DNA from: an uncultured Actinomycetota bacterium
GTDB lineage: Bacteria; Actinomycetota; Actinomycetes; Propionibacteriales; Nocardioidaceae
DNA length: 64,000 bases
Assembly (NCBI GenBank): GCA_963761205.1
Contig: CAVXFX010000007.1
Span: 64,726 to 128,725, forward strand
Direction: 5' to 3'
Each line of letters starts with the position of its first letter. Position 1 is the first letter of the stretch. A program made the translations under genes and the position numbers. The notes beneath the pieces were generated by a model. The model saw only the letters and a program-made list of their open reading frames with translations. It was not told the origin of the DNA and searched no databases. Shown in pieces: positions 1 to 64,000 of this stretch.

Positions 1-116
1 CGGAGCGCGCCATGCGGCTGCGGGCACCGCTGCCGTCCTCGCCCCTGGCCCTGCTGATCACCGTGGGCGTGGCGCTGACGGCGCTGACCGCCCTGCTGGT
101 CAGCCTCTTCTGGTGA
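1..116 (+). CDS. 3' end of a DUF202 (YidH-like) small membrane protein, truncated by the window edge
   Basis: In-frame hydrophobic tail ...LALLITVGVALTALTALLVSLFW. The TGA at 114-116 overlaps (GTGA) the GTG start of the next gene. Confidence 0.5.
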   Translation, partial: ERAMRLRAPLPSSPLALLITVGVALTALTALLVSLFW

Positions 117-433
117 GCGCTCCGGTGGTGCCCGGCACCCCGAACGAGCGCACCGCACTGGCCTGGCAGCGCACCGCCCTGTCGCTGATGGTGGCCGCCG
201 TGGCCGTGGTCCGGCTGACGTTCGGCGACCTGGGCCCGGTCGCGCTGGTCGTGCTCGCCTGCTCGCTGCCGCTGGCCGCCTGGGTGCTCGTGGAGAGCCG
301 CCTGCGCTACCGGGACCGGGCGGAGGTCGCGAAGCGTCGTCGCGCCCACGACGGGCTGGCCGGCCTGGTGCTGACGATCGTCCTGGCCTCGCTGGCACTC
401 ACCGAGCTGGCCGCGATCGTGCACTCCGCCTGA
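113..433 (+). CDS. DUF202 domain membrane protein (YidH-like)
   Basis: 106 aa with a GTG start. 'NERTALAWQRTALS' motif followed by hydrophobic helices. Confidence 0.75.
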   Translation: MSAPVVPGTPNERTALAWQRTALSLMVAAVAVVRLTFGDLGPVALVVLACSLPLAAWVLVESRLRYRDRAEVAKRRRAHDGLAGLVLTIVLASLALTELAAIVHSA

Positions 434-459
434 GCCGCACGCCGGGCGACGGCTGCCCG

Positions 460-675
460 CTAGCCGGCCGACGCCACCCGGACCGCCCGGGGACCCAGCT
501 CGACGACGTCGCCCGGGACCAGCTGGCGCCCGCGGCGGGTCTCGACCTCACCGTTGACGGTGACCGAGCCCTGAACCATCAGCTCCTTGGCGTCGGAGCC
601 GCTGTCGATCAGGTTGGCCAGCTTCAGGAACTGCCCCAGTCGGATCGAGTCGTCCCGGATCGGTACCTCGTCCAT
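460..675 (-). CDS. S4-domain RNA-binding protein (YbcJ-like)
   Basis: 71 aa. 'IRLGQFLKLANLIDSGSDAKELMVQGSVTVNGEVETRRGRQLVPGDVV' is a typical small S4 fold. Confidence 0.8.
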   Translation of the reverse strand: MDEVPIRDDSIRLGQFLKLANLIDSGSDAKELMVQGSVTVNGEVETRRGRQLVPGDVVELGPRAVRVASAG

Positions 676-685
676 GTCGTCTCCT

Positions 686-1942
686 CTAGATCGCCAGCGA
701 GACCGCGTGGATGATGACGCCCACCAGCCCGCCGACGATGGTGCCGTTGATCCGGATGAACTGGAGGTCGCGCCCGACGTGCAGCTCGATCTTGCGCGCC
801 GCCTCGCGTCCGTCCCAGCGCTCGATGGTGTGGGTGATGACGGTGGTCAGCTCGTCGCCGTAGCGGCCGACCGCCCAGACCGCGAAGTCTGCTCCCCAGG
901 TCTCCAGCTTCGCGCGGAGTACGTCGTCTCGACCGATCCGCTCCCCGAAGGCGACCAGCTCCCGGGCCGCCCGCTCGCGCAGCGGCCCGTCGGCGTCCTC
1001 CAGGGCATCCATCAGCGCCGTACGGAACGCGCTCCACAGCGACATGCCGGTGGTGACCATCTGGGGCTGCTCGAGCACCCTCAGCTTCAGCTTCTCGGCC
1101 CGTTCCTGGGTCGAGGGATCGTTGAGCAGGTCGTGGGCCAGCTGACGCAGCAGGCTGTCCAGCGCCTTGCGGGCGTGGTGCTCCGGGTCGCGCCGGATGT
1201 CGGCGATCCACCGGATCGCCTCGAGGTGCAGCCTGCTCGTGACGGCCTCGTTGAGCCGGTCGGGTGCCCACCAGGGAGCCCGTTCCCCCAGCACGTCGGC
1301 GAAGGTCTCCTGGTTGTGCACCAGCCACCGGTGACCCTCCTCCAGCGCCAGGTCGACCAGTCCGTGGTGGGCGTCGTCGGCCACGATCTCCTGGAGCAGT
1401 CCCCCGGCCACCGGGGAGATCGGCTCGGCCATGAAGCGCGGGATCAGCACCTCCCGGACCACCGAGGCGACGTCGTCGTCGCGCAGCTTGCGCAGCCCGA
1501 TCGCGACGACCGTGGCGCTCTCCTCGACCACGCGACCAGCGTTGGCCGGGTCTGTGAGCCACTCCCCCACGCGTCGGGAGACGTCGGCTGCGTCGAGGCG
1601 CTCGCGGATCACCGTCTCCTGCAGGAAGTTCTCGGCGAAGAACTCCTCGAGGCTCTTGCCGAACTCGTCCTTCTTGCGCGGGATGAGGGCGGTGTGCGGG
1701 ATCGGCAGCCCCAACGGGTGCCGGAACAGCGCCGTGACGGCGAACCAGTCCGCGATGGCGCCGACCATGCTGGCCTCGGCCCCGGCGTTGACGAACCCGA
1801 GAAACCCGGTGCGGTCCAGCGTCAGGAGGTAGACGACGGCCGCGAACAGCAGCAGGCCGAGGGCGACCGACTGCATTCGGCGCAGCCGGGTGCGCCGTAC
1901 GCCGTCGGCCTCGGTGTCGGGGGTCATCAGGGAATCGGTCAT
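686..1942 (-). CDS. DUF445 family membrane protein
   Basis: 418 aa. N-terminal TM segment and 'ADWFAVTALFRHPLGLPIPHTALIP' hallmark. The C-terminal segment is hydrophobic. Confidence 0.8.
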   Translation of the reverse strand: MTDSLMTPDTEADGVRRTRLRRMQSVALGLLLFAAVVYLLTLDRTGFLGFVNAGAEASMVGAIADWFAVTALFRHPLGLPIPHTALIPRKKDEFGKSLEEFFAENFLQETVIRERLDAADVSRRVGEWLTDPANAGRVVEESATVVAIGLRKLRDDDVASVVREVLIPRFMAEPISPVAGGLLQEIVADDAHHGLVDLALEEGHRWLVHNQETFADVLGERAPWWAPDRLNEAVTSRLHLEAIRWIADIRRDPEHHARKALDSLLRQLAHDLLNDPSTQERAEKLKLRVLEQPQMVTTGMSLWSAFRTALMDALEDADGPLRERAARELVAFGERIGRDDVLRAKLETWGADFAVWAVGRYGDELTTVITHTIERWDGREAARKIELHVGRDLQFIRINGTIVGGLVGVIIHAVSLAI

Positions 1943-2061
1943 CGCAGGGAGAACCTATCGACCCAACCCTCCACCGCGGCAGGTCACCGGGAACAAAGAC
2001 CCATCCGTTTCGCTTCAGGCTTCGAACCACCTGCACAACGCCGATCCGAGGAGACACCCAC

Positions 2062-2544
2062 GTGCCGACCCTGAACGACTTCACCGCCCGGACCATCACC
2101 GGCGAGGAGCAGCCGCTCGACGCCTACCAGGGCAAGGTGGCACTGGTGGTGAACACCGCCTCGCGGTGCGGCTTCACCCCGCAGTTCGAGGGCCTCGAGC
2201 AGCTGCACCAGCAGTACGCCGACAAGGGCCTCGCCGTGCTGGGCTTCCCCAGCAACCAGTTCGGCGAGCAGGACCCCGGCTCCAACGACGAGATCGGCGC
2301 CTTCTGCCAGAAGAACTACGGCGTCAGCTTCGCGATGTTCGAGAAGGTCGACGTCAACGGCGACGACGCCCACCCGCTCTACCAGTGGCTGCGCGGCGAG
2401 AAGGGCGGTCTCCTCGGCGAGAAGATCAAGTGGAACTTCACCAAGTTCCTCGTCGGCCGCGACGGTGCGGTGATCAAGCGCTACGGCTCGACGACGAAGC
2501 CGGAGAAGATCGCCCGGGACATCGAGAAGGCGCTGGCCGCCTGA
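2062..2544 (+). CDS. glutathione peroxidase (Cys-type, BtuE-like)
   Basis: GTG start after GAGGAGA. Motifs 'NTASRCGFTPQF', 'LGFPSNQFGEQDPG' and 'WNFTKFL'. Confidence 0.92.
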   Translation: MPTLNDFTARTITGEEQPLDAYQGKVALVVNTASRCGFTPQFEGLEQLHQQYADKGLAVLGFPSNQFGEQDPGSNDEIGAFCQKNYGVSFAMFEKVDVNGDDAHPLYQWLRGEKGGLLGEKIKWNFTKFLVGRDGAVIKRYGSTTKPEKIARDIEKALAA

Positions 2545-2615
2545 TCGGCCCCTGCGGGACGGGTGGTACCAGGCGGTAACGTGGCCAGCACGTCCGCCGG
2601 TAGTCAGGAGTCCCG

Positions 2616-3776
<1,161 letters not shown>

Positions 3777-3799
3777 GGCCCGACGAGAGGGACTGGAAC

Positions 3800-4900
3800 A
3801 TGGACTTCACACTCGATGGCGAGCAGACCGCGCTGCGCGACGCCGTACGCGCGCTGCTCAAGGGGTACGACGCGGAGCACCGCCGGGAGGTCGTCGCCGA
3901 GGACCCGGGCTTCGACGAGGCGATGTGGGGCCGGCTGGCCGAGATGGGCGTGCTCGGCCTCCCGTTCGCCGAGGACGACGGCGGGATGGGGGCCGGCCCG
4001 GTCGAGGTGTCGGTCGTCGCCGAGGAGTTCGGCCGGGTGATCGCCCCCGAGCCGTTCGTCGAGGCGGTCGTGCTGGCCGGTGGCCTGGTGGCGGCCTGCG
4101 GCAGCGACGAGCAGCGCAAGGAGGTGCTGGGCGGCCTGTCCTCCGGCGAGCTGGTCCCCGCGTTCGCCTGGTCCGACCCCAGCGGCGGCGAGGGCGGCGT
4201 CACCGTCGACGCCGGCGACACCCTGACCGGAGTCAAGGAACCGGTGCTGGGTGGCGGCCGAGCCGACGTCCTGGTCGTCTTCGCCGAGGGCAGGCTGTTC
4301 CTGGTCGACGGCGCCGACACCGAGCGCACCTCCTACGCCACCTTCGACGGCGGCCGCGCCGCCCGGGTGGCCTTCGACAAGACCCCGGCCACCCCGCTCG
4401 GCGACGGCGCTGATGCCACCGAGGCGACCAAGGACGTCATCGCGGCCGCGACCGTTGCCTACTGTCACGAGGCGCTGGGCGCGATGGACACGGCCCTGCG
4501 GCTGACCACGGACTACCTGACCACACGCAAGCAGTTCGGGGTCACGCTGAACCGGTTCCAGTCGCTGACCTTCCGCGCGGCCGACATGTACACCTCCCTG
4601 GAGCTGACCCGCAGCATCGTCACGTGGGCCACGATGGTGCTCGCGGACGAGGCGTCCACGCCCGAGCGCAAGCGCGAGGCCGCGGCCCGGGCGAAGCTGC
4701 AGGTCAGCCGCGCGGGACGGCACGTGGGCCAGGAGGCCATCCAGCTGCACGGGGGCATCGGGATGACGGCCGAGTTCATCGTCGGCCACCTCACCGCGCG
4801 CCTGACCGCGATCGACCACCTGCTCGGGGACGGCCGCCAGCAGGTGAAGAACCTCTCGCGGCGACTGACTTCCTACGGCGTGGTCGAGCCGCTGCCCTGA
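3800..4900 (+). CDS. acyl-CoA dehydrogenase family protein (second subunit/paralog)
   Basis: ATG at 3800, 23 nt after the upstream stop. Motifs 'GLPFAEDDGGMG' and 'AIQLHGGIGMTAEF'. The ORF-track start at 3185 overlaps the previous CDS in another frame and is rejected. Confidence 0.85.
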   Translation: MDFTLDGEQTALRDAVRALLKGYDAEHRREVVAEDPGFDEAMWGRLAEMGVLGLPFAEDDGGMGAGPVEVSVVAEEFGRVIAPEPFVEAVVLAGGLVAACGSDEQRKEVLGGLSSGELVPAFAWSDPSGGEGGVTVDAGDTLTGVKEPVLGGGRADVLVVFAEGRLFLVDGADTERTSYATFDGGRAARVAFDKTPATPLGDGADATEATKDVIAAATVAYCHEALGAMDTALRLTTDYLTTRKQFGVTLNRFQSLTFRAADMYTSLELTRSIVTWATMVLADEASTPERKREAAARAKLQVSRAGRHVGQEAIQLHGGIGMTAEFIVGHLTARLTAIDHLLGDGRQQVKNLSRRLTSYGVVEPLP

Positions 4901-6940
4901 TCAGCCGCCGAACCAGAACCCGCGGCCGCCGTACCAGTCGCTGAGGTGCTCGGGACCGCTGCTTCGCCCGGTGCGACCGCCGAGGTAGCTGCCGACCACG
5001 GCGGCTCCGAGGTCGTCGAGCTCGGGAGAGACCACCCGGCCGTCGACCCGCTTGGCGAGCTGGTCCAGGAACCGCGCCAGGCCGGGGTCCTCACCGAGCC
5101 GGAAGATCGTCGTCTGGGCGCCGAGGCGGGCCGCGTTGTCCAGCTCGCGCACCGACCAGGCGACCGTGAGCGGGTGCGGCGGGTAGGAGAAGAAGACCTC
5201 GCCGTCGGGTTCGAGGTGGCTGGTCGGCTCGCCGTCGGTGACGATCAGCAGCACCGGCTGGGCGGTGGGGTGCTTGCGGAAGTGTCGGTTGGCCAGCAGC
5301 AGCGCGTGATGCAGGTTGGTGCCCTTGTCCCACATGGCGTCCAGGGCCGTCAGCTGTTCGATCTCCATCACGTGGGCGGACCTGCCGAAGCCGATCACTT
5401 GGAGATGGTCGCCGCGGAACCTGCTGGTGATCAACTGGTGCAGGGCGAGCGCAGTGCGCTTCATCGGCACCCAGCGGTTGGCCATCGCCATCGAGAACGA
5501 GGTGTCCACCAGCAGGGCGACCGCCGCCCGGGTGCGCGCCTCGGTCTCGTTGACCTCGACGTCGCGGATGTCCAGACGGAGCCCGGAGCGGGCGTCTCGA
5601 CCCTCGCCGGCAGTCCTGACCACGGCGTTGGTCACCGTCCGGGTCACGTTCCACGGCTCGGTGTCCCCGAACGTCCACTCGCGGGTGGCGCCGCTGAGCT
5701 CTCCGGCCGCCCCGGCGTGCCGCAGGTCGCGCTGACCCTGGCGTCCCGACATCCGGTTGGCGACGTCGCGCAGCAGCGCCCGGCCGAGCTGCCGCATCGC
5801 CTTGGGCGAGAGCTTCAGCTGCCCGTCCGAGCCGCGCTTGAGGTAACCGGTCTCGTTCAGCGCTCGCTCGAGCCCGGCCAGCGTGCGGGCGTCGACTCCG
5901 GCCGTCTCGCCGAGCTGCCTCTCGAGGAGCTCGAGGTCGACGTCCTCCATCCGGGCGCCGCCGTAGGACTGCGAGAGCTGCTCGGCGAGGTCGTCGAGCT
6001 CGGCGAGGTCCTGCAGCACGCCCGTCCCGTCGCCCAGCCCGAGTCCCTCCTCGCCGCCGAACTCCTCGGCGCCGCCCCAGTCCTCACCGGGGCGGAGGGC
6101 GCGCAGGTTGTCGTCGAGCTGGGACAGCGACTGCATCAGCTCCGGTGAGCCGAACGCCTGCGCAGCCAGGGCATCGAGCTCGTCGCGCTGCTCCTGGGTC
6201 ATCGAGTTGCGCATCCGCTGCGCCGCCGCCGCGCGCTGGGCGAGCGCGTCCATCAGCTCGTCGATGTTGCTGGGGTTCTCCGGGAAGAAGTCGCCGTGCT
6301 TGTCCATGAAGTCCGCGAAGTCCCGGTCGACCTCCGCCGCGTCCTCGCTGGTCGCCGCGAGGCGATGCTTCTCGAGCAGCCGGTTGAGGTCCGCCAGCAT
6401 CTCGTTGATAGCCGCGCGGTCCTCGTCGGTGGCGTTCTCCAGGGCCTGCTTCATGCCCTTGAACCGCTGGTCGAGCAGCTCCCGGCCGAGCAGGTCCTTG
6501 ATCTTCTCGTAGTCCGCCCGCGCCTCGGAGCTGCGCCAGTCGTAGCCGCCGAGCTCGGTGACGGCGGCCGCCGTGCTCGCCGGGAGGTTCTCGATCTGCA
6601 TCTCGGCGAAGCGGGCGTCCTCGTCGAGATCGCGGGCCAGCTGCTTGCGCTCGCTGAGGACGGCGTGCTCGAGCAGCTCACGCACCTCCTGCAGGGTGCC
6701 GTCGAGGTTGTGCCGGCTGAGCAGCTCCCGCCGCTTGGCGGCCACCCGACGGGCGAGGTCGTCCAGCCCGCGCTGGTCCTTGCCACCGCGGCGGAGGAAC
6801 TCGCGCATCGCCCGCTCCGGCGAGTAGCCCGCCATCACGTCCTCACCGATGGAGTCCAGCGCCTCGGCCAGGTCGACCGGTGGGGCGAGCGGGTCCGGGC
6901 CGCCGGCGTAGCGGCCGTAGCGGGTGCGGGCCCTAGCCAT
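4901..6940 (-). CDS. VWA domain-containing protein (partner of the upstream AAA+ ATPase)
   Basis: ATG at 6940 overlaps the upstream stop by 8 nt. The C-terminal VWA has the MIDAS-like 'LVDTSFSM' and 'LLIVTDGEPT'. Confidence 0.8.
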   Translation of the reverse strand: MARARTRYGRYAGGPDPLAPPVDLAEALDSIGEDVMAGYSPERAMREFLRRGGKDQRGLDDLARRVAAKRRELLSRHNLDGTLQEVRELLEHAVLSERKQLARDLDEDARFAEMQIENLPASTAAAVTELGGYDWRSSEARADYEKIKDLLGRELLDQRFKGMKQALENATDEDRAAINEMLADLNRLLEKHRLAATSEDAAEVDRDFADFMDKHGDFFPENPSNIDELMDALAQRAAAAQRMRNSMTQEQRDELDALAAQAFGSPELMQSLSQLDDNLRALRPGEDWGGAEEFGGEEGLGLGDGTGVLQDLAELDDLAEQLSQSYGGARMEDVDLELLERQLGETAGVDARTLAGLERALNETGYLKRGSDGQLKLSPKAMRQLGRALLRDVANRMSGRQGQRDLRHAGAAGELSGATREWTFGDTEPWNVTRTVTNAVVRTAGEGRDARSGLRLDIRDVEVNETEARTRAAVALLVDTSFSMAMANRWVPMKRTALALHQLITSRFRGDHLQVIGFGRSAHVMEIEQLTALDAMWDKGTNLHHALLLANRHFRKHPTAQPVLLIVTDGEPTSHLEPDGEVFFSYPPHPLTVAWSVRELDNAARLGAQTTIFRLGEDPGLARFLDQLAKRVDGRVVSPELDDLGAAVVGSYLGGRTGRSSGPEHLSDWYGGRGFWFGG

Positions 6941-8354
6941 ACACGGTCTCGCCGTCGGCCGTGTCCTTGCTGACCTTCTGGGCCAGGAACAGTCCCTCCA
7001 GCGCCAGCTCGATGGCCCCGGCGCGCTCGCCGTCGTTGGTGGCGTCGAGCCGGTCGCAGACCTCGTCGTACACCTCCGACTCGCCAAGCACGGGCAGGCC
7101 GGTGAGGAAGTCGCGGGCGGTGACCTGCTCGCCGGTAGTGATGCTCGCCCCGTTCTCGATCGCGTGCACCAGCAGACCCAGGTCGAGGCCGGCCAGGCGC
7201 GAGCGCACCGTCTCGGCGGTGGCCTTGCGGAGCAGGTGCTCGAGGACCTGGGCCTCGCGACCCTCCTCACCGGTCTCGAACTCGACCTTGCCGCCGAGCA
7301 CGTCGATCGCGGTCTCGAGGTCGACGACCCTGGCCACGGCGTGGTCCTCGCCCTGGGAGGTGGCGCGGTGCAGCGCGGCGGCAGCGATCGTCTCGGCACC
7401 GGCGATCGCGAAGCGGGCCGAGACCCCGGAGCGTTGGTCGACCGAGCTGGAGGCCCGCAGCGCGCGGGTGAAGCGAGCGAGGATCTCCACGAGATGGTCG
7501 GGTACGTCGGCGACCAGCCGCGCCTCCTGGCGGATCACGGCGATCTCGTCGTCGAGCTCGACCGGGTAATGGGTGCGGATCTCCGCGCCGAAGCGGTCCT
7601 TGAGCGGGGTGATGATCCGCCCACGGTTGGTGTAGTCCTCGGGGTTGGCGCTGGCGACGACCAAGGTGTCCAGCGGCAGTCGGAGCACGTAGCCCCGGAT
7701 CTGGATGTCGCGCTCCTCCATCACGTTGAGCATCGCCACCTGGATCCGCTCGGCGAGGTCCGGCAGCTCGTTGATGGCCACGATCCCCCGGTGGGAGCGG
7801 GGAATCAGGCCGAAGTGGATGGTCTCCGGGTCGCCCAGGTGTCGGCCCTCCGCGACCTTCATCGGGTCCACGTCACCGATCAGGTCGGCCACGCTGGTGT
7901 CGGGGGTGGCCAGCTTCTCGGCGTACCGCTCGTCGCGGTGGCGCCACTCGACGGGCAGCTGGTCCCCGAGCTCGACCGCACGCCGCTTCGACTCGTGGGT
8001 GATCGGCGCGTACGGGTGCTCGCCCAGGTCGGCGCCCGCGATCACGGGCGTCCACTCATCGAGCAGTCCGACGAGGGTGCGCAGCAGCCGGGTCTTGCCC
8101 TGCCCCCGCTCACCGAGCAGCACGATGTCGTGGCCGGCCAGCAGGGCCCGCTCGAGCTGGGGGATGACCGTGGACCCGAAGCCGTGGAGTCCGGGCCACG
8201 GATCACGCCCCTCCCGCAAGGCGGCGAGCAGGTTGCCCCGCAGCTCCTCGCGCAGCGACTGCTGCTCGTGCCCGCTGGCACGAAGCTCTCCGAGAGTGCT
8301 GACGGCGGGTGCGGTGGTGGTCACCTCGTCCACGCTACTCAGCCTGACAATCAT
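6933..8354 (-). CDS. ChlI/BchI-MoxR-like AAA+ ATPase
   Basis: ATG at 8354 lies in an ATGA overlap with the HNH gene stop. Walker A 'GERGQGKT', Walker B 'GIVAINELPD', and 'VVASANPEDYTNRGRIITPLKDRF'. Confidence 0.85.
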   Translation of the reverse strand: MIVRLSSVDEVTTTAPAVSTLGELRASGHEQQSLREELRGNLLAALREGRDPWPGLHGFGSTVIPQLERALLAGHDIVLLGERGQGKTRLLRTLVGLLDEWTPVIAGADLGEHPYAPITHESKRRAVELGDQLPVEWRHRDERYAEKLATPDTSVADLIGDVDPMKVAEGRHLGDPETIHFGLIPRSHRGIVAINELPDLAERIQVAMLNVMEERDIQIRGYVLRLPLDTLVVASANPEDYTNRGRIITPLKDRFGAEIRTHYPVELDDEIAVIRQEARLVADVPDHLVEILARFTRALRASSSVDQRSGVSARFAIAGAETIAAAALHRATSQGEDHAVARVVDLETAIDVLGGKVEFETGEEGREAQVLEHLLRKATAETVRSRLAGLDLGLLVHAIENGASITTGEQVTARDFLTGLPVLGESEVYDEVCDRLDATNDGERAGAIELALEGLFLAQKVSKDTADGETVYG

Positions 8355-9616
8355 GGTCGTCGGTGGAAGCGGATGCCGTCGGGTGCGGGTTGGTGGATGT
8401 AGCCGTGGTCGTGGATGCGTTGGTGGTGGAAGTGGCAGAGCGGGACTGCCTGATCGAGATCGGTTCGGCCTCCTCGATGCCATGGCTGCCGGTGGTGGAG
8501 CTCGCACCAGGCGAAGGGTCTTTCGCAGCCGTCGGCGGCGCAGGTCTGGTGCTTGATGCCGATGGCGAGGCGTTGGGGTTCGGAGAAGAGCCGGTTCTCG
8601 CGGCCGAGGTCGAGGGCCACCGACTTCGAACCGAGGACGGCGGGCAGGATCCCGGCACCGCAGGCCAGGCGGCGGGCCTCGCCGGCGGAGATGATCTCCC
8701 CGGAGTCCAGGCCGGCGGTCCTCAACGCACCCCGCAGGACGGTGTGGTCGATGGTGACGACCACGGTGGCCGCGGTCTTCGGGTGCAGGTGGTCGGTGGG
8801 CAGGTGCTCGAGGAGCTCTGCAAAGGCCACGCCGCGGCGGTGCCGCCAGTCGAAGGCGCGGTCGCTCCCGTGGCCGGGGTCGGTCGAGGCCCGCATCCGT
8901 CGTGGTGCGGTCATCGACTCGATGACCTTGCGGAGCACGGCGGCGGCCAGGGTGGGGACGGTGAAGTGGCCGGTGATGGTGCCGTCCTGGTTGTCGTGGA
9001 AGGTCAGTGTGCACTTCTCGCGGGCGGCTTCCTCCTCGGAGCGCACCAGGTCGTTCTCGTGGGCGTCGACGAGCGCCTGGTCGGGCTCGACCGCCTCGAT
9101 GGCACGCCTGGCGAGGCGGCGCAGCTGGTCGGGGCTGAACCGCTCGGCCTTCTCGACCAGGGCTGACTCGACGGCCGCACGCTGCTCGGCACTGACCCCG
9201 GCCGGCAGCTGGTCGGCGGCGTGGAGGATGACCGCGGCGTGGGCGGGGGAGACCAGGCCCTCCTCCAGCGCCTGCGCGGTGGCGTCGTGCCCGCTGCTGA
9301 GTTCCGTGGCCAGCGCGACCTCGCGGGCTGCGTGGCTGCGGGAGGTGTTGGTGTGCCGGGCGGTCCAGGCGTCGGTGCCGCAGAACCCGGCCGCCCGGGC
9401 GGCCCCGGCCCGGTCCGCGGCCGCGAGCATCTTGAGCTTCACCGCCTCCACCCGGCGGATGATCCGCTCCAGCGCCCGGACCGCGGTCGCGTGCTCCCCG
9501 CTGACCAGGGCCGTGCCCGCGTCACCCAGCATCCGGTCCAGGGCCGCGTCGATCTCGGCCACGCCCGCGAGCACCGGTTGTCCGGTGTCGGGGTGCAGGT
9601 CGGGGGTTGCGGTCAT
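8351..9616 (-). CDS. DUF222 / HNH endonuclease (REP13E12-like family)
   Basis: 421 aa. The C-terminal HNH is 'CAADGCERPFAWCELHHRQPWHRGGRTDLDQAVPLCHFHHQRIH'. The N-terminal region is DUF222-like. Confidence 0.9.
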   Translation of the reverse strand: MTATPDLHPDTGQPVLAGVAEIDAALDRMLGDAGTALVSGEHATAVRALERIIRRVEAVKLKMLAAADRAGAARAAGFCGTDAWTARHTNTSRSHAAREVALATELSSGHDATAQALEEGLVSPAHAAVILHAADQLPAGVSAEQRAAVESALVEKAERFSPDQLRRLARRAIEAVEPDQALVDAHENDLVRSEEEAAREKCTLTFHDNQDGTITGHFTVPTLAAAVLRKVIESMTAPRRMRASTDPGHGSDRAFDWRHRRGVAFAELLEHLPTDHLHPKTAATVVVTIDHTVLRGALRTAGLDSGEIISAGEARRLACGAGILPAVLGSKSVALDLGRENRLFSEPQRLAIGIKHQTCAADGCERPFAWCELHHRQPWHRGGRTDLDQAVPLCHFHHQRIHDHGYIHQPAPDGIRFHRRP

Positions 9617-9622
9617 GACTCA

Positions 9623-9651
9623 ATTCTGAAACGAACACATGTTCGAGTCAA
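9623..9651 (-). promoter_or_regulatory. putative promoter with an embedded LexA (SOS) box
   Basis: On the minus strand: TTGACT (9646-9651), a 17-nt spacer, CAGAAT (9623-9628), then 6 nt to the ATG. The spacer holds aCGAAC-ACAT-GTTCGA (9631-9646), an 11/12 match to the actinobacterial TCGAAC-N4-GTTCGA box. Confidence 0.6.
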
Positions 9652-9824
9652 GCGGTGGATCGCACCTGTGGAGAACTTTCACGGATTCGCATCTGCCACC
9701 CGCCCTCCGCACGCCCGGACCCCTACGGGCTGGGGAGTACGACGCCCGCTGCGGCTGGCTCGACCGCGGCGAGGCGTACTCGACGTCGCCCGAGCAGCTG
9801 ACGCGGCCCCGGTCCGCCGAACTC

Positions 9825-10178
9825 TCAGGACGGGGCGCAGGTCTTCGTGATGTAGGTGTCGAAGGCGTCGAGGTGGGCGCGGTCGGTCTTGTTCAGCTTC
9901 TCGATCTTCTTCACCAGCGCCTCACGGCTCTTGGCGGCATCGGTGTAGCCGACCAGCTCCTCGAAGCCCGTGCGGGCGTCCTTCGAGATGCCCTTGGGGG
10001 TGCCGATGTCCTTCAGGTCGGCGACCGACTTCTTGGTCTTGCTCCAGGACTTCTCGCTGTTGACCTTCTTCAGCTGGGCGCAGAAGTCCTTCTTGGAGGC
10101 GTCCTCGGGAGGGCCCCCGCATCCGCTCAGCAGGGCTGCGCTGGTCACGACGGCGATGACTGCGGTGGCAGGCTTCAT
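9825..10178 (-). CDS. small lipoprotein, unknown function
   Basis: Start at 'MKPATAVIAVVTSAALLSGCGG' (lipobox LSGC). The mature part is Lys-rich and helical-looking. Confidence 0.65.
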   Translation of the reverse strand: MKPATAVIAVVTSAALLSGCGGPPEDASKKDFCAQLKKVNSEKSWSKTKKSVADLKDIGTPKGISKDARTGFEELVGYTDAAKSREALVKKIEKLNKTDRAHLDAFDTYITKTCAPS

Positions 10179-10247
10179 GTCGGGCCTTCCTGTTGGGGGG
10201 TGGTCAGCACACCAGCAACGCCGGTGCGCACGCAAACGGGTGCAGTC

Positions 10248-12008
10248 TCAGGGCTTTGCGTGGGCACCACGGTGTGAGACCGAACGGACCGCGAGCGCGA
10301 GGAGCCCGAGGCCGGCTGCCGCGAGCACCGGCGTCCACGGGACCCCGCCACCGCGTCGGGGGACCTCCCTCGCCACGGCGGCCACGTTCTCGGCCTTCCC
10401 GGGCGCACGCTGCTTCTCCATCCGGTTCAGGGCCGCGGTCGCCTCGTCCACGGCCCGGGGGTCGACGGTCTCGTCGGTGAGGTCGGGGGTGCTCGCGTCG
10501 CCGTCCGCGCCACCGACCAGCCCGCCGAGCGACGAGAGGCCGAGCGACCTCGCGCCTGCGGAGGGCGCCTGCGACCGCGGGCCGGCGACGGTGCCGGTGC
10601 CCGTGCTGCCGGTGCCGGTCGCGGGGATCGAGGCGAGCACGCTCTCACTGACGAACCCGTGGCGGATCCGCTGCGGGTGGTCGCCCACGGGGAGGTAGGC
10701 GAGCTCGGTCTTCTTCTTGAAGTCGAGTACGGCGACCGAGTCGGCGTCGCTCAGTGAGATCCAGCAGGTGTTGTCCAGCCCCTCGGTCGTCCAGTAGGGC
10801 TTGCCGTAGTAGTGACCGGTGCTCTGCTGGTCGAAGATCTGGTAGCTCATCGTCTTGCGGTTGACGAGCGCGGCGTAGTCGTCCATCGTGCCGGCCGCGC
10901 AGAGCGTCGTACCCGCCTTGTCCATGGACAGGCCGTGGTGCGCGGAGTCGTTGACGTACTGCTCGCGCGGCATCTCGGGCACCCGGTTGGGCAGGTCCAC
11001 GACCCGGGTGACGGCGCCTGTGCGCGGCTCCGGGATGGTGCCGGTGCTGTAGCTCACGCGGCCGTCCAGGTCCCTGGCCTGGGTGTCGAACTCGACCAGC
11101 CCGTGGAAGTAGGACACCTGGTAGTAGATGAACCGCTCGCCGGGCGCGATCGCCATCGGGCGGACGGCCGAGCTCATGTCCGGGTGGCCGGCCTCGGCCA
11201 GCTCCTTGCCCATGTCCCAGCGCTGGGCGATGGAGAAGTCGCTGTTGTTGACGATCTCGAACCAGCGATCGCCCTTGAGCGCGTCGTGGAGGGGGCCGAT
11301 CTTCACCGGGCCGACACCGGTCGCGTCACCGGGTGTGTAGACCTTGCCGATGCTGGCGTGGAAGATCCGCGAGCCGTCGGCGCTGTAGTTGTTCTCGTGG
11401 GGCGTCTCGCCGGACTCGAAGGTGCGCATCCGGTCGCCGATCTTGACCGCGGTCCCGTTCACGGTCTCGTCGACCATCGAGAACTCGATCACCTGGCGCT
11501 CGGTGGAGTCGCTCACCAGCAGTCGGCGCCCGTCGGGCGAGAGACCCATGTGATCGGTGCGGTAGCCGTCCATCTGCTGCTCGCGCACGATGCTGTCGGG
11601 GTTGCCGGCCACGGCCTTGGCGACGTCGATCCAGACCACGTCGGCGAAGCTCGGGCGCGAGACGGCGACGTAGCGGCCGTCGGCGGTGGTGAACATGTCG
11701 TCGACGTACTGGTCGTGGCCCTCCCCCGGTCCCTGCTGGATGGCGATGTAGTACGCCAGCTTCGCCGGGTCCTTCTGGATGTCGGCGAGCTCCTGATCCT
11801 TGTCGGGGATGAAGTCGATCCCCCGCTTCAGCACGGTCAGCCGGTGTGCGTCGACGATCGACGCGGTGCCCGCCCAGTTGTTGCCGACCAGCATCACGTC
11901 CCGGAGCCCGGTCGCCGCCTTCGGTGCGGCCGTCGCGGAGGTGGTGCCCGCGCCGGCGAGAAGTGCCACGGGCAGGGCCAGCAGGGTGAGCACGAGAGTA
12001 CGGCGCAT
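10248..12008 (-). CDS. secreted beta-propeller-like protein with a C-terminal membrane anchor
   Basis: Signal peptide 'MRRTLVLTLLALPVALLAGAGTTSATA'. Repeated blade-like segments, a Gly/Thr/Ser linker, and the terminal TM 'VLAAAGLGLLALAV'. Confidence 0.7.
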   Translation of the reverse strand: MRRTLVLTLLALPVALLAGAGTTSATAAPKAATGLRDVMLVGNNWAGTASIVDAHRLTVLKRGIDFIPDKDQELADIQKDPAKLAYYIAIQQGPGEGHDQYVDDMFTTADGRYVAVSRPSFADVVWIDVAKAVAGNPDSIVREQQMDGYRTDHMGLSPDGRRLLVSDSTERQVIEFSMVDETVNGTAVKIGDRMRTFESGETPHENNYSADGSRIFHASIGKVYTPGDATGVGPVKIGPLHDALKGDRWFEIVNNSDFSIAQRWDMGKELAEAGHPDMSSAVRPMAIAPGERFIYYQVSYFHGLVEFDTQARDLDGRVSYSTGTIPEPRTGAVTRVVDLPNRVPEMPREQYVNDSAHHGLSMDKAGTTLCAAGTMDDYAALVNRKTMSYQIFDQQSTGHYYGKPYWTTEGLDNTCWISLSDADSVAVLDFKKKTELAYLPVGDHPQRIRHGFVSESVLASIPATGTGSTGTGTVAGPRSQAPSAGARSLGLSSLGGLVGGADGDASTPDLTDETVDPRAVDEATAALNRMEKQRAPGKAENVAAVAREVPRRGGGVPWTPVLAAAGLGLLALAVRSVSHRGAHAKP

Positions 12009-12042
12009 GCCCCTTCAACGAGGCAGGGCGAGTCGCGTCACG

Positions 12043-13230
12043 TCACCGGCTGAGCAGCACCGACGAGCCGTGACCGAACAGGCCCTGGTTGGCGGTGATT
12101 CCGACCCTCGCGCCGGCAACCTGGCGCCCTTCGGCCTGCCCGCGCAGCTGCCAGGTGACCTCGCAGACCTGGGCGAGCGCCTGGGCCGGCACGGCCTCGC
12201 CGAAGCAGGCCAGACCTCCGCTCGGGTTGACGGGGATCCGGCCGCCGATGGTCGTCTCACCGGCGCGCAGCAGGGACTCGGCCTCGCCGCGCTTGCACAG
12301 CGCCAGGTCCTCGATCCAGTCGAGCTCGAGCGCGGTGGACAGGTCGTAGACCTCGGCCAGGCTGACGTCAGCCGGATCGATGCCGGCCTCCTCGTAGGCA
12401 GCCTGGGCGATCGACTCCTTGAAGGTCAGCTCCGGCGCCGCCCCGGTGCACGGGTCGGTGGACAGCAGCGGCATGTCGATCACGGTGTTGGGGAAGGTCG
12501 GCGTGACCGTGGAGATCGCCCGCACGCGAACGGGGTCCGCCGCACCGTGCCGCCGGGCGTACTCCATCGAGGTGAGGACCACCGCAGCCGCACCGTCGGA
12601 GGTCGCACAGATGTCGAGCAGGTGCAGCGGGTCCGAGACGACGGCACTGTTCAGCACGTCCTCGGCCGAGACCTCCTTGCGGTAGCGCGCGTTCGGGTTC
12701 GCCAGGCCGTGCCGGGCGTTCTTGACCTTGACCTCGGCGAAGTCGGCCTGCGTGGCGCCGTAGAGATCCATCCGCCGGCGCGCATACAGGGCGAAGTAGC
12801 CGGGGTTGGTCATCCCCAGCAGCCGGAAGCGCAGCCAGTCGGGATCGTCCCAGCGCTCGCCGGCGTTGGGTGCCAAGAAGCCCTTGGGGGTGGTGTCGGC
12901 GCCGACCACGAGCGCCACCTCGCAGAGCCCGGCCAGGATCCGCGCCCGTGCCGTGTCGAGGGCCTGGGCACCCGTGGCGCAGGCGGCGTACGACGTGGCG
13001 ACGCGGGCACCGTTCCAGCCCAGGGCCTGGGCGAACGTTGCCCCGGCGACGTAGCCGGCGTAGCCGTTGCGCACCGTCTCGCCGCCGACGACCAGGTCGA
13101 CGTCGGCCCACGCGACCTCCGAGTCCTCCAGCGCCTCGCGGGCGGCGTGGACCCCGTAGCTGACGAAGCTGCGGCCCCACTTGCCCCAGGGGTGCATGCC
13201 GACTCCGAGGACGGCGACGTCGTTGTTCAC
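12043..13230 (-). CDS. thiolase-like lipid-transfer protein (Ltp / SCPx-type thiolase)
   Basis: 395 aa. Motifs 'SYAACATGAQAL', 'DICATSDGAAAVVL' and 'NPSGGLACFGEAVPAQAL'. Confidence 0.9.
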   Translation of the reverse strand: MNNDVAVLGVGMHPWGKWGRSFVSYGVHAAREALEDSEVAWADVDLVVGGETVRNGYAGYVAGATFAQALGWNGARVATSYAACATGAQALDTARARILAGLCEVALVVGADTTPKGFLAPNAGERWDDPDWLRFRLLGMTNPGYFALYARRRMDLYGATQADFAEVKVKNARHGLANPNARYRKEVSAEDVLNSAVVSDPLHLLDICATSDGAAAVVLTSMEYARRHGAADPVRVRAISTVTPTFPNTVIDMPLLSTDPCTGAAPELTFKESIAQAAYEEAGIDPADVSLAEVYDLSTALELDWIEDLALCKRGEAESLLRAGETTIGGRIPVNPSGGLACFGEAVPAQALAQVCEVTWQLRGQAEGRQVAGARVGITANQGLFGHGSSVLLSR

Positions 13231-13692
13231 TGGCTGGTCTCCTCACCGAGCTCGACGACCGGCTTCCAGCGCCAGATCGTGCGCGTCCCCGACTCGTCGG
13301 TGTAGAGCGGCTCCACGACCAGCTCCACCTCGCTGCCGACGCGGACGTCCTCCACGCCGTAGCCCTGCGCCAGCTGTCCCAGCACGACCAGGCCCTCGGG
13401 CAGCTCGACCGCCGCGATCGCGAACGGCTCGTACGGGATCGCTCGCCGGGATGTACGGCGGCGGGGGTTGGTACTGGGAGTCGGTGTAGGACCAGATCGC
13501 CCCGCGGCGGGACAGCTCGGTCGCCTCGAAGTCCTCGCCCGAGCACGTCGGGTTGCGGCAGAACCCCTCGATGGCGGGGAAGAACACCGCTGCACACGTC
13601 GTGCACTGCGAGCCGATCAAGGCCGGTTCGGGGCCGGTGGTGAACCAGCCGTCGATGGCCGGTCGCACCGACCCGGTCGCTGCCTCGGGCAT
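13227..13692 (-). pseudogene. DUF35 Zn-ribbon/OB-fold protein, frame disrupted (1 extra nt near 13443-13447)
   Basis: The N-terminal part (ATG 13692, 'CTTCAAVFFPAIEGFCRNPTCSG...YQPPPPYIPASDP') and the C-terminal part ('YEPFAIAAVELPEGLVVLGQ...WRWKP', stop at 13227) lie in different frames. The span is 466 nt, which is 3n+1. Confidence 0.75.
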
Positions 13693-13712
13693 CAGGGCCT
13701 CCGCACTGGAAC

Positions 13713-13726
13713 TAGAACAGGTTCTC
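13713..13726. promoter_or_regulatory. KstR-type (TetR family) operator-like palindrome
   Basis: TAGAACAGGTTCTC matches 13/14 positions of TAGAACnnGTTCTA (a palindromic instance of TnnAACnnGTTnnA; the last position mismatches). It lies 21 nt upstream of the DUF35 start, in the 63-nt divergent spacer. Confidence 0.45.
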
Positions 13727-13755
13727 ATTCTCGCACATGTGTCACCCTGTGCCCC

Positions 13756-14592
13756 GTGCCCCTGACCGCCGTGCTGATCGTGCTGGGCGCCCTGCTCCTC
13801 GCCGCGCTCGTCGCGGTCGCCGTCCTCGGCACCCGGCTGGCCGCCGCCACACGCCGGATCAGCGAGCTCGAGGAGCTCGAGACCTCGGTGCAGGTGGCGC
13901 AGGCGCGCAGCCCTCGCGCGGTCCAGGCGGCGGGGCTGGCGATGCGCACCGTCGTGGAGACCGCCAGCCGGGTGCGCGAGCACGGGGTCCGCGGAATGCT
14001 GGTCTCCTCCATCGAGGACCTCACGACCTGGGCCCTGGAGGACCACAGCGAGATCGTCCGGGTCGCCGACGCCGACGGCACCGTGACCATCTTCTTCTCC
14101 GACATCGAGAACTCCACGTCGCTCAACTCCGAGCTCGGCGACGACCGGTGGATGCAGGTCCTGGCCGCGCACGACCGGTTGCTGCACACCTACATCGACA
14201 AGCACCGCGGCCACGTGGTGAAGAACCAGGGCGACGGCTACATGGTGGTGTTCTCCACCCCGGAGCTGGCCCTGGGTGCGGCCGTCGACATCCAGCGCGC
14301 GCTGAGCGCCAAGCGGCAACGCAGCCGCCGGCTCCGACGGACGCCGATCCGCGTCCGGATCGGCCTGCACACCGGCACGGCCGTCGAGCGCGACGGCGAC
14401 TACTTCGGCCGCAACGTGGCGATGGCCGCCCGGGTGGCCTCGATGGCCGACGGCGGCGAGATCCTGGCCAGCAGTGACCTGGCCGAGCGGCTGACCGACA
14501 CCAGCGGCTACACGCTCACCGGGACCGACCCGGTCGAGCTCAAGGGGCTCCCGGGCGAGCACCGGCTGTTCCTGGTCGTAGGCGTGCCCTGA
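13756..14592 (+). CDS. class III adenylate/guanylate cyclase with an N-terminal TM helix
   Basis: Motifs 'VTIFFSDIENSTSL', 'KNQGDGYMVVF' and 'IGLHTGTAVERDGDYFGRNVAMAARV'. The start is uncertain (GTG 13756 or 13771). Confidence 0.85.
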   Translation: MPLTAVLIVLGALLLAALVAVAVLGTRLAAATRRISELEELETSVQVAQARSPRAVQAAGLAMRTVVETASRVREHGVRGMLVSSIEDLTTWALEDHSEIVRVADADGTVTIFFSDIENSTSLNSELGDDRWMQVLAAHDRLLHTYIDKHRGHVVKNQGDGYMVVFSTPELALGAAVDIQRALSAKRQRSRRLRRTPIRVRIGLHTGTAVERDGDYFGRNVAMAARVASMADGGEILASSDLAERLTDTSGYTLTGTDPVELKGLPGEHRLFLVVGVP

Positions 14593-14624
14593 TCGCACGC
14601 CCACCTGCGTGAAACGATTCGCGG

Positions 14625-14999
14625 GTGTCCCGTGTCCTGGTCGTCGACGGCGCCAACGTGGTCGGCGCACGTCCCGACGGCTGGTGGCGCGACCGGCCGG
14701 GCGCTGCAGCCCGCCTGCACGGCCGGCTCGCGGTGGCCGACACGGCGTACGACGAGATCGTGCTGGTCCTCGAGGGGAAGGCCAAGGCGGGAGTGCCGGC
14801 CGGTCGTGACGGCCATCTCCGGACGCTGCACGCGCCGCGGGCCGGCGACACCGCCATCGTCGAGGCGGCCCGCGTGGCCCGCGACCGCGAAGACGACGTC
14901 ATCGTGATCACCGCGGACCGTGGCCTCGCGATGGCGGTGGAGGGGCTGGGATGCCGGACGATGAGCCCGACCTGGCTCCTGGAGCAGATCGGCGGCTGA
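14625..14999 (+). CDS. NYN/PIN-like (YacP-type) domain protein
   Basis: 124 aa with a GTG start. Motifs 'VLVVDGANVVG' and 'VITADRGL'. Confidence 0.6.
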   Translation: MSRVLVVDGANVVGARPDGWWRDRPGAAARLHGRLAVADTAYDEIVLVLEGKAKAGVPAGRDGHLRTLHAPRAGDTAIVEAARVARDREDDVIVITADRGLAMAVEGLGCRTMSPTWLLEQIGG

Positions 15000-15049
15000 G
15001 TCCTGTCCCGGGAGGCCCGAGACGTCGCCTCGAGGGTCAACGGGCTCAA

Positions 15050-15095
15050 GTAGCCTGCCGGCCACCATCGGGGGGTGGGATGGCCGACAGGCTAC
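15050..15095. other. 15-bp imperfect stem-loop in a 325-nt convergent intergenic region
   Basis: gtagcctgccggcca / 16-nt loop / tggccgacaggctac, with 14/15 pairs. On the minus strand the loop reads TCCCACCCCCCGATGG. Confidence 0.4.
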
Positions 15096-15324
15096 GCCTG
15101 TGGGAGCGCATGCGCGTTCGGCCTGGTTCTGCCGGGCGCTCGCGGGCCACCTGGGTGAACAGACCGGTCGTGTCCGGGGTCTCTGCCAGGTCTCAATCAG
15201 GTTCTCGCGCTGCAATCTCGTGCACCGCTTCTCCCCCGATCCTACGCCCCTCCAGCCAGCAACGGGAGGGCTGGCGAAACGCAGGCTGACCGACGGGGTG
15301 GGCGGCCGGAGGCAGCCGGCCGGC

Positions 15325-16215
15325 TCAGGTGGCGGCGATCCAGTCGACGGTGCGTCGCGCGATCTCCGCGCCCGCGTCCTCCTGGACGAAGTGGCTGCCC
15401 TCGAGACGTGCGTGTGGCTGGCCGCTCGCGCCGGGGACGTGCTCCTGCAGCGGGCGGTCCGCGCGGCCGAGGATCGGGTCGCCCGCGCCGAACAGGGTCA
15501 GGAACGGCTTCTCCCACTCGCCCAGGACCCGCCAGGCCTCGCGGTTCGCTGGAACGGCCGGGTCCTCGGGCGTGATCGGGACCAGCTTCGGGAAGGCGCG
15601 CGCTCCGGCCTTGTGGCGGGTCGAGGGGAACGGCGCGTCGTACGCCGCGATCTCGTCGGCCCGCAGCTTGCGCTTGGTGCCGGTGGCGACGATGCGTCCG
15701 ATCGGGAAGACCGGGGAGTACGACGCGAACGCGCGCCAGGCCTTGAACGCGAGCGGCACACCGCGCTCGGCGGTGGGCAGGAAGCCGTTGGCGACCACGA
15801 TCCTGCTGAACCGGTCCCCGTGCTCGGCGGCGAGGCGCAGCCCGAGCAGCGATCCCCAGTCCTGGCAGACGAGGGTGATGTCGCGGAGGTCCGTGGCCTC
15901 CAGCCACTCCGCCAGCCAGTCCACGTGCCGCTGGTAGGAGTAGTCGGCGACCGAGGTCGGCTTGTCAGACCTGCCGAACCCGAGCAGGTCCGGGGCGACG
16001 GCGCGCAGCCCCGCGCCGGCGAACACGGGAATCATCCAGCGGTAGAGGTAGCTCCACGAGGGCTCGCCGTGCAGCATCAGCACGGGCGCCGCGTCGCGTG
16101 GCCCCTCGTCGACGTGGTGCATGCGCAGCCCGTCGCGAAGAGTGACGTAGTTCGGCGCGAACGGGAAGTCCGGGAGGTTCTCGAAGCGTTCGTCGGGCGT
16201 GCGTACCGATTCCAT
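15325..16215 (-). CDS. dhmA: haloalkane dehalogenase (alpha/beta hydrolase, DhmA-like)
   Basis: 296 aa from ATG 16215. It is near-colinear with my memory of mycobacterial DhmA: '[15 protein letters not shown]', '[12 protein letters not shown]', '[18 protein letters not shown]', 'HFVQED'. Confidence 0.85.
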
Positions 16216-16317
16216 GGGTCTCCCTGGTTGGGGGCGGTCCGGGCAACTCACCCACGTGGAGCATCGCAGTTGGGTGAAACCGACCCCTCGTCTGGTGGCG
16301 AGCCCTAACGTGGCTCC

Positions 16318-17139
16318 ATGCGTCCTGCCCGTTTTGTCCATCTTCTCGCCATCTGCCTCGCGGGACTCGCCGTGGCGACCTCGTTCGGCGGGGTGGGCGG
16401 TCAACCCGTCGGCGGCCACGCCGACTGGGCCGACGACGCCCAGCCGGTGGCGACCAGGTACCCCACCAACGCCGCGAAGATCTTCCGGTGGGGCAACGCC
16501 CAGGTCAAGGACGAGTTCAAGGCGCCCCTGAGCACCCGCTGGAGCGTCAGCGATCCGCGCCTGGTGCGCAACCAGCACGGCATGCTCACCCTCGACACCG
16601 CCGACAGCCAGGACGACGTGACCGCGACCCTGACCGGCGGCGACCGGCGGTACGGCCGCTGGGAGGCACGCGTACGCGGCCGTCAGTACGGCACCTCGGG
16701 GACGCCGCACCGCGTGGTCTGGGAGCTCGCCGCGACCGGCGAGGACCACTGCGGCGCCCGGGACATCGTGCTCGCCGACTACACGCTCGGGACGAACCTC
16801 GCGACCATGCACGTGCGCAACCTGCCGGACGCGGACTTCACCACGGCCAAGTCACTGGCGCTGAGCGGCAACCAGTTCCACACCTACGCCGTGGAGGTCA
16901 CCCCCGACCACGTCTCGTGGTTCGTGGACACCCGGGTCGTGATGACCGAGCGCCGTGACGCCGCCCGGACCGGGGCGACCTACAGCATGCGGTTCCGGCT
17001 CGTCGGCACCCCCGGCGCAGTGATGCGCCGCGGCCGGATGCAGATGGACTGGGCGCGCTACTACACCCTGGACCGAGCCAACGCCCAGTCGATCGCGGCG
17101 CCACAGGCCACGCTGTCGAGCTACCGCGACGCCTGCTGA
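16318..17139 (+). CDS. secreted ConA-like lectin/glucanase (GH16-like) domain protein
   Basis: It has a signal peptide. 'GRWEARVR...WELAA...[18 protein letters not shown]' is typical of the GH16/LamG fold. Confidence 0.65.
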
Positions 17140-17160
17140 GCCGGCGGTTCAGCCTGGTCG

Positions 17161-17745
17161 CTACGTCGCGTCGACCACGATCACGTGGAGCTGGCGAGGT
17201 CCGTGCACGCCTTCGACGCGGTCGAGCTCGATGTCGCTGGTGGCCGACGGGCCACTGATCCAGGTCAGTGCGCGGGTCGGGTCCAGGCGGCTCACCGCGT
17301 CCGGGACCCCGGTGACCACCTGGTCGGTGCGGACGATGCAGACGTGCTTGTCCGGCACGAGGGTCAGCGCCCGGCGGCCCTGCCCCGGACCGTGGTCCAG
17401 GACGATGGTGCCGGTCTCGGCGATCCCCACCGTGGCCTCGGTGACGACGGCGTCGATGGCGTCGAGCTCGGCGGCCGAGAGGTCGTCGTCGGTCCGGGAG
17501 CCGGGCACCTCTACCCCCAGCCCGTCGGGTACGACGACCGAGCAATCGTGCACTGCCGCCGCGACGCGGTCGGCGAGCTCGTCCGGCGTGCACCGCTCCA
17601 CCACGGCGCGGTAGTCGGCCACCCGCTCCACGAACAGGTCCACCGACCCGGCCCCGGCCGGGATCCGCTGTGCCGGAGGTGGCGGCGCGACGGCACCGGC
17701 GGTGGCCTCGCGCACCCGGGCGAGGATCTCCTCGCGGGCGCTCAC
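17161..17745 (-). CDS. lutC: lactate utilization protein C
   Basis: GTG at 17745 (4-nt overlap with lutB). 'EEILARVREA' and 'GIAETGTIVLDHGPGQGRRALTLVPDKHVCIV'. Confidence 0.85.
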   Translation of the reverse strand: MSAREEILARVREATAGAVAPPPPAQRIPAGAGSVDLFVERVADYRAVVERCTPDELADRVAAAVHDCSVVVPDGLGVEVPGSRTDDDLSAAELDAIDAVVTEATVGIAETGTIVLDHGPGQGRRALTLVPDKHVCIVRTDQVVTGVPDAVSRLDPTRALTWISGPSATSDIELDRVEGVHGPRQLHVIVVDAT

Positions 17746-19172
17746 GACCGGCCTCCGTCGGTGCGCCGCCACCAGGCCCGGAACGACTCGCGCGGCGGCG
17801 TGGGGAGGTCGCGGGCGCCGGTCCACGCCGAGGCGAGCGGCAGCCGACGTGCCAGCCCGGTGCCGAGTCGGGCGAGGCGCTCGGCCAGACCCAGCCTCCG
17901 CGAGGACCCGAAGGTCGCGGCGACACCCTTCATCGCCAGCGCCTCGGGCTTGGGTGCTCCACCGCGGTGGGCGTCGACGACCTGTGCGCGCAGGTCCACC
18001 AGCACCGAGGGGATGTCGATCTTGACCGGGCAGACCTCGTAGCAGGCGCCGCAGAGCGAGGAGGCATATGGCAGCGAGTCGGTCTGCGGGTCCTCCCCCA
18101 CGCCCTTCATCAGCGGGTTCAGGATCGCGCCGATCGGGCCGGGGTAGACCGAGCCGTAGGCGTGACCGCCGACGCGCTCGTAGACAGGGCAGACGTTCAG
18201 GCACGCCGAGCAGCGGATGCAGCGCAGCGCCTGGCGACCGACCTCGTCGGCCAGCGCCCGCGTCCGGCCGTTGTCGAGCAGCACGACGTGCACCTCCTGC
18301 GGCCCGTCGCCGGGGGTGACCCCCGTCCACATGGAGGTATAGGGGTTCATCCGCTCCCCGGTCGAGGAGCGCGGCAGGAGCTGGAGGAACACGTCGAGGT
18401 CGGCGAAGGTCGGCAGCACCTTCTCGATGCCGACGACCGAGATCAGCACCTCCGGCAGGGTCAGGCACATCCGGCCGTTGCCCTCGGACTCCACGACGAC
18501 GAGCGTCCCGGTCTCGGCGACCGCGAAGTTGGCCCCGGAGACGGCGACCTTGGCGCGCAGGAACTTCTCGCGCAGGTGCAACCGGGCGGCGCCGGCCAGC
18601 GCGGCCGGGTCGTCGGTCAGGTCGTCTGGAGCTGGACGCCCCGCGGCGGCCATCCGCTCCAGGAAGATCTGCCGGATCTCGGCCCTGTTGCGGTGGATCG
18701 CGGGCACCAGGATGTGCGAGGGCAGGTCGTCGCCGAGCTGCACGATCAGCTCGGCGAGGTCGGTCTCCCACGCGGCGATCCCCTCGGCCTCCAGGGCCTC
18801 GTTGAGACCGATCTCCTGGGTGGCCATCGACTTGACCTTGACGACCTCGTCGACGCCGTGGGAGCGCGCCACCTCGGCGACGATCCGGTTGGCCTCCGCG
18901 GCATCGCGGGCCCAGTGCACGGTGGCCCCCTGGGCGACCAGCCGCTCCTCGAGCTGCACCAGATGGCCCTCGAGGTCGGCCAGGACGGCGTCCTTGATCG
19001 CCGCGCCCGCCGTACGCAGGTCCTCCCAGTCGGGCACCTCCGCCACCACGCGCGCCCGCTTGTCGCGGATCGTGTGCGTCGCATGGGCCAGGTTGTGCCG
19101 CAGCTGGGTGTCACCCAGGGCGGCGCGAGCCGCTTCGGGAAAGGGCGGCATGCCCACGAACGTGCCGCCCAT
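17742..19172 (-). CDS. lutB: lactate utilization protein B (4Fe-4S)
   Basis: 476 aa. 'CIRCSACLNVCPVYERVGGHAYGSVYPGPIG' and 'CGACYEVCPVKIDIP'. Confidence 0.9.
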   Translation of the reverse strand: MGGTFVGMPPFPEAARAALGDTQLRHNLAHATHTIRDKRARVVAEVPDWEDLRTAGAAIKDAVLADLEGHLVQLEERLVAQGATVHWARDAAEANRIVAEVARSHGVDEVVKVKSMATQEIGLNEALEAEGIAAWETDLAELIVQLGDDLPSHILVPAIHRNRAEIRQIFLERMAAAGRPAPDDLTDDPAALAGAARLHLREKFLRAKVAVSGANFAVAETGTLVVVESEGNGRMCLTLPEVLISVVGIEKVLPTFADLDVFLQLLPRSSTGERMNPYTSMWTGVTPGDGPQEVHVVLLDNGRTRALADEVGRQALRCIRCSACLNVCPVYERVGGHAYGSVYPGPIGAILNPLMKGVGEDPQTDSLPYASSLCGACYEVCPVKIDIPSVLVDLRAQVVDAHRGGAPKPEALAMKGVAATFGSSRRLGLAERLARLGTGLARRLPLASAWTGARDLPTPPRESFRAWWRRTDGGRS

Positions 19173-19915
19173 CAGGCGATTCCTTCCGTGGAGGCCAGGA
19201 TCTCGGCCAGGTGCATGGTGCGTACGCCGGACCGCTGCCGGGTGAGCAGGCCGCCGATGTGCATCAGGCAGGAGCTGTCACCGGCCACCAGCACCTCGGC
19301 GCCGGTCTCGCGCACGTGACGGGCCTTGTCGGAGCCCATCGCCACCGACGTGTCGGCGTTCTTCATCGCGAAGGTCCCGCCGAAACCGCAGCACTCCTCC
19401 GCCACCGGCAGGTCGACCAGTCGCAGCCCACGCACCTCCTGGAGGAGTCGCGTCGGCCGGTCGCCGACCCCGAGCATCCGCAGCGAGTGGCAGGTCGGGT
19501 GGTAGGTCACCGTGTGCGGGAACGACGCACCCACGTCCGTCAAACCCAGCTGGTCGACCAGGAACTCGGTCAGCTCGAAGACCCGCGGAGCCGTTTCCTC
19601 CACGGCGGCGACCAGCGCTGCATCACCCGAGCGGCGGGCGACCGCCTGGTGCTGGTGGCGAGCCGATCCGGCGCACGACCCCGAGGGCGTGACGATGGCG
19701 TCGTAACCGGCGAAGGCCTCGACGAAGGACCGCAGCGCCGGGACCGCCTCGTCGAGGTAGCCGGTGTTGACCATCGGCTGCCCGCAGCACGTCTGGGCCG
19801 CCGGGAACTCGACGTCGACGCCGAGGCGGTGGAGCAATGTCACCACGGCCTGGCCGACGTGCGGGAACAGCGCGTCGTTGATGCAGGTCACCTGCAGCGC
19901 CACCCGCATCGTCAA
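19172..19915 (-). CDS. lutA: lactate utilization protein A (CCG-domain Fe-S oxidoreductase)
   Basis: 247 aa. 'QTCCGQPMVNTGY', 'HPTCHSLRMLG' and 'ECCGFGGTFAMK'. Confidence 0.9.
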   Translation of the reverse strand: MTMRVALQVTCINDALFPHVGQAVVTLLHRLGVDVEFPAAQTCCGQPMVNTGYLDEAVPALRSFVEAFAGYDAIVTPSGSCAGSARHQHQAVARRSGDAALVAAVEETAPRVFELTEFLVDQLGLTDVGASFPHTVTYHPTCHSLRMLGVGDRPTRLLQEVRGLRLVDLPVAEECCGFGGTFAMKNADTSVAMGSDKARHVRETGAEVLVAGDSSCLMHIGGLLTRQRSGVRTMHLAEILASTEGIA

Positions 19916-20424
19916 CTCAACTCCGCCCTGAGATCACGGCGCGCGAAGAAGTTCATCGCAATGAACGACAGCACCGTCACGTCGTCCTGGTTCAGTCCCT
20001 GGACTGCAGTGTGCACCAGTCCGCGGTCGGGGCGCGAGCGCGAGGGGCGGGCCGAGGTGACGCTGACGCGGATGTGCAGCCGGTCACCAGGTCGCATCGG
20101 CGCCGGCCACCGCAGCTCGTCGATCCCCGGCGAGGCCAGGCTCGCGACCGCGGACACGTAGTGGTCGACATAGAGCCGCATGCACAGGGCGATGGTCTGC
20201 GCGCCGCTCGCGATCAGCCCACCGAAGGGACCGGTGCGCGCCCAGTCGGGATCGGTGTGGATCCGCTGCCGGTCGTACTGCCGGGCGAACGCGACGATGC
20301 TGTCCTCGGTCAGCGGCAGGTGGCCGAACTCGTAGACCAACCCCGGCTGGTAGTCCTCGAAGTAGCGGTCGCCCACCGGGGCGGGCAGGTCGGTGTCGGT
20401 GAGCAGCCTGGTTGATGGGGTCAT
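19912..20424 (-). CDS. MaoC-like (R)-hydratase/dehydratase
   Basis: 170 aa from ATG 20424. 'FARQYDRQRIHTDPDWARTGPFGGLIASGAQT'. It overlaps the lutA start by 4 nt. Confidence 0.85.
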   Translation of the reverse strand: MTPSTRLLTDTDLPAPVGDRYFEDYQPGLVYEFGHLPLTEDSIVAFARQYDRQRIHTDPDWARTGPFGGLIASGAQTIALCMRLYVDHYVSAVASLASPGIDELRWPAPMRPGDRLHIRVSVTSARPSRSRPDRGLVHTAVQGLNQDDVTVLSFIAMNFFARRDLRAELS

Positions 20425-20569
20425 CACAGCACTTTCCCACTCGCCGTCACTTCCCAGCCTCGGCTCCCGCATTTTCGTCCGACGGCTGGCCCGGAGCTCG
20501 GTTTCCGGAAACGGGATGAATCGGGAAGCGCGCGGCTTAGCATTGCCCGAGTCGGTCACGGAGGTGGGG

Positions 20570-21748
20570 ATGCGCGCAGGGTGGGCCACCCGGAGGTCGC
20601 GCGCCGTGAGTCGGGAGATGTCCAGGACGGAACGAGCGCTGGCCGAGAGCAACGAGCGGTACCGCTCCCTGTTCGAGTACAACCCCCATGCGGCCTTCTC
20701 GCTGGATCTCGAGGGCCGTTTCACCGCCGCCAACGTGATCGCCGAGGACGTCAGCGGCTACACCGCCTCCGAGCTCGCGGAGCTTAACTTCAGCCAGCTC
20801 ATCTGCACCGACCACCTGCCCCGGGCGCACGCCGCCTTCGCCGCTGCGGTCAACCGAGAGCCGCAGAAGCTCGAGGCCAACATGTGGCACCGGGACGGTC
20901 ACGTGATGGAGCTGAGCCTGACGGTGGTGCCGGTCGTCGTGTACGACGAGGTGGTCGGCGTGCACGGCATCGCCGAGAACGTCACCGAGCGCAACATGAT
21001 GCGCCGCGAGCTCGAGCGCAACCGCCAGCTGGCGCAGGAGGCGAATGCCGCCAAGTCGATCTTCCTGGCCAACATGAGCCATGAGGTGCGGACCCCGCTG
21101 ACCAGCGTCCTGGGGGCGGCGGAGCTGCTCGTCGAGGGTGGGCTGACCCCGGGCCAGGACCGGCTGGTCGAGATCGTCCACCGTGCCGGCCAGCGGCTGC
21201 TGCGCCTGGTCAACGACATCCTGGACATCTCCCGGATCGAGGCCGGCAAGGTCGACGTACACCGCGAGCCGATCGACCTGCGGGCACTCCTCGCCGAGAC
21301 CGCTGAGTGGGCCACGCCGATGGCTCGCAAGGCGGGCGTGGACTTCAGCTGCACCCTGGAGCCGGGACTCCCGGCGACGATCCTGGGAGACGCGTTGCGC
21401 ATCTCCCAGGTGCTGACCAACCTGTTGGGCAACGCGCTGAAGTTCACCGAGCACGGCTCGGTCCGCCTGGTCGTCGGGCCGACCCGCGCGGGCCAGGAGC
21501 CGCCCGGGGTGCGTTTTGTCGTGGAGGACACCGGCATCGGCATCCGCCCGGCCGACCTCGAGACCTTGTTCGCTTCGTTCACCCAGGTCGACCCGTCCGC
21601 CACGCGCAAGCACGGCGGCGCCGGCCTCGGTCTGGCGATCTCGCGCGAGCTCGTGACGATGATGGACGGGACGATCGGTGCCTCCAGCGTTCTGGGCGAG
21701 GGCAGCACGTTCACGGTGACCCTTCCGGTCACCGACCGCGTCGCCTGA
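20570..21748 (+). CDS. cytosolic PAS-domain sensor histidine kinase (no adjacent response regulator)
   Basis: ATG after GGAGGTGGGG. PAS region, then H-box 'MSHEVRTPLTSV', N-box 'NLLGNALKFT' and G-boxes 'DTGIGI' and 'GGAGLGLAIS'. Confidence 0.85.
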   Translation: MRAGWATRRSRAVSREMSRTERALAESNERYRSLFEYNPHAAFSLDLEGRFTAANVIAEDVSGYTASELAELNFSQLICTDHLPRAHAAFAAAVNREPQKLEANMWHRDGHVMELSLTVVPVVVYDEVVGVHGIAENVTERNMMRRELERNRQLAQEANAAKSIFLANMSHEVRTPLTSVLGAAELLVEGGLTPGQDRLVEIVHRAGQRLLRLVNDILDISRIEAGKVDVHREPIDLRALLAETAEWATPMARKAGVDFSCTLEPGLPATILGDALRISQVLTNLLGNALKFTEHGSVRLVVGPTRAGQEPPGVRFVVEDTGIGIRPADLETLFASFTQVDPSATRKHGGAGLGLAISRELVTMMDGTIGASSVLGEGSTFTVTLPVTDRVA

Positions 21749-21775
21749 CCCGCGCGACGCAGTTCACGCGTGCCG

Positions 21776-23908
21776 CTACTGGGACTCGGCCAACGCATCG
21801 GTCAGCAGGGACACCAGCGCCTCGAGCTGTACGTCGACCGAGGACGACACGTCCTCGCCCGCACCGTCGAGCGCCCGGGCGGCCAGCCCGGCCTTGCTGT
21901 CGATGAGCTCGGCGATCCGGGTGTCGATGGTCTGCGCGGCGATGATGCGCCAGGCCGTGACGGGCTCGTCCTGACCGATGCGGTGGATGCGGTCGATGGC
22001 CTGCGTCTGCTCCGCGTCCGTCCACGAGAGCTCGGCCAGCACCATGTTGGAGGCGACCTGCAGGTTGATGCCCACACCGGCCGCCGTCAAGGAGCACACG
22101 ACGATCGAGACCTCGGGGTCGTTCACGAACGCCTCGATGTTCTTCTTGCGCGCCGAGGGGGTCTGGTCCCCGCGGATCGAGGAGTAGCGGATCCCGCGCT
22201 TGGCGAACGTCGCCTCGGCGACGTCCATGACGTCGACGTGCTTGGCGAAGAACACCACCTTGCCCACGTTGCGGGCGAGCTGGGCTGCGTAGTCGGCGGA
22301 CAGGCCGGCCTTCGCCTGACCGATCCGACGCATCATGCTGAAGACGTTCTCGCCGGTCTTGGTGCTGGTGTCCTCACGCTCCCACGTCGCCACCCGCCGG
22401 ACGAGCTCGTGGTCGATGCCGTCGACGACCGGGCCGGACCTGCGCGTCGCGAGGGCACTCTCGTAACGTCCCACGAGGCGACGGGCGAGATCGCGCTCCG
22501 CCTCGCGGATCGATCGTCCGGCCTCGTCGTCGAGCTCGACGGGCAGGTCGGCGATCCGTCGGGCAGGGATGTCGGCGGCGACGTCGACCTTGCGGCGACG
22601 GACGATGCCGAGGTCGATGACGGCGCTGCGGGCCGCGGGGTAGAACCCAGGGTCGAGCGGGGTGGTGCCGGACTCCTCGAGGGCGTCCATCAGCTCGCCG
22701 AGCGGCGCCTTCGCGTCGATCCAGCCGAGGAACTGCCAGATGGTCAGGAAGTCCTCGATGTCGTTGATCAGGGGGGTGCCGGTGAGGGCCATCAGCAGGG
22801 GGCGGCCGGCGCGGGCGCGGATCCGCTCGGAGAGCTGGAGCGCATGCTGGGAGCGCTGTGACGACTTGTTCTTGATGAAGTGCGCCTCGTCGACCACCAT
22901 GCCGCGGAACCCGAAGTCGCCGAGCCAGCCCACGTGTCGGTCCAGCACCTCGTAGTTCACGATGACGATGTCGGCGAAACCGTCGATCGTGTGGCCGTCG
23001 CCGTGGATCACGGTGGCCGGGCGGTTGGGGGTCCAGAGTCCTGCCTCGTGGGCCCAGTTGGTCTTGACGACGTTGGGCACGACTACGAGCAGCGGGAAGG
23101 CCTTTGCCGCCTGGGCTGCCAGGAGTGCCTGGGCCGTCTTGCCGAGACCCGGCTCGTCTGCGAGCAGGAAGGTCCGGTGTCCGGCGGCGACCGCGGCGAC
23201 CACCTGGGCCTGGTGCGGCATCAGCTGCAACTGGCCGGGCGCCTGGAGCGACGCCGGCTCGGGCAGCGGCATGCAGGCCGACGCGCCGCTCCCGGCGTAC
23301 TCGAACGACCTCAGCAGCGGCCCGAGCAGCTCCCAGCCGGACAGCCGTCGGGCCCGGGGCTTGTTCTGCTCGGCGGAGGCGAAGTCGGGCGTCAGGAACG
23401 GGTTGGCGAGCTGCCGCGAGACCACCGACTGGGGCACCACCCGACGTTCGGTGGCGGCGACGGTGTCACCGGGCTCCTTGGGCGGCAGCTCGACCGGACC
23501 CGCATCCACGCCGCCGGCCTTCAGCAGGTCACGCTTGAGCGCCCTGGCGGCGTCCGAGACGACCGTGTCCTCCGCCAGCAGCTGCAGCAGCGAGGTGTCG
23601 CGCGCCGCGGTCTGCGCGAGGATCGTCGCGACCCCGTCGAGTCGCTTGAGCTGGCCGGCCCGCTGGGCGTCGCCGAGGGTCTCGTCCGCCTTCACTCGGG
23701 CCCGCTCCTCGCGCACCAGGAGGGCGACGACCTGGAACTTGGTCCGGATCGAGGCCATCACAGATCCGCGCTGCACCGCAGCCTCGACCTCACGCACCAC
23801 GCGGGCGAGCACCGGGATGATGCCGTCGTTGTCGAGCTCGCGCACCCGCCGCTGCTGGCGGGGGGCGGACCGGCGAGCGCCCGATTGGCGCGTGCCACGT
23901 CGAGCCAC
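21776..23908 (-). CDS. SNF2-family helicase
   Basis: GTG 23908 after GAGGAGGAG. Motifs 'LADEPGLGKTAQAL', 'VVDEAHFIKN', 'LTGTPLINDIEDF' and 'AAGVGINLQ...QAIDRIHRIGQ'. Confidence 0.9.
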   Translation of the reverse strand: MARRGTRQSGARRSAPRQQRRVRELDNDGIIPVLARVVREVEAAVQRGSVMASIRTKFQVVALLVREERARVKADETLGDAQRAGQLKRLDGVATILAQTAARDTSLLQLLAEDTVVSDAARALKRDLLKAGGVDAGPVELPPKEPGDTVAATERRVVPQSVVSRQLANPFLTPDFASAEQNKPRARRLSGWELLGPLLRSFEYAGSGASACMPLPEPASLQAPGQLQLMPHQAQVVAAVAAGHRTFLLADEPGLGKTAQALLAAQAAKAFPLLVVVPNVVKTNWAHEAGLWTPNRPATVIHGDGHTIDGFADIVIVNYEVLDRHVGWLGDFGFRGMVVDEAHFIKNKSSQRSQHALQLSERIRARAGRPLLMALTGTPLINDIEDFLTIWQFLGWIDAKAPLGELMDALEESGTTPLDPGFYPAARSAVIDLGIVRRRKVDVAADIPARRIADLPVELDDEAGRSIREAERDLARRLVGRYESALATRRSGPVVDGIDHELVRRVATWEREDTSTKTGENVFSMMRRIGQAKAGLSADYAAQLARNVGKVVFFAKHVDVMDVAEATFAKRGIRYSSIRGDQTPSARKKNIEAFVNDPEVSIVVCSLTAAGVGINLQVASNMVLAELSWTDAEQTQAIDRIHRIGQDEPVTAWRIIAAQTIDTRIAELIDSKAGLAARALDGAGEDVSSSVDVQLEALVSLLTDALAESQ

Positions 23909-24272
23909 GGACTCCTCCTCTGGAGTACCCGGCTGCTCGCCGCGGCGGACGTGTCGAGGTCCGAACGCGGTCCGCCGCCGGAGGCGATGGGACGTCGAGC
24001 TGGGAGGGCCCGGATGGCCGCCCCTGAGGCGTTGCGATCCCACGGTGCGACAGATCGACGCGTGGGGCCCCGAACGGGGCCACGGTGTGGAACCTGCGAC
24101 CACCTTTCGGCGGCCGCGTCACCGACGGTCGGACTGGCGTCGTGGATCGAAGGGCGCCAGGGTCGAGCGAAGGTGCTGACACCCATAGTACCGCCAGTCG
24201 GCGTACGCCGTGGGCAACACCCGGATCACGGGCAGTCGGGCGGCGGGTTCCCCACGGGCGGCGCCGGCAGAC

Positions 24273-24665
24273 TCAGTCGACACCCGGCAGGCGTCCCGCG
24301 TCGAGCGGCGTCGAGTGCCGGCGCCAGATCTGCCAGCCGTCGGCGCCACGCCTCCAGACGTCGCTCAGGACGAAGGTGCCCGACCTGTCCGAACCGAGGA
24401 CCGTGGCGACCATCCGGACCCGGTGGAGGACCGCTGCGCAATCGCCGTTCACGTCGACCGACTGCTCCTCGGTGTCCCACTCGTCGACCAGATAGTCCGG
24501 CAGCAGCGCGAGCCATTGCGCGCGAGGCATGACGGCAGGTACAGGCTGGACGAGCACCAATGCGTAGTCCGGATGCAGGACCTGTTCTGCCAGCGCCAGG
24601 TCTCGCTGCAGCACGACCCGGTCGAACCTCGCCATCGCCGCGACCAGGTCTCTGTCCGCCACCAT
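24273..24665 (-). CDS. NTF2-like (DUF4440/SnoaL-like) protein
   Basis: 130 aa. The size and 'GTFVLSDVWRRGADGWQIWRRH' fit the NTF2 superfamily. Confidence 0.65.
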   Translation of the reverse strand: MVADRDLVAAMARFDRVVLQRDLALAEQVLHPDYALVLVQPVPAVMPRAQWLALLPDYLVDEWDTEEQSVDVNGDCAAVLHRVRMVATVLGSDRSGTFVLSDVWRRGADGWQIWRRHSTPLDAGRLPGVD

Positions 24666-24715
24666 CGGGCCACCCTAGACCGACGAAGAAGGATCAGCGC
24701 TCGATCGTGAGGGGG

Positions 24716-25543
24716 ATGCTGGAAGCCAGCCGACCGTTCACCGGGTTCCCGGGTCAGGACACACCGCGAACACAGAGGAGACTCATACCCGTGCCAGCAC
24801 CGACCACCCCCGACGTCGAGTTCCCCGGCCAAGAGCCGCCCGCACCCCCGACCGCGCGACGGGCTGCCGGGCTGCACAGTGCTGACGGAACGGGACTGCT
24901 GTGGACCGGGGTGGTCGTGGTCGCCTGGGTAGCCCTCGCGACGTGGCAGCCCACGACGACGTGGCACCTGGCCCCGGCCTTCCTCGCCGCCGCGTGGCCA
25001 TGGGTGGTCGGACAGGACCTCGCGCCGGGTGACACCTCCGCGCGGCGCCGCATCCTGGTGGCCGTGGGCGGTGGCCTGGTGACCGCCTCGGGCACCGCCT
25101 TCGCGCTCGCCGGAGCCGGGCTGCTCGAGGGCCCGACGTTCACCGGGCCCGGCAGCGTCGTGGCCGAAGCCCTCGCGCTGGCCACCGCTGGGGCCGTGAT
25201 CGCCGCCATCGTGGGGCTGCTCCGCGCCCGTCCGGCACCGGCCGCGGCGACGGCCAGAGTCGGGAGCACGACCATCGCGACCTCGGAGCAGGTGGTGGTC
25301 GTCGAGGGCAACGCCTACTTCCCCGTCGACGCAGTCCGCGAGGGCGTCCTGCAACCCAGCCGGACCAAGACCGTCTGCCCGTGGAAGGGCATCGCGACCT
25401 ACTACGACGTGCACGTCGACGACCACGTCCTTCGCAACGCCGCCTGGACCTATCGGCACCCGATTCCACTGGCCCGGAGGATCCGGGGGCGGGTGGCGTT
25501 CTGGCACAGCGTCGAGGTCAGCCGGCCCGGCGAGCGCCCATGA
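24716..25543 (+). CDS. membrane N-domain fused to a DUF427 domain
   Basis: C-terminal 'VVVVEGNAYFPVDAV...CPWKGIATYYDVHVDDHVLRNAAWTYRHP' matches DUF427. About 4 hydrophobic helices lie upstream. The start is uncertain (ATG 24716 or GTG 24791). Confidence 0.7.
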   Translation: MLEASRPFTGFPGQDTPRTQRRLIPVPAPTTPDVEFPGQEPPAPPTARRAAGLHSADGTGLLWTGVVVVAWVALATWQPTTTWHLAPAFLAAAWPWVVGQDLAPGDTSARRRILVAVGGGLVTASGTAFALAGAGLLEGPTFTGPGSVVAEALALATAGAVIAAIVGLLRARPAPAAATARVGSTTIATSEQVVVVEGNAYFPVDAVREGVLQPSRTKTVCPWKGIATYYDVHVDDHVLRNAAWTYRHPIPLARRIRGRVAFWHSVEVSRPGERP

Positions 25544-26511
25544 TCGCCGCCCTCGCGACGGGCGCGGTGGCTGGGATCGCCCTGGGGTACGTCCTGCAGC
25601 GTGGGCAGCTCTGCTTCCACTCGGCGATCGGCAACTCGCTCGACCGCCGCTTCCTGCTGGCCCGCGGCTGGGCGCTCGGGGTGGCCCTCGCCTCGGTCGG
25701 CCTCGCCGTACTCTTCCTGCTGCCGGGCACCGACGGCCTGAACCGGGGACTCGCCTTCCGGCCCGTGGCGAACATCGTCGGCGGACTGGTGATCGGCGCG
25801 GGCATGGTCGTCGCGAGGTCCTGCGTCTCCGGCCTGTTCTACAAGCTCGGCTCCGGCATGCTCGGGGCGCTGGTCGGACTCTCGGGCTGGGTGCTGGGTG
25901 AGCTCGTCGCACGCGAGATCGCGCTGCCCGGGCCGACCCTCCTCCGTGGTGGGGAGTCCGCGACCCTCCCGGGGGTTCTCGGCGTGCCCAGGCTGCTGGT
26001 CGCCGTGGTGGTCCTCGCGGCCGTGGGGGTCTGGCTGTGGCGCCGGCCGGGCCGCGACCGGCCCCGGAAGAAGTGGCAGTGGGGTTGGCTGCCCCTCGGC
26101 GTCGGCCTCGGCGTCGTCATCACCGCCGGCTGGGCCCTGGCCGCGCTCGGAGGCTCGGGCTTCGGGCCCAGCACGGTCGGGGCGAGCGCTTCGGTCGCGG
26201 CGGGGTCCCCCAACTACTGGTTGGTCGCCTTCCTGCTCGGCATCGTCGCCGGCGGCACCCTCGCCGCCCGCACGGCAGGGGGCTTCCGGGTGCGCGGCGA
26301 GGCGCCGGTCCGCTACCTCCAGCTCGCCGCCGGGGGCCTGCTCCTCGGTGCAGGCGGCTGGATCGCTGGCGGCTGCAACGTGGGCCACGGACTCTCCGGT
26401 GTCGCCCAGCTCAACGTGTCCTCCGCGGTCGTGGTCGCCGCGATGGTGGCCGGGGTGGCACTGGCGCGGCGAGTGCGCCCCCGCTCGCGGGTGGACGCTG
26501 TCCTCTCCTGA
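25540..26511 (+). CDS. YeeE/YedE family sulfur-compound transport membrane protein
   Basis: ATGA overlap with the upstream gene. The 'RGQLCFHSA' and 'GGCNVGHGLSG' half-domain Cys motifs are present. Confidence 0.85.
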   Translation: MIAALATGAVAGIALGYVLQRGQLCFHSAIGNSLDRRFLLARGWALGVALASVGLAVLFLLPGTDGLNRGLAFRPVANIVGGLVIGAGMVVARSCVSGLFYKLGSGMLGALVGLSGWVLGELVAREIALPGPTLLRGGESATLPGVLGVPRLLVAVVVLAAVGVWLWRRPGRDRPRKKWQWGWLPLGVGLGVVITAGWALAALGGSGFGPSTVGASASVAAGSPNYWLVAFLLGIVAGGTLAARTAGGFRVRGEAPVRYLQLAAGGLLLGAGGWIAGGCNVGHGLSGVAQLNVSSAVVVAAMVAGVALARRVRPRSRVDAVLS

Positions 26512-26598
26512 CCCCGGCGCGGTGCCCTCCGCAAACTTCGGGTGCTCGCGCGGCTGAAAGGCCGGGCGGCCTGCCGGACAGATGTCATCGTGGAGACC

Positions 26599-27180
26599 AT
26601 GCAGGATGAGCGACGGGCCCGGTTCGAGGCCGTCATCGGCGAGGTCGGCGAGCCGCTGCGCCGCTACCTCGTCCGACGCGCGGACCCGGAGACGGTCCAG
26701 GACGCCCTTGCGGAGGCCTTCTTGGTGATCTGGCGGCGCCTCGACGACGTACCCACGGGAGCCGTCCTGCCGTGGTGCTACTCGGTGGCCCGCAACTGCC
26801 TGGCCAACGAGCAACGCTCCGCGCGGCGGCAACGCAGCCTGGTCGCCCGAGTTGCCCGGCTGTCACCATCCCCGGGGCAGTACACGACGCCGGACCCCCC
26901 GGACCCGGAGCTGCACGAGGCACTGGCTCGGCTCGGGAAGCAGGACCGCGACCTGCTCACGCTGTGGGCGTGGGAGGACCTGCGCCCGGCCGAGATCGCG
27001 ATCGTGCTCGACATCACCGCCAACGCCGTCAACATCAGGCTGCACCGGGCGCGACGACGGCTGGGGGACCTGTTGTCCACGGGTGGACCGGAAAGCCCTG
27101 GGGCCGAGCCGGACACAGACGGGTCAAGAACAGGAGGGGACCATGACCGACGATCTGGAACGTCGCCTACGGCGGGCTGA
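26599..27180 (+). CDS. ECF (sigma-70 family) RNA polymerase sigma factor
   Basis: ATG after GGAGACC. Region 2 'DALAEAFLVIWRRL' and region 4 'RPAEIAIVLDITANAVNIRLHRARRRL'. Confidence 0.85.
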   Translation: MQDERRARFEAVIGEVGEPLRRYLVRRADPETVQDALAEAFLVIWRRLDDVPTGAVLPWCYSVARNCLANEQRSARRQRSLVARVARLSPSPGQYTTPDPPDPELHEALARLGKQDRDLLTLWAWEDLRPAEIAIVLDITANAVNIRLHRARRRLGDLLSTGGPESPGAEPDTDGSRTGGDHDRRSGTSPTAG

Positions 27181-27757
27181 CCCGGCGGGCACCGTGCCCG
27201 GACGGGGGTCAGCCACCCCTTCGATCCGCGAACTGATGGAGGCTGCCATGCAGGACACCACGAACACGACCACCACACCGACCCCTACGAACCGACGCAC
27301 CCCCCGGTGGCTGCCGGCCGCTGTCGCGGCCGCCGTCCTCGTCGTCGGAGGCGCGAGTGCCGCCGTGGTGCTGACCAACCGCGACGCACCCCCCGCGTCG
27401 GCTCCCAAGCCGTCGCTCACCTTGGAGTTGCCCGACTCGACCACGAGCAGCTCCTGCATGCAGTTCTCCGTCGACATCCTGGCCGACATGCCCACGGCGT
27501 TCTCGGGGACCGCCGTCGAGACCGACGACCGGAGCGTCGTACTCGAGGTGGACCGGTGGTACCGCGGCGGTGACGCCGGCTACGTCGAGCTGATCAACAA
27601 CGTGGGCCCGATGACCTCGATCGACGGCATCGAGTTCACCCGCGGGCACCGCTACCTGGTGACCGCGAGCGAGGCGCGGACGGTGAACTCGTGCGGCTAC
27701 ACCGCGGAGTGGAGCGAGCAGATGGCGGCGGACTTCGAGACCGCGTTCGGCGGTTGA
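27143..27757 (+). CDS. putative single-pass anti-sigma/membrane protein
   Basis: ATG after CAGGAGGGGA, overlapping the sigma gene by 38 nt. One TM ('WLPAAVAAAVLVVGGASAAVVL') and an extracytoplasmic domain. Confidence 0.55.
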   Translation: MTDDLERRLRRADPAGTVPGRGSATPSIRELMEAAMQDTTNTTTTPTPTNRRTPRWLPAAVAAAVLVVGGASAAVVLTNRDAPPASAPKPSLTLELPDSTTSSSCMQFSVDILADMPTAFSGTAVETDDRSVVLEVDRWYRGGDAGYVELINNVGPMTSIDGIEFTRGHRYLVTASEARTVNSCGYTAEWSEQMAADFETAFGG

Positions 27758-27813
27758 GTGGGGCGTAGCCTCGCCTGTCAGCACGCAGATCCTCCACAGG
27801 CGGGAGCCCCACC

Positions 27814-28236
27814 ATGAGCGAGACCCCCACGTCAGGCCGGGTGCTGCAGATGCGGCTCGTGGTCGAGGCGAGCGACTACGACGAGGCGCTGCACTTCTAC
27901 CGTGACGTGCTGGGGGCGACCCAGGAGCTGCAGGTCCACGGCGAGGACGGCGAGAAGGTCACGATCCTCGACGTCGGACGCGCCACCCTCGAGCTCTCCA
28001 ACCCCGCCCAGGTCGACATGATCGACCGCCTCGAGGTGGGCCGCCGGGTCAGCCCGCACCTGCGCATCGCCTTCGAGGTCGCCGACGTCGAAGGGGTGAC
28101 CGCCGAGCTCGTGGACGCGGGTGCCGAGCTCGTGGCTCCGGCGACGCGCACCCCCTGGGACTCGGTGAACTCTCGGCTCGGTGGACCCTCTGACCTTCAG
28201 CTCACGCTCTTCCAGGAGCTCGCCGACCGGGAGTGA
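27814..28236 (+). CDS. VOC/glyoxalase family protein
   Basis: 140 aa. 'ALHFYRDVLG' and a paired beta-alpha-beta-beta-beta pattern. Confidence 0.75.
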   Translation: MSETPTSGRVLQMRLVVEASDYDEALHFYRDVLGATQELQVHGEDGEKVTILDVGRATLELSNPAQVDMIDRLEVGRRVSPHLRIAFEVADVEGVTAELVDAGAELVAPATRTPWDSVNSRLGGPSDLQLTLFQELADRE

Positions 28237-28330
28237 GTGCCGGCGTGACGAGCCGCCCGGGGGCGGGGGATGCCGCGCGCCGCGCCTACGATGAGCCCGG
28301 CAGCAGGACGCCTCGGACCGAAGGGCACCC

Positions 28331-29743
28331 GTGATCGCAGGACGGTACTCACTCGACCGTGAGATCGGTCGCGGCGGCACGGGCGCGGTCTGGCTCGGCC
28401 GCGACGAGGTGCTCGGGCGGCAGGTGGCCCTCAAGCGCATCGGCCTGCTGCCCGGAGCCGACAGCACCGACCTCGCCAGGGCCGAGCGCGAGGCGCGGCT
28501 GAGCGCACGGCTCAACCACCCGCACGTGGTCGCGGTCTTCGACGTCGCCGACGACGCCGAGTCGCAGGCCCGCTGGCTGGTGATGCAGTACGTCGATGGC
28601 AGCACGCTCAGCGAGCTCGTCCGGGACGAGGGCAGGCTCTCTCCCGACGACGCGGCGGTGTTGCTGTGGCAGGCAGCCGACGCGCTCGTCGCGGCCCATG
28701 CGGCCGGCATCGTGCATCGCGACGTGAAGCCGTCGAACATCCTGGTCGACCGGAACCGCCAGGTGATGCTCACCGACTTCGGCATCGCCCGGGTCACCCT
28801 GGACCCCTCGTTGACGCAGACCGGCCTGGTCACCGGATCACCGGCCTACCTGGCCCCCGAGGTGGCAACGGGCGGTCGTGGCCACGAGGCCGCCGACGTG
28901 TGGTCGTTGGGGGTCACCCTGTTCCATGTGTTGGCCGGCCGGCCGCCGTACGAGATCGGCGACAACGTGCTGGGGGCGATGTACCGCATCGTGAACGAGG
29001 AGCCGCCGCGGCTGGACGACGCCGGCTGGCTGACGCCACTGCTCGAGGGCACGATGGTCCGGGACCCGGAGCAGCGATGGTCGATGGAGCAGGTCCGCGA
29101 CTTCCTTGCGGCCCCGCCCCAGCAGGCTGTCCCAACGGACATCGTCGAGCCGACGCCCCTCGAGGAGGCCGACGAGGCCGATGGCACCCGCGTGCTGGCG
29201 CCCGTCACGCAGCCGTCGGCGCCGTTCGTCCTCGCGCCCCCGACGGCGGACTCGCCCGAGCCCCGACGACCACCTGCCAGGAGGCTGTTAATCGGACTCG
29301 GGGTCGTCGTCGCGCTCGTCCTCCTCGTCGCCGTGGTCACGTCCCTGTCGGGACGCGATCCTTCCTCGGGCCCGTCGGCGAGCCCCGGCAACAGGTTCGA
29401 CCTCGTCGGCCGCCTCGAAGCCGACCAAGGCGGGGATGGAGTCCTTCATCCGCGACTACGTGTCCGCCGTCTCCGCGGACCCGACACCTCGTGGACGATG
29501 CTGACCCCGAAGTTCCAGCGTGAGAGCGGCGGCCTGGACACCTATCGCAGGTTCTGGGGCGGTGTCACCAACGGACGCGTGCTGAGCATCTCCGCCGACC
29601 CCGCCAACCTCACCGTCAGCTACCAGGTCCGCTTCGACAACTTCAACAACGGGCCTGGCCCGACCGTGCTGGACCTGAAGTTCGAGGATGGGAAGTACCT
29701 CATCGACGGGGAGCGCACCCAGGGGTTCAAGCCTGCGGGGTGA
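28331..29743 (+). CDS. Ser/Thr protein kinase with a TM helix and an extracellular C-terminal domain
   Basis: GTG start. 'GRGGTGAVW', 'VALK', 'HRDVKPSNIL', 'DFGIA' and 'SPAYLAPE', then the TM 'LLIGLGVVVALVLLVAVV'. See the finding on an internal frame excursion. Confidence 0.9.
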   Translation: MIAGRYSLDREIGRGGTGAVWLGRDEVLGRQVALKRIGLLPGADSTDLARAEREARLSARLNHPHVVAVFDVADDAESQARWLVMQYVDGSTLSELVRDEGRLSPDDAAVLLWQAADALVAAHAAGIVHRDVKPSNILVDRNRQVMLTDFGIARVTLDPSLTQTGLVTGSPAYLAPEVATGGRGHEAADVWSLGVTLFHVLAGRPPYEIGDNVLGAMYRIVNEEPPRLDDAGWLTPLLEGTMVRDPEQRWSMEQVRDFLAAPPQQAVPTDIVEPTPLEEADEADGTRVLAPVTQPSAPFVLAPPTADSPEPRRPPARRLLIGLGVVVALVLLVAVVTSLSGRDPSSGPSASPGNRFDLVGRLEADQGGDGVLHPRLRVRRLRGPDTSWTMLTPKFQRESGGLDTYRRFWGGVTNGRVLSISADPANLTVSYQVRFDNFNNGPGPTVLDLKFEDGKYLIDGERTQGFKPAG

Positions 29744-30428
29744 GTGCCGCGAGCTCAGGCCGGGGTGTGCCGGCGAGCGAGGACAGCTTGAGCCAGCTGG
29801 GCAGGGCGCGCCGAGCCTGCTCCTCGCCGTTAAGGGTCAGGTCGCCAGAGCGAAGCGCTGCCGGCCAGCCCAGATCCCCACGCCACACCAACGTCAGGGT
29901 CCGCAGACGGGACTCGATCGCGACGCGTACGTCGAAGCCGGGGTCCACGTCGCAGACGTCGACCCCGTCGGTCGTGATCACGATCCACCACTCACGGTTG
30001 GGCGGAGCCACGTCGGTGAAGGCGAAGTGCAGCACGGTGCGGCCATCGGGCAGCTCGTCCAGGGCGATGTTGCGGTGGATGTCCCACATCAGCAGGTGCG
30101 GGTCGAGGTCTGCATCCCCGATCTCGGGGACCCAGCGGATGCCCCATCCACCGAGAGCCAGCACGATCGGTTCGAGCTCCTTCCCGGCACGGCTCAGCTG
30201 GTAGCTGACCCGGTTGCCCTCCTGACTCCGCTCGACGACCCCCGCGCGGACCAGCGTCTGGAGCCGCTTCGACAGCAGGGCGGGCGACATCCGTGGGAGT
30301 CCGCGCCGCAGCTTGTTGAAGTGGCGGCTACCCATCATCAGCTCCCGGATCACGAGGAGCGTCCAGCGCTCGTCCAGGAGTTCCATCGCCTTCGCGACGG
30401 GGCAGAACTGTCCGTAGCTGGCGGGCAT
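29727..30428 (-). CDS. HxlR-family transcriptional regulator with a C-terminal ligand-binding (SCP2-like?) extension
   Basis: ATG 30428. 'YGQFCPVAKAMELLDERWTLLVIREL' is the HxlR wHTH. Confidence 0.85.
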   Translation of the reverse strand: MPASYGQFCPVAKAMELLDERWTLLVIRELMMGSRHFNKLRRGLPRMSPALLSKRLQTLVRAGVVERSQEGNRVSYQLSRAGKELEPIVLALGGWGIRWVPEIGDADLDPHLLMWDIHRNIALDELPDGRTVLHFAFTDVAPPNREWWIVITTDGVDVCDVDPGFDVRVAIESRLRTLTLVWRGDLGWPAALRSGDLTLNGEEQARRALPSWLKLSSLAGTPRPELAALTPQA

Positions 30429-30649
30429 TGCTCCGCCGCCTTCCCTCGGGGAACGCCGACCCCCGGCATCCGGCGACAGCGAGCGGCCAAGGCTACGCCC
30501 CGTCGACCATGTCGCGAGCAGGTACAGATCTGGAACTGTGCACGACCCGCCGAGCGGGCGAGCATCAGGGGTGCACCTCACGCTGGCATCACGGGCAACT
30601 GACCTGCGAGCCGCACTGACCAGGTGTTGCGTCCCAGAAGGGGAACCTC

Positions 30650-31075
30650 ATGACCACGGACCACGTCACGACCATCGTCAACGCAGTCGACAAGCTCAAT
30701 GCCGGGGACGTCGATGGCTACGTCACCGGGCTCTACGCTCCCGACGCGGTGTTCCACGGTTTCCCCGACGCGTTCGCCCCCACCCGGGACGGCATCGCGG
30801 AGTTCTTCCGCACCCTGGTCAGCGCCGTGCCCGACGCCAAGATCGCGGCGGAGGACGTCATGGTCGACGGTGACCGCGTCGCGCTTCGCTTCGTCCTCAC
30901 CGGCACCCACCGCGGCGACCTCTTCGGCGCCGAGGGCACGGGCAGGTCGCTGGAGGTGGAGGGCATCACCGTGGTGCGCTTCGTGGACGGCGTGGTCGCG
31001 GAGCGATGGAACCGGCTCGACGACATGGCCCTGATGACCCAGCTGGGCCTGCTACCCGCCGCCGCACCGGCCTGA
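30650..31075 (+). CDS. SnoaL-like ester/polyketide cyclase family protein
   Basis: 141 aa. 'GTHRGDLFGAEGTGRSLEVEGITVVRFVDGVVAERW'. Confidence 0.8.
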   Translation: MTTDHVTTIVNAVDKLNAGDVDGYVTGLYAPDAVFHGFPDAFAPTRDGIAEFFRTLVSAVPDAKIAAEDVMVDGDRVALRFVLTGTHRGDLFGAEGTGRSLEVEGITVVRFVDGVVAERWNRLDDMALMTQLGLLPAAAPA

Positions 31076-31180
31076 CCGAGGAGTGGTCCAGCTCGTGCTC
31101 GGGCGCAGGCGAACGCCCTAGAGTGCGTCGGGCGCAGCCGATCCGGTGACCAGCCGGGCCCCCTCTCGGTCAAGACGAGG

Positions 31181-32197
31181 TTGGAAACTGTGGACTGGTA
31201 CCGGATCAAGACGGCCTTCACCGGCCTCAAGCGGCTGGCCACACTGCCCGAGGAGGACAAGCAGGCCTGCATCGAGGCCTACCGGTTCTTCCAGCGGATG
31301 CAGGCGGGCGAGCCGACCGAGACCGCCGACGAGACCCGGGCAGTGGCCGACTACTACAAGGTGCTCAACAACCTGCTGTCGGTCTTCGACCTGGAGAAGC
31401 TCTACATCCCCCCGATGCTCGACGGGTCCGAGGGTCTGTACGCCAACCAGCTGCTGGTGGAGAAGGAGGTGCTGCGCGAGCTGCACCTCTCCGACCCGGC
31501 GAGCTCACATCTGCTCGACATGGGGTGCGGACGGGGCCGGATCGCCCACCACTTCGCGACGCTGACCGGCGGTCAGGTCTCGGGCTACAACATCGACCCG
31601 AACCAGCTGGAGAACGCCGAGGAGTGGGCCGCCCGCTGCGAGATGAGCGATCGGCTGCACTTCAAGCTCGGCGACCACCATCAACCGCTCGACTACGAGT
31701 CCGAGAGCTTCCACGGCTGCTTCTCCTTCCAGGCCGTGTGGCCGTTCTTCAAGAAGGAGGAGCTCGATGCCCATGCCCGCGAGATGTACCGCGTGCTCAA
31801 GCCGGGATCGCGCTACGCCTGCTCGGAGTACCTGCTGACGCCCCACTTCGACTGGAAGAACGACGAGCACGTCGCCCTGCACCGGTTGTTCCTGCCGACC
31901 CTGGCGGCCACGCAGTCGATGTACCCGGCCGACGTGTGCGCGGCCCTGGAGCGAGCCGGCTTCCACATCGTGCTCTCGGCCCCCTCGAAGAGTGAGGCCT
32001 GGCCGCTGTGCGAACAGAAGCGGGACCTGATCCTCCGTGGCCGCCGGGTGGTTCGCGCCCTCGAGAAGATCCGGGTCGTCCCGGCCTGGGTCGAGGAGTC
32101 GCTCGAGCTACTCCAGACGGGCGGGCAGGCGTGGACCGAGGCGGAGCGAGCGAAGATCGCGGACCTGAACTGGAGGATCGTGGCGGAGAAGCAGTGA
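31181..32197 (+). CDS. class I SAM methyltransferase of the sterol-C-methyltransferase (ERG6/SMT)-like clade
   Basis: 'LLDMGCGRGRIAHHFA' (SAM motif I) and 'MYRVLKPGSRYACSEY'. The C-terminal extension is colinear with my memory of the ERG6 C-terminal domain. The start is TTG 31181 or GTG 31190. Confidence 0.75.
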   Translation: METVDWYRIKTAFTGLKRLATLPEEDKQACIEAYRFFQRMQAGEPTETADETRAVADYYKVLNNLLSVFDLEKLYIPPMLDGSEGLYANQLLVEKEVLRELHLSDPASSHLLDMGCGRGRIAHHFATLTGGQVSGYNIDPNQLENAEEWAARCEMSDRLHFKLGDHHQPLDYESESFHGCFSFQAVWPFFKKEELDAHAREMYRVLKPGSRYACSEYLLTPHFDWKNDEHVALHRLFLPTLAATQSMYPADVCAALERAGFHIVLSAPSKSEAWPLCEQKRDLILRGRRVVRALEKIRVVPAWVEESLELLQTGGQAWTEAERAKIADLNWRIVAEKQ

Positions 32198-32225
32198 GCG
32201 CTGGGCGTCGCGGGGCCTCTGCCGG

Positions 32226-33602
32226 CTATCCGTACGCCGCAGCCCGCCAGCGCTGGTAGGCCTCGGCGAGCGCCGGGAGGTCCTGAGGCTCGGAGACGCT
32301 CGCCGGGCGACTCTGCCTCAGCGTCGGACCTCCTGCCAGCGACACTGCTCCCGCGGCGGACGCGCTCCGCATCGGCAGATGGTGAACCGGCCGGCCGAGG
32401 ACATCGGCCAGCAGCTGCCGAACCCACTCGTCGCGAGCGCCACCACCCACCACGAGCACCCTGCTCACCTCGACGTCGAGCAGCTCCCAGGAGCGGCGAA
32501 CCAGGAAGGCCTGGGCCTCTGCCGCCGAACGTGCGGCCAGCGCCGGTTCCGGCGGACCGCTCCCCTGCCCGGTGATCCATCCGGCTCCGGGTTGCGACGG
32601 CGCCAGGCCGCCGCGTTCGGTCACGACGAACGGCCGGAACAGGTTTCCGTCCGCGCCGGGGGCGGTCTGCTGGGACATCGCGGAGAGTTCGTCCCAGGTG
32701 ATGCCCAGCTGCTGCTGGGCCCAGGAGAGCGCGAGCCCGGCGTTCTGGGCAGCCACCATCGAGTAGTGGTCGCCGCGCACTCCCGCATAGACGTGGGTGT
32801 CGTTCCACCCGGAGCAGGTGGGGGGACCGGTCTGCGGATCGATGACCTGCGCACCGGTGCCCAGGTTGACCACCACGTCGCCGGGCTGCCAGCCGCCCAC
32901 GGCCTGTTCGAGGGTCACCAGGGACACCGGGGTGTCCCCGCCACCGACCACGACGTCGGCCTCCCGCCAGGTCCCGACCAGCTCCATCGAAGGCCGGACC
33001 TGCGGCAGCAGGTACGCCGGGACCAGGGCCGAGGCCTCCGCCGACCAGGACGCACCGGCCACGTCCCACAGCAGCGTGCCCGACGCGTCAGAGGGGTCGC
33101 TGCCGAGACCACCCGGCACCAGGTGCTCTCGCACCAGGTCCTTGGGCAGCGAGACCCGCGCGGCGCGGGCCACCGCCTCCGGCTCGTTCGCGGCGAGCCA
33201 GGCAAGCACAGGTCCGGTCATGCCGGCCGACCACGGGTTGCCGAGGCGGCCCAGCGCCTCGGCGGGAAGATCGTCCCAGCGGGGCCGGAGGCCATCGGCC
33301 CTCGAGTCCGGCCAGAGCACGGCTGGACGGACCGGTGCGCCCGATTCGTCGACGAGGACGGTTCCGTGCATCTGTCCGGTGACGCCGACGGCTCGCACGT
33401 CGTACGCCTCGGCCATCGGTGCCAGCAGCCGGTCGACCGCGCGCGTCCAGTCGCCCGGGTCGGCCTCGGCCTGGTGCGGGTGCGGCCGCTCCAGGAGCAG
33501 CGCCGACTCCTGCTCGCTCAGGGAGACACCGTCGCCGTCGACGGCGATCACCTTCAGCGAGCTGGTGCCGACGTCGACACCCAGCCAGGCCGGCGTTCTC
33601 AC
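32226..33602 (-). CDS. FGGY-family carbohydrate kinase (xylulokinase-like)
   Basis: GTG 33602 lies in a GTGA overlap with the upstream ORF. 'LGVDVGTSSLKVIAVD', 'GVTGQMHGTVLVD' and 'VVVGGGDTP'. Confidence 0.85.
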   Translation of the reverse strand: MRTPAWLGVDVGTSSLKVIAVDGDGVSLSEQESALLLERPHPHQAEADPGDWTRAVDRLLAPMAEAYDVRAVGVTGQMHGTVLVDESGAPVRPAVLWPDSRADGLRPRWDDLPAEALGRLGNPWSAGMTGPVLAWLAANEPEAVARAARVSLPKDLVREHLVPGGLGSDPSDASGTLLWDVAGASWSAEASALVPAYLLPQVRPSMELVGTWREADVVVGGGDTPVSLVTLEQAVGGWQPGDVVVNLGTGAQVIDPQTGPPTCSGWNDTHVYAGVRGDHYSMVAAQNAGLALSWAQQQLGITWDELSAMSQQTAPGADGNLFRPFVVTERGGLAPSQPGAGWITGQGSGPPEPALAARSAAEAQAFLVRRSWELLDVEVSRVLVVGGGARDEWVRQLLADVLGRPVHHLPMRSASAAGAVSLAGGPTLRQSRPASVSEPQDLPALAEAYQRWRAAAYG

Positions 33603-33901
33603 GCCCTCAGGTGCCGGGTCATGAACTCGTAGGCGTGGCGGGCCAGGTCCTCCCCGTCGTCCCACAGGTTGCGCCAGACGGCGAGCTGGTTGGACAGAGT
33701 GGGGTGTACGACGGCGCTGCTGAAGCTCTCGAAGACCACAGGTCCGTTGTACTCCACCTCCCGCAGGGCGCCGAAGAACGTGCCGAAGTCGATCGTCCCG
33801 GTGCCGTCCACGTCCACCAGCGTCGTCCTCATCTTGTCGACAGGTCGGTCCCGCCGAACGGTACCCGAGTTGAAGATGTTTGCAAGTTGTGTAACCTTCA
33901 T
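33599..33901 (-). pseudogene. 5'-truncated remnant of a xylose-isomerase-like TIM-barrel sugar epimerase (tagatose/psicose 3-epimerase type)
   Basis: Only the last 75-80 aa look homologous ('IDFGTFFGALREVEYNGPVVFESF...VWRNLWDDGEDLARHAYEFM'). The roughly 200-aa barrel is absent, and the ArsR gene sits where it should be. Confidence 0.6.
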
Positions 33902-33957
33902 GTTGTGCGGAAGCGGTCCGTGCGAGCAGGCCGAGGAGTCAGGGCGTGGGTCCGGTC

Positions 33958-34293
33958 ATGAGTGTTCCGCTCTACCAGGCGAAGGCAGAGTTCTTCAGGA
34001 CGCTCGGTCATCCAGCGCGAATCCGGATCCTGGAGCTGCTCTCCGAGCGCGACCATGCCGTTCACGAGCTGCTGGAGCGGATCGCCATCGAGCCGAGCAA
34101 CCTCTCCCAGCAGCTCGCCGTGCTCCGTCGTACCTCGCTCGTGGTGTCGCATCGACACGGCGGCGAGGTGGTCTATTCGCTGAGCGTCCCCGAAGTGCGC
34201 GACCTGCTCCTGGCAGCCAGGAAGATCCTCTCGGGGATCATCGCGGCGCAAGGCGAGCTCGAGGCCGAGCTGACCAGCCGCCCACGGGCGTGA
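33958..34293 (+). CDS. ArsR/SmtB-family transcriptional regulator
   Basis: 'FFRTLGHPARIRILELL...VHELLERIAIEPSNLSQQLAVLR' is the wHTH. Confidence 0.85.
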   Translation: MSVPLYQAKAEFFRTLGHPARIRILELLSERDHAVHELLERIAIEPSNLSQQLAVLRRTSLVVSHRHGGEVVYSLSVPEVRDLLLAARKILSGIIAAQGELEAELTSRPRA

Positions 34294-35951
34294 ACGAGGC
34301 CTCACCCGCGGGGAGAGCGGCTTTCGCCCGGACGAGACGGCTGGTACCGCGTCGTGCGGACTGGGCCCATGCCAGACCCAGGCGTGACCTGACCGCCGGG
34401 TTGATGGTCGGGCTGGTCGCACTCCCCCTGGCCCTCGGGTTCGGGGTCAGCTCTGGGATGGGAGCGACCGCCGGACTGGTGACCGCGATCGTCGCGGGCG
34501 CCGTGGCCGCGATCTTCGGCGGGAGCCGGGTCCAGGTCAGCGGACCGACCGGCGCCATGACCGTGGTCCTGGTGCCCATCATCGCGGTCTACGGGCCCGA
34601 CGGCGTGCTCGTCGTCGGCCTGCTGGCCGGAGTCATCCTGGTCGGCCTCGGCTTCGCCGGAGCGGGTCGCTTCATCCGCTACGTCCCGGTCCCCGTCGTG
34701 GAGGGGTTCACCGTCGGAATCGCGGTCATCATCGCCCTGCAGCAGGTGCCAGCCATCCTCGGTGTCGACGTACACGCGGAGAAGGTCCTGGCCCTGGCCA
34801 CCCGCGCCGTTCGGGCCTGGGCCGCGCACCCCGAGGGGGTGCCCCTGGCGATCACGATCGCCGTCATCGCCTTGACCCTGGCGCTGTCTCGGTTCGTGCC
34901 CCTGCTCCCGGGGTCCCTGATCGCCGTGGTCACCGCGACCGTGGCGAACTCCGCGTTCGGCTGGGGTGCGGTGCCGATCGGCCATCTCCCGAGCCATCTC
35001 CCCGCCCCGTCGCTCCCCTCCATCCCCTGGAGCGCGCTCGACGCGCTGGTGCTTCCGGCCGTCGCCGTGGCCGCTCTGGCAGCCCTGGAGAGCCTGCTGT
35101 CGGCGACCGTCGCCGACGCCATGAGCGTCGGTCAACACCACGACTCCGACCGCGAGCTGGTCGGTCAGGGCCTGGCCAACCTGGTCGTCCCGCTGTTCGG
35201 CGGCATCCCTGCCACGGCGGCCATCGCGCGCACCGCGGTCAACGTCCGATCCGGTGCAACCTCGCGGCTCGCCGCGGTGACCCACGCTCTCGTGCTCCTG
35301 CTCATCGTGCTGGCCGCGGCCCGGTGGGTCGGTGAGATCCCCCGCGCGGCGCTGGCCGGCGTACTGATCGCCACCGCTGTCCAGATGGTGCGGGTCTCCA
35401 GCCTGGCCGCCCTGCTCCGTTCAACACGGGGAGACGCCGTGGTCCTGTCCATCACCGCGGTCGCCACGGTCGTCTTCGACCTGGTCACCGCCGTGCTCAT
35501 CGGCCTGGTCGTCGCAGGGTTCTTCGCGCTCCGGCAGACCGCACGGTCTGCGCGTCTCGAGGAGGTGCCCCTCGATGAGACGGACCACGCGGATGAGGAA
35601 CGGTCGCTCCTCGACGAGCACATCGTGGCGTATCGCCTCGACGGGCCACTCTTCTTCGCGGCCGCGCACGACTTCCTGCTCGAGCTGACGGACGTGACCC
35701 GCGTGCGTGTCGTCATCCTGCGGATGTCGCGCGTCACCGCCATCGACGCCACGGGCGCCCAGGTGCTCGCCGACACCATCAGCCGGCTCGAGAGCCGACA
35801 CGTCACCGTCCTGCTGTCCGGTGTGCAGTCGCACCACGAACAGGTGCTGCGCCAGCTCGGCGTCTACGGCCGCCTCGCCCACGAGCGACACCTGTTCACC
35901 ACCACACCCGAGGCCATCGCGCACGCCCGCGCACACGCCTCTCGGGGATGA
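34290..35951 (+). CDS. SulP-family anion transporter with a C-terminal STAS domain
   Basis: GTG 34290 lies in a GTGA overlap with the arsR-like stop. 'DLTAGLMVGLVALPLALGFG' and 'GIPATAAIARTAVNVRSGA'. The STAS domain has 'RVVILRMSRVTAIDATG'. Confidence 0.9.
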   Translation: MNEASPAGRAAFARTRRLVPRRADWAHARPRRDLTAGLMVGLVALPLALGFGVSSGMGATAGLVTAIVAGAVAAIFGGSRVQVSGPTGAMTVVLVPIIAVYGPDGVLVVGLLAGVILVGLGFAGAGRFIRYVPVPVVEGFTVGIAVIIALQQVPAILGVDVHAEKVLALATRAVRAWAAHPEGVPLAITIAVIALTLALSRFVPLLPGSLIAVVTATVANSAFGWGAVPIGHLPSHLPAPSLPSIPWSALDALVLPAVAVAALAALESLLSATVADAMSVGQHHDSDRELVGQGLANLVVPLFGGIPATAAIARTAVNVRSGATSRLAAVTHALVLLLIVLAAARWVGEIPRAALAGVLIATAVQMVRVSSLAALLRSTRGDAVVLSITAVATVVFDLVTAVLIGLVVAGFFALRQTARSARLEEVPLDETDHADEERSLLDEHIVAYRLDGPLFFAAAHDFLLELTDVTRVRVVILRMSRVTAIDATGAQVLADTISRLESRHVTVLLSGVQSHHEQVLRQLGVYGRLAHERHLFTTTPEAIAHARAHASRG

Positions 35952-36015
35952 CCGGGCGAACCCGATGTTCACCCTCGACCCGTCGGCAGACGGACCGAAG
36001 TGGTCGGTGTGAGGA

Positions 36016-36915
36016 TCAGCCGCCGGCGACACCAGGTCGGCGGGCGGACGCGACGTACGCCAGTCCGGGGATCCGGAGCCCGTCGGGAGTGTCGTACGAC
36101 GCGAGCCGCGTGCGGACCGTCTCCCGGATCCGCGCCAAATGCTGCGGGGGCAGGCCGCCCAGCACTCGCTTCATCGGACCTGCGAGGGCGGTGCGCAACT
36201 GCCAGTAGTCCTCGAACGAAGCGTCGTGGGTCGGCACGTCCACCTCCGCGACCCGCACCAGCTCGAGACCGGCCCCGGACAGGGTGCTCTCGAGCTCACC
36301 GCTGCCGGCCAGGGAGAACGGACCCGGGACGCCGGCTGGCGGCACCGGAGTGCCGGTGTGCTCCTCCACGGCGTCCGCCAGGACGCCCAGCCACGGGTTG
36401 CGGCTCCGCGGCCCCCACACGGCGACGGCCACGCGCCCGCCGGGCCGCACGACGCGCGCGATCTCGCGCGCCGCCTGCCCTGGGTCGAGGGCGAACATCA
36501 GTCCCTCCCGGCACACGACGATGTCGAAGGAGGCGTCGGGCTGATCGATGTGCTCCAGGTCGAGGACCTGCGCGGTGATTTCTACCGACGAGTCGACACG
36601 ACCTTCCCACCGGGCCGCGTTGTCACGAGCGATGCCCACCATCTCCGGAGCCACGTCCGAGAGGACGACTCGCCCTCCGGGTGCGACCCGGTCGGCGATG
36701 GCCAGGCCCAGACCTCCGGCGCCACAGGCCAGCTCGAGCACCTCCTCGCCCCCTCCCGGCGCGACAGCCTCGATGATCAGACGGGTCACGCCCTCGGCGC
36801 GGTCCTCGACGTGGTCGGCATGTTCACCCCAGGACCCGGCGACAGAGCCCCACATCCGATGCACCCGGTCGCGGATCTGCTCCACGGTCGGCCGTTGCGC
36901 GCTGTCGGTGGTCAT
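36016..36915 (-). CDS. class I SAM-dependent methyltransferase
   Basis: 'VLELACGAGGLGLAIA' and 'FDIVVCREGLMF'. Confidence 0.85.
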   Translation of the reverse strand: MTTDSAQRPTVEQIRDRVHRMWGSVAGSWGEHADHVEDRAEGVTRLIIEAVAPGGGEEVLELACGAGGLGLAIADRVAPGGRVVLSDVAPEMVGIARDNAARWEGRVDSSVEITAQVLDLEHIDQPDASFDIVVCREGLMFALDPGQAAREIARVVRPGGRVAVAVWGPRSRNPWLGVLADAVEEHTGTPVPPAGVPGPFSLAGSGELESTLSGAGLELVRVAEVDVPTHDASFEDYWQLRTALAGPMKRVLGGLPPQHLARIRETVRTRLASYDTPDGLRIPGLAYVASARRPGVAGG

Positions 36916-36936
36916 GGGTCGCCTCCCTCAAATATT

Positions 36937-36957
36937 AGATACACCTTATGTGTAACG
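36937..36957. promoter_or_regulatory. candidate TetR operator (inverted repeat TACAC-N5-GTGTA) in an AT-rich divergent spacer
   Basis: agaTACACcttatGTGTAacg lies in the 63-nt spacer between the methyltransferase and the TetR gene. Confidence 0.35.
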
Positions 36958-36978
36958 AATATGCCCTAGAGTATCCCC

Positions 36979-37632
36979 GTGCCGGACGAAGTCAAGACCC
37001 CGCGGAGCTATGACTCCTCCCTGCGCACCCAGCAGGCGGCGTCGCGGCGCCAGGAACTGGCCGTGGCGGCACGCGAGCTCTTCCTCGAACGCGGCTACCC
37101 GGCGACCACGATGGACGCCGTCGCGGCGTACGCCGAGGTGTCGCTGAAGACCGTCTACAACGCCTACGCGAGCAAGTCGGGCCTGCTGAGGGCGGTGTGG
37201 GACCTGTCCCTGAAGGGCGACCTCGACCAGACCCCCGTCGCCGAGCGCCCCTGGTACTCCGCGGTCCTGGCCGAGCCCGACCCCCTGCGCCAGATCGCAC
37301 TCACGGCCGAGAACTCTCGCATCGTCAAGGAGCGCATCGGGCCCCTGCTCAGGGTGATCCGGGACGCTGCCCCCGTTGACGACGACCTCGCAGCCCTGTG
37401 GGAGCTGATCCAGACCGACTTCCTGGCCAACCAGCGGGTGATCGTCGAGAGCCTCGCCGCCAAGGGGGCGCTGCGATCAGGTCTCGACACCACCCGCGCG
37501 ACCGACCTGCTCTGGATGCTCAACCACCCCGATGTCTGGCTGCTGCTCGTGGACCGACGGGGCTGGTCGCCGGTGGAATGGGAGCGCTGGTTCACCCAGG
37601 CCTGCCGGGAGCAGCTGCTCGCCCCCCGTTGA
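36979..37632 (+). CDS. TetR-family transcriptional regulator
   Basis: GTG start. 'ARELFLERGYPATTMDAVAAYAEVSLKTVYNAY'. Confidence 0.88.
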   Translation: MPDEVKTPRSYDSSLRTQQAASRRQELAVAARELFLERGYPATTMDAVAAYAEVSLKTVYNAYASKSGLLRAVWDLSLKGDLDQTPVAERPWYSAVLAEPDPLRQIALTAENSRIVKERIGPLLRVIRDAAPVDDDLAALWELIQTDFLANQRVIVESLAAKGALRSGLDTTRATDLLWMLNHPDVWLLLVDRRGWSPVEWERWFTQACREQLLAPR

Positions 37633-37689
37633 GGCGACAGGGCCCACTCGCGCAGTCCGCACCACCGACTGAGAATGAAACGGCCACTC

Positions 37690-37722
37690 CCCCGGATGCC
37701 GCTCCGGCGCTAGCATCCGGGG
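37690..37722 (+). promoter_or_regulatory. perfect 10-bp GC-rich hairpin abutting the start codon (terminator and/or RBS-sequestering element)
   Basis: CCCCGGATGC / 13-nt loop / GCATCCGGGG. The 3' arm ends at 37722 and the ATG is at 37723. Confidence 0.5.
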
Positions 37723-39822
37723 ATGAGCCAGCCGGCCCCCGAGGCCAAGGTCAGGGGCGCGTGTCCGCACGACTGTCCTGACACCTGCGCGTGGACGGTG
37801 ACCGTCCAGGACGGTCGCGCGATCTCGCTGGAGGGCGACCGCGATCATCCGTTCACCGCGGGCGGGCTGTGCACCAAGGTCAACCGGTTCCTGGACGACC
37901 GGGTCTATCACCCGGACCGCTTGTTGCACCCGATGCGGCGCACCGGACCGAAGGGCTCGGGCCAGTTCGTCCGGATCGACTGGGACGAGGCGATAGCCAC
38001 GATCGCCACCCGGCTCTCGGGGATCATCGCGACCGACGGCGCCGAGGCCGTGATGCCCTACAGCTACATGGGAACCCAGGGCCTCGTCCAGGGCGAGGCG
38101 GTCAGTGAGTCGTTCTTCGCCCGGCTGGGCGCGACGAGGCTGGTCCGGGCGGTGTGTGGAAGTGCCGGCAACTCCGGCGAGGCGGTGACGATGGGCCGTG
38201 GAGCGGGCCTGCCTCCCGAGGAGCTCGTCCACTCGCGGTTCATCGTGCTGTGGGGCACCAACACGCTCTCGACCAACCTGCATCTGTGGCCGTTCATCAG
38301 GGCGGCCCGCGAGGCGGGCGCCACCGTGGTGGTCATCGACCCGGTCCGCACCCGTACTGCCAGCGCCGCGGACTGGCACGTTCGTCCACTCCCGGGGACC
38401 GATGCGGCCCTCGCCCTCGGGTTGATGAACGTGATCGTCGCCGAGGGCCTGGTCGACCAGGAGTACGTCGATCAGCACACCGTTGGCTACGAGGAGCTGT
38501 GTCGCCGCCTCGAGGACTATCCCCCCGAGCGGGTCGCCCAGCTGACCGGGCTCGAGGCTGACGAGATCCAGCGGCTCGCCCGCGCCTACGCCGCGAGTCG
38601 ACCGGCTGCCATCCGGCTGCTGGTCGGGATGGAGCATCACGAGCACGGAGCGGCGATGTTCCGGGCCATTGCGTGCCTGCCTGCACTGGTCGGGGCCTGG
38701 CGTGAGCGGGGCGGCGGCCTGTGCCACATGACGGTCCACTTCGCGCTAGAGGTCGACCACGGGTGCGGAGTGGAGGTGCCCGAGCAGCCGACCCGCGAGG
38801 TCAACATGGTGCAGCTCGGCCGTGCCCTGACCACGCTGCGGCCGCCGCTGAAGGCACTGCTGGTCTACAACTCCAACCCCGCAGCAATCGCTCCCGAGCA
38901 GAACCTCGTCTTCGAGGGTCTCGCTCGCGAGGACCTGTTCACCGTGGTGGTCGAGCACGTGCTGACCGACACCGCGCGCTTCGCCGATCTCGTCCTACCG
39001 GCCACCACCCAGGTCGAGCACCATGACGTGATGTGGTCGTGGGGTCAGACCTACGTCGCCTGGAACGAGCCCGCGATCCCGCCCGTGGGTGAGGCGTTGT
39101 CCAACGCCGAGATCTTCCGCAGGCTGGGGCGCCGGATGGGCTACGACGACCCGGTGTTCACCACGCAGGACGCGGCCCTTGCCGAGGCTGCCGTCGCGCC
39201 GTTGGGTGCGGATCGGGTGACCGAGCTGAAGGCCCGCGGCTGGCTGCGTCTGGACGGTCCCGACGACGCGATCCCCTACGCGAACGGCGGGTTCGCGACG
39301 GCCTCGGGCAAGGTCGAGTTCTTCAGCGCGGACCTCGAGTCCCAGGGCCTGGATCCCCTGCCGGCCTACCGGCCCGCGCAGGAGGGCCCGCAGGGCGACC
39401 CGACGTCCGCGAGTCGCCATCCCCTGATCCTGCTCACCGCCAAGGGAGCGCACCACTTCCTCAACTCCGGCTATGTCCACGTCGAACGCGCCCGGCGAGC
39501 CGAGCGGGAGCCGTTGCTGGACATCCACCCCGTCGATGCCGAGGTGCGTGGGATCGCCGACGGGCAGACCGTACGGGTGTTCAACGACCGCGGTTCCCTG
39601 ACGCTGCACGCACGGGTGGGTGACCGGGTCAGGCCGGGAGTTGTGTCCGTGCCGTCGGGTTGGTGGGCGTCCGCCTCCCCGTCCGGCCGCTCCGCCAACA
39701 GTCTGACGGCCGACGGCCTCTCCGACCTGGGCGGAGGCGGCGACTTCCACGACACGCTGGTGGAGGTCGCCGCCGAGGCAGCTGGGTACGCCCAGGACGG
39801 CGCTGGTGGTCAGCCGTCCTGA
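37723..39822 (+). CDS. molybdopterin oxidoreductase (DMSO-reductase superfamily, cytoplasmic type)
   Basis: N-terminal 4Fe-4S motif 'CPHDCPDTCAW...GGLCTK'. MopB domains and a C-terminal beta-barrel ('VRVFNDRGSLTLHARV'). Confidence 0.9.
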   Translation: MSQPAPEAKVRGACPHDCPDTCAWTVTVQDGRAISLEGDRDHPFTAGGLCTKVNRFLDDRVYHPDRLLHPMRRTGPKGSGQFVRIDWDEAIATIATRLSGIIATDGAEAVMPYSYMGTQGLVQGEAVSESFFARLGATRLVRAVCGSAGNSGEAVTMGRGAGLPPEELVHSRFIVLWGTNTLSTNLHLWPFIRAAREAGATVVVIDPVRTRTASAADWHVRPLPGTDAALALGLMNVIVAEGLVDQEYVDQHTVGYEELCRRLEDYPPERVAQLTGLEADEIQRLARAYAASRPAAIRLLVGMEHHEHGAAMFRAIACLPALVGAWRERGGGLCHMTVHFALEVDHGCGVEVPEQPTREVNMVQLGRALTTLRPPLKALLVYNSNPAAIAPEQNLVFEGLAREDLFTVVVEHVLTDTARFADLVLPATTQVEHHDVMWSWGQTYVAWNEPAIPPVGEALSNAEIFRRLGRRMGYDDPVFTTQDAALAEAAVAPLGADRVTELKARGWLRLDGPDDAIPYANGGFATASGKVEFFSADLESQGLDPLPAYRPAQEGPQGDPTSASRHPLILLTAKGAHHFLNSGYVHVERARRAEREPLLDIHPVDAEVRGIADGQTVRVFNDRGSLTLHARVGDRVRPGVVSVPSGWWASASPSGRSANSLTADGLSDLGGGGDFHDTLVEVAAEAAGYAQDGAGGQPS

Positions 39823-40808
39823 TGCGGGATCAAGAACCACGCGGCCGGGATCCGGGCTGCGCCGCACGTGTTCTCCTTGACCGTCCCGCGCATACCGGTG
39901 GTGTTCGGGTTGATCTGCTGCACGGCGCCCAGGACGAGCCGGTCACCCGTGCTGCAGTCGGCGGAGGCAGCTGAGCTGGTCAGCGTGAGCTCGGAGCCGC
40001 GGAAGGACCACGTGCCCTGGTCGACCGGTTCGCCAGACTCGCCCGCGAGGAAGTAGGAACCACCGGGGTCGATCTCGATGGCCTGCCCGCCTCCCTCGGC
40101 CAACCAGAGGCCGTACAGGGTGGCCTTGTCCGAGACTCGCTTCCAACCGGGATCCTGGGAGAGGACCATCTCGGTCAAGCCCTGGGACGTCGGCAGCACC
40201 TGCTCCCACACCAATCTCCCGGGCCCCGTGAGGGAGCAATCATCCAACGTCTCGATGGTGCGGACGGACCGCATCGCTCCGGACTCCGGGAGAGCCGCGT
40301 GCATGGCGAACTGTTTGCCGGAGCAGCCGGACCGGGCGTCGTCGGTGGCGGTCACGGTGATCACGTCACCGTCGATCTCATAGGTGCCCGTGGTGGCTGG
40401 CTGGCCGAAGATCGTCCCGTGCTGGTCGAACCGGACGGTGCCGTCCTCGCGGAACTGCACCACGGTGGTGCCGTTGTCCTCCCGCCAGACTCCGGCGATG
40501 AGCTGGGGCGTCGGGACGCTCCCGGTGAGGAAGTCCGCGTTGCCGTCACTGGGGTCGGTGGGTGGTTTCGCCGCAGGTGCGCCCTTGTCGTCCCCGCCGA
40601 ACGTCTCGAACGCCGCGACCCCGAGGACCGGGATCAGGACGGCTGCCGCCACGGCCGCTACCGCCGCCGTCACTGTGCGCCGGCCACTTCGCCGCGCCGT
40701 ACGCTGCTCCACTTCCAGGCGGGCCTCGCGCAGGTCTGAATCGGTCATGATGATGCCTCCTGTCACTGCCGCGATGTCCCGCGCGAGCCGCTCCTCGATG
40801 CTGCTCAT
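39810..40808 (-). CDS. putative single-pass anti-sigma factor with a ~250-aa extracytoplasmic domain
   Basis: ATGA overlap with the ECF sigma stop. TM 'VTAAVAAVAAAVLIPVLGVAAF'. Cys pairs are present in the ectodomain. Confidence 0.55.
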   Translation of the reverse strand: MSSIEERLARDIAAVTGGIIMTDSDLREARLEVEQRTARRSGRRTVTAAVAAVAAAVLIPVLGVAAFETFGGDDKGAPAAKPPTDPSDGNADFLTGSVPTPQLIAGVWREDNGTTVVQFREDGTVRFDQHGTIFGQPATTGTYEIDGDVITVTATDDARSGCSGKQFAMHAALPESGAMRSVRTIETLDDCSLTGPGRLVWEQVLPTSQGLTEMVLSQDPGWKRVSDKATLYGLWLAEGGGQAIEIDPGGSYFLAGESGEPVDQGTWSFRGSELTLTSSAASADCSTGDRLVLGAVQQINPNTTGMRGTVKENTCGAARIPAAWFLIPHQDG

Positions 40809-41377
40809 GGGGTCACCTCGATCCTCTTCTGAAGTACCTGCAGCCCGCGGTGTTGGTGGGCCTTGACCGAGCCGTCACTGATCCCGAGCAGTTGGGCCGT
40901 CTCGGCGACGGACAGCTCGAGGACGAACCGGCAGGCCAGCACCTCTCTCTGGCGTCGCGCCAAGGTCCGCATGATCGCGACCACGGATCCGACCTCGTCG
41001 CGGACCACCGTCGTCTCCTCCGGGCTCGCGGACGGTTCGCGCACGAGCATCAGCGGTCTCGGGGCTCGCTGGGTGATCTGACGCCGCACCCAGGACCGAC
41101 AACGGTTGAGCACTGCGGATCGGAGGTACGCCTCGGCGGACTCGGGATCGCGCAGCGAACGCCGGTGACGGTGCAGCGCCACGAAGGCGTCCTGGACGGC
41201 GTCCTCCGCAGCCTCCCGGCTTCCCAGCATGACGACACCGAGCCGGAGGAGGTCGGCGTAGTTCTCCCGGAAGAGCAGGTCCACGAGCTCCGCGCGAGTC
41301 GGCTCGACCGCCCAGTCGGGCCGGCTGGTCCCACGCCGCTCACCCAAGAGCCTCTCCTCCGGACCGGAGTTCGTCAT
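40805..41377 (-). CDS. ECF (sigma-70 family) sigma factor
   Basis: Region 2 'AEDAVQDAFVALHR' and region 4 'SVAETAQLLGISDGSVKAHQHRGLQVL'. The start is uncertain (ATG 41377 or an upstream TTG). Confidence 0.85.
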   Translation of the reverse strand: MTNSGPEERLLGERRGTSRPDWAVEPTRAELVDLLFRENYADLLRLGVVMLGSREAAEDAVQDAFVALHRHRRSLRDPESAEAYLRSAVLNRCRSWVRRQITQRAPRPLMLVREPSASPEETTVVRDEVGSVVAIMRTLARRQREVLACRFVLELSVAETAQLLGISDGSVKAHQHRGLQVLQKRIEVTP

Positions 41378-41483
41378 GCCCGAGAGTCGCTCACATCGCT
41401 CCTCAGGTTGACACAAGTCGGAACTGGTGTGGACCAGTGAGCTGATGACGTGACGTCGCATCAGCCGGACACGAGAACGATTC

Positions 41484-41514
41484 GTCACGTCCGTGCGGTC
41501 ACGCTGCGGTCACG
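41484..41514 (+). promoter_or_regulatory. direct repeats with about one helical turn of spacing (candidate SARP box)
   Basis: TGCGGTCACG at 41494-41503 and at 41505-41514 (11-nt period). A third GTCACG lies at 41484-41489. The repeats sit about 100 nt upstream of the neprosin-like gene. Confidence 0.35.
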
Positions 41515-41610
41515 GAGGAGTACGCCGTACTGACCACGCTGCTGGAAGAGATCCGCGACGGGGCGAGGACTCCCCAGAAGCCGGAGCTCGGTGAGGCAGG
41601 TGGACTCGTC

Positions 41611-42858
41611 ATGGCGGACCCGCGGGGAATCCTCCCCTACGCCCCCTTCAGGAGCATGGTGGAGGGCGCCACCATCAAACAGTTCAAGGACGACCCCCGT
41701 GCGGCGGTCACCAGCCGGGCGAAGTTCACCGAGATGCAGGCGCACCTGGCGGACCTGTACGCCGACGTCGAGGCCGAGGCCAGCTTCGAGGACGCGGGTG
41801 GCCGGGTCATCGACTGCATCCCGATCGAGCAGCAACCCTCCCTCCGTGGCGGGGACGCCCCGATCGCCACTCCGCCCGACCTGTCGCCGGTGTTGCACGG
41901 CCGGGCGCCCACGGCCAGCAGCGAGCTGCCGATGGCACCCACCGACTTCGGCCGCCGCGACCGGCACGGCAACCGGATGCGCGTCCCGGCCGGGACGATC
42001 CCGGTCCACCGGGTGACCCTCTCCGACCTGGCGCGCTTCCCGTCGCTCGGGGACTTCCTCCACAAGGAGGCCGGTCCCACGGCCGTTCCGCCGAGCGTCC
42101 CCGACGCGAGCACCGCCAACAACCACCGCTACGCCTACACGCACCAGACGGTGAACAACATCGGCGCGCACAACTCGCTCGCGGTCTACTCCCCCGCCAT
42201 CAACAACGACCAGGTCTTCTCCCTCGCCCAGCACTGGTACGCCGGCGGCACCGGGAACGGGCACCAGACCCTGGAGGTCGGCTGGCAGGTCTACCCCGCC
42301 AAGTACGGCCACGCCCACCCGGTGCTCTTCATCTACTGGACCGCGGACAACTACAAGACCACGGGCGCCTACAACCTCGACCAGCCCGGCTTCGTACAGA
42401 CCAACACGGCGTGGACCATCGCGGGAGCGCTCAGCCCGGTCAGTGTGCGCGGCGGCCAGCAGATGGAGATCCAGGTCACGACGTACCTCTACCAGGGCAA
42501 CTGGTGGATCTACCTGGGTGGCGTCACGGCGGCCCACGCGTTGGGCTACTACCCCACCTCCCTCTACAGCGGTGGTCAGATGGCCACCAGCGCCCAGGAG
42601 ATCCTCTTCGGCGGCGAGACCGTGACCAAGCAGGTGTCGTGGCCGGGCATGGGCAGCGGAGAGTTCGCCTCCGGCGGCTGGCAACAGGCGGCCTACCAGC
42701 GCAACATCTACTACTACCCCACGGGCGGCGGCGCGCAATGGGCGTCGCTGACCGCGGAGCAGCCGTCCCCGGCGTGCTACACGCTCACCCTGGGCTCGGT
42801 GGCCCCGCCGTGGGGCATCTACTTCTTCTACGGCGGCAGCGGCGGCGGCAACTGCTGA
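41611..42858 (+). CDS. neprosin-family (DUF239) glutamic peptidase with an N-terminal activation (pro) domain; no signal peptide
   Basis: 'GGRVIDCIPIEQQPSL' (pro-domain). 'FSLAQHWY', 'LEVGWQVYPAKYGHAHPVLFIYWTADNYKTTGAYNLDQPGFVQTN', 'GNWWIYLGG', 'LGYYPTSLY' and 'FGGETV...MGSGEFA' match the DUF239/neprosin consensus as I remember it. Confidence 0.85.
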   Translation: MADPRGILPYAPFRSMVEGATIKQFKDDPRAAVTSRAKFTEMQAHLADLYADVEAEASFEDAGGRVIDCIPIEQQPSLRGGDAPIATPPDLSPVLHGRAPTASSELPMAPTDFGRRDRHGNRMRVPAGTIPVHRVTLSDLARFPSLGDFLHKEAGPTAVPPSVPDASTANNHRYAYTHQTVNNIGAHNSLAVYSPAINNDQVFSLAQHWYAGGTGNGHQTLEVGWQVYPAKYGHAHPVLFIYWTADNYKTTGAYNLDQPGFVQTNTAWTIAGALSPVSVRGGQQMEIQVTTYLYQGNWWIYLGGVTAAHALGYYPTSLYSGGQMATSAQEILFGGETVTKQVSWPGMGSGEFASGGWQQAAYQRNIYYYPTGGGAQWASLTAEQPSPACYTLTLGSVAPPWGIYFFYGGSGGGNC

Positions 42859-42894
42859 TCGCGTCCCGTCCCGCGCAGCGACAGGGGAGGATCC

Positions 42895-45800
42895 ATGGCG
42901 TCAACCGAAGGTGCACCGAGCATGGCACCGGGCGAAGGCCCGACCCCGACCGCGTTCCGCGCTGCTGAGAGCCGACTCAACCGCTCGCTGGGCGACAACA
43001 TCGGCACCGGTGGCGGCGGCGGACGGGAGATCCCCGCGGTGGCGGACACGTCGCGGCTCCGCATCCCGCTCACCGCCGACCCGCTCGCCGATGCGGCTGT
43101 CTCGACCGGACTTCTCCACGCTCGTGGCGCCGCCGTCGAGCACCTGTTCACCAGCATGGCCCAGGTGCACGGGGACCTGGGCATGCTGATCAAGACCCTG
43201 CAGCTGCCGGTCGCCCCACCGAACCTGATCGGCGTCCTCGTCCAGCCCGACGGCTCCCCGGCGGGCCCGGTGCAGATCCAGTTCAACCCCGCGGACCTGC
43301 ACGACCCGAGCCCCGTCGTGACGCTGGTCAACGACGCCACCGGCGCCTTCTCGATGCCGCTGCCCAAGGGCATGACGCTCCCGGAGACCACGTTCCTGCA
43401 CCTGACCATCCACGGCGGCGGCGGCAACAACGTCCGGGTCGACGTACCGGCCACCCAGATCGCCGCCAACGGCCTGGCCGGCACGATCATGCTGCCCGCA
43501 TTCATCTCCCCCCTGCCGGTCAGCATCCTCGCCTCCCTGCAGGCCCTGGCCCCGCCGCCGCAGGTCGATGCCCCTGAGCCGGCACCGACCAACACCCCGC
43601 AGCTGCCGGTCGTCTCGATCGGCGACGACGACGGCTGCCTGCTGCAGTACGGCGCGAACAGCTCGATCGACAAGTTCCCGTTCGGTGTCTTCTTCCGGCT
43701 CGTGGAGCCGCGCGCCAGCATCGTCTCCGAGGTGCACCCGATCGTCGTCGGGCCCGGGCGGTTCAAGTACCTGCCCAACTACGCGACCATGGCGATCACC
43801 GCCCTGGAGAAGCCCGGCCAACCCGGGACGGAGTCGATGGCTTTGCCCGCTGTCCCGGCCGGCGCGACCGACGAGGGCCTGGTCGAGTACGTCGACCGGG
43901 TGCCGGTCGAGCAGCCGATCAGCGTGGACGGGTTCCGCGAGCAGCTGATGGGGCTCCAGCAGAACGGCACCTTCACCGGCGACGAGACCCGTCCGATGGC
44001 GGGGACCCTGGGCATCGGCTACGTCTTGTCGATGTCGCAGCGCTGGACCTTCCTCGGCCTCGCACTGGGCGACCTCGTCTACTCGCTGCCGCTGGCGCCG
44101 GGCGAGCAGCAGCAGGTCGCGATCTTCGAGCGCGTCGACACCGCCCGGGTGTCGGAGTCGGAGATGTTCAGCGAGTCCCAGGCCCAGGATCAGCGCGCCA
44201 CGGCCGACACGTCCACCCGCGCCACCTTCAACTCCGCCTTCAACGAGACCGTGCGCGGCAGCAGCTCCTTCGACGTCCACTCGGACTCCTCGAGCTGGGG
44301 CGGCAATTTCATCCTGGTCAGCGGCGGAGGCGGCAGCTCGTCCTCGAGCGGGTCGTCCTCCCAGTCGCTGCAGGGGCAGCGCAACACCTCCCAGTCCGCG
44401 GCCCAGAACACGCACTCGGCGGCGGAGAACCAGGCCTCCGCGCGGCGCCAGGCTGCTCGGACCGGCATGCGGATCGCCACCGCGAGCGAGTCCGAGCAGG
44501 TCACCACCAAGGTGATCACGAACCACAACCACACGCACGCGATGACGATGCAGTACTGGGAGGTGCAGCGGCTCTACGACGTCAGCACGGCGATCGACGG
44601 ACTCAGCCTGACGGTGCTGGTGCCCCTGCAGGTGGTGCGGTTCATGCCGCCCGGTCAGCCCGCCACCCTGACCAACCCCGCGTCGGTCGGGTCACGGTCA
44701 CTGGTGATGCAGCGCTACCGCGAGATCATCAAGCACGCCGACGTACTCGCCCAGGCCCTGCCGCGTCGCTACCAGCACGGCCTGACCATGCTGACCCAGT
44801 TCGCCGCAGACCCGATGGCGCAGGTCGACCCGGCGGGTGGTGCCGCCGAGGACGTCATCCGGTTCACCCTGAGCGGGACCTTCCTCAGCTGCGAGGACAT
44901 CTACGTGAGCGCCGTGTCCAACCGCGGCACCCGGCTGGGCCCGGTCAAGCTGGCCAGCGACGCCACGCCGCCACCGGAGGACGTCTTCGACAGCCGCGAC
45001 CAGCTGGTCGCCTGGGTCCGCAAGCAACGGGAGGGCGGCAGCCTCAACTTCACCGGCGCCCTGGCGCTGCCGTTGTCGATGAACCGCTCCAGCATCGTCG
45101 GCTTCGAGATCAGCCGCTCGTTCCGGTCGCTGTCCTACACGCTGATCACGCCCCAGCAGGCCGAGGTGAAGATGCTGCAGAGCATGCTGCCCTCGACCGT
45201 CGACTGGCTGAGCAAGCTCACCTCGCTCAGCAGTGCGTCGCGGCGTACGACGGTGGTGCTGACGCCGGCCGACCTGGAGCGGGCCGCGGGCGGTCCGCGG
45301 CTGACCGGCTTCACGGCAGCGATCGAGGAGGTCGACGCGAGCGGCTCGACCAACCCCGGCGAGCAGTACGCGAACGAGGGGCTGTCCAACATCGAGCTGC
45401 CCCAACAGCCCTACCCGTTGCCGGCGCGACAGCTGGCCCCCGTCCTGCGCTACAGCGAGGTGCTGGAGATCGAGGGGATGGCGGCGCACGTCGTGCGGAA
45501 CACGCTGACCTACTCGCGGGCGATCTGGTCCTCGATGAGCGAGCTGGAGCGGGCGATCCTGCTGGAGGCCTACACGATCGGCGTACCCCCGGGCGGTGTC
45601 GCCGACGCGACCCAGATGGTGCCACTGCTCAACTGCGTGGAGAACACCGTGCTCGGCTACTTCGGCAACTCCATGATCATGCCGTTCATCATCCCGCAGG
45701 CGCTCACCGACCAGGAGAAGGTCGGCGGCGAGCGGGTCGACCCGGTCCGGCTGCACGACGCACTCCTCGGCTACCAGCTGAGCACGTTCCGCCCGCCGCA

Positions 45801-46683
45801 CTCGACGATCGCGCTACCCACCCGCGGCGTGCTGGCGGAGGCGGTGCTGGGTCACTGCGCCTCGGCCGAGAAGATCGACCTCACCCGCTTCTGGAACTGG
45901 CAGGACTCGCCTGCGGACACCGCCCCGACGATCTCCCCGGTGACGCTGCCGACCGGGTCGGAGTCGATCGCCGGCGGTCTGACGGCACCGAACTCGCTGA
46001 CCAACCTGCCGTCGCTGATCAACAACGTGCTGACCGCGCCGGCGCCGGACAGTGCCCTGCTGAACGCCCTGGCCCAGGCCGCGGCGGCCCAGAAGGACTT
46101 CGACTCCGGGCTCACCGGCGCCAGCGGGCTGGCGGGCCTGATCCAGAACGCGCAGAACACCTCGAACTCGGCCCGCGCCGACGCGCTCAAGGCGAACTCG
46201 GAGTACCGCGCCCAGGCGATGGCCACCCTCGGCAACATCTTCGGCGGCATCTACGGCGGCAACCCGGAGGCCGGCTCTAAGGCTGCCGCCGCGCTCCGCG
46301 GCACCGGCGGCCAGAGTAGTTCCCAGGGCGGCTCCTCGGGCGGTACGCCGGGGCAGACGCAGGCGCCCGCGCCGGGCGGCGGCGGGAAGGCCGGTGACCA
46401 GAAGGACGGGACCCCCGCTGGCGGCGCTGGCGCCGGTCCGGCCGGAGGTCCGGCGGGCGGCGCAGGTGGTGGTCCTGCCGGTGGCGGCGGCGGTCCTGCG
46501 GGCGGAGGCCCCGCCGGTGGCGGCGGCGGTCCAGCCGGAGGAGGAGGCCCGGCCGGCGGCACTGGCGGAGGCCCGTCCAGCGGCCCCTCGAGCGGACCGG
46601 CCGGCGGACCCGGCGGAGGAGCGGGGGGCGCTCCCCCGGTGGCCCCGCCTGCTCCCGATGGCGACACAACGGAGGGAGAATAG
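42895..46683 (+). CDS. 1,262-aa protein with no domain I recognise; Gly/Pro-rich C-terminal tail
   Basis: ATG after GGGGAGGA, 36 nt after the upstream stop. Amino-acid composition is protein-like throughout. It has the 'NHNHTHAMTMQYWEV' motif (nt 44521-44565) and a Ser/Gly linker. No TM segment or signal peptide. Confidence 0.8.
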   Translation: MASTEGAPSMAPGEGPTPTAFRAAESRLNRSLGDNIGTGGGGGREIPAVADTSRLRIPLTADPLADAAVSTGLLHARGAAVEHLFTSMAQVHGDLGMLIKTLQLPVAPPNLIGVLVQPDGSPAGPVQIQFNPADLHDPSPVVTLVNDATGAFSMPLPKGMTLPETTFLHLTIHGGGGNNVRVDVPATQIAANGLAGTIMLPAFISPLPVSILASLQALAPPPQVDAPEPAPTNTPQLPVVSIGDDDGCLLQYGANSSIDKFPFGVFFRLVEPRASIVSEVHPIVVGPGRFKYLPNYATMAITALEKPGQPGTESMALPAVPAGATDEGLVEYVDRVPVEQPISVDGFREQLMGLQQNGTFTGDETRPMAGTLGIGYVLSMSQRWTFLGLALGDLVYSLPLAPGEQQQVAIFERVDTARVSESEMFSESQAQDQRATADTSTRATFNSAFNETVRGSSSFDVHSDSSSWGGNFILVSGGGGSSSSSGSSSQSLQGQRNTSQSAAQNTHSAAENQASARRQAARTGMRIATASESEQVTTKVITNHNHTHAMTMQYWEVQRLYDVSTAIDGLSLTVLVPLQVVRFMPPGQPATLTNPASVGSRSLVMQRYREIIKHADVLAQALPRRYQHGLTMLTQFAADPMAQVDPAGGAAEDVIRFTLSGTFLSCEDIYVSAVSNRGTRLGPVKLASDATPPPEDVFDSRDQLVAWVRKQREGGSLNFTGALALPLSMNRSSIVGFEISRSFRSLSYTLITPQQAEVKMLQSMLPSTVDWLSKLTSLSSASRRTTVVLTPADLERAAGGPRLTGFTAAIEEVDASGSTNPGEQYANEGLSNIELPQQPYPLPARQLAPVLRYSEVLEIEGMAAHVVRNTLTYSRAIWSSMSELERAILLEAYTIGVPPGGVADATQMVPLLNCVENTVLGYFGNSMIMPFIIPQALTDQEKVGGERVDPVRLHDALLGYQLSTFRPPHSTIALPTRGVLAEAVLGHCASAEKIDLTRFWNWQDSPADTAPTISPVTLPTGSESIAGGLTAPNSLTNLPSLINNVLTAPAPDSALLNALAQAAAAQKDFDSGLTGASGLAGLIQNAQNTSNSARADALKANSEYRAQAMATLGNIFGGIYGGNPEAGSKAAAALRGTGGQSSSQGGSSGGTPGQTQAPAPGGGGKAGDQKDGTPAGGAGAGPAGGPAGGAGGGPAGGGGGPAGGGPAGGGGGPAGGGGPAGGTGGGPSSGPSSGPAGGPGGGAGGAPPVAPPAPDGDTTEGE
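46417..46635 (+). repeat. low-complexity coding repeat (GGPAGG-like)
   Basis: It encodes AGGAGAGPAGGPAGGAGGGPAGGGGGPAGGGPAGGGGGPAGGGGPAGGTGGGPSSGPSSGPAGGPGGGAGG. Confidence 0.9.
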
Positions 46684-46687
46684 GACC

Positions 46688-47410
46688 ATGCCCTCGAACC
46701 CGCGCACCGGCACGGCGGCACCGATCGAGGATCCGCCGAGCGAGCTCACCGAGCCTGCTGCTCCAGGCGTCCAGAACCCTCCCATGACCCCGGCCCCCCC
46801 TGCCGGACCCGAGGAGCCCGACACCGGGCCGGCCGGTGGTCCCGGCGGTGGACCCGTCGGGGATCCGGGCGGCGGTCCAGGCGGAGGTCCGGGTGGCGGC
46901 CCGAGTGGTAGCCCGGGCGACGCCGGTGGCGGCGGGACTCCCGACCCGGGGACCGGTGGTGGCGGCACGGGAACCCCCGGCACGACCACGGGCTCCGGCG
47001 GTCCGGCCGTCGACGACGCAGTGGCCACCAGCCTCGCGGCCAGCCTGCTCGACCTGGTCACCGAGGCCAACTCCCCCGAGGCGCTCGAGGCGCAGCGGAT
47101 CATCCTGCGGCGGATCGCGTTGCAGGGCGACGTCGTCCCGTCGCGTGTGCCGGCCCCGCGCAACATCACCGAGATCGGCGGCTACCTGAACCTGCTGGAG
47201 ACCCTGGGCCAGGGCGGCATGGAGCTCCAGACCCTCGCCGGCATCCTCGGCATCGCGGCGGCCGGCAGCCCGGAGGGACTGCTGAGCGCGGCACCGGTGC
47301 TCTCGCTCACACCGGTGCCGAACGACCGGCCAGTGGGGCCGGGGCAGCGTCGCTGCCGGTCTCGGTCACCGTGCGCAGTGACTTCGCCGCGGCGCTGCTC
47401 GCCGCGCTGA
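46688..47410 (+). CDS. Gly/Pro-rich N-terminal protein; probably the 5' part of a frame-shifted ~500-aa gene
   Basis: ATG 4 nt after the upstream stop, with GGAGGGA inside the upstream gene end. The last ~22 codons are Arg/Cys-rich junk ('QRRCRSRSPCAVTSPRRCSPR'). Confidence 0.6.
   Translation: MPSNPRTGTAAPIEDPPSELTEPAAPGVQNPPMTPAPPAGPEEPDTGPAGGPGGGPVGDPGGGPGGGPGGGPSGSPGDAGGGGTPDPGTGGGGTGTPGTTTGSGGPAVDDAVATSLAASLLDLVTEANSPEALEAQRIILRRIALQGDVVPSRVPAPRNITEIGGYLNLLETLGQGGMELQTLAGILGIAAAGSPEGLLSAAPVLSLTPVPNDRPVGPGQRRCRSRSPCAVTSPRRCSPR
46826..47003 (+). repeat. low-complexity coding repeat (GGGP/GGGT-like)
   Basis: It encodes GPAGGPGGGPVGDPGGGPGGGPGGGPSGSPGDAGGGGTPDPGTGGGGTGTPGTTTGSGGP. Confidence 0.9.
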
Positions 47411-48189
47411 CCGCCGTCCGGGCTGCCGGCGCGGTCGTGCCGATGCTCGGGGCGCCCCCGTCACTGCCGGTGCGTGGGATTGCGGCCCCCACGCGACCCG
47501 ACGCGCTGCCCTATCTCGGTCGCACGCTCACGCTCGCGTCGTCGTACGCCACCACCTCCCCGGTCGACGACGTACTGCTCCTGGCTCGCGACCAGGGCTC
47601 GTCCGGACCCTTCCGGGTGGCGGCCCGGACAGCGACCGGTGGCGTAGGCACTAACGTCGAGGCATTGCTGTGCACCGGCCAGATGTGCACACCTGTGGAC
47701 GTCAACGGCGCGTCCCTGATCTACCTGGACGGACCCCTCGGTGCTGCCGGCTTCTACGGCGCCGACCCGCTCCCGACCCCGACGTCGTCGAGCGATACGT
47801 CGTGGGCGCGGCTGACCAACGTGACCGGACTGGTCGCCGGACAGACCCGGCTGGGAGACGAGCTGGCGCTGCTCTACTCCTGGGAGGCCATCCACGCGAG
47901 CGTCTTCCACGACGCCCTCGACCTGGTGTGGGACGGCTCCGGCTTCGCCGCAGCCTCGGCTGGCGGACCCGGTGGCGGACCCGGCGGTGGTCCCGGCGGT
48001 GGTCCCGGTGGCGGTCCCGGTGGCGGTCCCGGCGGTGGTCCCGGCGGTGGACCCGGCGGTGGACCCGGCGGTGGACCCGGTGGCGGTCCCGGCGGCGGTC
48101 CCGGCGGCGGTCCCGGCGGCGGACCCGGCGGCGGACCCGGCGGCGGACCTCAGCCCGCTCCCCCGTCCGGTCCGGACCAGCCCGGCTGA
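47371..48189 (+). CDS. protein ending in (GGGP)x16; probably the 3' part of the same frame-shifted gene
   Basis: The GTG 47371 start has no convincing SD. This frame is already open and protein-like from about 47341 ('GAASLPVSVT'). Confidence 0.6.
   Translation: MRSDFAAALLAALTAVRAAGAVVPMLGAPPSLPVRGIAAPTRPDALPYLGRTLTLASSYATTSPVDDVLLLARDQGSSGPFRVAARTATGGVGTNVEALLCTGQMCTPVDVNGASLIYLDGPLGAAGFYGADPLPTPTSSSDTSWARLTNVTGLVAGQTRLGDELALLYSWEAIHASVFHDALDLVWDGSGFAAASAGGPGGGPGGGPGGGPGGGPGGGPGGGPGGGPGGGPGGGPGGGPGGGPGGGPGGGPGGGPGGGPQPAPPSGPDQPG
47959..48150 (+). repeat. tandem 12-nt repeat, 16 units, encoding (G/A)GGP
   Basis: Counted directly. One AGGP unit is followed by 15 GGGP units in five synonymous variants, arranged in runs of 2-3 identical units. 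Confidence 0.95.
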
Positions 48190-48333
48190 GCGCCGCTGGC
48201 CACCGTGCTGGCCCGGGCGATCGTGCGCCCGAGCGGGCGTTTGCTTGCCTCGGCGCGCCATCAGGTGCACGCTGGACGAAGCGGTCACTTCGCCTCCTCC
48301 GGTGACTGCAACCGGCGGAGACAGGAGGCGGCG

Positions 48334-49065
48334 ATGGGCGGCGTGCACCACCAGGACAGGGCCTGGCAGTTGCAGTTGCTGAACGGCTGGGAGCTCCGAA
48401 GCCTCGGCGAACCGTTGCATGCCCCGGTGCGGATGCAGCGACTGGTCGCCTTCCTGGCCCTGCAGGGCAGCCGGCCACGTGGGCTGGTCGCTGCCGAGTT
48501 GTGGCCCGACAGCAATGAGGCGCACGCACGGTCCAACCTGCGCACCACCGTCGTCCACGTGCACCGGGTGGCGCCGGGGCTGCTCATGCCGGAGCGCGAC
48601 CCCCTGGCCCTCAGCGCCCACGTCGGGGTCGACGTGGCCGCCCTCCGCGTGGCGTTGTCGGAGCCCTCCGACGTGTCTGGCTCAGACCTGACCCGCGCGC
48701 TCCTGGACACCGGCGAACTGCTGCCCGGCTGGTACGACGACTGGGTGCTGTCCGACCGGGAGCGGCTCCGCCAGCGGAGGATCAACCTGCTCGACCGGTT
48801 GTCCGGCCAGCTGCTGGACGAGGGGAACCTGCCCCTGGCGAGCGCAGCCGCCCTGACGTGCGTCGCGCTGGAGCCCTTGCGCGAGAGCCCGCACCGCACC
48901 CTCGTCCGCATCCATCTGACCCAGGGTGATCGCGTCGAGGCGTTCCGGGTCTACCAGGGGTTCCGTCGGCGCAGCATCGCCGAGTTCGGGCTGGCCCCCG
49001 ACACCGCCTTCCAGCACCTGATGGAGCCTCTACTGGACGAGCGACGGCGGCGGCTGACGCACTGA
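48334..49065 (+). CDS. SARP-family (AfsR/DnrI/RedD-type) transcriptional activator
   Basis: ATG after AGGAGG. OmpR-type wHTH ('RMQRLVAFLALQG...RSNLRTTVVHVHR') plus a BTAD domain ('LEPLRESPHRTLVRIHLTQGDRVEAFRVYQGFRRRSIAEFGLAP'). Confidence 0.85.
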   Translation: MGGVHHQDRAWQLQLLNGWELRSLGEPLHAPVRMQRLVAFLALQGSRPRGLVAAELWPDSNEAHARSNLRTTVVHVHRVAPGLLMPERDPLALSAHVGVDVAALRVALSEPSDVSGSDLTRALLDTGELLPGWYDDWVLSDRERLRQRRINLLDRLSGQLLDEGNLPLASAAALTCVALEPLRESPHRTLVRIHLTQGDRVEAFRVYQGFRRRSIAEFGLAPDTAFQHLMEPLLDERRRRLTH

Positions 49066-49099
49066 GCGAGACGATGCGTTGGCCTCCCGCCCCGTCGGC

Positions 49100-50728
49100 T
49101 CAGGTGAGCCCCTGGTCGAAGGCGTACGCCGCAGCGGCGGTCCTGGACGGGACGTCCAGCTTGGTGAAGATGTTGCTCAGGTGCCGTGCGACCGTCTTGT
49201 CGCTGAGGAACAGGGCAGCGGCGATCTCCGGGTTGGACATGCCGGAGGCCACCAGCCGGAGCACCTCGGCCTCGCGGGCAGTGAGGCCACCAGGCAGGTT
49301 GCCCGGGGCGAGCAGCCGGTCCGCCTCGTGGGCGTCCGGAGTGGCCCCGAGCGCCGCGAGCGCCTCGGCCGCGGCCGCCAGCTCGGTGACCGCGGACTGC
49401 TCGTCGCCCAGACCGCGCAGCGCGCGACCCACGAGGACCTGAGTCCGCGCGGTCTCGTAGGGGCAGCCCAGCTCCCGCCATCGGTGCAGCGCCGCGCGCA
49501 GCGGTTCCAGTGCGTCCTCGGGTCGGCCCTCGGCGAGGGCCAGCGCCCCGACGGCGTACCCGGCCATCGCCCTGAGCGAGCTCGAGTCGAAGGCGTCCCC
49601 GACGGCGTCCAGCTCCGCGACCAGCGGACGCGCGGCAGCGAGGTCGTTGCCGGCGAGGAGCACGTCGATCGCACCGGACAGCAGCTGCGAGCGATGGATC
49701 GGGTCCAGCGGCTCGCCGAGCGCCCGGTGTACGGCGGCACAGGCCGCGTCGGTGCGACCGCGAGCGAGGGACAGCAGTGCCTGAGCGGGCTGGGGGTCGT
49801 GGCCGAAGCCGACCGCCTGTCGGAAGGCCTCCTCCGACGAGGCGTACTCACCGCGGATGCGAAGCAGGTCGCCCTTCTCGGCGCGGGCGAGCCCCGCGGC
49901 GGCCGGGGTTCCGGCCGAGACGTAGCGTGCGACGGCATCGTCGAGCTCGGCGATGGCCTGCTCAAAAGCACCCCGGACGCGCATCACCTGAGCACGGTGG
50001 ACAGCGCACTGGCCGGTGAACGGCACCAGCCCGACCTGGGCGCCGCACCAGGTGGTCAGCGCCGTCGTCCACTGCGCCACCCTGCCGAAGTCCGAGATCT
50101 CCTGGCAGGCCTCGACCAGTGAGCAGTACGTGTGCCCGGCGAAGATCGGCGACACCTCGCCCGTGGAGACGCCGACCATCGCCTCGTCGAGCAGCCGCAC
50201 GCCCTCGGGTACCCGACCCAGGTAGAGCAGGCATCGGCCCTGGGCCATCAGGCCGGCGGCGAGCAGGTCGCCGTCCCCGAAACGCCTGCCGTACGACGTG
50301 AGGGAGGTGGCCTCGTCGAGCCCGGTGACCGGGTCGCCGTCGAGGACGTGCCGGAGCATCCGGAAGAACAGGATGTATCCGTGCTCGACGGTGTCCTCCT
50401 CGAGCGTCTCCAGCAGCCGGTCGGCCCGGGAGATCCAGCCACTCGCGACGGCAAGCTCCCGGCGGTCCATCAGCGTCATGGCCAGCCAGAAGGCACACCG
50501 GACGGCGGCCGGCCGGTTGCCCGCGTCGAGGTGGGCCTGGTGTGCCCGCTGGAGGGCCTGGATGCAGTCGTTGTGGCGGCCGACGAGGAAGGCAGCGGTG
50601 GCGAGGTCGGCGAAGTCGGCGGCCAGGAGCGCATCGCTCCCGGCTGCCGAGAGACCTTCGTAGGCCGCCACCCAGTCACGGCGGTCAAAGGCCTCGCGCG
50701 CCCGCTGCAGCTCCTCGACGACATCCAC
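49100..50728 (-). CDS. LuxR-family regulator with an N-terminal TPR-like helical domain
   Basis: C-terminal '[43 protein letters not shown]'. Confidence 0.85.
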
Positions 50729-50734
50729 CCAGAC

Positions 50735-51838
50735 TCACCTCGCAGCGAGCATAGGACGCCTGGCGGCGCGGGCGCAGATCCTCCGGGACAGGTACTCCGC
50801 GTCCCGGCCGATGCCGGGGAAGACCATCGAGCTGAAGGCGAACTGGAACGCGAGGCCACAGAAGTAGAGCCCGGGCACCGCGTCGACCACGCCGCGCATC
50901 TCCTCGGGCCAGCCGTCCGCGCCGACCACGGGCAGCTTGATCCAGTCGAAGACCTGGCGAAAGCCAGTGGCCCAGACCACGTTGGTGACCGGCACGACGG
51001 TGCCGTCGTCGAGCAGTGGCAGGCCGTCCTGGACCCCGACCATGCGGGTGGTGTGCCGCTCGACGCCCCGCTCCTCGAGGTCCTCGCGGTGGACCCGGAT
51101 CATCGGCCCACCATGCGCGCGCACCGCGCGGAACTCCTTGCGCCCGATCGGGGTCCGCCGGGTGAGGATGTGGCGCCAGGCGAAGACGACCAGCGGGAAG
51201 ATGAGCTTCGCCCGTTGCTGCTCGGGCCGGAACGGCAGCTGGCCCGGGTCGCGCCCGCACAGCGTGACCGGGTGGGTCTGCGCAGCCTCGTAGGCGATGT
51301 CCGTTCCGGAGTGCGAGGCCCCCACCACCAGGACCGGTCCGGGCTGCAGCTCGTCGGGGCGGTGGTACTCGCTGGAGTGCAGTTGGCGGATGCTCGGGTC
51401 GAGCTGACGGGCGAAGTCCGGAATGCTCGGCGCCTGCCCGAAGGTCCCCGTGGCCACGACCACGTTGTCGCAGGTGATCGAGTCGCTGCCGATGTGCAGC
51501 TCGAAGCCACCGTCGTGCCGCTGTTCCAGCGTGTCCACCCGGGTGCTCATCCGCACCGGCAGGTCGAACTTCAGCGCGTAGCTCTCGAGGAATGCGGCGA
51601 CCTCGTCCTTCTGCGGGAACGACCAGGGGTCGGCCGGGAAGGGCATCCCCGGGAGGCCGTCGTACTTCGCCGGGCTGTAGAGCCGCAGGGTGTCCCAGTG
51701 CCGGCGCCAGTTGTCGCCGATCCGGGCGTTGGAGTCCAGGACCACGCACGCGCGGCCCTGGTCCTTCAGGTGGTACGCCGTGGAAAGGCCGGCCTGGCCG
51801 GCTCCGATGATCACGGTCTCGATGTGTTCGGTGGACAT
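50735..51838 (-). CDS. flavin-containing monooxygenase / NAD(P)/FAD-dependent oxidoreductase (CzcO-like)
   Basis: 'VIIGAGQAGLS' (FAD), 'VVGASHSGTDIA' (NADPH) and 'ATGF'. Its stop is 6 nt from the LuxR start. Confidence 0.88.
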   Translation of the reverse strand: MSTEHIETVIIGAGQAGLSTAYHLKDQGRACVVLDSNARIGDNWRRHWDTLRLYSPAKYDGLPGMPFPADPWSFPQKDEVAAFLESYALKFDLPVRMSTRVDTLEQRHDGGFELHIGSDSITCDNVVVATGTFGQAPSIPDFARQLDPSIRQLHSSEYHRPDELQPGPVLVVGASHSGTDIAYEAAQTHPVTLCGRDPGQLPFRPEQQRAKLIFPLVVFAWRHILTRRTPIGRKEFRAVRAHGGPMIRVHREDLEERGVERHTTRMVGVQDGLPLLDDGTVVPVTNVVWATGFRQVFDWIKLPVVGADGWPEEMRGVVDAVPGLYFCGLAFQFAFSSMVFPGIGRDAEYLSRRICARAARRPMLAAR

Positions 51839-51982
51839 GGCTTCCTCCTGGTGTCGGGTGATGCTCCGACGCTAGGAAGAGCACGGCGTTCACCGCATCG
51901 GGCAGGATGCCCAACCGGTTCCGGGCAGATGGGTGGGTTGACCCATTGAGCGTCCCAGGTGCCGCCAGGGGGACGCCGAGGC

Positions 51983-54160
51983 TTAGGTCGACTGCTCCTT
52001 CTCGCCGTCCGGGCCGAAGTCCGACCTGGGGTCGACGACGCGGAAGGTGAGGTTCGTTCGAGCGGATCTGCCCACGGCAAGCTCGACGGTGTGCTCGCCG
52101 GGCTCCGGTGTGCCGAGCCACAGGTCGAGCCCGCGTCCCACCTCGTCACCGTCGAGCAGCCACCGTGCGGTCTCCTCGTCCTCGAGTGGCGAGCCGTCCT
52201 GCCGGATGGCCGCACCCCAGAGTCGCAGCGGGCCCCCGGCAAGCAGCATCTCCCCCTCCTTGGGCGCGTGGATGGCGACCTCAGGTGGGCGCTCCGGAAC
52301 CTTGACGGCGACAGGTCGGGACGCCGCTGTCTCGAAGCCGTCATGGAGCAGGGCGCGCACCAGCACCGACCCGGGCGGCAGCCCAGCGGAGTCCACGACC
52401 GCCTCCCGCTCGTGGATGCCCGTCGCCAGGCCGTGCCAGCTCGCACCCTTGTCGTCCGACCACTGCAGCCAGACCTCGCTCGGCTCCTCGAGGTCAGCGT
52501 CTCCGGTCCACGACACCCGCAGCGTCTGGTCGCGACGGAGCATCGCAGCGACCTTGCCGATCTTGGGACGCCTGGCCCCTGGTCCCCGCTGCCACACGGC
52601 CTCCTCGCCCGAGGAGATCCGGAGCAGTGCCCCGCGTTCCGAGGTGGGGACGTACGCCTCGAACGCGTAGGGGTACGGCGAGTCGCCCTCGTGGTCGCCG
52701 CAGCCACAGTCCCCGTGGGTCCGCAGGCGCATCACGCCACCGCTGGCGATCACCCGGCCGTCGGCGTCGGTGAGCTCCGCAGTCAGGTCGGTCGCCTCTC
52801 CAGGGGGTGCTCCCATCGCGGCGACGCGAGCGACGCTGGTGACCTCGACGTCGCGCGCCGACCGCACGGTGCCGCTGATGGCGATCACGGGGTTGAGCAA
52901 CATGTCGAGCTGCTTCCAGGGTTCGGGTGGGTAGGGCAGGTCCCGCTGGACGGCGTACTCGCGGAACTCGAGCTTGTCCACCCATAGTGGCGTGTCACCG
53001 ACGAACTCGGGAGCGAGACGGGCGTGGTTGATCAGCCGGTCGTGCTGGTAGAGCGACATCCACTGCGGGAAGCAGTAGGACATGTAGTCGGACGTGGTGG
53101 CCGGCGACAGGACCGCTCCGTTGGAGATGTTGAGCCCGTACTCGCCGATGGATGCCGACGGGTAGGGCTCGTACGTCGGGTAGTTCGGGTCGCTGGCCCC
53201 CGTGTTGCCGCAGGGGGTGTGCTGGAAGCCGTAGCCGTGACCGATCTCGTGGACGAAGGTGCCCTGGTCCCCGTTCCTCCCCGCGCCCAGACCGCCGACT
53301 CCACAGCCCGGGACCCCCAGCGGGATGGCGGCGGGCAGCAGACCGTAGTAGACGACGTCGCCGCGGTTCCCGTCGTTGGTCCGGGTCGTCGTCAGCCGGG
53401 TGAGCAGTGAGTTCCAGTTGTTCGAGCAGCCGCCGGCACCGGTCCGGGGGTCGTCGAGGGGGAGGTTCCACGCCACGGTCCCCGCCGACGTGAACCACCC
53501 CGTGGACTGCACCGGCATCATCAGCAGCGCGCGGGCCGCGGTGGCCTGCGCGTCGGCGAGGGTCGGAGCGGCCAGCGTGATGGTCGGCGGCGGCGGGGTG
53601 CTCGCGACCGAGGTGCTCGGCCCGTTGTAGCTGACGAGGATCGCCCGCAGCCGCAGGGTCTGGCGGAGCGACGCGTCGATGACGAGGGTGCGGGAGTGGT
53701 ACTCGGTGCCGGAGGTGGCATGCCGCAACTTGACGGTCAGGCGCAGGGTGCCGGTGAACTGGGCTGCGGGGATCACGAAGTTGAGGGTCTCGGTGGTGCT
53801 GGAGCGCTCCTGGACGTAGGTCTCCGTGCTCGACGCGGACAGCACCCCCGAGCCCGTCGGAGCGAGGGTCGCGACCGGGAACCACAGGAACCCGAAGGCC
53901 CGACGCTCGATCTTCAACGACGCGGTGACCGGGGTCTCGCGGAAGCTCTGGGCGTAGACGCGCACCCAGGCCGGCTTGTCGGCCACCAGTCGCGCCGAGT
54001 TGTCGGCGCGACGATCGGCAGGGTCGGTGAGGTGCTGGGCGGACTGGTAGTACTGGATGGCTTGGGTGACCTCGACCCCCGAGATCCACGTCCATCGAAA
54101 CGGAAACCAGTCGCGCACCATCTTCTGGATGTCGACGACGTCAAAGGGGAACTCGCTCAT
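51983..54160 (-). CDS. metzincin-type zinc metalloprotease (M43/ulilysin-like core) with a long C-terminal beta-rich region; no signal peptide
   Basis: 'HEIGHGYGFQH' (nt 53219-53251) matches HEXXHXXGXXH. A 'SDYMSYC' Met-turn candidate lies ~50 aa downstream. ATG 54160 is preferred over GTG 54169. Confidence 0.75.
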   Translation of the reverse strand: MSEFPFDVVDIQKMVRDWFPFRWTWISGVEVTQAIQYYQSAQHLTDPADRRADNSARLVADKPAWVRVYAQSFRETPVTASLKIERRAFGFLWFPVATLAPTGSGVLSASSTETYVQERSSTTETLNFVIPAAQFTGTLRLTVKLRHATSGTEYHSRTLVIDASLRQTLRLRAILVSYNGPSTSVASTPPPPTITLAAPTLADAQATAARALLMMPVQSTGWFTSAGTVAWNLPLDDPRTGAGGCSNNWNSLLTRLTTTRTNDGNRGDVVYYGLLPAAIPLGVPGCGVGGLGAGRNGDQGTFVHEIGHGYGFQHTPCGNTGASDPNYPTYEPYPSASIGEYGLNISNGAVLSPATTSDYMSYCFPQWMSLYQHDRLINHARLAPEFVGDTPLWVDKLEFREYAVQRDLPYPPEPWKQLDMLLNPVIAISGTVRSARDVEVTSVARVAAMGAPPGEATDLTAELTDADGRVIASGGVMRLRTHGDCGCGDHEGDSPYPYAFEAYVPTSERGALLRISSGEEAVWQRGPGARRPKIGKVAAMLRRDQTLRVSWTGDADLEEPSEVWLQWSDDKGASWHGLATGIHEREAVVDSAGLPPGSVLVRALLHDGFETAASRPVAVKVPERPPEVAIHAPKEGEMLLAGGPLRLWGAAIRQDGSPLEDEETARWLLDGDEVGRGLDLWLGTPEPGEHTVELAVGRSARTNLTFRVVDPRSDFGPDGEKEQST

Positions 54161-54363
54161 GGGGGGCACTCCATTCAGATCCGGTATGGACGATCACCAC
54201 GTCGCCGGTGTGCAGGCTGGCGCCGCGGTCGATGCCGAGACCCCGACAGCCGAGCCGCGAGGTCGGCCGGAAGGAGGTCGGTGACGCCCGTGCTGCGTTG
54301 GGTGTCGCGAGAGATCCGACATACCGTCGCCTTGCCCGTCGTGCCGAAGCGGGCGATTCGACG

Positions 54364-54801
54364 CTACTCCCGGAGTAGTTGGTTGTCCCTCGTGGTCTGG
54401 ACCGCCGTACGCAGTCGGGGCAGGACCCCTGCCGACACGAGGCCCTGGAAGCCATCCACCAGGTCGGTCGCTTGCGCCAACCCCAGGGATTGCAGCGAAA
54501 CCGCGGCCAGTGTCGAGCTGTACCCCTGGTTGCACACCACGATGACTCGGCTCCGCGCAGTCACCTGGGGGAGCCGATGCGGGGAGGTGGGGTCCAGCCG
54601 CCACTCAAGGACGTTGCGGTCGACGACGACCGCCCCGGGCAGCTCACCGTCGCGACTGCGCTGCTCCACCGGCCGGGTGTCGATCACCAGGGCGCCGCGA
54701 TCCATCTCCTCGGGGAGGTCGTCCGGGTGCACCCGCGCGTAGTGGCTGCGCAGGTCCGCGATCCGCGCCGCTACGGCGCACTCATCGAGCTCTGTGCCCA
54801 T
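54364..54801 (-). CDS. rhodanese-like domain protein
   Basis: 'VVCNQGYSSTLAAVSLQSLG' active-site loop region. Confidence 0.75.
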   Translation of the reverse strand: MGTELDECAVAARIADLRSHYARVHPDDLPEEMDRGALVIDTRPVEQRSRDGELPGAVVVDRNVLEWRLDPTSPHRLPQVTARSRVIVVCNQGYSSTLAAVSLQSLGLAQATDLVDGFQGLVSAGVLPRLRTAVQTTRDNQLLRE

Positions 54802-54913
54802 GGTCCGGCCCCCTGTCTCAGACCGCCCCCGAGACCGCGGTGGTGTGGGCGCCGTGCTCCATGCGCCCAGTCTCGATGTTAGGGCCTGGACTGGCGGCGC
54901 GGCATCGCTCGCC

Positions 54914-55387
54914 TCAGCGCCCGGTCATCAGGCCGTCGGGGTCCAGCTTCCCCAACAGAGCTCCGGCGACCTCACCGAGCTGGCTGATCTGTCTGGGAGT
55001 CAGGGCGTCGATGACATGGCGGCGCACGTTCTCGACGTGTCCCGGTGCGGCGGCGACGACGGCGGCCCACCCTTCCTCGGTGAGCCGGGCGTTGGTGGCA
55101 CGCCCGTCCTCTGGGCACGGGAACCGCTGCACGAGACCACGGTCCTCCAGCCGTCGTACGACGTGGGACAGCCGCGGGAGGGTGGCGTTGGTGCGCTGCG
55201 CCAGAGCGGTCATCCGCAAGGTGCGGTGGTCGGCCTCGGAGAGCATGGCCAGCACGAAGTACTCGAAGTGGGTCAGCCCGGCATCGCGGCGCAGCTGGGT
55301 GTCCAGCACCCCCGGTAGCAGCTCCACCACTGCGATCAGCTTCACCCAGGCATCCAGCTGCTGCTCGTCCAACCAGCGTGTGTCCAT
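54914..55387 (-). CDS. MarR-family transcriptional regulator
   Basis: ATG 55387. 'LTHFEYFVLAMLSEADHRTLRMTALAQRTNATLPRLSHVVRRLEDRGLV'. Confidence 0.88.
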   Translation of the reverse strand: MDTRWLDEQQLDAWVKLIAVVELLPGVLDTQLRRDAGLTHFEYFVLAMLSEADHRTLRMTALAQRTNATLPRLSHVVRRLEDRGLVQRFPCPEDGRATNARLTEEGWAAVVAAAPGHVENVRRHVIDALTPRQISQLGEVAGALLGKLDPDGLMTGR

Positions 55388-55404
55388 GGCCACAGAATAC
55401 GGCA

Positions 55405-55454
55405 TTACTTGACGGAACAACTAACTTGCTGTCATGGTTACTTGAACCAACAAC
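55405..55454. promoter_or_regulatory. two 17-nt direct repeats in the MarR/reductase divergent spacer (candidate operator)
   Basis: TTACTTGACGGAACAAC (55405-55421) and TTACTTGAACCAACAAC (55438-55454). They match at 14/17 positions and are offset by 33 nt. Confidence 0.4.
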
Positions 55455-55480
55455 CAAATCCACGCTCCAGGAGGAACTCC

Positions 55481-56056
55481 ATGACACACGTATCCATCAT
55501 CGGCACCGGCAACATGGGCCAGGCCATCGCGGCCGTCGCGACTCGGGGCGGTCACACCGTCCAGCTGCTCGGCCACGGCGACACCGGCACCCGGGTCGCC
55601 GGCGACATCGTCGTCCTCGCGGTCCCCTACCCCGCACTCAGCGACGTCATCACCCAGCGAGGCGAGAGCCTGGCCGGCAAGATCGTCGTCGACATCACCA
55701 ACCCGCTGAACTTCGAGACGTTCGACTCCCTCGTGGTCGCTGCCGACGGCTCCGCCGCCGCCGAGCTCGCGGCAGCCCTGCCGCAGTCGCGGGTGCTGAA
55801 GGCCTTCAACACCAGCTTCGCCGCCACCCTCGCAGCCGGCACGGCCGGCCCGCTGACCACCAGCGTGCTGATCGCCGGCGACGACGCCGACGCCAAGGCA
55901 ACCCTCGCTGGCGTGGTCACCTCCGGCGGACTCAACGCCGTGGACGCCGGGTCACTGACGCGAGCCCGCGAGCTCGAGGCCCTCGGCTTCCTACAGCTCA
56001 CCCTCGCCGTCAGCGAGAAGGTCTCCTGGGCTGGTGGCTTCGGCATCGCCGCGTGA
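55481..56056 (+). CDS. NADPH-dependent F420 reductase-like (NAD(P)-binding) oxidoreductase
   Basis: ATG after AGGAGG. 'VSIIGTGNMGQAIA' and 'VVDITNPL'. Confidence 0.8.
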   Translation: MTHVSIIGTGNMGQAIAAVATRGGHTVQLLGHGDTGTRVAGDIVVLAVPYPALSDVITQRGESLAGKIVVDITNPLNFETFDSLVVAADGSAAAELAAALPQSRVLKAFNTSFAATLAAGTAGPLTTSVLIAGDDADAKATLAGVVTSGGLNAVDAGSLTRARELEALGFLQLTLAVSEKVSWAGGFGIAA

Positions 56057-56085
56057 CCCAACCGGCTCGCGCACCTGCCACCCCG

Positions 56086-57564
56086 CTACTCGCAGGCCAG
56101 GATCTTCGGCTTGTAGTACACCTTGTGCACCACGGTCTTGTTCACCGACAAGAGCTCCGAGTCCACCTTGATCGGGAAGGGGAGGCTGGACGCGAAGCCC
56201 TTGACGGCTTCCAACACCTTGCCGGCCACGGAGTAGCCGACTCCACCCGCGACGACGACGTCGATCGAGCTCTGCTTGCACTTCACGATGCCGATCGCCG
56301 ATCCGTTGGTCAGGCCGTAGGAGACCGTGAAGGCGGCGAACGGTCCGGCGAAGGCGGCGGGGATGCCGAGTCCGAGCACGGTCCTCACCTGGACCGCGAG
56401 CACGATGCCGTTCACGCCGACGGAGACACCGGCCATGTTGTCGATCGGGGACTGCACCGACTCGACCAGGGGAACGAGCACCTTCGCCCCGCTGAACCCG
56501 ATCGGCCCGTCCACCTTCAGCTTGCCGGACGCCGCCAAGGTCGCGTTGCGGGCGGAGAACGCGGTGGTGAAGGTGAACTTGAAGCGGATGGCGGCCACCA
56601 GGGGGACCGGAGCGCCGGCCGCCGGGAGCGGGATATTGATGTCTGCGGGCACCTCCACCCTGGTCTTGAAGTTCCCGGAGAGCCCGGTCGTCGAGCCACT
56701 GTCCAGCCCGACCGAGACCTCCTTGAGCCCGTCGACCCGCAGCTCGTTCTTGGTCAGCGAGCCCTTGGAGAAGCTGAGGTTCGCCGTGACGGTGGGCTTG
56801 ACGAACTTGGCACCCACGTCGAAGCCGACCACCACCCCGTCCTTCTTGTAGGCGACCTTCAGGGACACCTCACTGCCCTTGGCGTCCCCGGTGTAGCCGA
56901 GCTGGGCCGAGTAGTCGTCGAGGGAGAGCTTCACGCTCCTTCCCAGCTGGGCTGGCGGGAGCGGCGCGTCCTGCCTCACTGCTGCGACCTGGGCCCGAGC
57001 CACTCCCCGACCGCCGGTCCAGACGGCCGTCTTGGCTGACGCCGTCTGCGCTGGCTCCGTGCTCGCCGCACCCGACACCTCGGTGCCCGAGCCCACCTCC
57101 GGGTCGGAGACGTCGGGGTAGGTCTGGATCCCCATCGCCCCCACGTCGAGCGGTGTGGTGAGGTTGATGTCGCCGTCGGAGATCACGTCGGTCAGGTCCA
57201 CCGGCCCGAGCGTGACCACGACGACGCCGTCGCGGCGTACCAGCTGGAGCACCCGGCCGACCCCTCGACCGGTCAGGAACATGATCTTGCCGGGCTCGAG
57301 CTCGTCGAGGTGAGGGGCCCGATCATCGATCGTCCAGGTCATGGAGTCCCCGCTCACCGAGCGCACCATGCCCGCGCCGCCGCCGACGAGCACCACGTCC
57401 GGCTGGTAGGTGATGCCGCCGCCGGCCACGGGTGCGCGGCCGTACGTCAGCTCCGCCTGGGCGTTCACAGCAGCAGGGCCAGAGTCGGTGGGGTTGCCGC
57501 CCGCCGAGCAGGCCGGGAGCACGAGGAGCCCGGCCAGAAGAACCACCGCGGCGCGACGGGTCAT
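56086..57564 (-). CDS. 492-aa beta-rich lipoprotein, unknown function
   Basis: Lipobox 'LLVLPACSAG'. ATGA overlap with the upstream lipoprotein gene. The C-terminal half has an alternating beta-strand pattern. Confidence 0.7.
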   Translation of the reverse strand: MTRRAAVVLLAGLLVLPACSAGGNPTDSGPAAVNAQAELTYGRAPVAGGGITYQPDVVLVGGGAGMVRSVSGDSMTWTIDDRAPHLDELEPGKIMFLTGRGVGRVLQLVRRDGVVVVTLGPVDLTDVISDGDINLTTPLDVGAMGIQTYPDVSDPEVGSGTEVSGAASTEPAQTASAKTAVWTGGRGVARAQVAAVRQDAPLPPAQLGRSVKLSLDDYSAQLGYTGDAKGSEVSLKVAYKKDGVVVGFDVGAKFVKPTVTANLSFSKGSLTKNELRVDGLKEVSVGLDSGSTTGLSGNFKTRVEVPADINIPLPAAGAPVPLVAAIRFKFTFTTAFSARNATLAASGKLKVDGPIGFSGAKVLVPLVESVQSPIDNMAGVSVGVNGIVLAVQVRTVLGLGIPAAFAGPFAAFTVSYGLTNGSAIGIVKCKQSSIDVVVAGGVGYSVAGKVLEAVKGFASSLPFPIKVDSELLSVNKTVVHKVYYKPKILACE

Positions 57565-58172
57565 CGCCTGATCCCCGCCATCACGATCCGCATCAGGCCG
57601 ATGGCGGCCGCCTGGTCCTCGGCTGTGGCCTCGGCGTGGGTCAGCAGGGTCAGGTGGATCTCGGTCCGCTTGTCGATCGTGTCCAGCACGTGTCCGTTGA
57701 CCTTGCTCACCGTCCCGAGGCGGGGCACGGCCTTGGCGAACCCCTGGTCGACCACCTGCGGGTAGTAGGCGATCACGTCCGAGGGGCGCTTGCGGTAGGT
57801 CGTGTACTGCACGACCAGGCTGCTCTGGACGACCTTCGGGTCCAGGAACCAGGTGCAGGACTCAGAGTGCTTGTCCGGGTTGGTGGAGTCGGCAGGCAAC
57901 CCGAGCATGCCGATCACGTCCAGGCCGGCAGCCGCCTGGACCTGCTCGAGGGAGAGCAGCGCGCAGGCCGGGTTGGTCGCGGCGTTGCCCTGCAGGTTCA
58001 CCGCCGCGGCCGACGGCTCCGGGTCAGCGGACGCCGTCTCGGTCGCCGTGGGCGTCGCGCTGGAAGACGGTGTGACCTCGCCCTGGTCCCCCGCCGAACC
58101 GCCAACGTCGCCGCGACCACACGACGTGAGCGCGAGCACGAGCAGGGCGCCAGTACAAAAGGAAATCCTCAT
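57561..58172 (-). CDS. DUF3558-like lipoprotein
   Basis: Lipobox 'VLALTSCG'. 'NPACALLSLEQVQAAAGL' and a conserved second Cys ('SESCTWF'). Confidence 0.7.
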   Translation of the reverse strand: MRISFCTGALLVLALTSCGRGDVGGSAGDQGEVTPSSSATPTATETASADPEPSAAAVNLQGNAATNPACALLSLEQVQAAAGLDVIGMLGLPADSTNPDKHSESCTWFLDPKVVQSSLVVQYTTYRKRPSDVIAYYPQVVDQGFAKAVPRLGTVSKVNGHVLDTIDKRTEIHLTLLTHAEATAEDQAAAIGLMRIVMAGIRR

Positions 58173-58267
58173 GCCTTCGAACCTAGGAACTTTGCGGCGC
58201 TGAGGAATCGGGTGGTTCCCTACGTCTGGCCCACGACACCCACGAGTTGACGCGGCCGTGGCGACGG

Positions 58268-60988
58268 CTAGCGGTCCGGCGCCATCCTGGCCCCCAGCTC
58301 GGCCCGGGAGGAGATCCCCAGCTTGCGGTAGACCCGGGCCAGGTTCGCCTCGACCGTCTTGGCGCTCACGAACGCCTGCTCGGCGACCTGCCGGTTCGTC
58401 AGCCCACTGGCCGCGAGCTCGGCGATACGTCGTTCGCTCGCGGTCAGCTCCAGCGGGCTGTCGGGACGGCTCCCCACCCGCGCCAGCTCCGCCTCCGCCC
58501 GCTCCGCCCAGGCCGGCGAACCGACACCGTTGAAGACCTCGAGTGCTTCACCGAGCACCCGGGACGCCTCGCGCTTGGCCCGGGCCCGGCGGTGGGCGAT
58601 CCCCAGCACCAGCAGGGTCCGGCCCTGCTCGAACGGATTGGGTGCCTGCTCGTGCAGCTCCAGCGAGTCGTGGAGGAGCGCGACCGCGTCGTCGAGGTCG
58701 CCGGCTCCGGCCGCGAAGAGCCCCCGACAACGCTTCGCGACCGCCTGCGCCGACACCCGACCCCCGCGGTCGGCACGCCGTTCGAGATCGAGCAGCCTGT
58801 CCTCGGCCGCCTCGACCGCGCCGTTGACGAGCAGCGCCTCGACGTGGTCGCCGTGGAACCGGGAGATGCCGGGATCGCCGGCGCCGGCCTTCTCGCAGGC
58901 GAGCCACCAGCGGTCGAGCCATTCGTGCGCGCCCCCGGCGTCCTGCCTGGTGAGGGCGACGAAGCCGATCAGTCCGGCTGCCGACATCTCCAGCCAGCCG
59001 TCCTCCTCGGCCTCGGCCCAGGCGAGCACCTCTCTGCTCGCCTCGAGCGCGGCATCCAGGCGACCGCACTGCGCGTCGACGCCGGCCGTGGTGACCAGCG
59101 CCTGCATCCGCTGGCTCTCCTGGCCGGCGGACTCCGCGTGAGCGAGGTGATCGGCGGCGAAGGAGGTCGCCTCCTCGATCCGGCCCATCCGGAGGGCCAC
59201 CCCGGAGAGGTGGCCGAGGACGTAGGGCGCCAACCCTTCGTTGCCCTCCTCGAGCGCTCTCTCGCGCAGTTCCGTCAGGGCGTCGTACGCCGCGGGGAGG
59301 TCGTCGGACCACTTGAGCAGCACGGGGCGGATCGCCGCGACCTGGTCGTTGCTGCGCCACTCGCGACCGGTCCGTTCCAGGACCAGCGCCTGGTCGAGCT
59401 TCGGCCGATCGAGCCTGTTGCCGAGGTGGAACTCGGCCGAGACCTGTTCGCACAGCGCCCACGACCGCAGCTGGGGGTCCTCCAGCGCGGCCCGGTCCAG
59501 GCAGTGCTGGGCCGCACGAGCGTGCTCGGACCGCTCCGTCGCGTCGGCCGAGAGCGTGGCCATCGACAGCAGCGCCCTGGCGCGAATGGCCGCGTCGTCA
59601 CCGGCGTCCTCGAGCGCGCGGGCGGCGCAGGCGAATGCCCGCTGCATGGAGCTGGTCTGGTAGGCCACCTCGGTGAGCGCCAGCCAGCCCTGCGCCCGCA
59701 CCGTACCCGGCGGGCAGTCGGCCTCGAGGCGTTCGAGCACGTCGCCGGCCTCCCCCGTCGCCCCGGCCACGTGCAGCAGCTCGGCCAGGCGGACCCGCCG
59801 GCGCCACTCGTCGTACGGATGACCCTCCTCGGTGCGCTCGACGGCCAGGCGCGCGAGGTCGGTCGCCGTACCCGCGGCGCCGCGGGCGACCGCGAACGCG
59901 ACGGCTGCCTCCAGCGCGGCCGCGACCTGCGGGTCGGGGTCCGGGGTGGACAGCGCGGAGTGCCGTGCCCGCGCCTCCGGGTCACCGGTGCGCTCCGCGA
60001 GGCGGCGGTGGACGTCGCGCTGCTCGGAGGGGAGGGCGAGCTCGAGGGCGGCGGCGCCCAGGAGGGGATGGGTGAAGTCGACCCTGCCCTGGTGGATCTC
60101 GACGATGCCCTCGTCCTCGGCGACGACCAGTGGCTCGCGCAGGCCCAGCTCGGAGAGCAGGGAGATCGGGGGCCTGCCCGCGCAGGCGACCGCCAGGACA
60201 GCCGCACGGGTCGTCTCGGGGAGCCGCGCAAGGCGGTCGATGGTCAGTGCGTACAGGCTCTTCGGCACGACCAGCCCGTTGCGGGCGAGCTCCACGGCAA
60301 GGAACGGATTGCCTCCCGACGCCTCGGTGATCCGGAGGAGCGTCGGTCGCGCCAGGGTGAGTCCGAGCTCCTGACGCACGATGTGGAAGATCGCCGCCGC
60401 GGTCATCCCGTCGAGGTGGAGCTCGCGCTTCCACTGCGCTGCCAGGGCAGCGGCCAGCTCACTGGGGCCCGGCGTACCGCTTCGACGGGAGGTGACCAGT
60501 CCGAAGGGCAGGTCGGCCTCGATCCGTCGCAGCGCAAAGGTGAGCGCGTCACGCGACGGCTGGTCCAGCCACTGCTCGTCGTCGACCAGCACGATCAGCG
60601 GCTGCCTGGCTGCCAAGATCCCGAAGAGGTTCGCCAGGCCGGTCCCGATCACCCGCGGTTCCGGCGCCTGACCGTCGGCGTGACAGCGGAGCGTCGTGGC
60701 TGCCAGCGCCTCGCGCTGCGGATCGGGGAGCTCCTCGAGCGTCGCGTCGTCGATGGGCGAGAGCAGATCGGTGAGGGCAGCGAAGCTCAGCATCTGCTCG
60801 GCCTGGGTGGGCCGGCAGTCGAGCACCGTGGTCCCACCGTCTCGAGCCTGGGCGCTGAGCAGGCGGCACAGCGTGGACTTGCCGATGCCGGGCACGCCCT
60901 CCATCGAGAGTGTGGCGGGCGCGGAGGCCGCCGCGGCCAGCAGCATCGCCACGGCCTCGCGTTCGGCTTCCCGCCCCGTGACGTTCAC
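58268..60988 (-). CDS. large ATP-binding LuxR-family regulator (AAA+/STAND N-domain, TPR-like middle, LuxR HTH)
   Basis: 'GVPGIGKSTL' (Walker A), 'LIVLVDDEQWLD' (Walker B) and C-terminal 'LTASERRIAELAASGLTNRQVAEQAFVSAKTVEANLARVYRKL'. The start is GTG 60988 or 61012. Confidence 0.85.
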   Translation of the reverse strand: MNVTGREAEREAVAMLLAAAASAPATLSMEGVPGIGKSTLCRLLSAQARDGGTTVLDCRPTQAEQMLSFAALTDLLSPIDDATLEELPDPQREALAATTLRCHADGQAPEPRVIGTGLANLFGILAARQPLIVLVDDEQWLDQPSRDALTFALRRIEADLPFGLVTSRRSGTPGPSELAAALAAQWKRELHLDGMTAAAIFHIVRQELGLTLARPTLLRITEASGGNPFLAVELARNGLVVPKSLYALTIDRLARLPETTRAAVLAVACAGRPPISLLSELGLREPLVVAEDEGIVEIHQGRVDFTHPLLGAAALELALPSEQRDVHRRLAERTGDPEARARHSALSTPDPDPQVAAALEAAVAFAVARGAAGTATDLARLAVERTEEGHPYDEWRRRVRLAELLHVAGATGEAGDVLERLEADCPPGTVRAQGWLALTEVAYQTSSMQRAFACAARALEDAGDDAAIRARALLSMATLSADATERSEHARAAQHCLDRAALEDPQLRSWALCEQVSAEFHLGNRLDRPKLDQALVLERTGREWRSNDQVAAIRPVLLKWSDDLPAAYDALTELRERALEEGNEGLAPYVLGHLSGVALRMGRIEEATSFAADHLAHAESAGQESQRMQALVTTAGVDAQCGRLDAALEASREVLAWAEAEEDGWLEMSAAGLIGFVALTRQDAGGAHEWLDRWWLACEKAGAGDPGISRFHGDHVEALLVNGAVEAAEDRLLDLERRADRGGRVSAQAVAKRCRGLFAAGAGDLDDAVALLHDSLELHEQAPNPFEQGRTLLVLGIAHRRARAKREASRVLGEALEVFNGVGSPAWAERAEAELARVGSRPDSPLELTASERRIAELAASGLTNRQVAEQAFVSAKTVEANLARVYRKLGISSRAELGARMAPDR

Positions 60989-61070
60989 ACTGCACCGTAG
61001 GCGCACGGTCACGTGATGCGTAGGGAAACACCCGGTTCCTCGGAGCTCAGGAGTCCCTAGCGTCGATGAC

Positions 61071-61628
61071 ATGAGAATCTTCGCAACAGTTCCAGTGCTG
61101 CTCCTCGCGCTGCTTGGCGCGTGCGGCACCAGCAACGACACCACGTCCAACGCCTCAGCCAAGGACCCGGCCGTCTCGTCGACCACTCCTTCCGAGCCCC
61201 GCACCACCGGCAAGCCGGCCACGGGCAAGCCGAAGACCGACCCCTGCGACCTGCTCACCAAGGGGATGGCCGAAGCCGCCCTCGGTGTGCCGGTCGGTGC
61301 GCCGACGAAGACGCCCGGGGAAGGCAACGTGACGTGCGTCTATGCGCCGGCCGACGGCACCGCCAACGTCTTCGCGCTGCTCACGACGTACGCCGCGTCG
61401 GGCGAGAAGGCTCTGATGACAGCGACCGCGGCATTCCCCGACGCGAGACGGGTGCCCGATCTCGGCGACGCGGCGATCGTCTCGCGCCGCGGCCACGCTC
61501 TCGGCGTCGCCGTCGACGACCTGATCTTCGCCATCAGCGTGCTCAGGACCGACTCGTTCTCGGTCGACCCGGCCGTCAGCGAGCAGCAGCTGATCGTGCT
61601 GGCTCGAGACGTCGTCCAGTCCAGGTAG
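61071..61628 (+). CDS. DUF3558-like lipoprotein (paralog of 57561-58172)
   Basis: Lipobox 'LLGACG'. 'DPCDLLTKGMAEAALGV' and 'NVTCVY'. Confidence 0.7.
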   Translation: MRIFATVPVLLLALLGACGTSNDTTSNASAKDPAVSSTTPSEPRTTGKPATGKPKTDPCDLLTKGMAEAALGVPVGAPTKTPGEGNVTCVYAPADGTANVFALLTTYAASGEKALMTATAAFPDARRVPDLGDAAIVSRRGHALGVAVDDLIFAISVLRTDSFSVDPAVSEQQLIVLARDVVQSR

Positions 61629-61638
61629 GTGGATCGCC

Positions 61639-61926
61639 GTGCAGTTCGTCGCAGAGCGCTTCTGGCCGGGAGCGACGGAGGAGATGGCCCTGGCCTCGAT
61701 GGCCAAGGTGCGCGCCAGCTGCGAGCGGCTGGCCGCGTCCGGGGTCCCGCTCCGGTGGCTCGGCGGCACCTACCTCGCCGGCGACGAGTGCCTCTCGCTG
61801 CGCTTCGAGGGGACCGCCCAGTCCGTCCGGGCCGCCCACCAGCTCGCCGGGGTGCCGTTCGATCGGCTCGTCCCGTCCGTGGATGACAGCCACGACCTGC
61901 AGGCAACACCGGACCCGAGCCCGTGA
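61639..61926 (+). CDS. DUF4242-like small protein
   Basis: GTG start. The 'FVAERFWPGATEEM...LRWLGGTYLAGDECLSLRFEG...SVRAAHQLAGVPFDRL' pattern resembles DUF4242. Confidence 0.55.
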   Translation: MQFVAERFWPGATEEMALASMAKVRASCERLAASGVPLRWLGGTYLAGDECLSLRFEGTAQSVRAAHQLAGVPFDRLVPSVDDSHDLQATPDPSP

Positions 61927-61998
61927 GGATCGATCTCCAACCCGCCGCCCAATGGAAGCGCCCCGAACGTCCATCGCACCACTGAGGAAGGATTCCCA

Positions 61999-62724
61999 AT
62001 GAACCTCGTCATGACGAGAATCTCCCCGCGAGTCGGAGTGGTCACAACATTGACCTGCGCCGCAGTCCTGGTCGGTGGCGGATTTGCGTGGTCCCAGGTG
62101 GCCTCGTCCATTCCGGGTCCGGACGGGGTCATCCGGAGCTGTTACAACGCGACGAACAACCCTTCAGGCGGTCTCCGCGTCATCGACCCAGCCAGTGGCG
62201 GGGCCTGCTCCAAGAACGAGCGGCCGCTCAACTTCAACCAGACGGGTCCTCAGGGACCCTCCGGTCCCCAGGGCCCCGCGGGAACGGCGGGGGCAGACGG
62301 GGCAGACGGACCCGACGGCGCCACGGGAGCAGCCGGCCAGACCGGAGCGACCGGGCCGACCGGACCCACCGGCCCAACTGGTCCAGTCGGGCCTGCGGGG
62401 ACTTCGGCTGTGTACACCGCCGGCGGCTGCAGCACTTGTGGCTACGCAGTTTCTTCCCTCGTGCTGCACGTGCCCGCCGGCACCTACGCGGTGAGTGCCG
62501 CAGCGGCGGCCTTCAACAACGACAACAACGACCCGCAGAGCGCTGTCTGTTCCATCAACGACGGCAACGAGTTCTTGGGCAGGGTCGACCGACTCAAGAC
62601 CACCACGATCCCGCTGCTCGGTCGCTACTACTTCTCCGGTCCAGGCTCGCTGACGTTGGCCTGCGGCGGCTACAAGATCGTGCTGCTGGACTACTCGATG
62701 ATCCAGGCCATCAAGGTCGGCTGA
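61999..62724 (+). CDS. secreted collagen-like triple-helix repeat protein with a ~110-aa C-terminal globular domain
   Basis: Hydrophobic N-terminus ('[18 protein letters not shown]'), 17 uninterrupted GXY triplets, and a Cys-containing C-terminal domain. Confidence 0.8.
62245..62397 (+). repeat. collagen-like (GXY)17 coding repeat
   Basis: [51 protein letters not shown], counted directly. Confidence 0.9.
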
Positions 62725-62799
62725 GCTGCGGTTGGGTGCAGAGCCACCGGCACCGCCGCCATCCTTTCTCAGGCTCCCACCGGACCGTCAGGGTCCACC

Positions 62800-64000
62800 T
62801 CACGGACTGGAGTTGTTGTTGATCGTCAGCGTGGAGACCTCGTGGCAACTGGCCGCTATGCCATCCTGCGCCGGGTTGGTGCTGTCATACCTGACCTTCC
62901 AGGAGAACGACCCCGTCGCCTTCTGTGCGGTCGTGTTCGACGTGCCGACCTCCTTCGGAGACGCCCCGGTGACCGCCTTGTTCGTCGAGTAGATCGCGGT
63001 TCCGGTGCAGTTACTCGTGGGGTACAGGTCGAAGTACACCGTCCCGAGCAGGTCGCCACCGGCTGACGCCGAGACCGTCGCCGAGTCGTTCGGCACCCAC
63101 TCCTGGGCCGTGGTCATCGTCGACGGCACGCTGCTGACGGTGACGTCCTCGTCGGTGTCGTCGCAGGCAGCGTTGTGCGTGACCGCGCTGGTGTTCGGCG
63201 ACGAGCCCGTGTAGACGGCGACCCAGTGGTAGTTCCCCGTCGCCGTCGGCACGGCCTGCGGATTCGGGGTGTTGTAGGTGTCGTCACCGTTGACCGGCAC
63301 TGCAGTGGAGGTGTGGACCAGGTCGCCACAGCCCGAGCCACTCGGCCCGTACAACTTGAACGTGATCGTGCCGGCCGCGTTGGCTCCTGCTGTGCCCGTC
63401 AGGTTGATCACGGGGTTCGCGGGCTGCTTCGCCGTGCCGGCGAGCACCGCCGAGTCCGTCACCGACTGCCCAAGCAGTTTGGGGGGGCCTGCCGTCGTCG
63501 ACAGCGTCGGCGTCACGGGGGTGACGGTGAAGCACTCGTTGGCTCTCGAGTCGCTCGAACTCGGGATTCCGTTCGTGCTGTCACCACTGAAGACGGCACG
63601 CCAGCAGTATCTGCCCGCTGAGGTGACGTAGGCGGTCGGCGAGAGGACCGTCACCGGGTAGGACGCACCGGAGAGGGCGGTCGATCCCACCGTGGTCCCA
63701 CCAGTGGTGCACAGGCCAGGAGAGTCGACCTTGCACAGCGAGAACGTCACGGAGCCGGCTGGCGTGGCGCTGCCACCGGTAAGGCTGACGAGCGCCGAGT
63801 CCTTGACCGCAACGACACCGGCGGTGCCGATGGACAGCCCGGCTCCGGGAATGGCCGTGCCGTCGCCCTTCTTGGGAGTCGTGACCGTCGTTGACGTGCA
63901 GTTCGTGATCGGTGGCGCCTGCTGGAGGACGGTGTCCTTGTAGTCAGCCGAGTCGGAGTTGCCGGTCACGGTGCTCGGGATGGTGTTAGCGAACGTCTTG
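62800..64000 (-). CDS. Ig-like domain repeat surface protein, 5' end outside the window
   Basis: The frame stays open to nt 64000. It has ~100-aa repeats of the pattern 'G.VTF.LY....C.G......V.V.G...Y.T......TG.Y.W.AVY.G..N'. Confidence 0.7.
   Translation of the reverse strand, partial: KTFANTIPSTVTGNSDSADYKDTVLQQAPPITNCTSTTVTTPKKGDGTAIPGAGLSIGTAGVVAVKDSALVSLTGGSATPAGSVTFSLCKVDSPGLCTTGGTTVGSTALSGASYPVTVLSPTAYVTSAGRYCWRAVFSGDSTNGIPSSSDSRANECFTVTPVTPTLSTTAGPPKLLGQSVTDSAVLAGTAKQPANPVINLTGTAGANAAGTITFKLYGPSGSGCGDLVHTSTAVPVNGDDTYNTPNPQAVPTATGNYHWVAVYTGSSPNTSAVTHNAACDDTDEDVTVSSVPSTMTTAQEWVPNDSATVSASAGGDLLGTVYFDLYPTSNCTGTAIYSTNKAVTGASPKEVGTSNTTAQKATGSFSWKVRYDSTNPAQDGIAASCHEVSTLTINNNSSP

Follow-up and report, generated by a model that had tools for sequence, protein, structure and literature searches.

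What would a neprosin-like peptidase cut when its gene stands, in a bacterial genome, directly upstream of a 1,262-aa ORF and of Gly/Pro-repeat coding sequence? The genes in question lie in the window (the whole 64,000-nucleotide stretch that was analysed), flanked by an ECF sigma/anti-sigma pair and a SARP-like gene. A preliminary description had proposed a protease/substrate module in which the peptidase acts on (GGGP)n tails under dual ECF and SARP control. The relevant features are:

39810-40808, minus strand: anti-sigma gene, in ATGA overlap with the ECF sigma gene
40805-41377, minus strand: ECF sigma gene, with Sigma70_r2/r4 domains and a SigE-family match
233 nt between the ECF sigma and neprosin genes: spacer
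41494-41514, plus strand: direct repeat, TGCGGTCACG x2 with 11-nt phasing, lying 97-117 nt before the start of gene A; candidate SARP box
41611-42858, plus strand: gene A, neprosin, 415 aa (PF03080, E = 9e-54)
42895-46683, plus strand: gene B, the 1,262-aa ORF, after a 36-nt gap from gene A
46291-46680, plus strand: Gly/Pro/Ala-rich disordered C-terminal tail of B (residues 1133-1262), with the Tandem Repeats Finder (TRF) array 46471-46560
46688-48189, plus strand: gene C, about 500 aa, read as ORFs 46688-47410 and 47371-48189, after a 4-nt gap from B
46688-47011, plus strand: Pro/Gly-rich disordered N-terminal extension of C, with the TRF array 46829-46899
47957-48146, plus strand: (GGGP)n C-terminal tail of C, a TRF array with a 12-nt unit in 15.8 copies
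48334-49065, plus strand: BTAD/SARP gene (PF03704, E = 9e-13), after a 144-nt gap from C

The peptidase gene and its local setting

Genes A, B and C are arranged like an operon, with SD sites. The gaps and spacer length of the preliminary description were reproduced, as were its 11-nt-phased spacer repeat and its three Gly/Pro tracts, all of which Tandem Repeats Finder recovered (46471-46560, 46829-46899 and 47957-48146). The good SDs it gave to the first three genes hold for B and C, which like the SARP gene have GGAGG-type sites upstream, but the neprosin start has a weaker one (GGTGAGG/GGTGGA). A search of the operon products for signal peptides and TM helices found none in any of them, again as first described; the sole clear TM segment among the locus proteins is formed by residues 49-67 of the anti-sigma.

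On sequence grounds, gene A is a neprosin-family (MEROPS G3) glutamic peptidase zymogen without a signal peptide. Its match to plant neprosin (Nepenthes; MEROPS G3 glutamic prolyl endopeptidase; PDB 7ZU8) spans the pro-domain to the C-terminus, with E = 8e-38 against PDB neprosin 7zu8/9qr8, although the pro-domain falls under the Pfam cut-off (Neprosin_AP, 32.7 bits, under the gathering score). Neprosin’s catalytic E188/E297 correspond to E222/E336 of gene A, which also keeps neprosin H134, Y136, Q173, W175, T186 and Y214; the dyad is kept in 18/18 cassette neprosin copies, with supporting residues conserved too. Plant neprosin is a post-proline endopeptidase zymogen that uses this dyad, matures via self-cleavage of its own P128-S129 bond and works in a strongly acidic pH range (PMC9343461). 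Unlike the plant enzyme, gene A has no signal peptide and lies inside a bacterial operon with two uncharacterised proteins. Because plant neprosin is acid-active and gene A carries no signal peptide, gene A may be inactive where it is made. Bacterial neprosin homologues are rare, with ~50 sequences in Pfam 35 and no function described (bioRxiv 10.1101/2022.02.22.481544).

The idea that the ECF sigma/anti-sigma pair and the SARP jointly control an operon meant for trimming (GGGP)n tails draws on position: the pair diverges from gene A across a spacer holding the phased repeat, the SARP gene lies just downstream, and a 47%-identical BTAD gene also adjoins the Nocardioides cassette (divergent from neprosin in L001/L002). 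We nevertheless regard this idea as very unlikely. Homologues of the ECF sigma and anti-sigma were found by tblastn in none of 83 related loci, which makes the pair a chance neighbour; it is judged to be adjacent to the cassette but outside it. Inspection of the 233-nt spacer by eye identified no ECF-type promoter, the SARP recurs in a single other species, of Nocardioides, and at no other locus, and (GGGP)n tails occur in few actinobacteria. Dual control is thus not borne out, and the SARP-like gene is probably a locally recruited activator of the cassette.

With SARP-activated actinomycete operons the locus shares a small BTAD regulator that adjoins the cassette, in the window as in Nocardioides, and an 11-nt-phased direct repeat upstream of the first gene. 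It differs in that no biosynthetic cluster was found near the window’s SARP, that Pfam detected no wHTH domain in this protein, and that other actinobacterial cassettes have no SARP. Nor is the repeat conserved: the Nocardioides spacer showed no TGCGGTCACG-like sequence and has instead a repeat of 16 nt spaced at 22 nt. The repeat in the window’s spacer is only moderately unusual: when the spacer was dinucleotide-shuffled, 0.85% of the shuffles contained an exact 10-nt repeat spaced 8-22 nt apart, and such a repeat is present in 4.7% of all the 233-nt segments that the 64 kb offers.

The B-C pair

Gene B belongs to a widespread uncharacterised family. The label ‘unrecognised’ stood up to searches of Pfam, NCBIfam, PADLOC and PHROGs, none of which gave a match, and of PDB and BFVD, where neither sequence nor fold matched. 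We found 438 homologues at 53-78% identity; relatives at 40-78% identity occur in 439 species genomes from more than 10 phyla. Relatives are also present in 2,977 clusters at 50% identity. B comprises a disordered N-terminus, a transthyretin/CarboxypepD_reg-like beta-sandwich, a conserved core of ~830 aa and a helical C-region with a near-invariant GxxxGGxxxG motif. Its AF2 model has a pLDDT of 58.9, and the most conserved segment is modelled at low confidence. Length is ~1,150-1,260 aa across cassettes, and the family plan runs from a variable N-terminal binding-type region through the ~830-aa core and a low-complexity linker to a C-terminal end-piece that is exchangeable.

The two ‘Gly/Pro-repeat’ ORFs are one gene, C, which a 1-nt frameshift near 47348-47350 makes appear in the window as two. 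What had been described as overlapping ORFs and as ‘repeat protein(s)’ is instead one conserved globular partner protein, broken by the frameshift, whose homologues are single ORFs: in Nocardioides L001 (13475-15274) one 599-aa ORF has the N-terminus, core and (GGGP)n tail of C. Because of this frameshift the cassette in the window may be defective, unless the shift is a sequencing error. The 517 homologues of C (43-63% identity) have a core of ~320 aa, helical plus alpha/beta, with variable extensions; the AF2 model exceeds a pLDDT of 90 across the alpha/beta domain, and neither the sequence nor the fold of C matched anything in PDB or BFVD; Pfam, NCBIfam, PADLOC and PHROGs gave no match either. 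In 72/73 informative non-redundant loci C is the gene immediately after B, an adjacency seen in Actinomycetota, Chloroflexota, Pseudomonadota, Acidobacteriota, Gemmatimonadota, Nitrospirota, Eremiobacterota and Bacillota, and in one archaeon. B and C very probably work as a complex.

Such a complex might be an envelope or surface structural or adhesive assembly, in which B would be fixed to membrane or peptidoglycan through its C-terminal end-piece, for a peptidase to release or remodel. End-pieces in the B family include OmpA-like domains (six sequences, below the Pfam cut-off), TIG, Big_2 and tails of ~14 hydrophobic residues; PG_binding_1 stands at the N-terminus of one homologue, TIG domains recur in many C proteins and in the products of neighbouring genes, and the beta-sandwich of B fits the same picture. 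We consider this assembly unlikely, however, as a signal peptide occurs in no member, surface proteins seldom keep the 55-60% identity seen here between phyla, and no secretion genes linked to B-C loci were found.

In the reading we favour, the accessory domains of the family, which are of extracellular type (OmpA-like, PG_binding_1, TIG, Big_2 and LRR), point to a cell-envelope or extracellular role for B-C that would be reached without a signal peptide. An envelope location clashes with the absence of any export signal.

Distribution of the cassette and its peptidases

Positions 41611-48189 appear to be a horizontally mobile three-gene cassette. Co-occurrence of neprosin, B and C outside this genome, which the preliminary description had proposed to check, was found at another 17 non-redundant loci, drawn from six phyla or more, with all three genes co-directional. 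B is also present on plasmids or megaplasmids of Novosphingobium, Ralstonia and Ruegeria. In the B tree all neprosin-bearing loci group together as one clade, the only one with neprosin upstream of B, and neprosin was gained once. At most B-C loci no peptidase gene lies alongside, so B-C must be able to function without processing; the conserved core is B-C, with neprosin as an accessory of one clade.

Neprosin might even be a co-transferred passenger, for example a nutritional peptidase functionally unconnected to B-C, given its absence from most B-C loci and the existence of homologues (up to 44% identity) without B. This is decidedly unlikely: across at least six phyla the gene is immediately upstream and co-directional in 17/17 non-redundant clade members with upstream DNA (the window additional), both neighbours carry clade-specific Pro-rich extensions, and gene A has no signal peptide, whereas a nutritional exo-enzyme would be expected to carry one.

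The extracellular-type domains of the family (Big_2, TIG, LRR) come without signal peptides, as those of virion proteins do, and distant members match PHROG families of Ig-domain structural proteins, as if the cassette were left over from a structural module of phage or phage-tail-like type. Those matches stem from the Ig domains and not from the core, no BFVD fold matched, tblastn found no B in 50,697 phage genomes, and no phage genes were seen near cassette loci. With no PHROG or BFVD match for the B and C cores and none for B in those phage genomes, a phage-module origin is largely refuted and extremely unlikely.

Peptidases nonetheless recur around the core. A Ralstonia operon holds an M64 peptidase-TIG gene in neprosin’s place, recalling the IgA peptidase M64 of Clostridium ramosum type. 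In the Pro-rich hinge of IgA the type enzyme cleaves between Pro and Val, so M64 would likewise be a linker-cutting, proline-directed peptidase. It differs from neprosin in catalytic class and is seen in one lineage only, where the B tail has only 7% Pro. In distant relatives of B, a C70, C14 or C13 peptidase domain is fused to the protein, one fused caspase matching the EACC1-associated type.

This exchange of five catalytic classes around one core would suit a conflict module (toxin or cell-suicide/defence effector) activated by peptidase cleavage, with B as a latent membrane-damaging or toxic protein and C as partner or antidote. By analogy, its logic would resemble that of protease-activated gasdermins or polymorphic toxins. 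Like gasdermin modules with an adjacent caspase-like or other protease, B-C loci place a peptidase of interchangeable class adjacent or fused to a non-enzymatic-looking effector, with all components lacking signal peptides; like polymorphic toxins, B has a conserved body, a low-complexity linker and variable C-terminal end-pieces, including C70 papain-like peptidases. The N-terminal LRR or Ig sensor-like domains of distant members, the patchy distribution by horizontal transfer, the GxxxGGxxxG motif and the TIR-STAND, HipBA or RM genes beside some loci also fit, and the low-confidence model of B’s most conserved segment would fit a conformational change. We hold such a module only tentatively possible. 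B matches neither gasdermin nor any other recognised pore-forming fold, gave no PADLOC match, is about four times larger than gasdermins and has an obligate partner; it shows no known trafficking domain (T5SS, T6SS, T7SS, Rhs) and no recognisable toxin domain, and neither an amphipathic TM hairpin nor a hydrophobic segment is evident. C, the gene downstream, has stayed conserved and evolves together with B, whereas immunity genes of polymorphic toxins are variable. Most loci have no peptidase at all, and the 120 immediate neighbours are heterogeneous housekeeping genes, giving no consistent defence-island context.

Proline-rich extensions and a proposed mechanism

The extensions of B and C bear most directly on what neprosin would cut. 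Median Pro fraction in the B tail is 0.13 with neprosin versus 0.025 without (p = 3e-7), and stays at 0.02 in neprosin-less loci at GC of at least 65%; the Pro fraction of the C N-extension is 0.205 versus 0.08 (p = 2e-5). The proline-rich B tail and C N-extension are confined to the neprosin-bearing clade, where the tails diverge in sequence (GGGP, PSPS, TPTGGG) yet keep Pro, often ending in PxPGP; non-neprosin clades have an N-terminal TIG domain or nothing where C’s Pro/Gly extension sits. This restriction lends comparative support to the protease/substrate idea. Since neprosin was gained once, the correlation represents a single evolutionary event, though one long retained.

The (GGGP)n tail itself is a local actinobacterial addition to C and no system-wide feature. 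Only the C proteins of Nocardioides and Isoptericola/Actinotalea end in a comparable tail, in most of the neprosin clade C lacks one, and the length varies: two near-identical Nocardioides assemblies have tails of 198 aa and 99 aa. The protease/substrate proposal is supported in part: the proline-rich extensions are neprosin-clade-specific, but most B-C loci are peptidase-less and the tail it emphasised is local.

We lean slightly toward a mobile B-C module served by a dedicated peptidase that would process its disordered extensions. In this proposal, the cassette of the window’s clade gained a neprosin gene directly upstream, and the B tail and C N-extension turned proline-rich concurrently. 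The neprosin zymogen would self-activate and then cut after prolines in the disordered extensions of B and C. The downstream SARP would serve as the locally recruited activator, with the ECF sigma/anti-sigma pair playing no part. Cutting would trim or release the extensions, so that the B-C complex may be matured, activated or detached.

Layout of the cassette and its regulators

The gene map of the preliminary description, in which an ECF sigma/anti-sigma pair diverges from an operon of a peptidase gene, a large gene, a Gly/Pro-repeat region and a SARP gene, was reproduced by ORF listing, codon-position GC and domain scans:

39810-40808, minus strand: anti-sigma-like gene with one TM segment
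40805-41377, minus strand: ECF sigma gene, SigE-type, with an ATGA overlap with the anti-sigma gene
233-nt spacer between the ECF sigma and neprosin genes
41611-42858, plus strand: neprosin-domain protein (A), 415 aa (PF03080, E = 9e-54)
42895-46683, plus strand: B, 1,262-aa ORF, 36 nt after A, no family match
46688-47410 and overlapping 47371-48189, plus strand: ORFs of C, the partner protein of B, 4 nt after B
48334-49065, plus strand: BTAD/SARP gene, 144 nt after C

B, C and the SARP gene each follow an SD site of the GGAGG type, and a scan of 41300-49200 for sigma-70 promoters and terminators gave none. As had been described, no signal peptide or TM helix was found in any operon product. 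The three Gly/Pro arrays are real, all being recovered by Tandem Repeats Finder, but the two ORFs listed as Gly/Pro-repeat protein(s) are one frameshifted gene, C. In Nocardioides sp. zg-1228 (L001 13475-15274), C is one 599-aa ORF that begins MPSNPRTG... like the window's and matches it in its conserved core and (GGGP)n tail, and the C homologues of Novosphingobium and Ralstonia are single ORFs too. The frame of window C shifts between ...NDRPVGPGQ and SLPVSVTVRSDF..., at ~47348-47350 (within 47340-47355), by 1 nt, consistent with one missing base. The shift falls at the invariant NDRP.GP.Q motif, where it parts a helical N-domain from an alpha/beta domain, and reflects either an error of sequencing or a true lesion that inactivates the gene.

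Control of the operon by both flanking regulators had been proposed. The window sigma carries regions 2 and 4 (Pfam, NCBIfam) and shares its ATGA overlap with a one-TM anti-sigma, but because homologues of either occur in 0 of 83 related loci, the divergent ECF pair is best read as coincidence. As for the proposed SARP link, a 47%-identical SARP-like gene lies divergently upstream of neprosin at the Nocardioides cassette, whereas other actinobacterial cassettes lack a SARP gene. The window SARP has a BTAD domain (E = 9e-13) and an N-terminal ~110 aa that is SARP-like by eye, with no Trans_reg_C (wHTH) match at E < 0.01 and no biosynthetic cluster found flanking it. The 11-nt-phased repeat reported in the spacer is present as the 10-nt TGCGGTCACG, which occurs twice at 11-nt spacing; such a repeat is seen in 0.85% of shuffles but in 4.7% of stretches of spacer length across the 64 kb. 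In Nocardioides the spacer repeat is another one, spaced at 22 nt. The 11-nt-phased repeat occupies a possible site for a SARP box, which makes it plausible that the SARP controls the cassette in the window's sub-lineage.

Two LuxR-family regulators with TPR regions also lie near the cassette (49100-50728 and 58268-61339, both minus strand), the larger also having an AAA_16 ATPase domain. Their tblastn matches, at 35-48% identity and 45-72 bits, are weak, scattered and LuxR-like in five related loci; since these hold no consistent position relative to B-C, the LuxR genes are not conserved neighbours. Elsewhere in the window, two ORFs of 728 aa (51983-54169, minus strand) and 588 aa (10248-12014, minus strand) show GC3 of the coding type and lack Pfam domains at E <= 1e-5.

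The B-C pair, its spread and its families

In 72 of 83 non-redundant loci, C is the gene directly after B; ten of the remaining 11 have too little downstream DNA, the other, archaeal, has C just upstream, and in no case among the 83 is C missing beside B. B and C are an obligate pair, and we hold this, together with the boundaries of the A-B-C cassette (41611-48189), with high confidence. Clustering of neighbouring ORFs across loci brought out just two recurrent proteins, neprosin at 17 loci and a TIG-repeat protein at 6-7. The other immediate neighbours are unrelated housekeeping genes, and the 120 neighbours scanned with Pfam bore no signature of secretion, defence or phage. Because nothing else is consistently linked, the cassette is a small island in unrelated contexts.

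One of the two main readings of what B-C does is that of a protease-activated toxin or conflict effector, to which we give a fairly low probability. Neither A, B nor C has a PADLOC match, and the heterogeneous neighbours do not form a defence island, which sets the cassette apart from known anti-phage defence systems, including gasdermin/protease systems. Polymorphic toxins differ in having trafficking and toxin domains, none of which was found in the B family, and a variable immunity gene, whereas the downstream C is conserved (517 homologues at 43-63% identity). That B-C is a phage remnant is essentially excluded: the cassette was found by tblastn in 0 of 50,697 phage genomes, the cores of B and C have no PHROGs match and no BFVD fold match, and the PHROG matches of distant B members stem from Ig domains only. 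Core homology to virion families, as expected of phage structural proteins, was not found for B or C.

Plasmids carry the cassette in Novosphingobium and Ruegeria, and in Ralstonia it resides on the megaplasmid. Cultured carriers include Nocardioides sp. zg-1228, Isoptericola/Actinotalea, Holophaga foetida, Geothrix rubra, Novosphingobium pentaromativorans US6-1 (plasmid) and Ralstonia pseudosolanacearum (megaplasmid). Identity within the B and C families between phyla is 55-78%, and that they stay so conserved while often being transferred horizontally implies a strong advantage under selection. At the Nocardioides locus, a TrwC relaxase fragment and a DUF3024 gene (L001 6718-7242) adjoin the cassette and hint that it came on a conjugative element. 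On a closed Methanoregulaceae chromosome (L065; OY969564.1, 792143-815308, GC 0.49), a B 62% identical to the window's has C and a TIG-repeat protein upstream of it, which looks like a bacteria-to-archaea transfer of the cassette with its order rearranged.

A collection of 5.8 billion proteins yielded 438 B homologues with 53-78% identity over ~95% of the length, from Actinomycetota, Alpha-, Beta- and Gammaproteobacteria, Nitrospira, Gemmatimonadota, Acidobacteriota and Eremiobacterota; their cores are all free of Pfam domains. In a scan of one genome per species, B relatives were present in 439 of 185,579 species, including Chloroflexia, Bacillota, Bdellovibrionales, Cytophagia and the closed Methanoregulaceae chromosome, and a profile search of 1.84 billion representatives returned 2,977 clusters at 50% identity. 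The large protein had been described as unrecognised, and neither B nor C matched Pfam, NCBIfam, PADLOC or PHROGs. PDB sequences searched with narrow and broad B profiles and a C profile gave only low-complexity noise, such as huntingtin polyQ.

The AF2 model of B, built from a 50-sequence alignment, has a mean pLDDT of 58.9 and is confident at residues ~105-215 and ~557-890, with the most conserved segment, 390-556, below 50. Foldseek with this model found only an N-terminal transthyretin/CarboxypepD_reg-like sandwich in the PDB (E ~6e-3) and nothing in BFVD at E < 1e-3. The alpha/beta domain of C is modelled very confidently (pLDDT >90), and the C model has no fold match in the PDB, the best being at E = 1. 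That match, a Hedgehog/VanY-like reading (probability 0.23), was rejected because C lacks an invariant His. Two active-site readings of B, as a thioester CxEQ-like motif at LLNCVEN or as a Cys/His protease-like dyad, were likewise rejected, because the distant clade does not keep the motif.

The distant B-family proteins have 1,400-2,456 aa, of which the conserved core (profile positions ~320-1150) forms the C-terminal two-thirds and keeps the signature motifs LYSL.LAPGE, NHNH.H..T.QYWEV, PLLNCV.N and EKIDLTRFWNW. Their N-terminal additions are LRR, Big_2 or Ig domains and DUF4332. They occur alone, without C, and a search for a C domain inside the long proteins found none. Among B homologues, one begins with a PG_binding_1 domain, six end after a low-complexity linker in OmpA-like domains, each just under the Pfam cut-off, and others end past such a linker in TIG or Big_2 domains or in tails of ~14 hydrophobic residues. 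The family plan is thus built around a conserved core, which follows a variable N-region of binding type and is itself followed by a flexible linker and an exchangeable end-piece. The accessory domains are all of extracellular or cell-wall type, and despite this no B-family member has a signal peptide. That B-C is an envelope or surface assembly is the other main reading, in our estimate a little less probable than the toxin or conflict reading.

The C-termini of B past the linker (homologues P0052-P0117) fall into discrete types, ...DLAGDAGALLA, ...VLPILAALL (~14 hydrophobic residues), ...D(I/V)(L/M)(E/D)V and PxPGP(P), which resemble alternative signals for sorting, anchoring or recognition. 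A T1SS-like C-terminal signal (...ALLA, ...D(I/V)L(E/D)V) was considered and rejected, as T1SS genes are unlinked and window B has no such end. The B homologue P0069 (1,523 aa) has an extra C-terminal globular region of ~330 aa that includes the hydrophobic segment GVVSVGPMLLAMATIGAAVYLL; the region is without a Pfam match and could be an effector-like add-on.

Neprosin and the proline-rich extensions

The neprosin family is known from carnivorous plants and is under development as a coeliac-disease enzyme. Gene A is a new bacterial member of this known peptidase family, its catalytic domain matching PF03080 at 182.6 bits (cut-off 22) and the PDB neprosin at E = 8e-38. In an alignment to the crystallised plant enzyme, the catalytic E188/E297 correspond to E222/E336 of the window protein, and the supporting residues H134, Y136, Q173, W175, T186 and Y214 (residues as defined in PMC9343461) are all kept. 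E188 and E297 are kept in 18 of 18 cassette copies, and by its residues the cassette neprosin looks active. The Neprosin_AP pro-domain scores 32.7 bits in A, below its cut-off of 39.2; A's alignment to the zymogen structure begins inside the pro-domain, and its relatives are recorded with PF14365. Plant neprosin and A have the domain and the Glu pair in common, but A lacks a signal peptide, as do all 18 cassette copies. Bacterial neprosins appear in the literature only as rare homologues without known function (bioRxiv 10.1101/2022.02.22.481544).

Neprosin lies directly upstream of B and co-directional with it in the window and in 17 other non-redundant loci. In a neighbour-joining tree of B these loci form a single clade, hosted by Actinomycetota, Chloroflexia, Eremiobacterota, Nitrospira, Alpha- and Gammaproteobacteria and Acidobacteriota, and no neprosin loss was seen among clade members having upstream DNA. 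The reverse search, from neprosin, returned only six metagenome loci; one, with a 62% identical neprosin, has B-C, and two, with neprosins at most 44% identical, lack B despite enough room.

The presence of neprosin coincides with proline in the disordered ends of both partners. The median Pro fraction of the B tail is 0.13 with neprosin versus 0.025 without (p = 3e-7), and that of the C N-terminal extension 0.205 versus 0.08 (p = 2e-5), an association that is statistically one event because neprosin was gained once. Among loci without neprosin that have GC >= 65%, the B tail fraction is still 0.02. The neprosin-clade tails have diverged in sequence (GGGP, PSPSPS, TPTGGG...) yet still contain proline, often with PxPGP(P) at the end; outside the clade, the B tail is rich in Gly/Ser/Thr/Asp/Lys and ends in other modules, and C either carries a TIG domain at its N-terminus or is not extended. 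That neprosin and the Pro-rich extensions have stayed together despite deep divergence and transfer between phyla speaks for a functional link. C's (GGGP)n tail is a further addition limited to a few actinobacteria. Its length is 198 aa versus 99 aa in two near-identical Nocardioides assemblies (L001, L002), reflecting either a hypervariable array or an assembly collapse.

Neprosin is not the only peptidase that accompanies the family. A Ralstonia operon without neprosin encodes B, C, a 144-aa ORF and then an M64 peptidase with six TIG domains. C70 (AvrRpt2-like) peptidases occupy the extreme C-terminus of at least five distant B-family proteins, and caspase C14 and C13 that of one each. The B family associates recurrently with peptidases of five catalytic classes.

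Proposed mechanism and significance

We propose that B and C form a complex and that the neprosin zymogen would activate itself, as the plant zymogen does at a Pro-Ser bond at acidic pH (PMC9343461). The activated enzyme may then cut after prolines in the B and C extensions, and this cleavage would mature, activate or release the B-C complex, while exchangeable end-pieces could tether B to envelope components. We lean slightly towards this composite as a whole. The cleavage step we judge about evenly balanced, a confidence far lower than that for the B-C pair and the cassette boundaries. Against the composite, neprosin was gained only once and the majority of loci are without a peptidase, known neprosins require an acidic pH although the cassette neprosin carries no export signal, and C is frameshifted in the window.

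A bolder version, which we offer tentatively and with fairly low confidence, is that B-C would be a new kind of protease-matured machine, for example a pore/toxin complex or envelope assembly, exported without signal peptides. It would have travelled between bacterial phyla and into archaea as a cassette of 2-3 genes, with, in the neprosin clade, neprosin as an acid-triggered switch that removes Pro-rich 'safety' extensions from both partners. If true, a neprosin from bacteria would thereby acquire a physiological role for the first time.

Neither sequence nor profile nor fold links B, C and their cassette to any described family or system, and full-text literature searches on bacterial neprosin and DUF4332 found no description of the cassette. 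The B-C core is new in the sense of being unclassified and not of being mechanistically understood. These are large conserved families that lack annotation and a solved or predicted-viral structural relative, yet they always travel together. The five peptidase classes and the co-variation of neprosin with the Pro-rich extensions provide a concrete, testable handle on the system's role, and the cultured carriers make experiments feasible. Such a role would give the neprosin family its first in bacteria.
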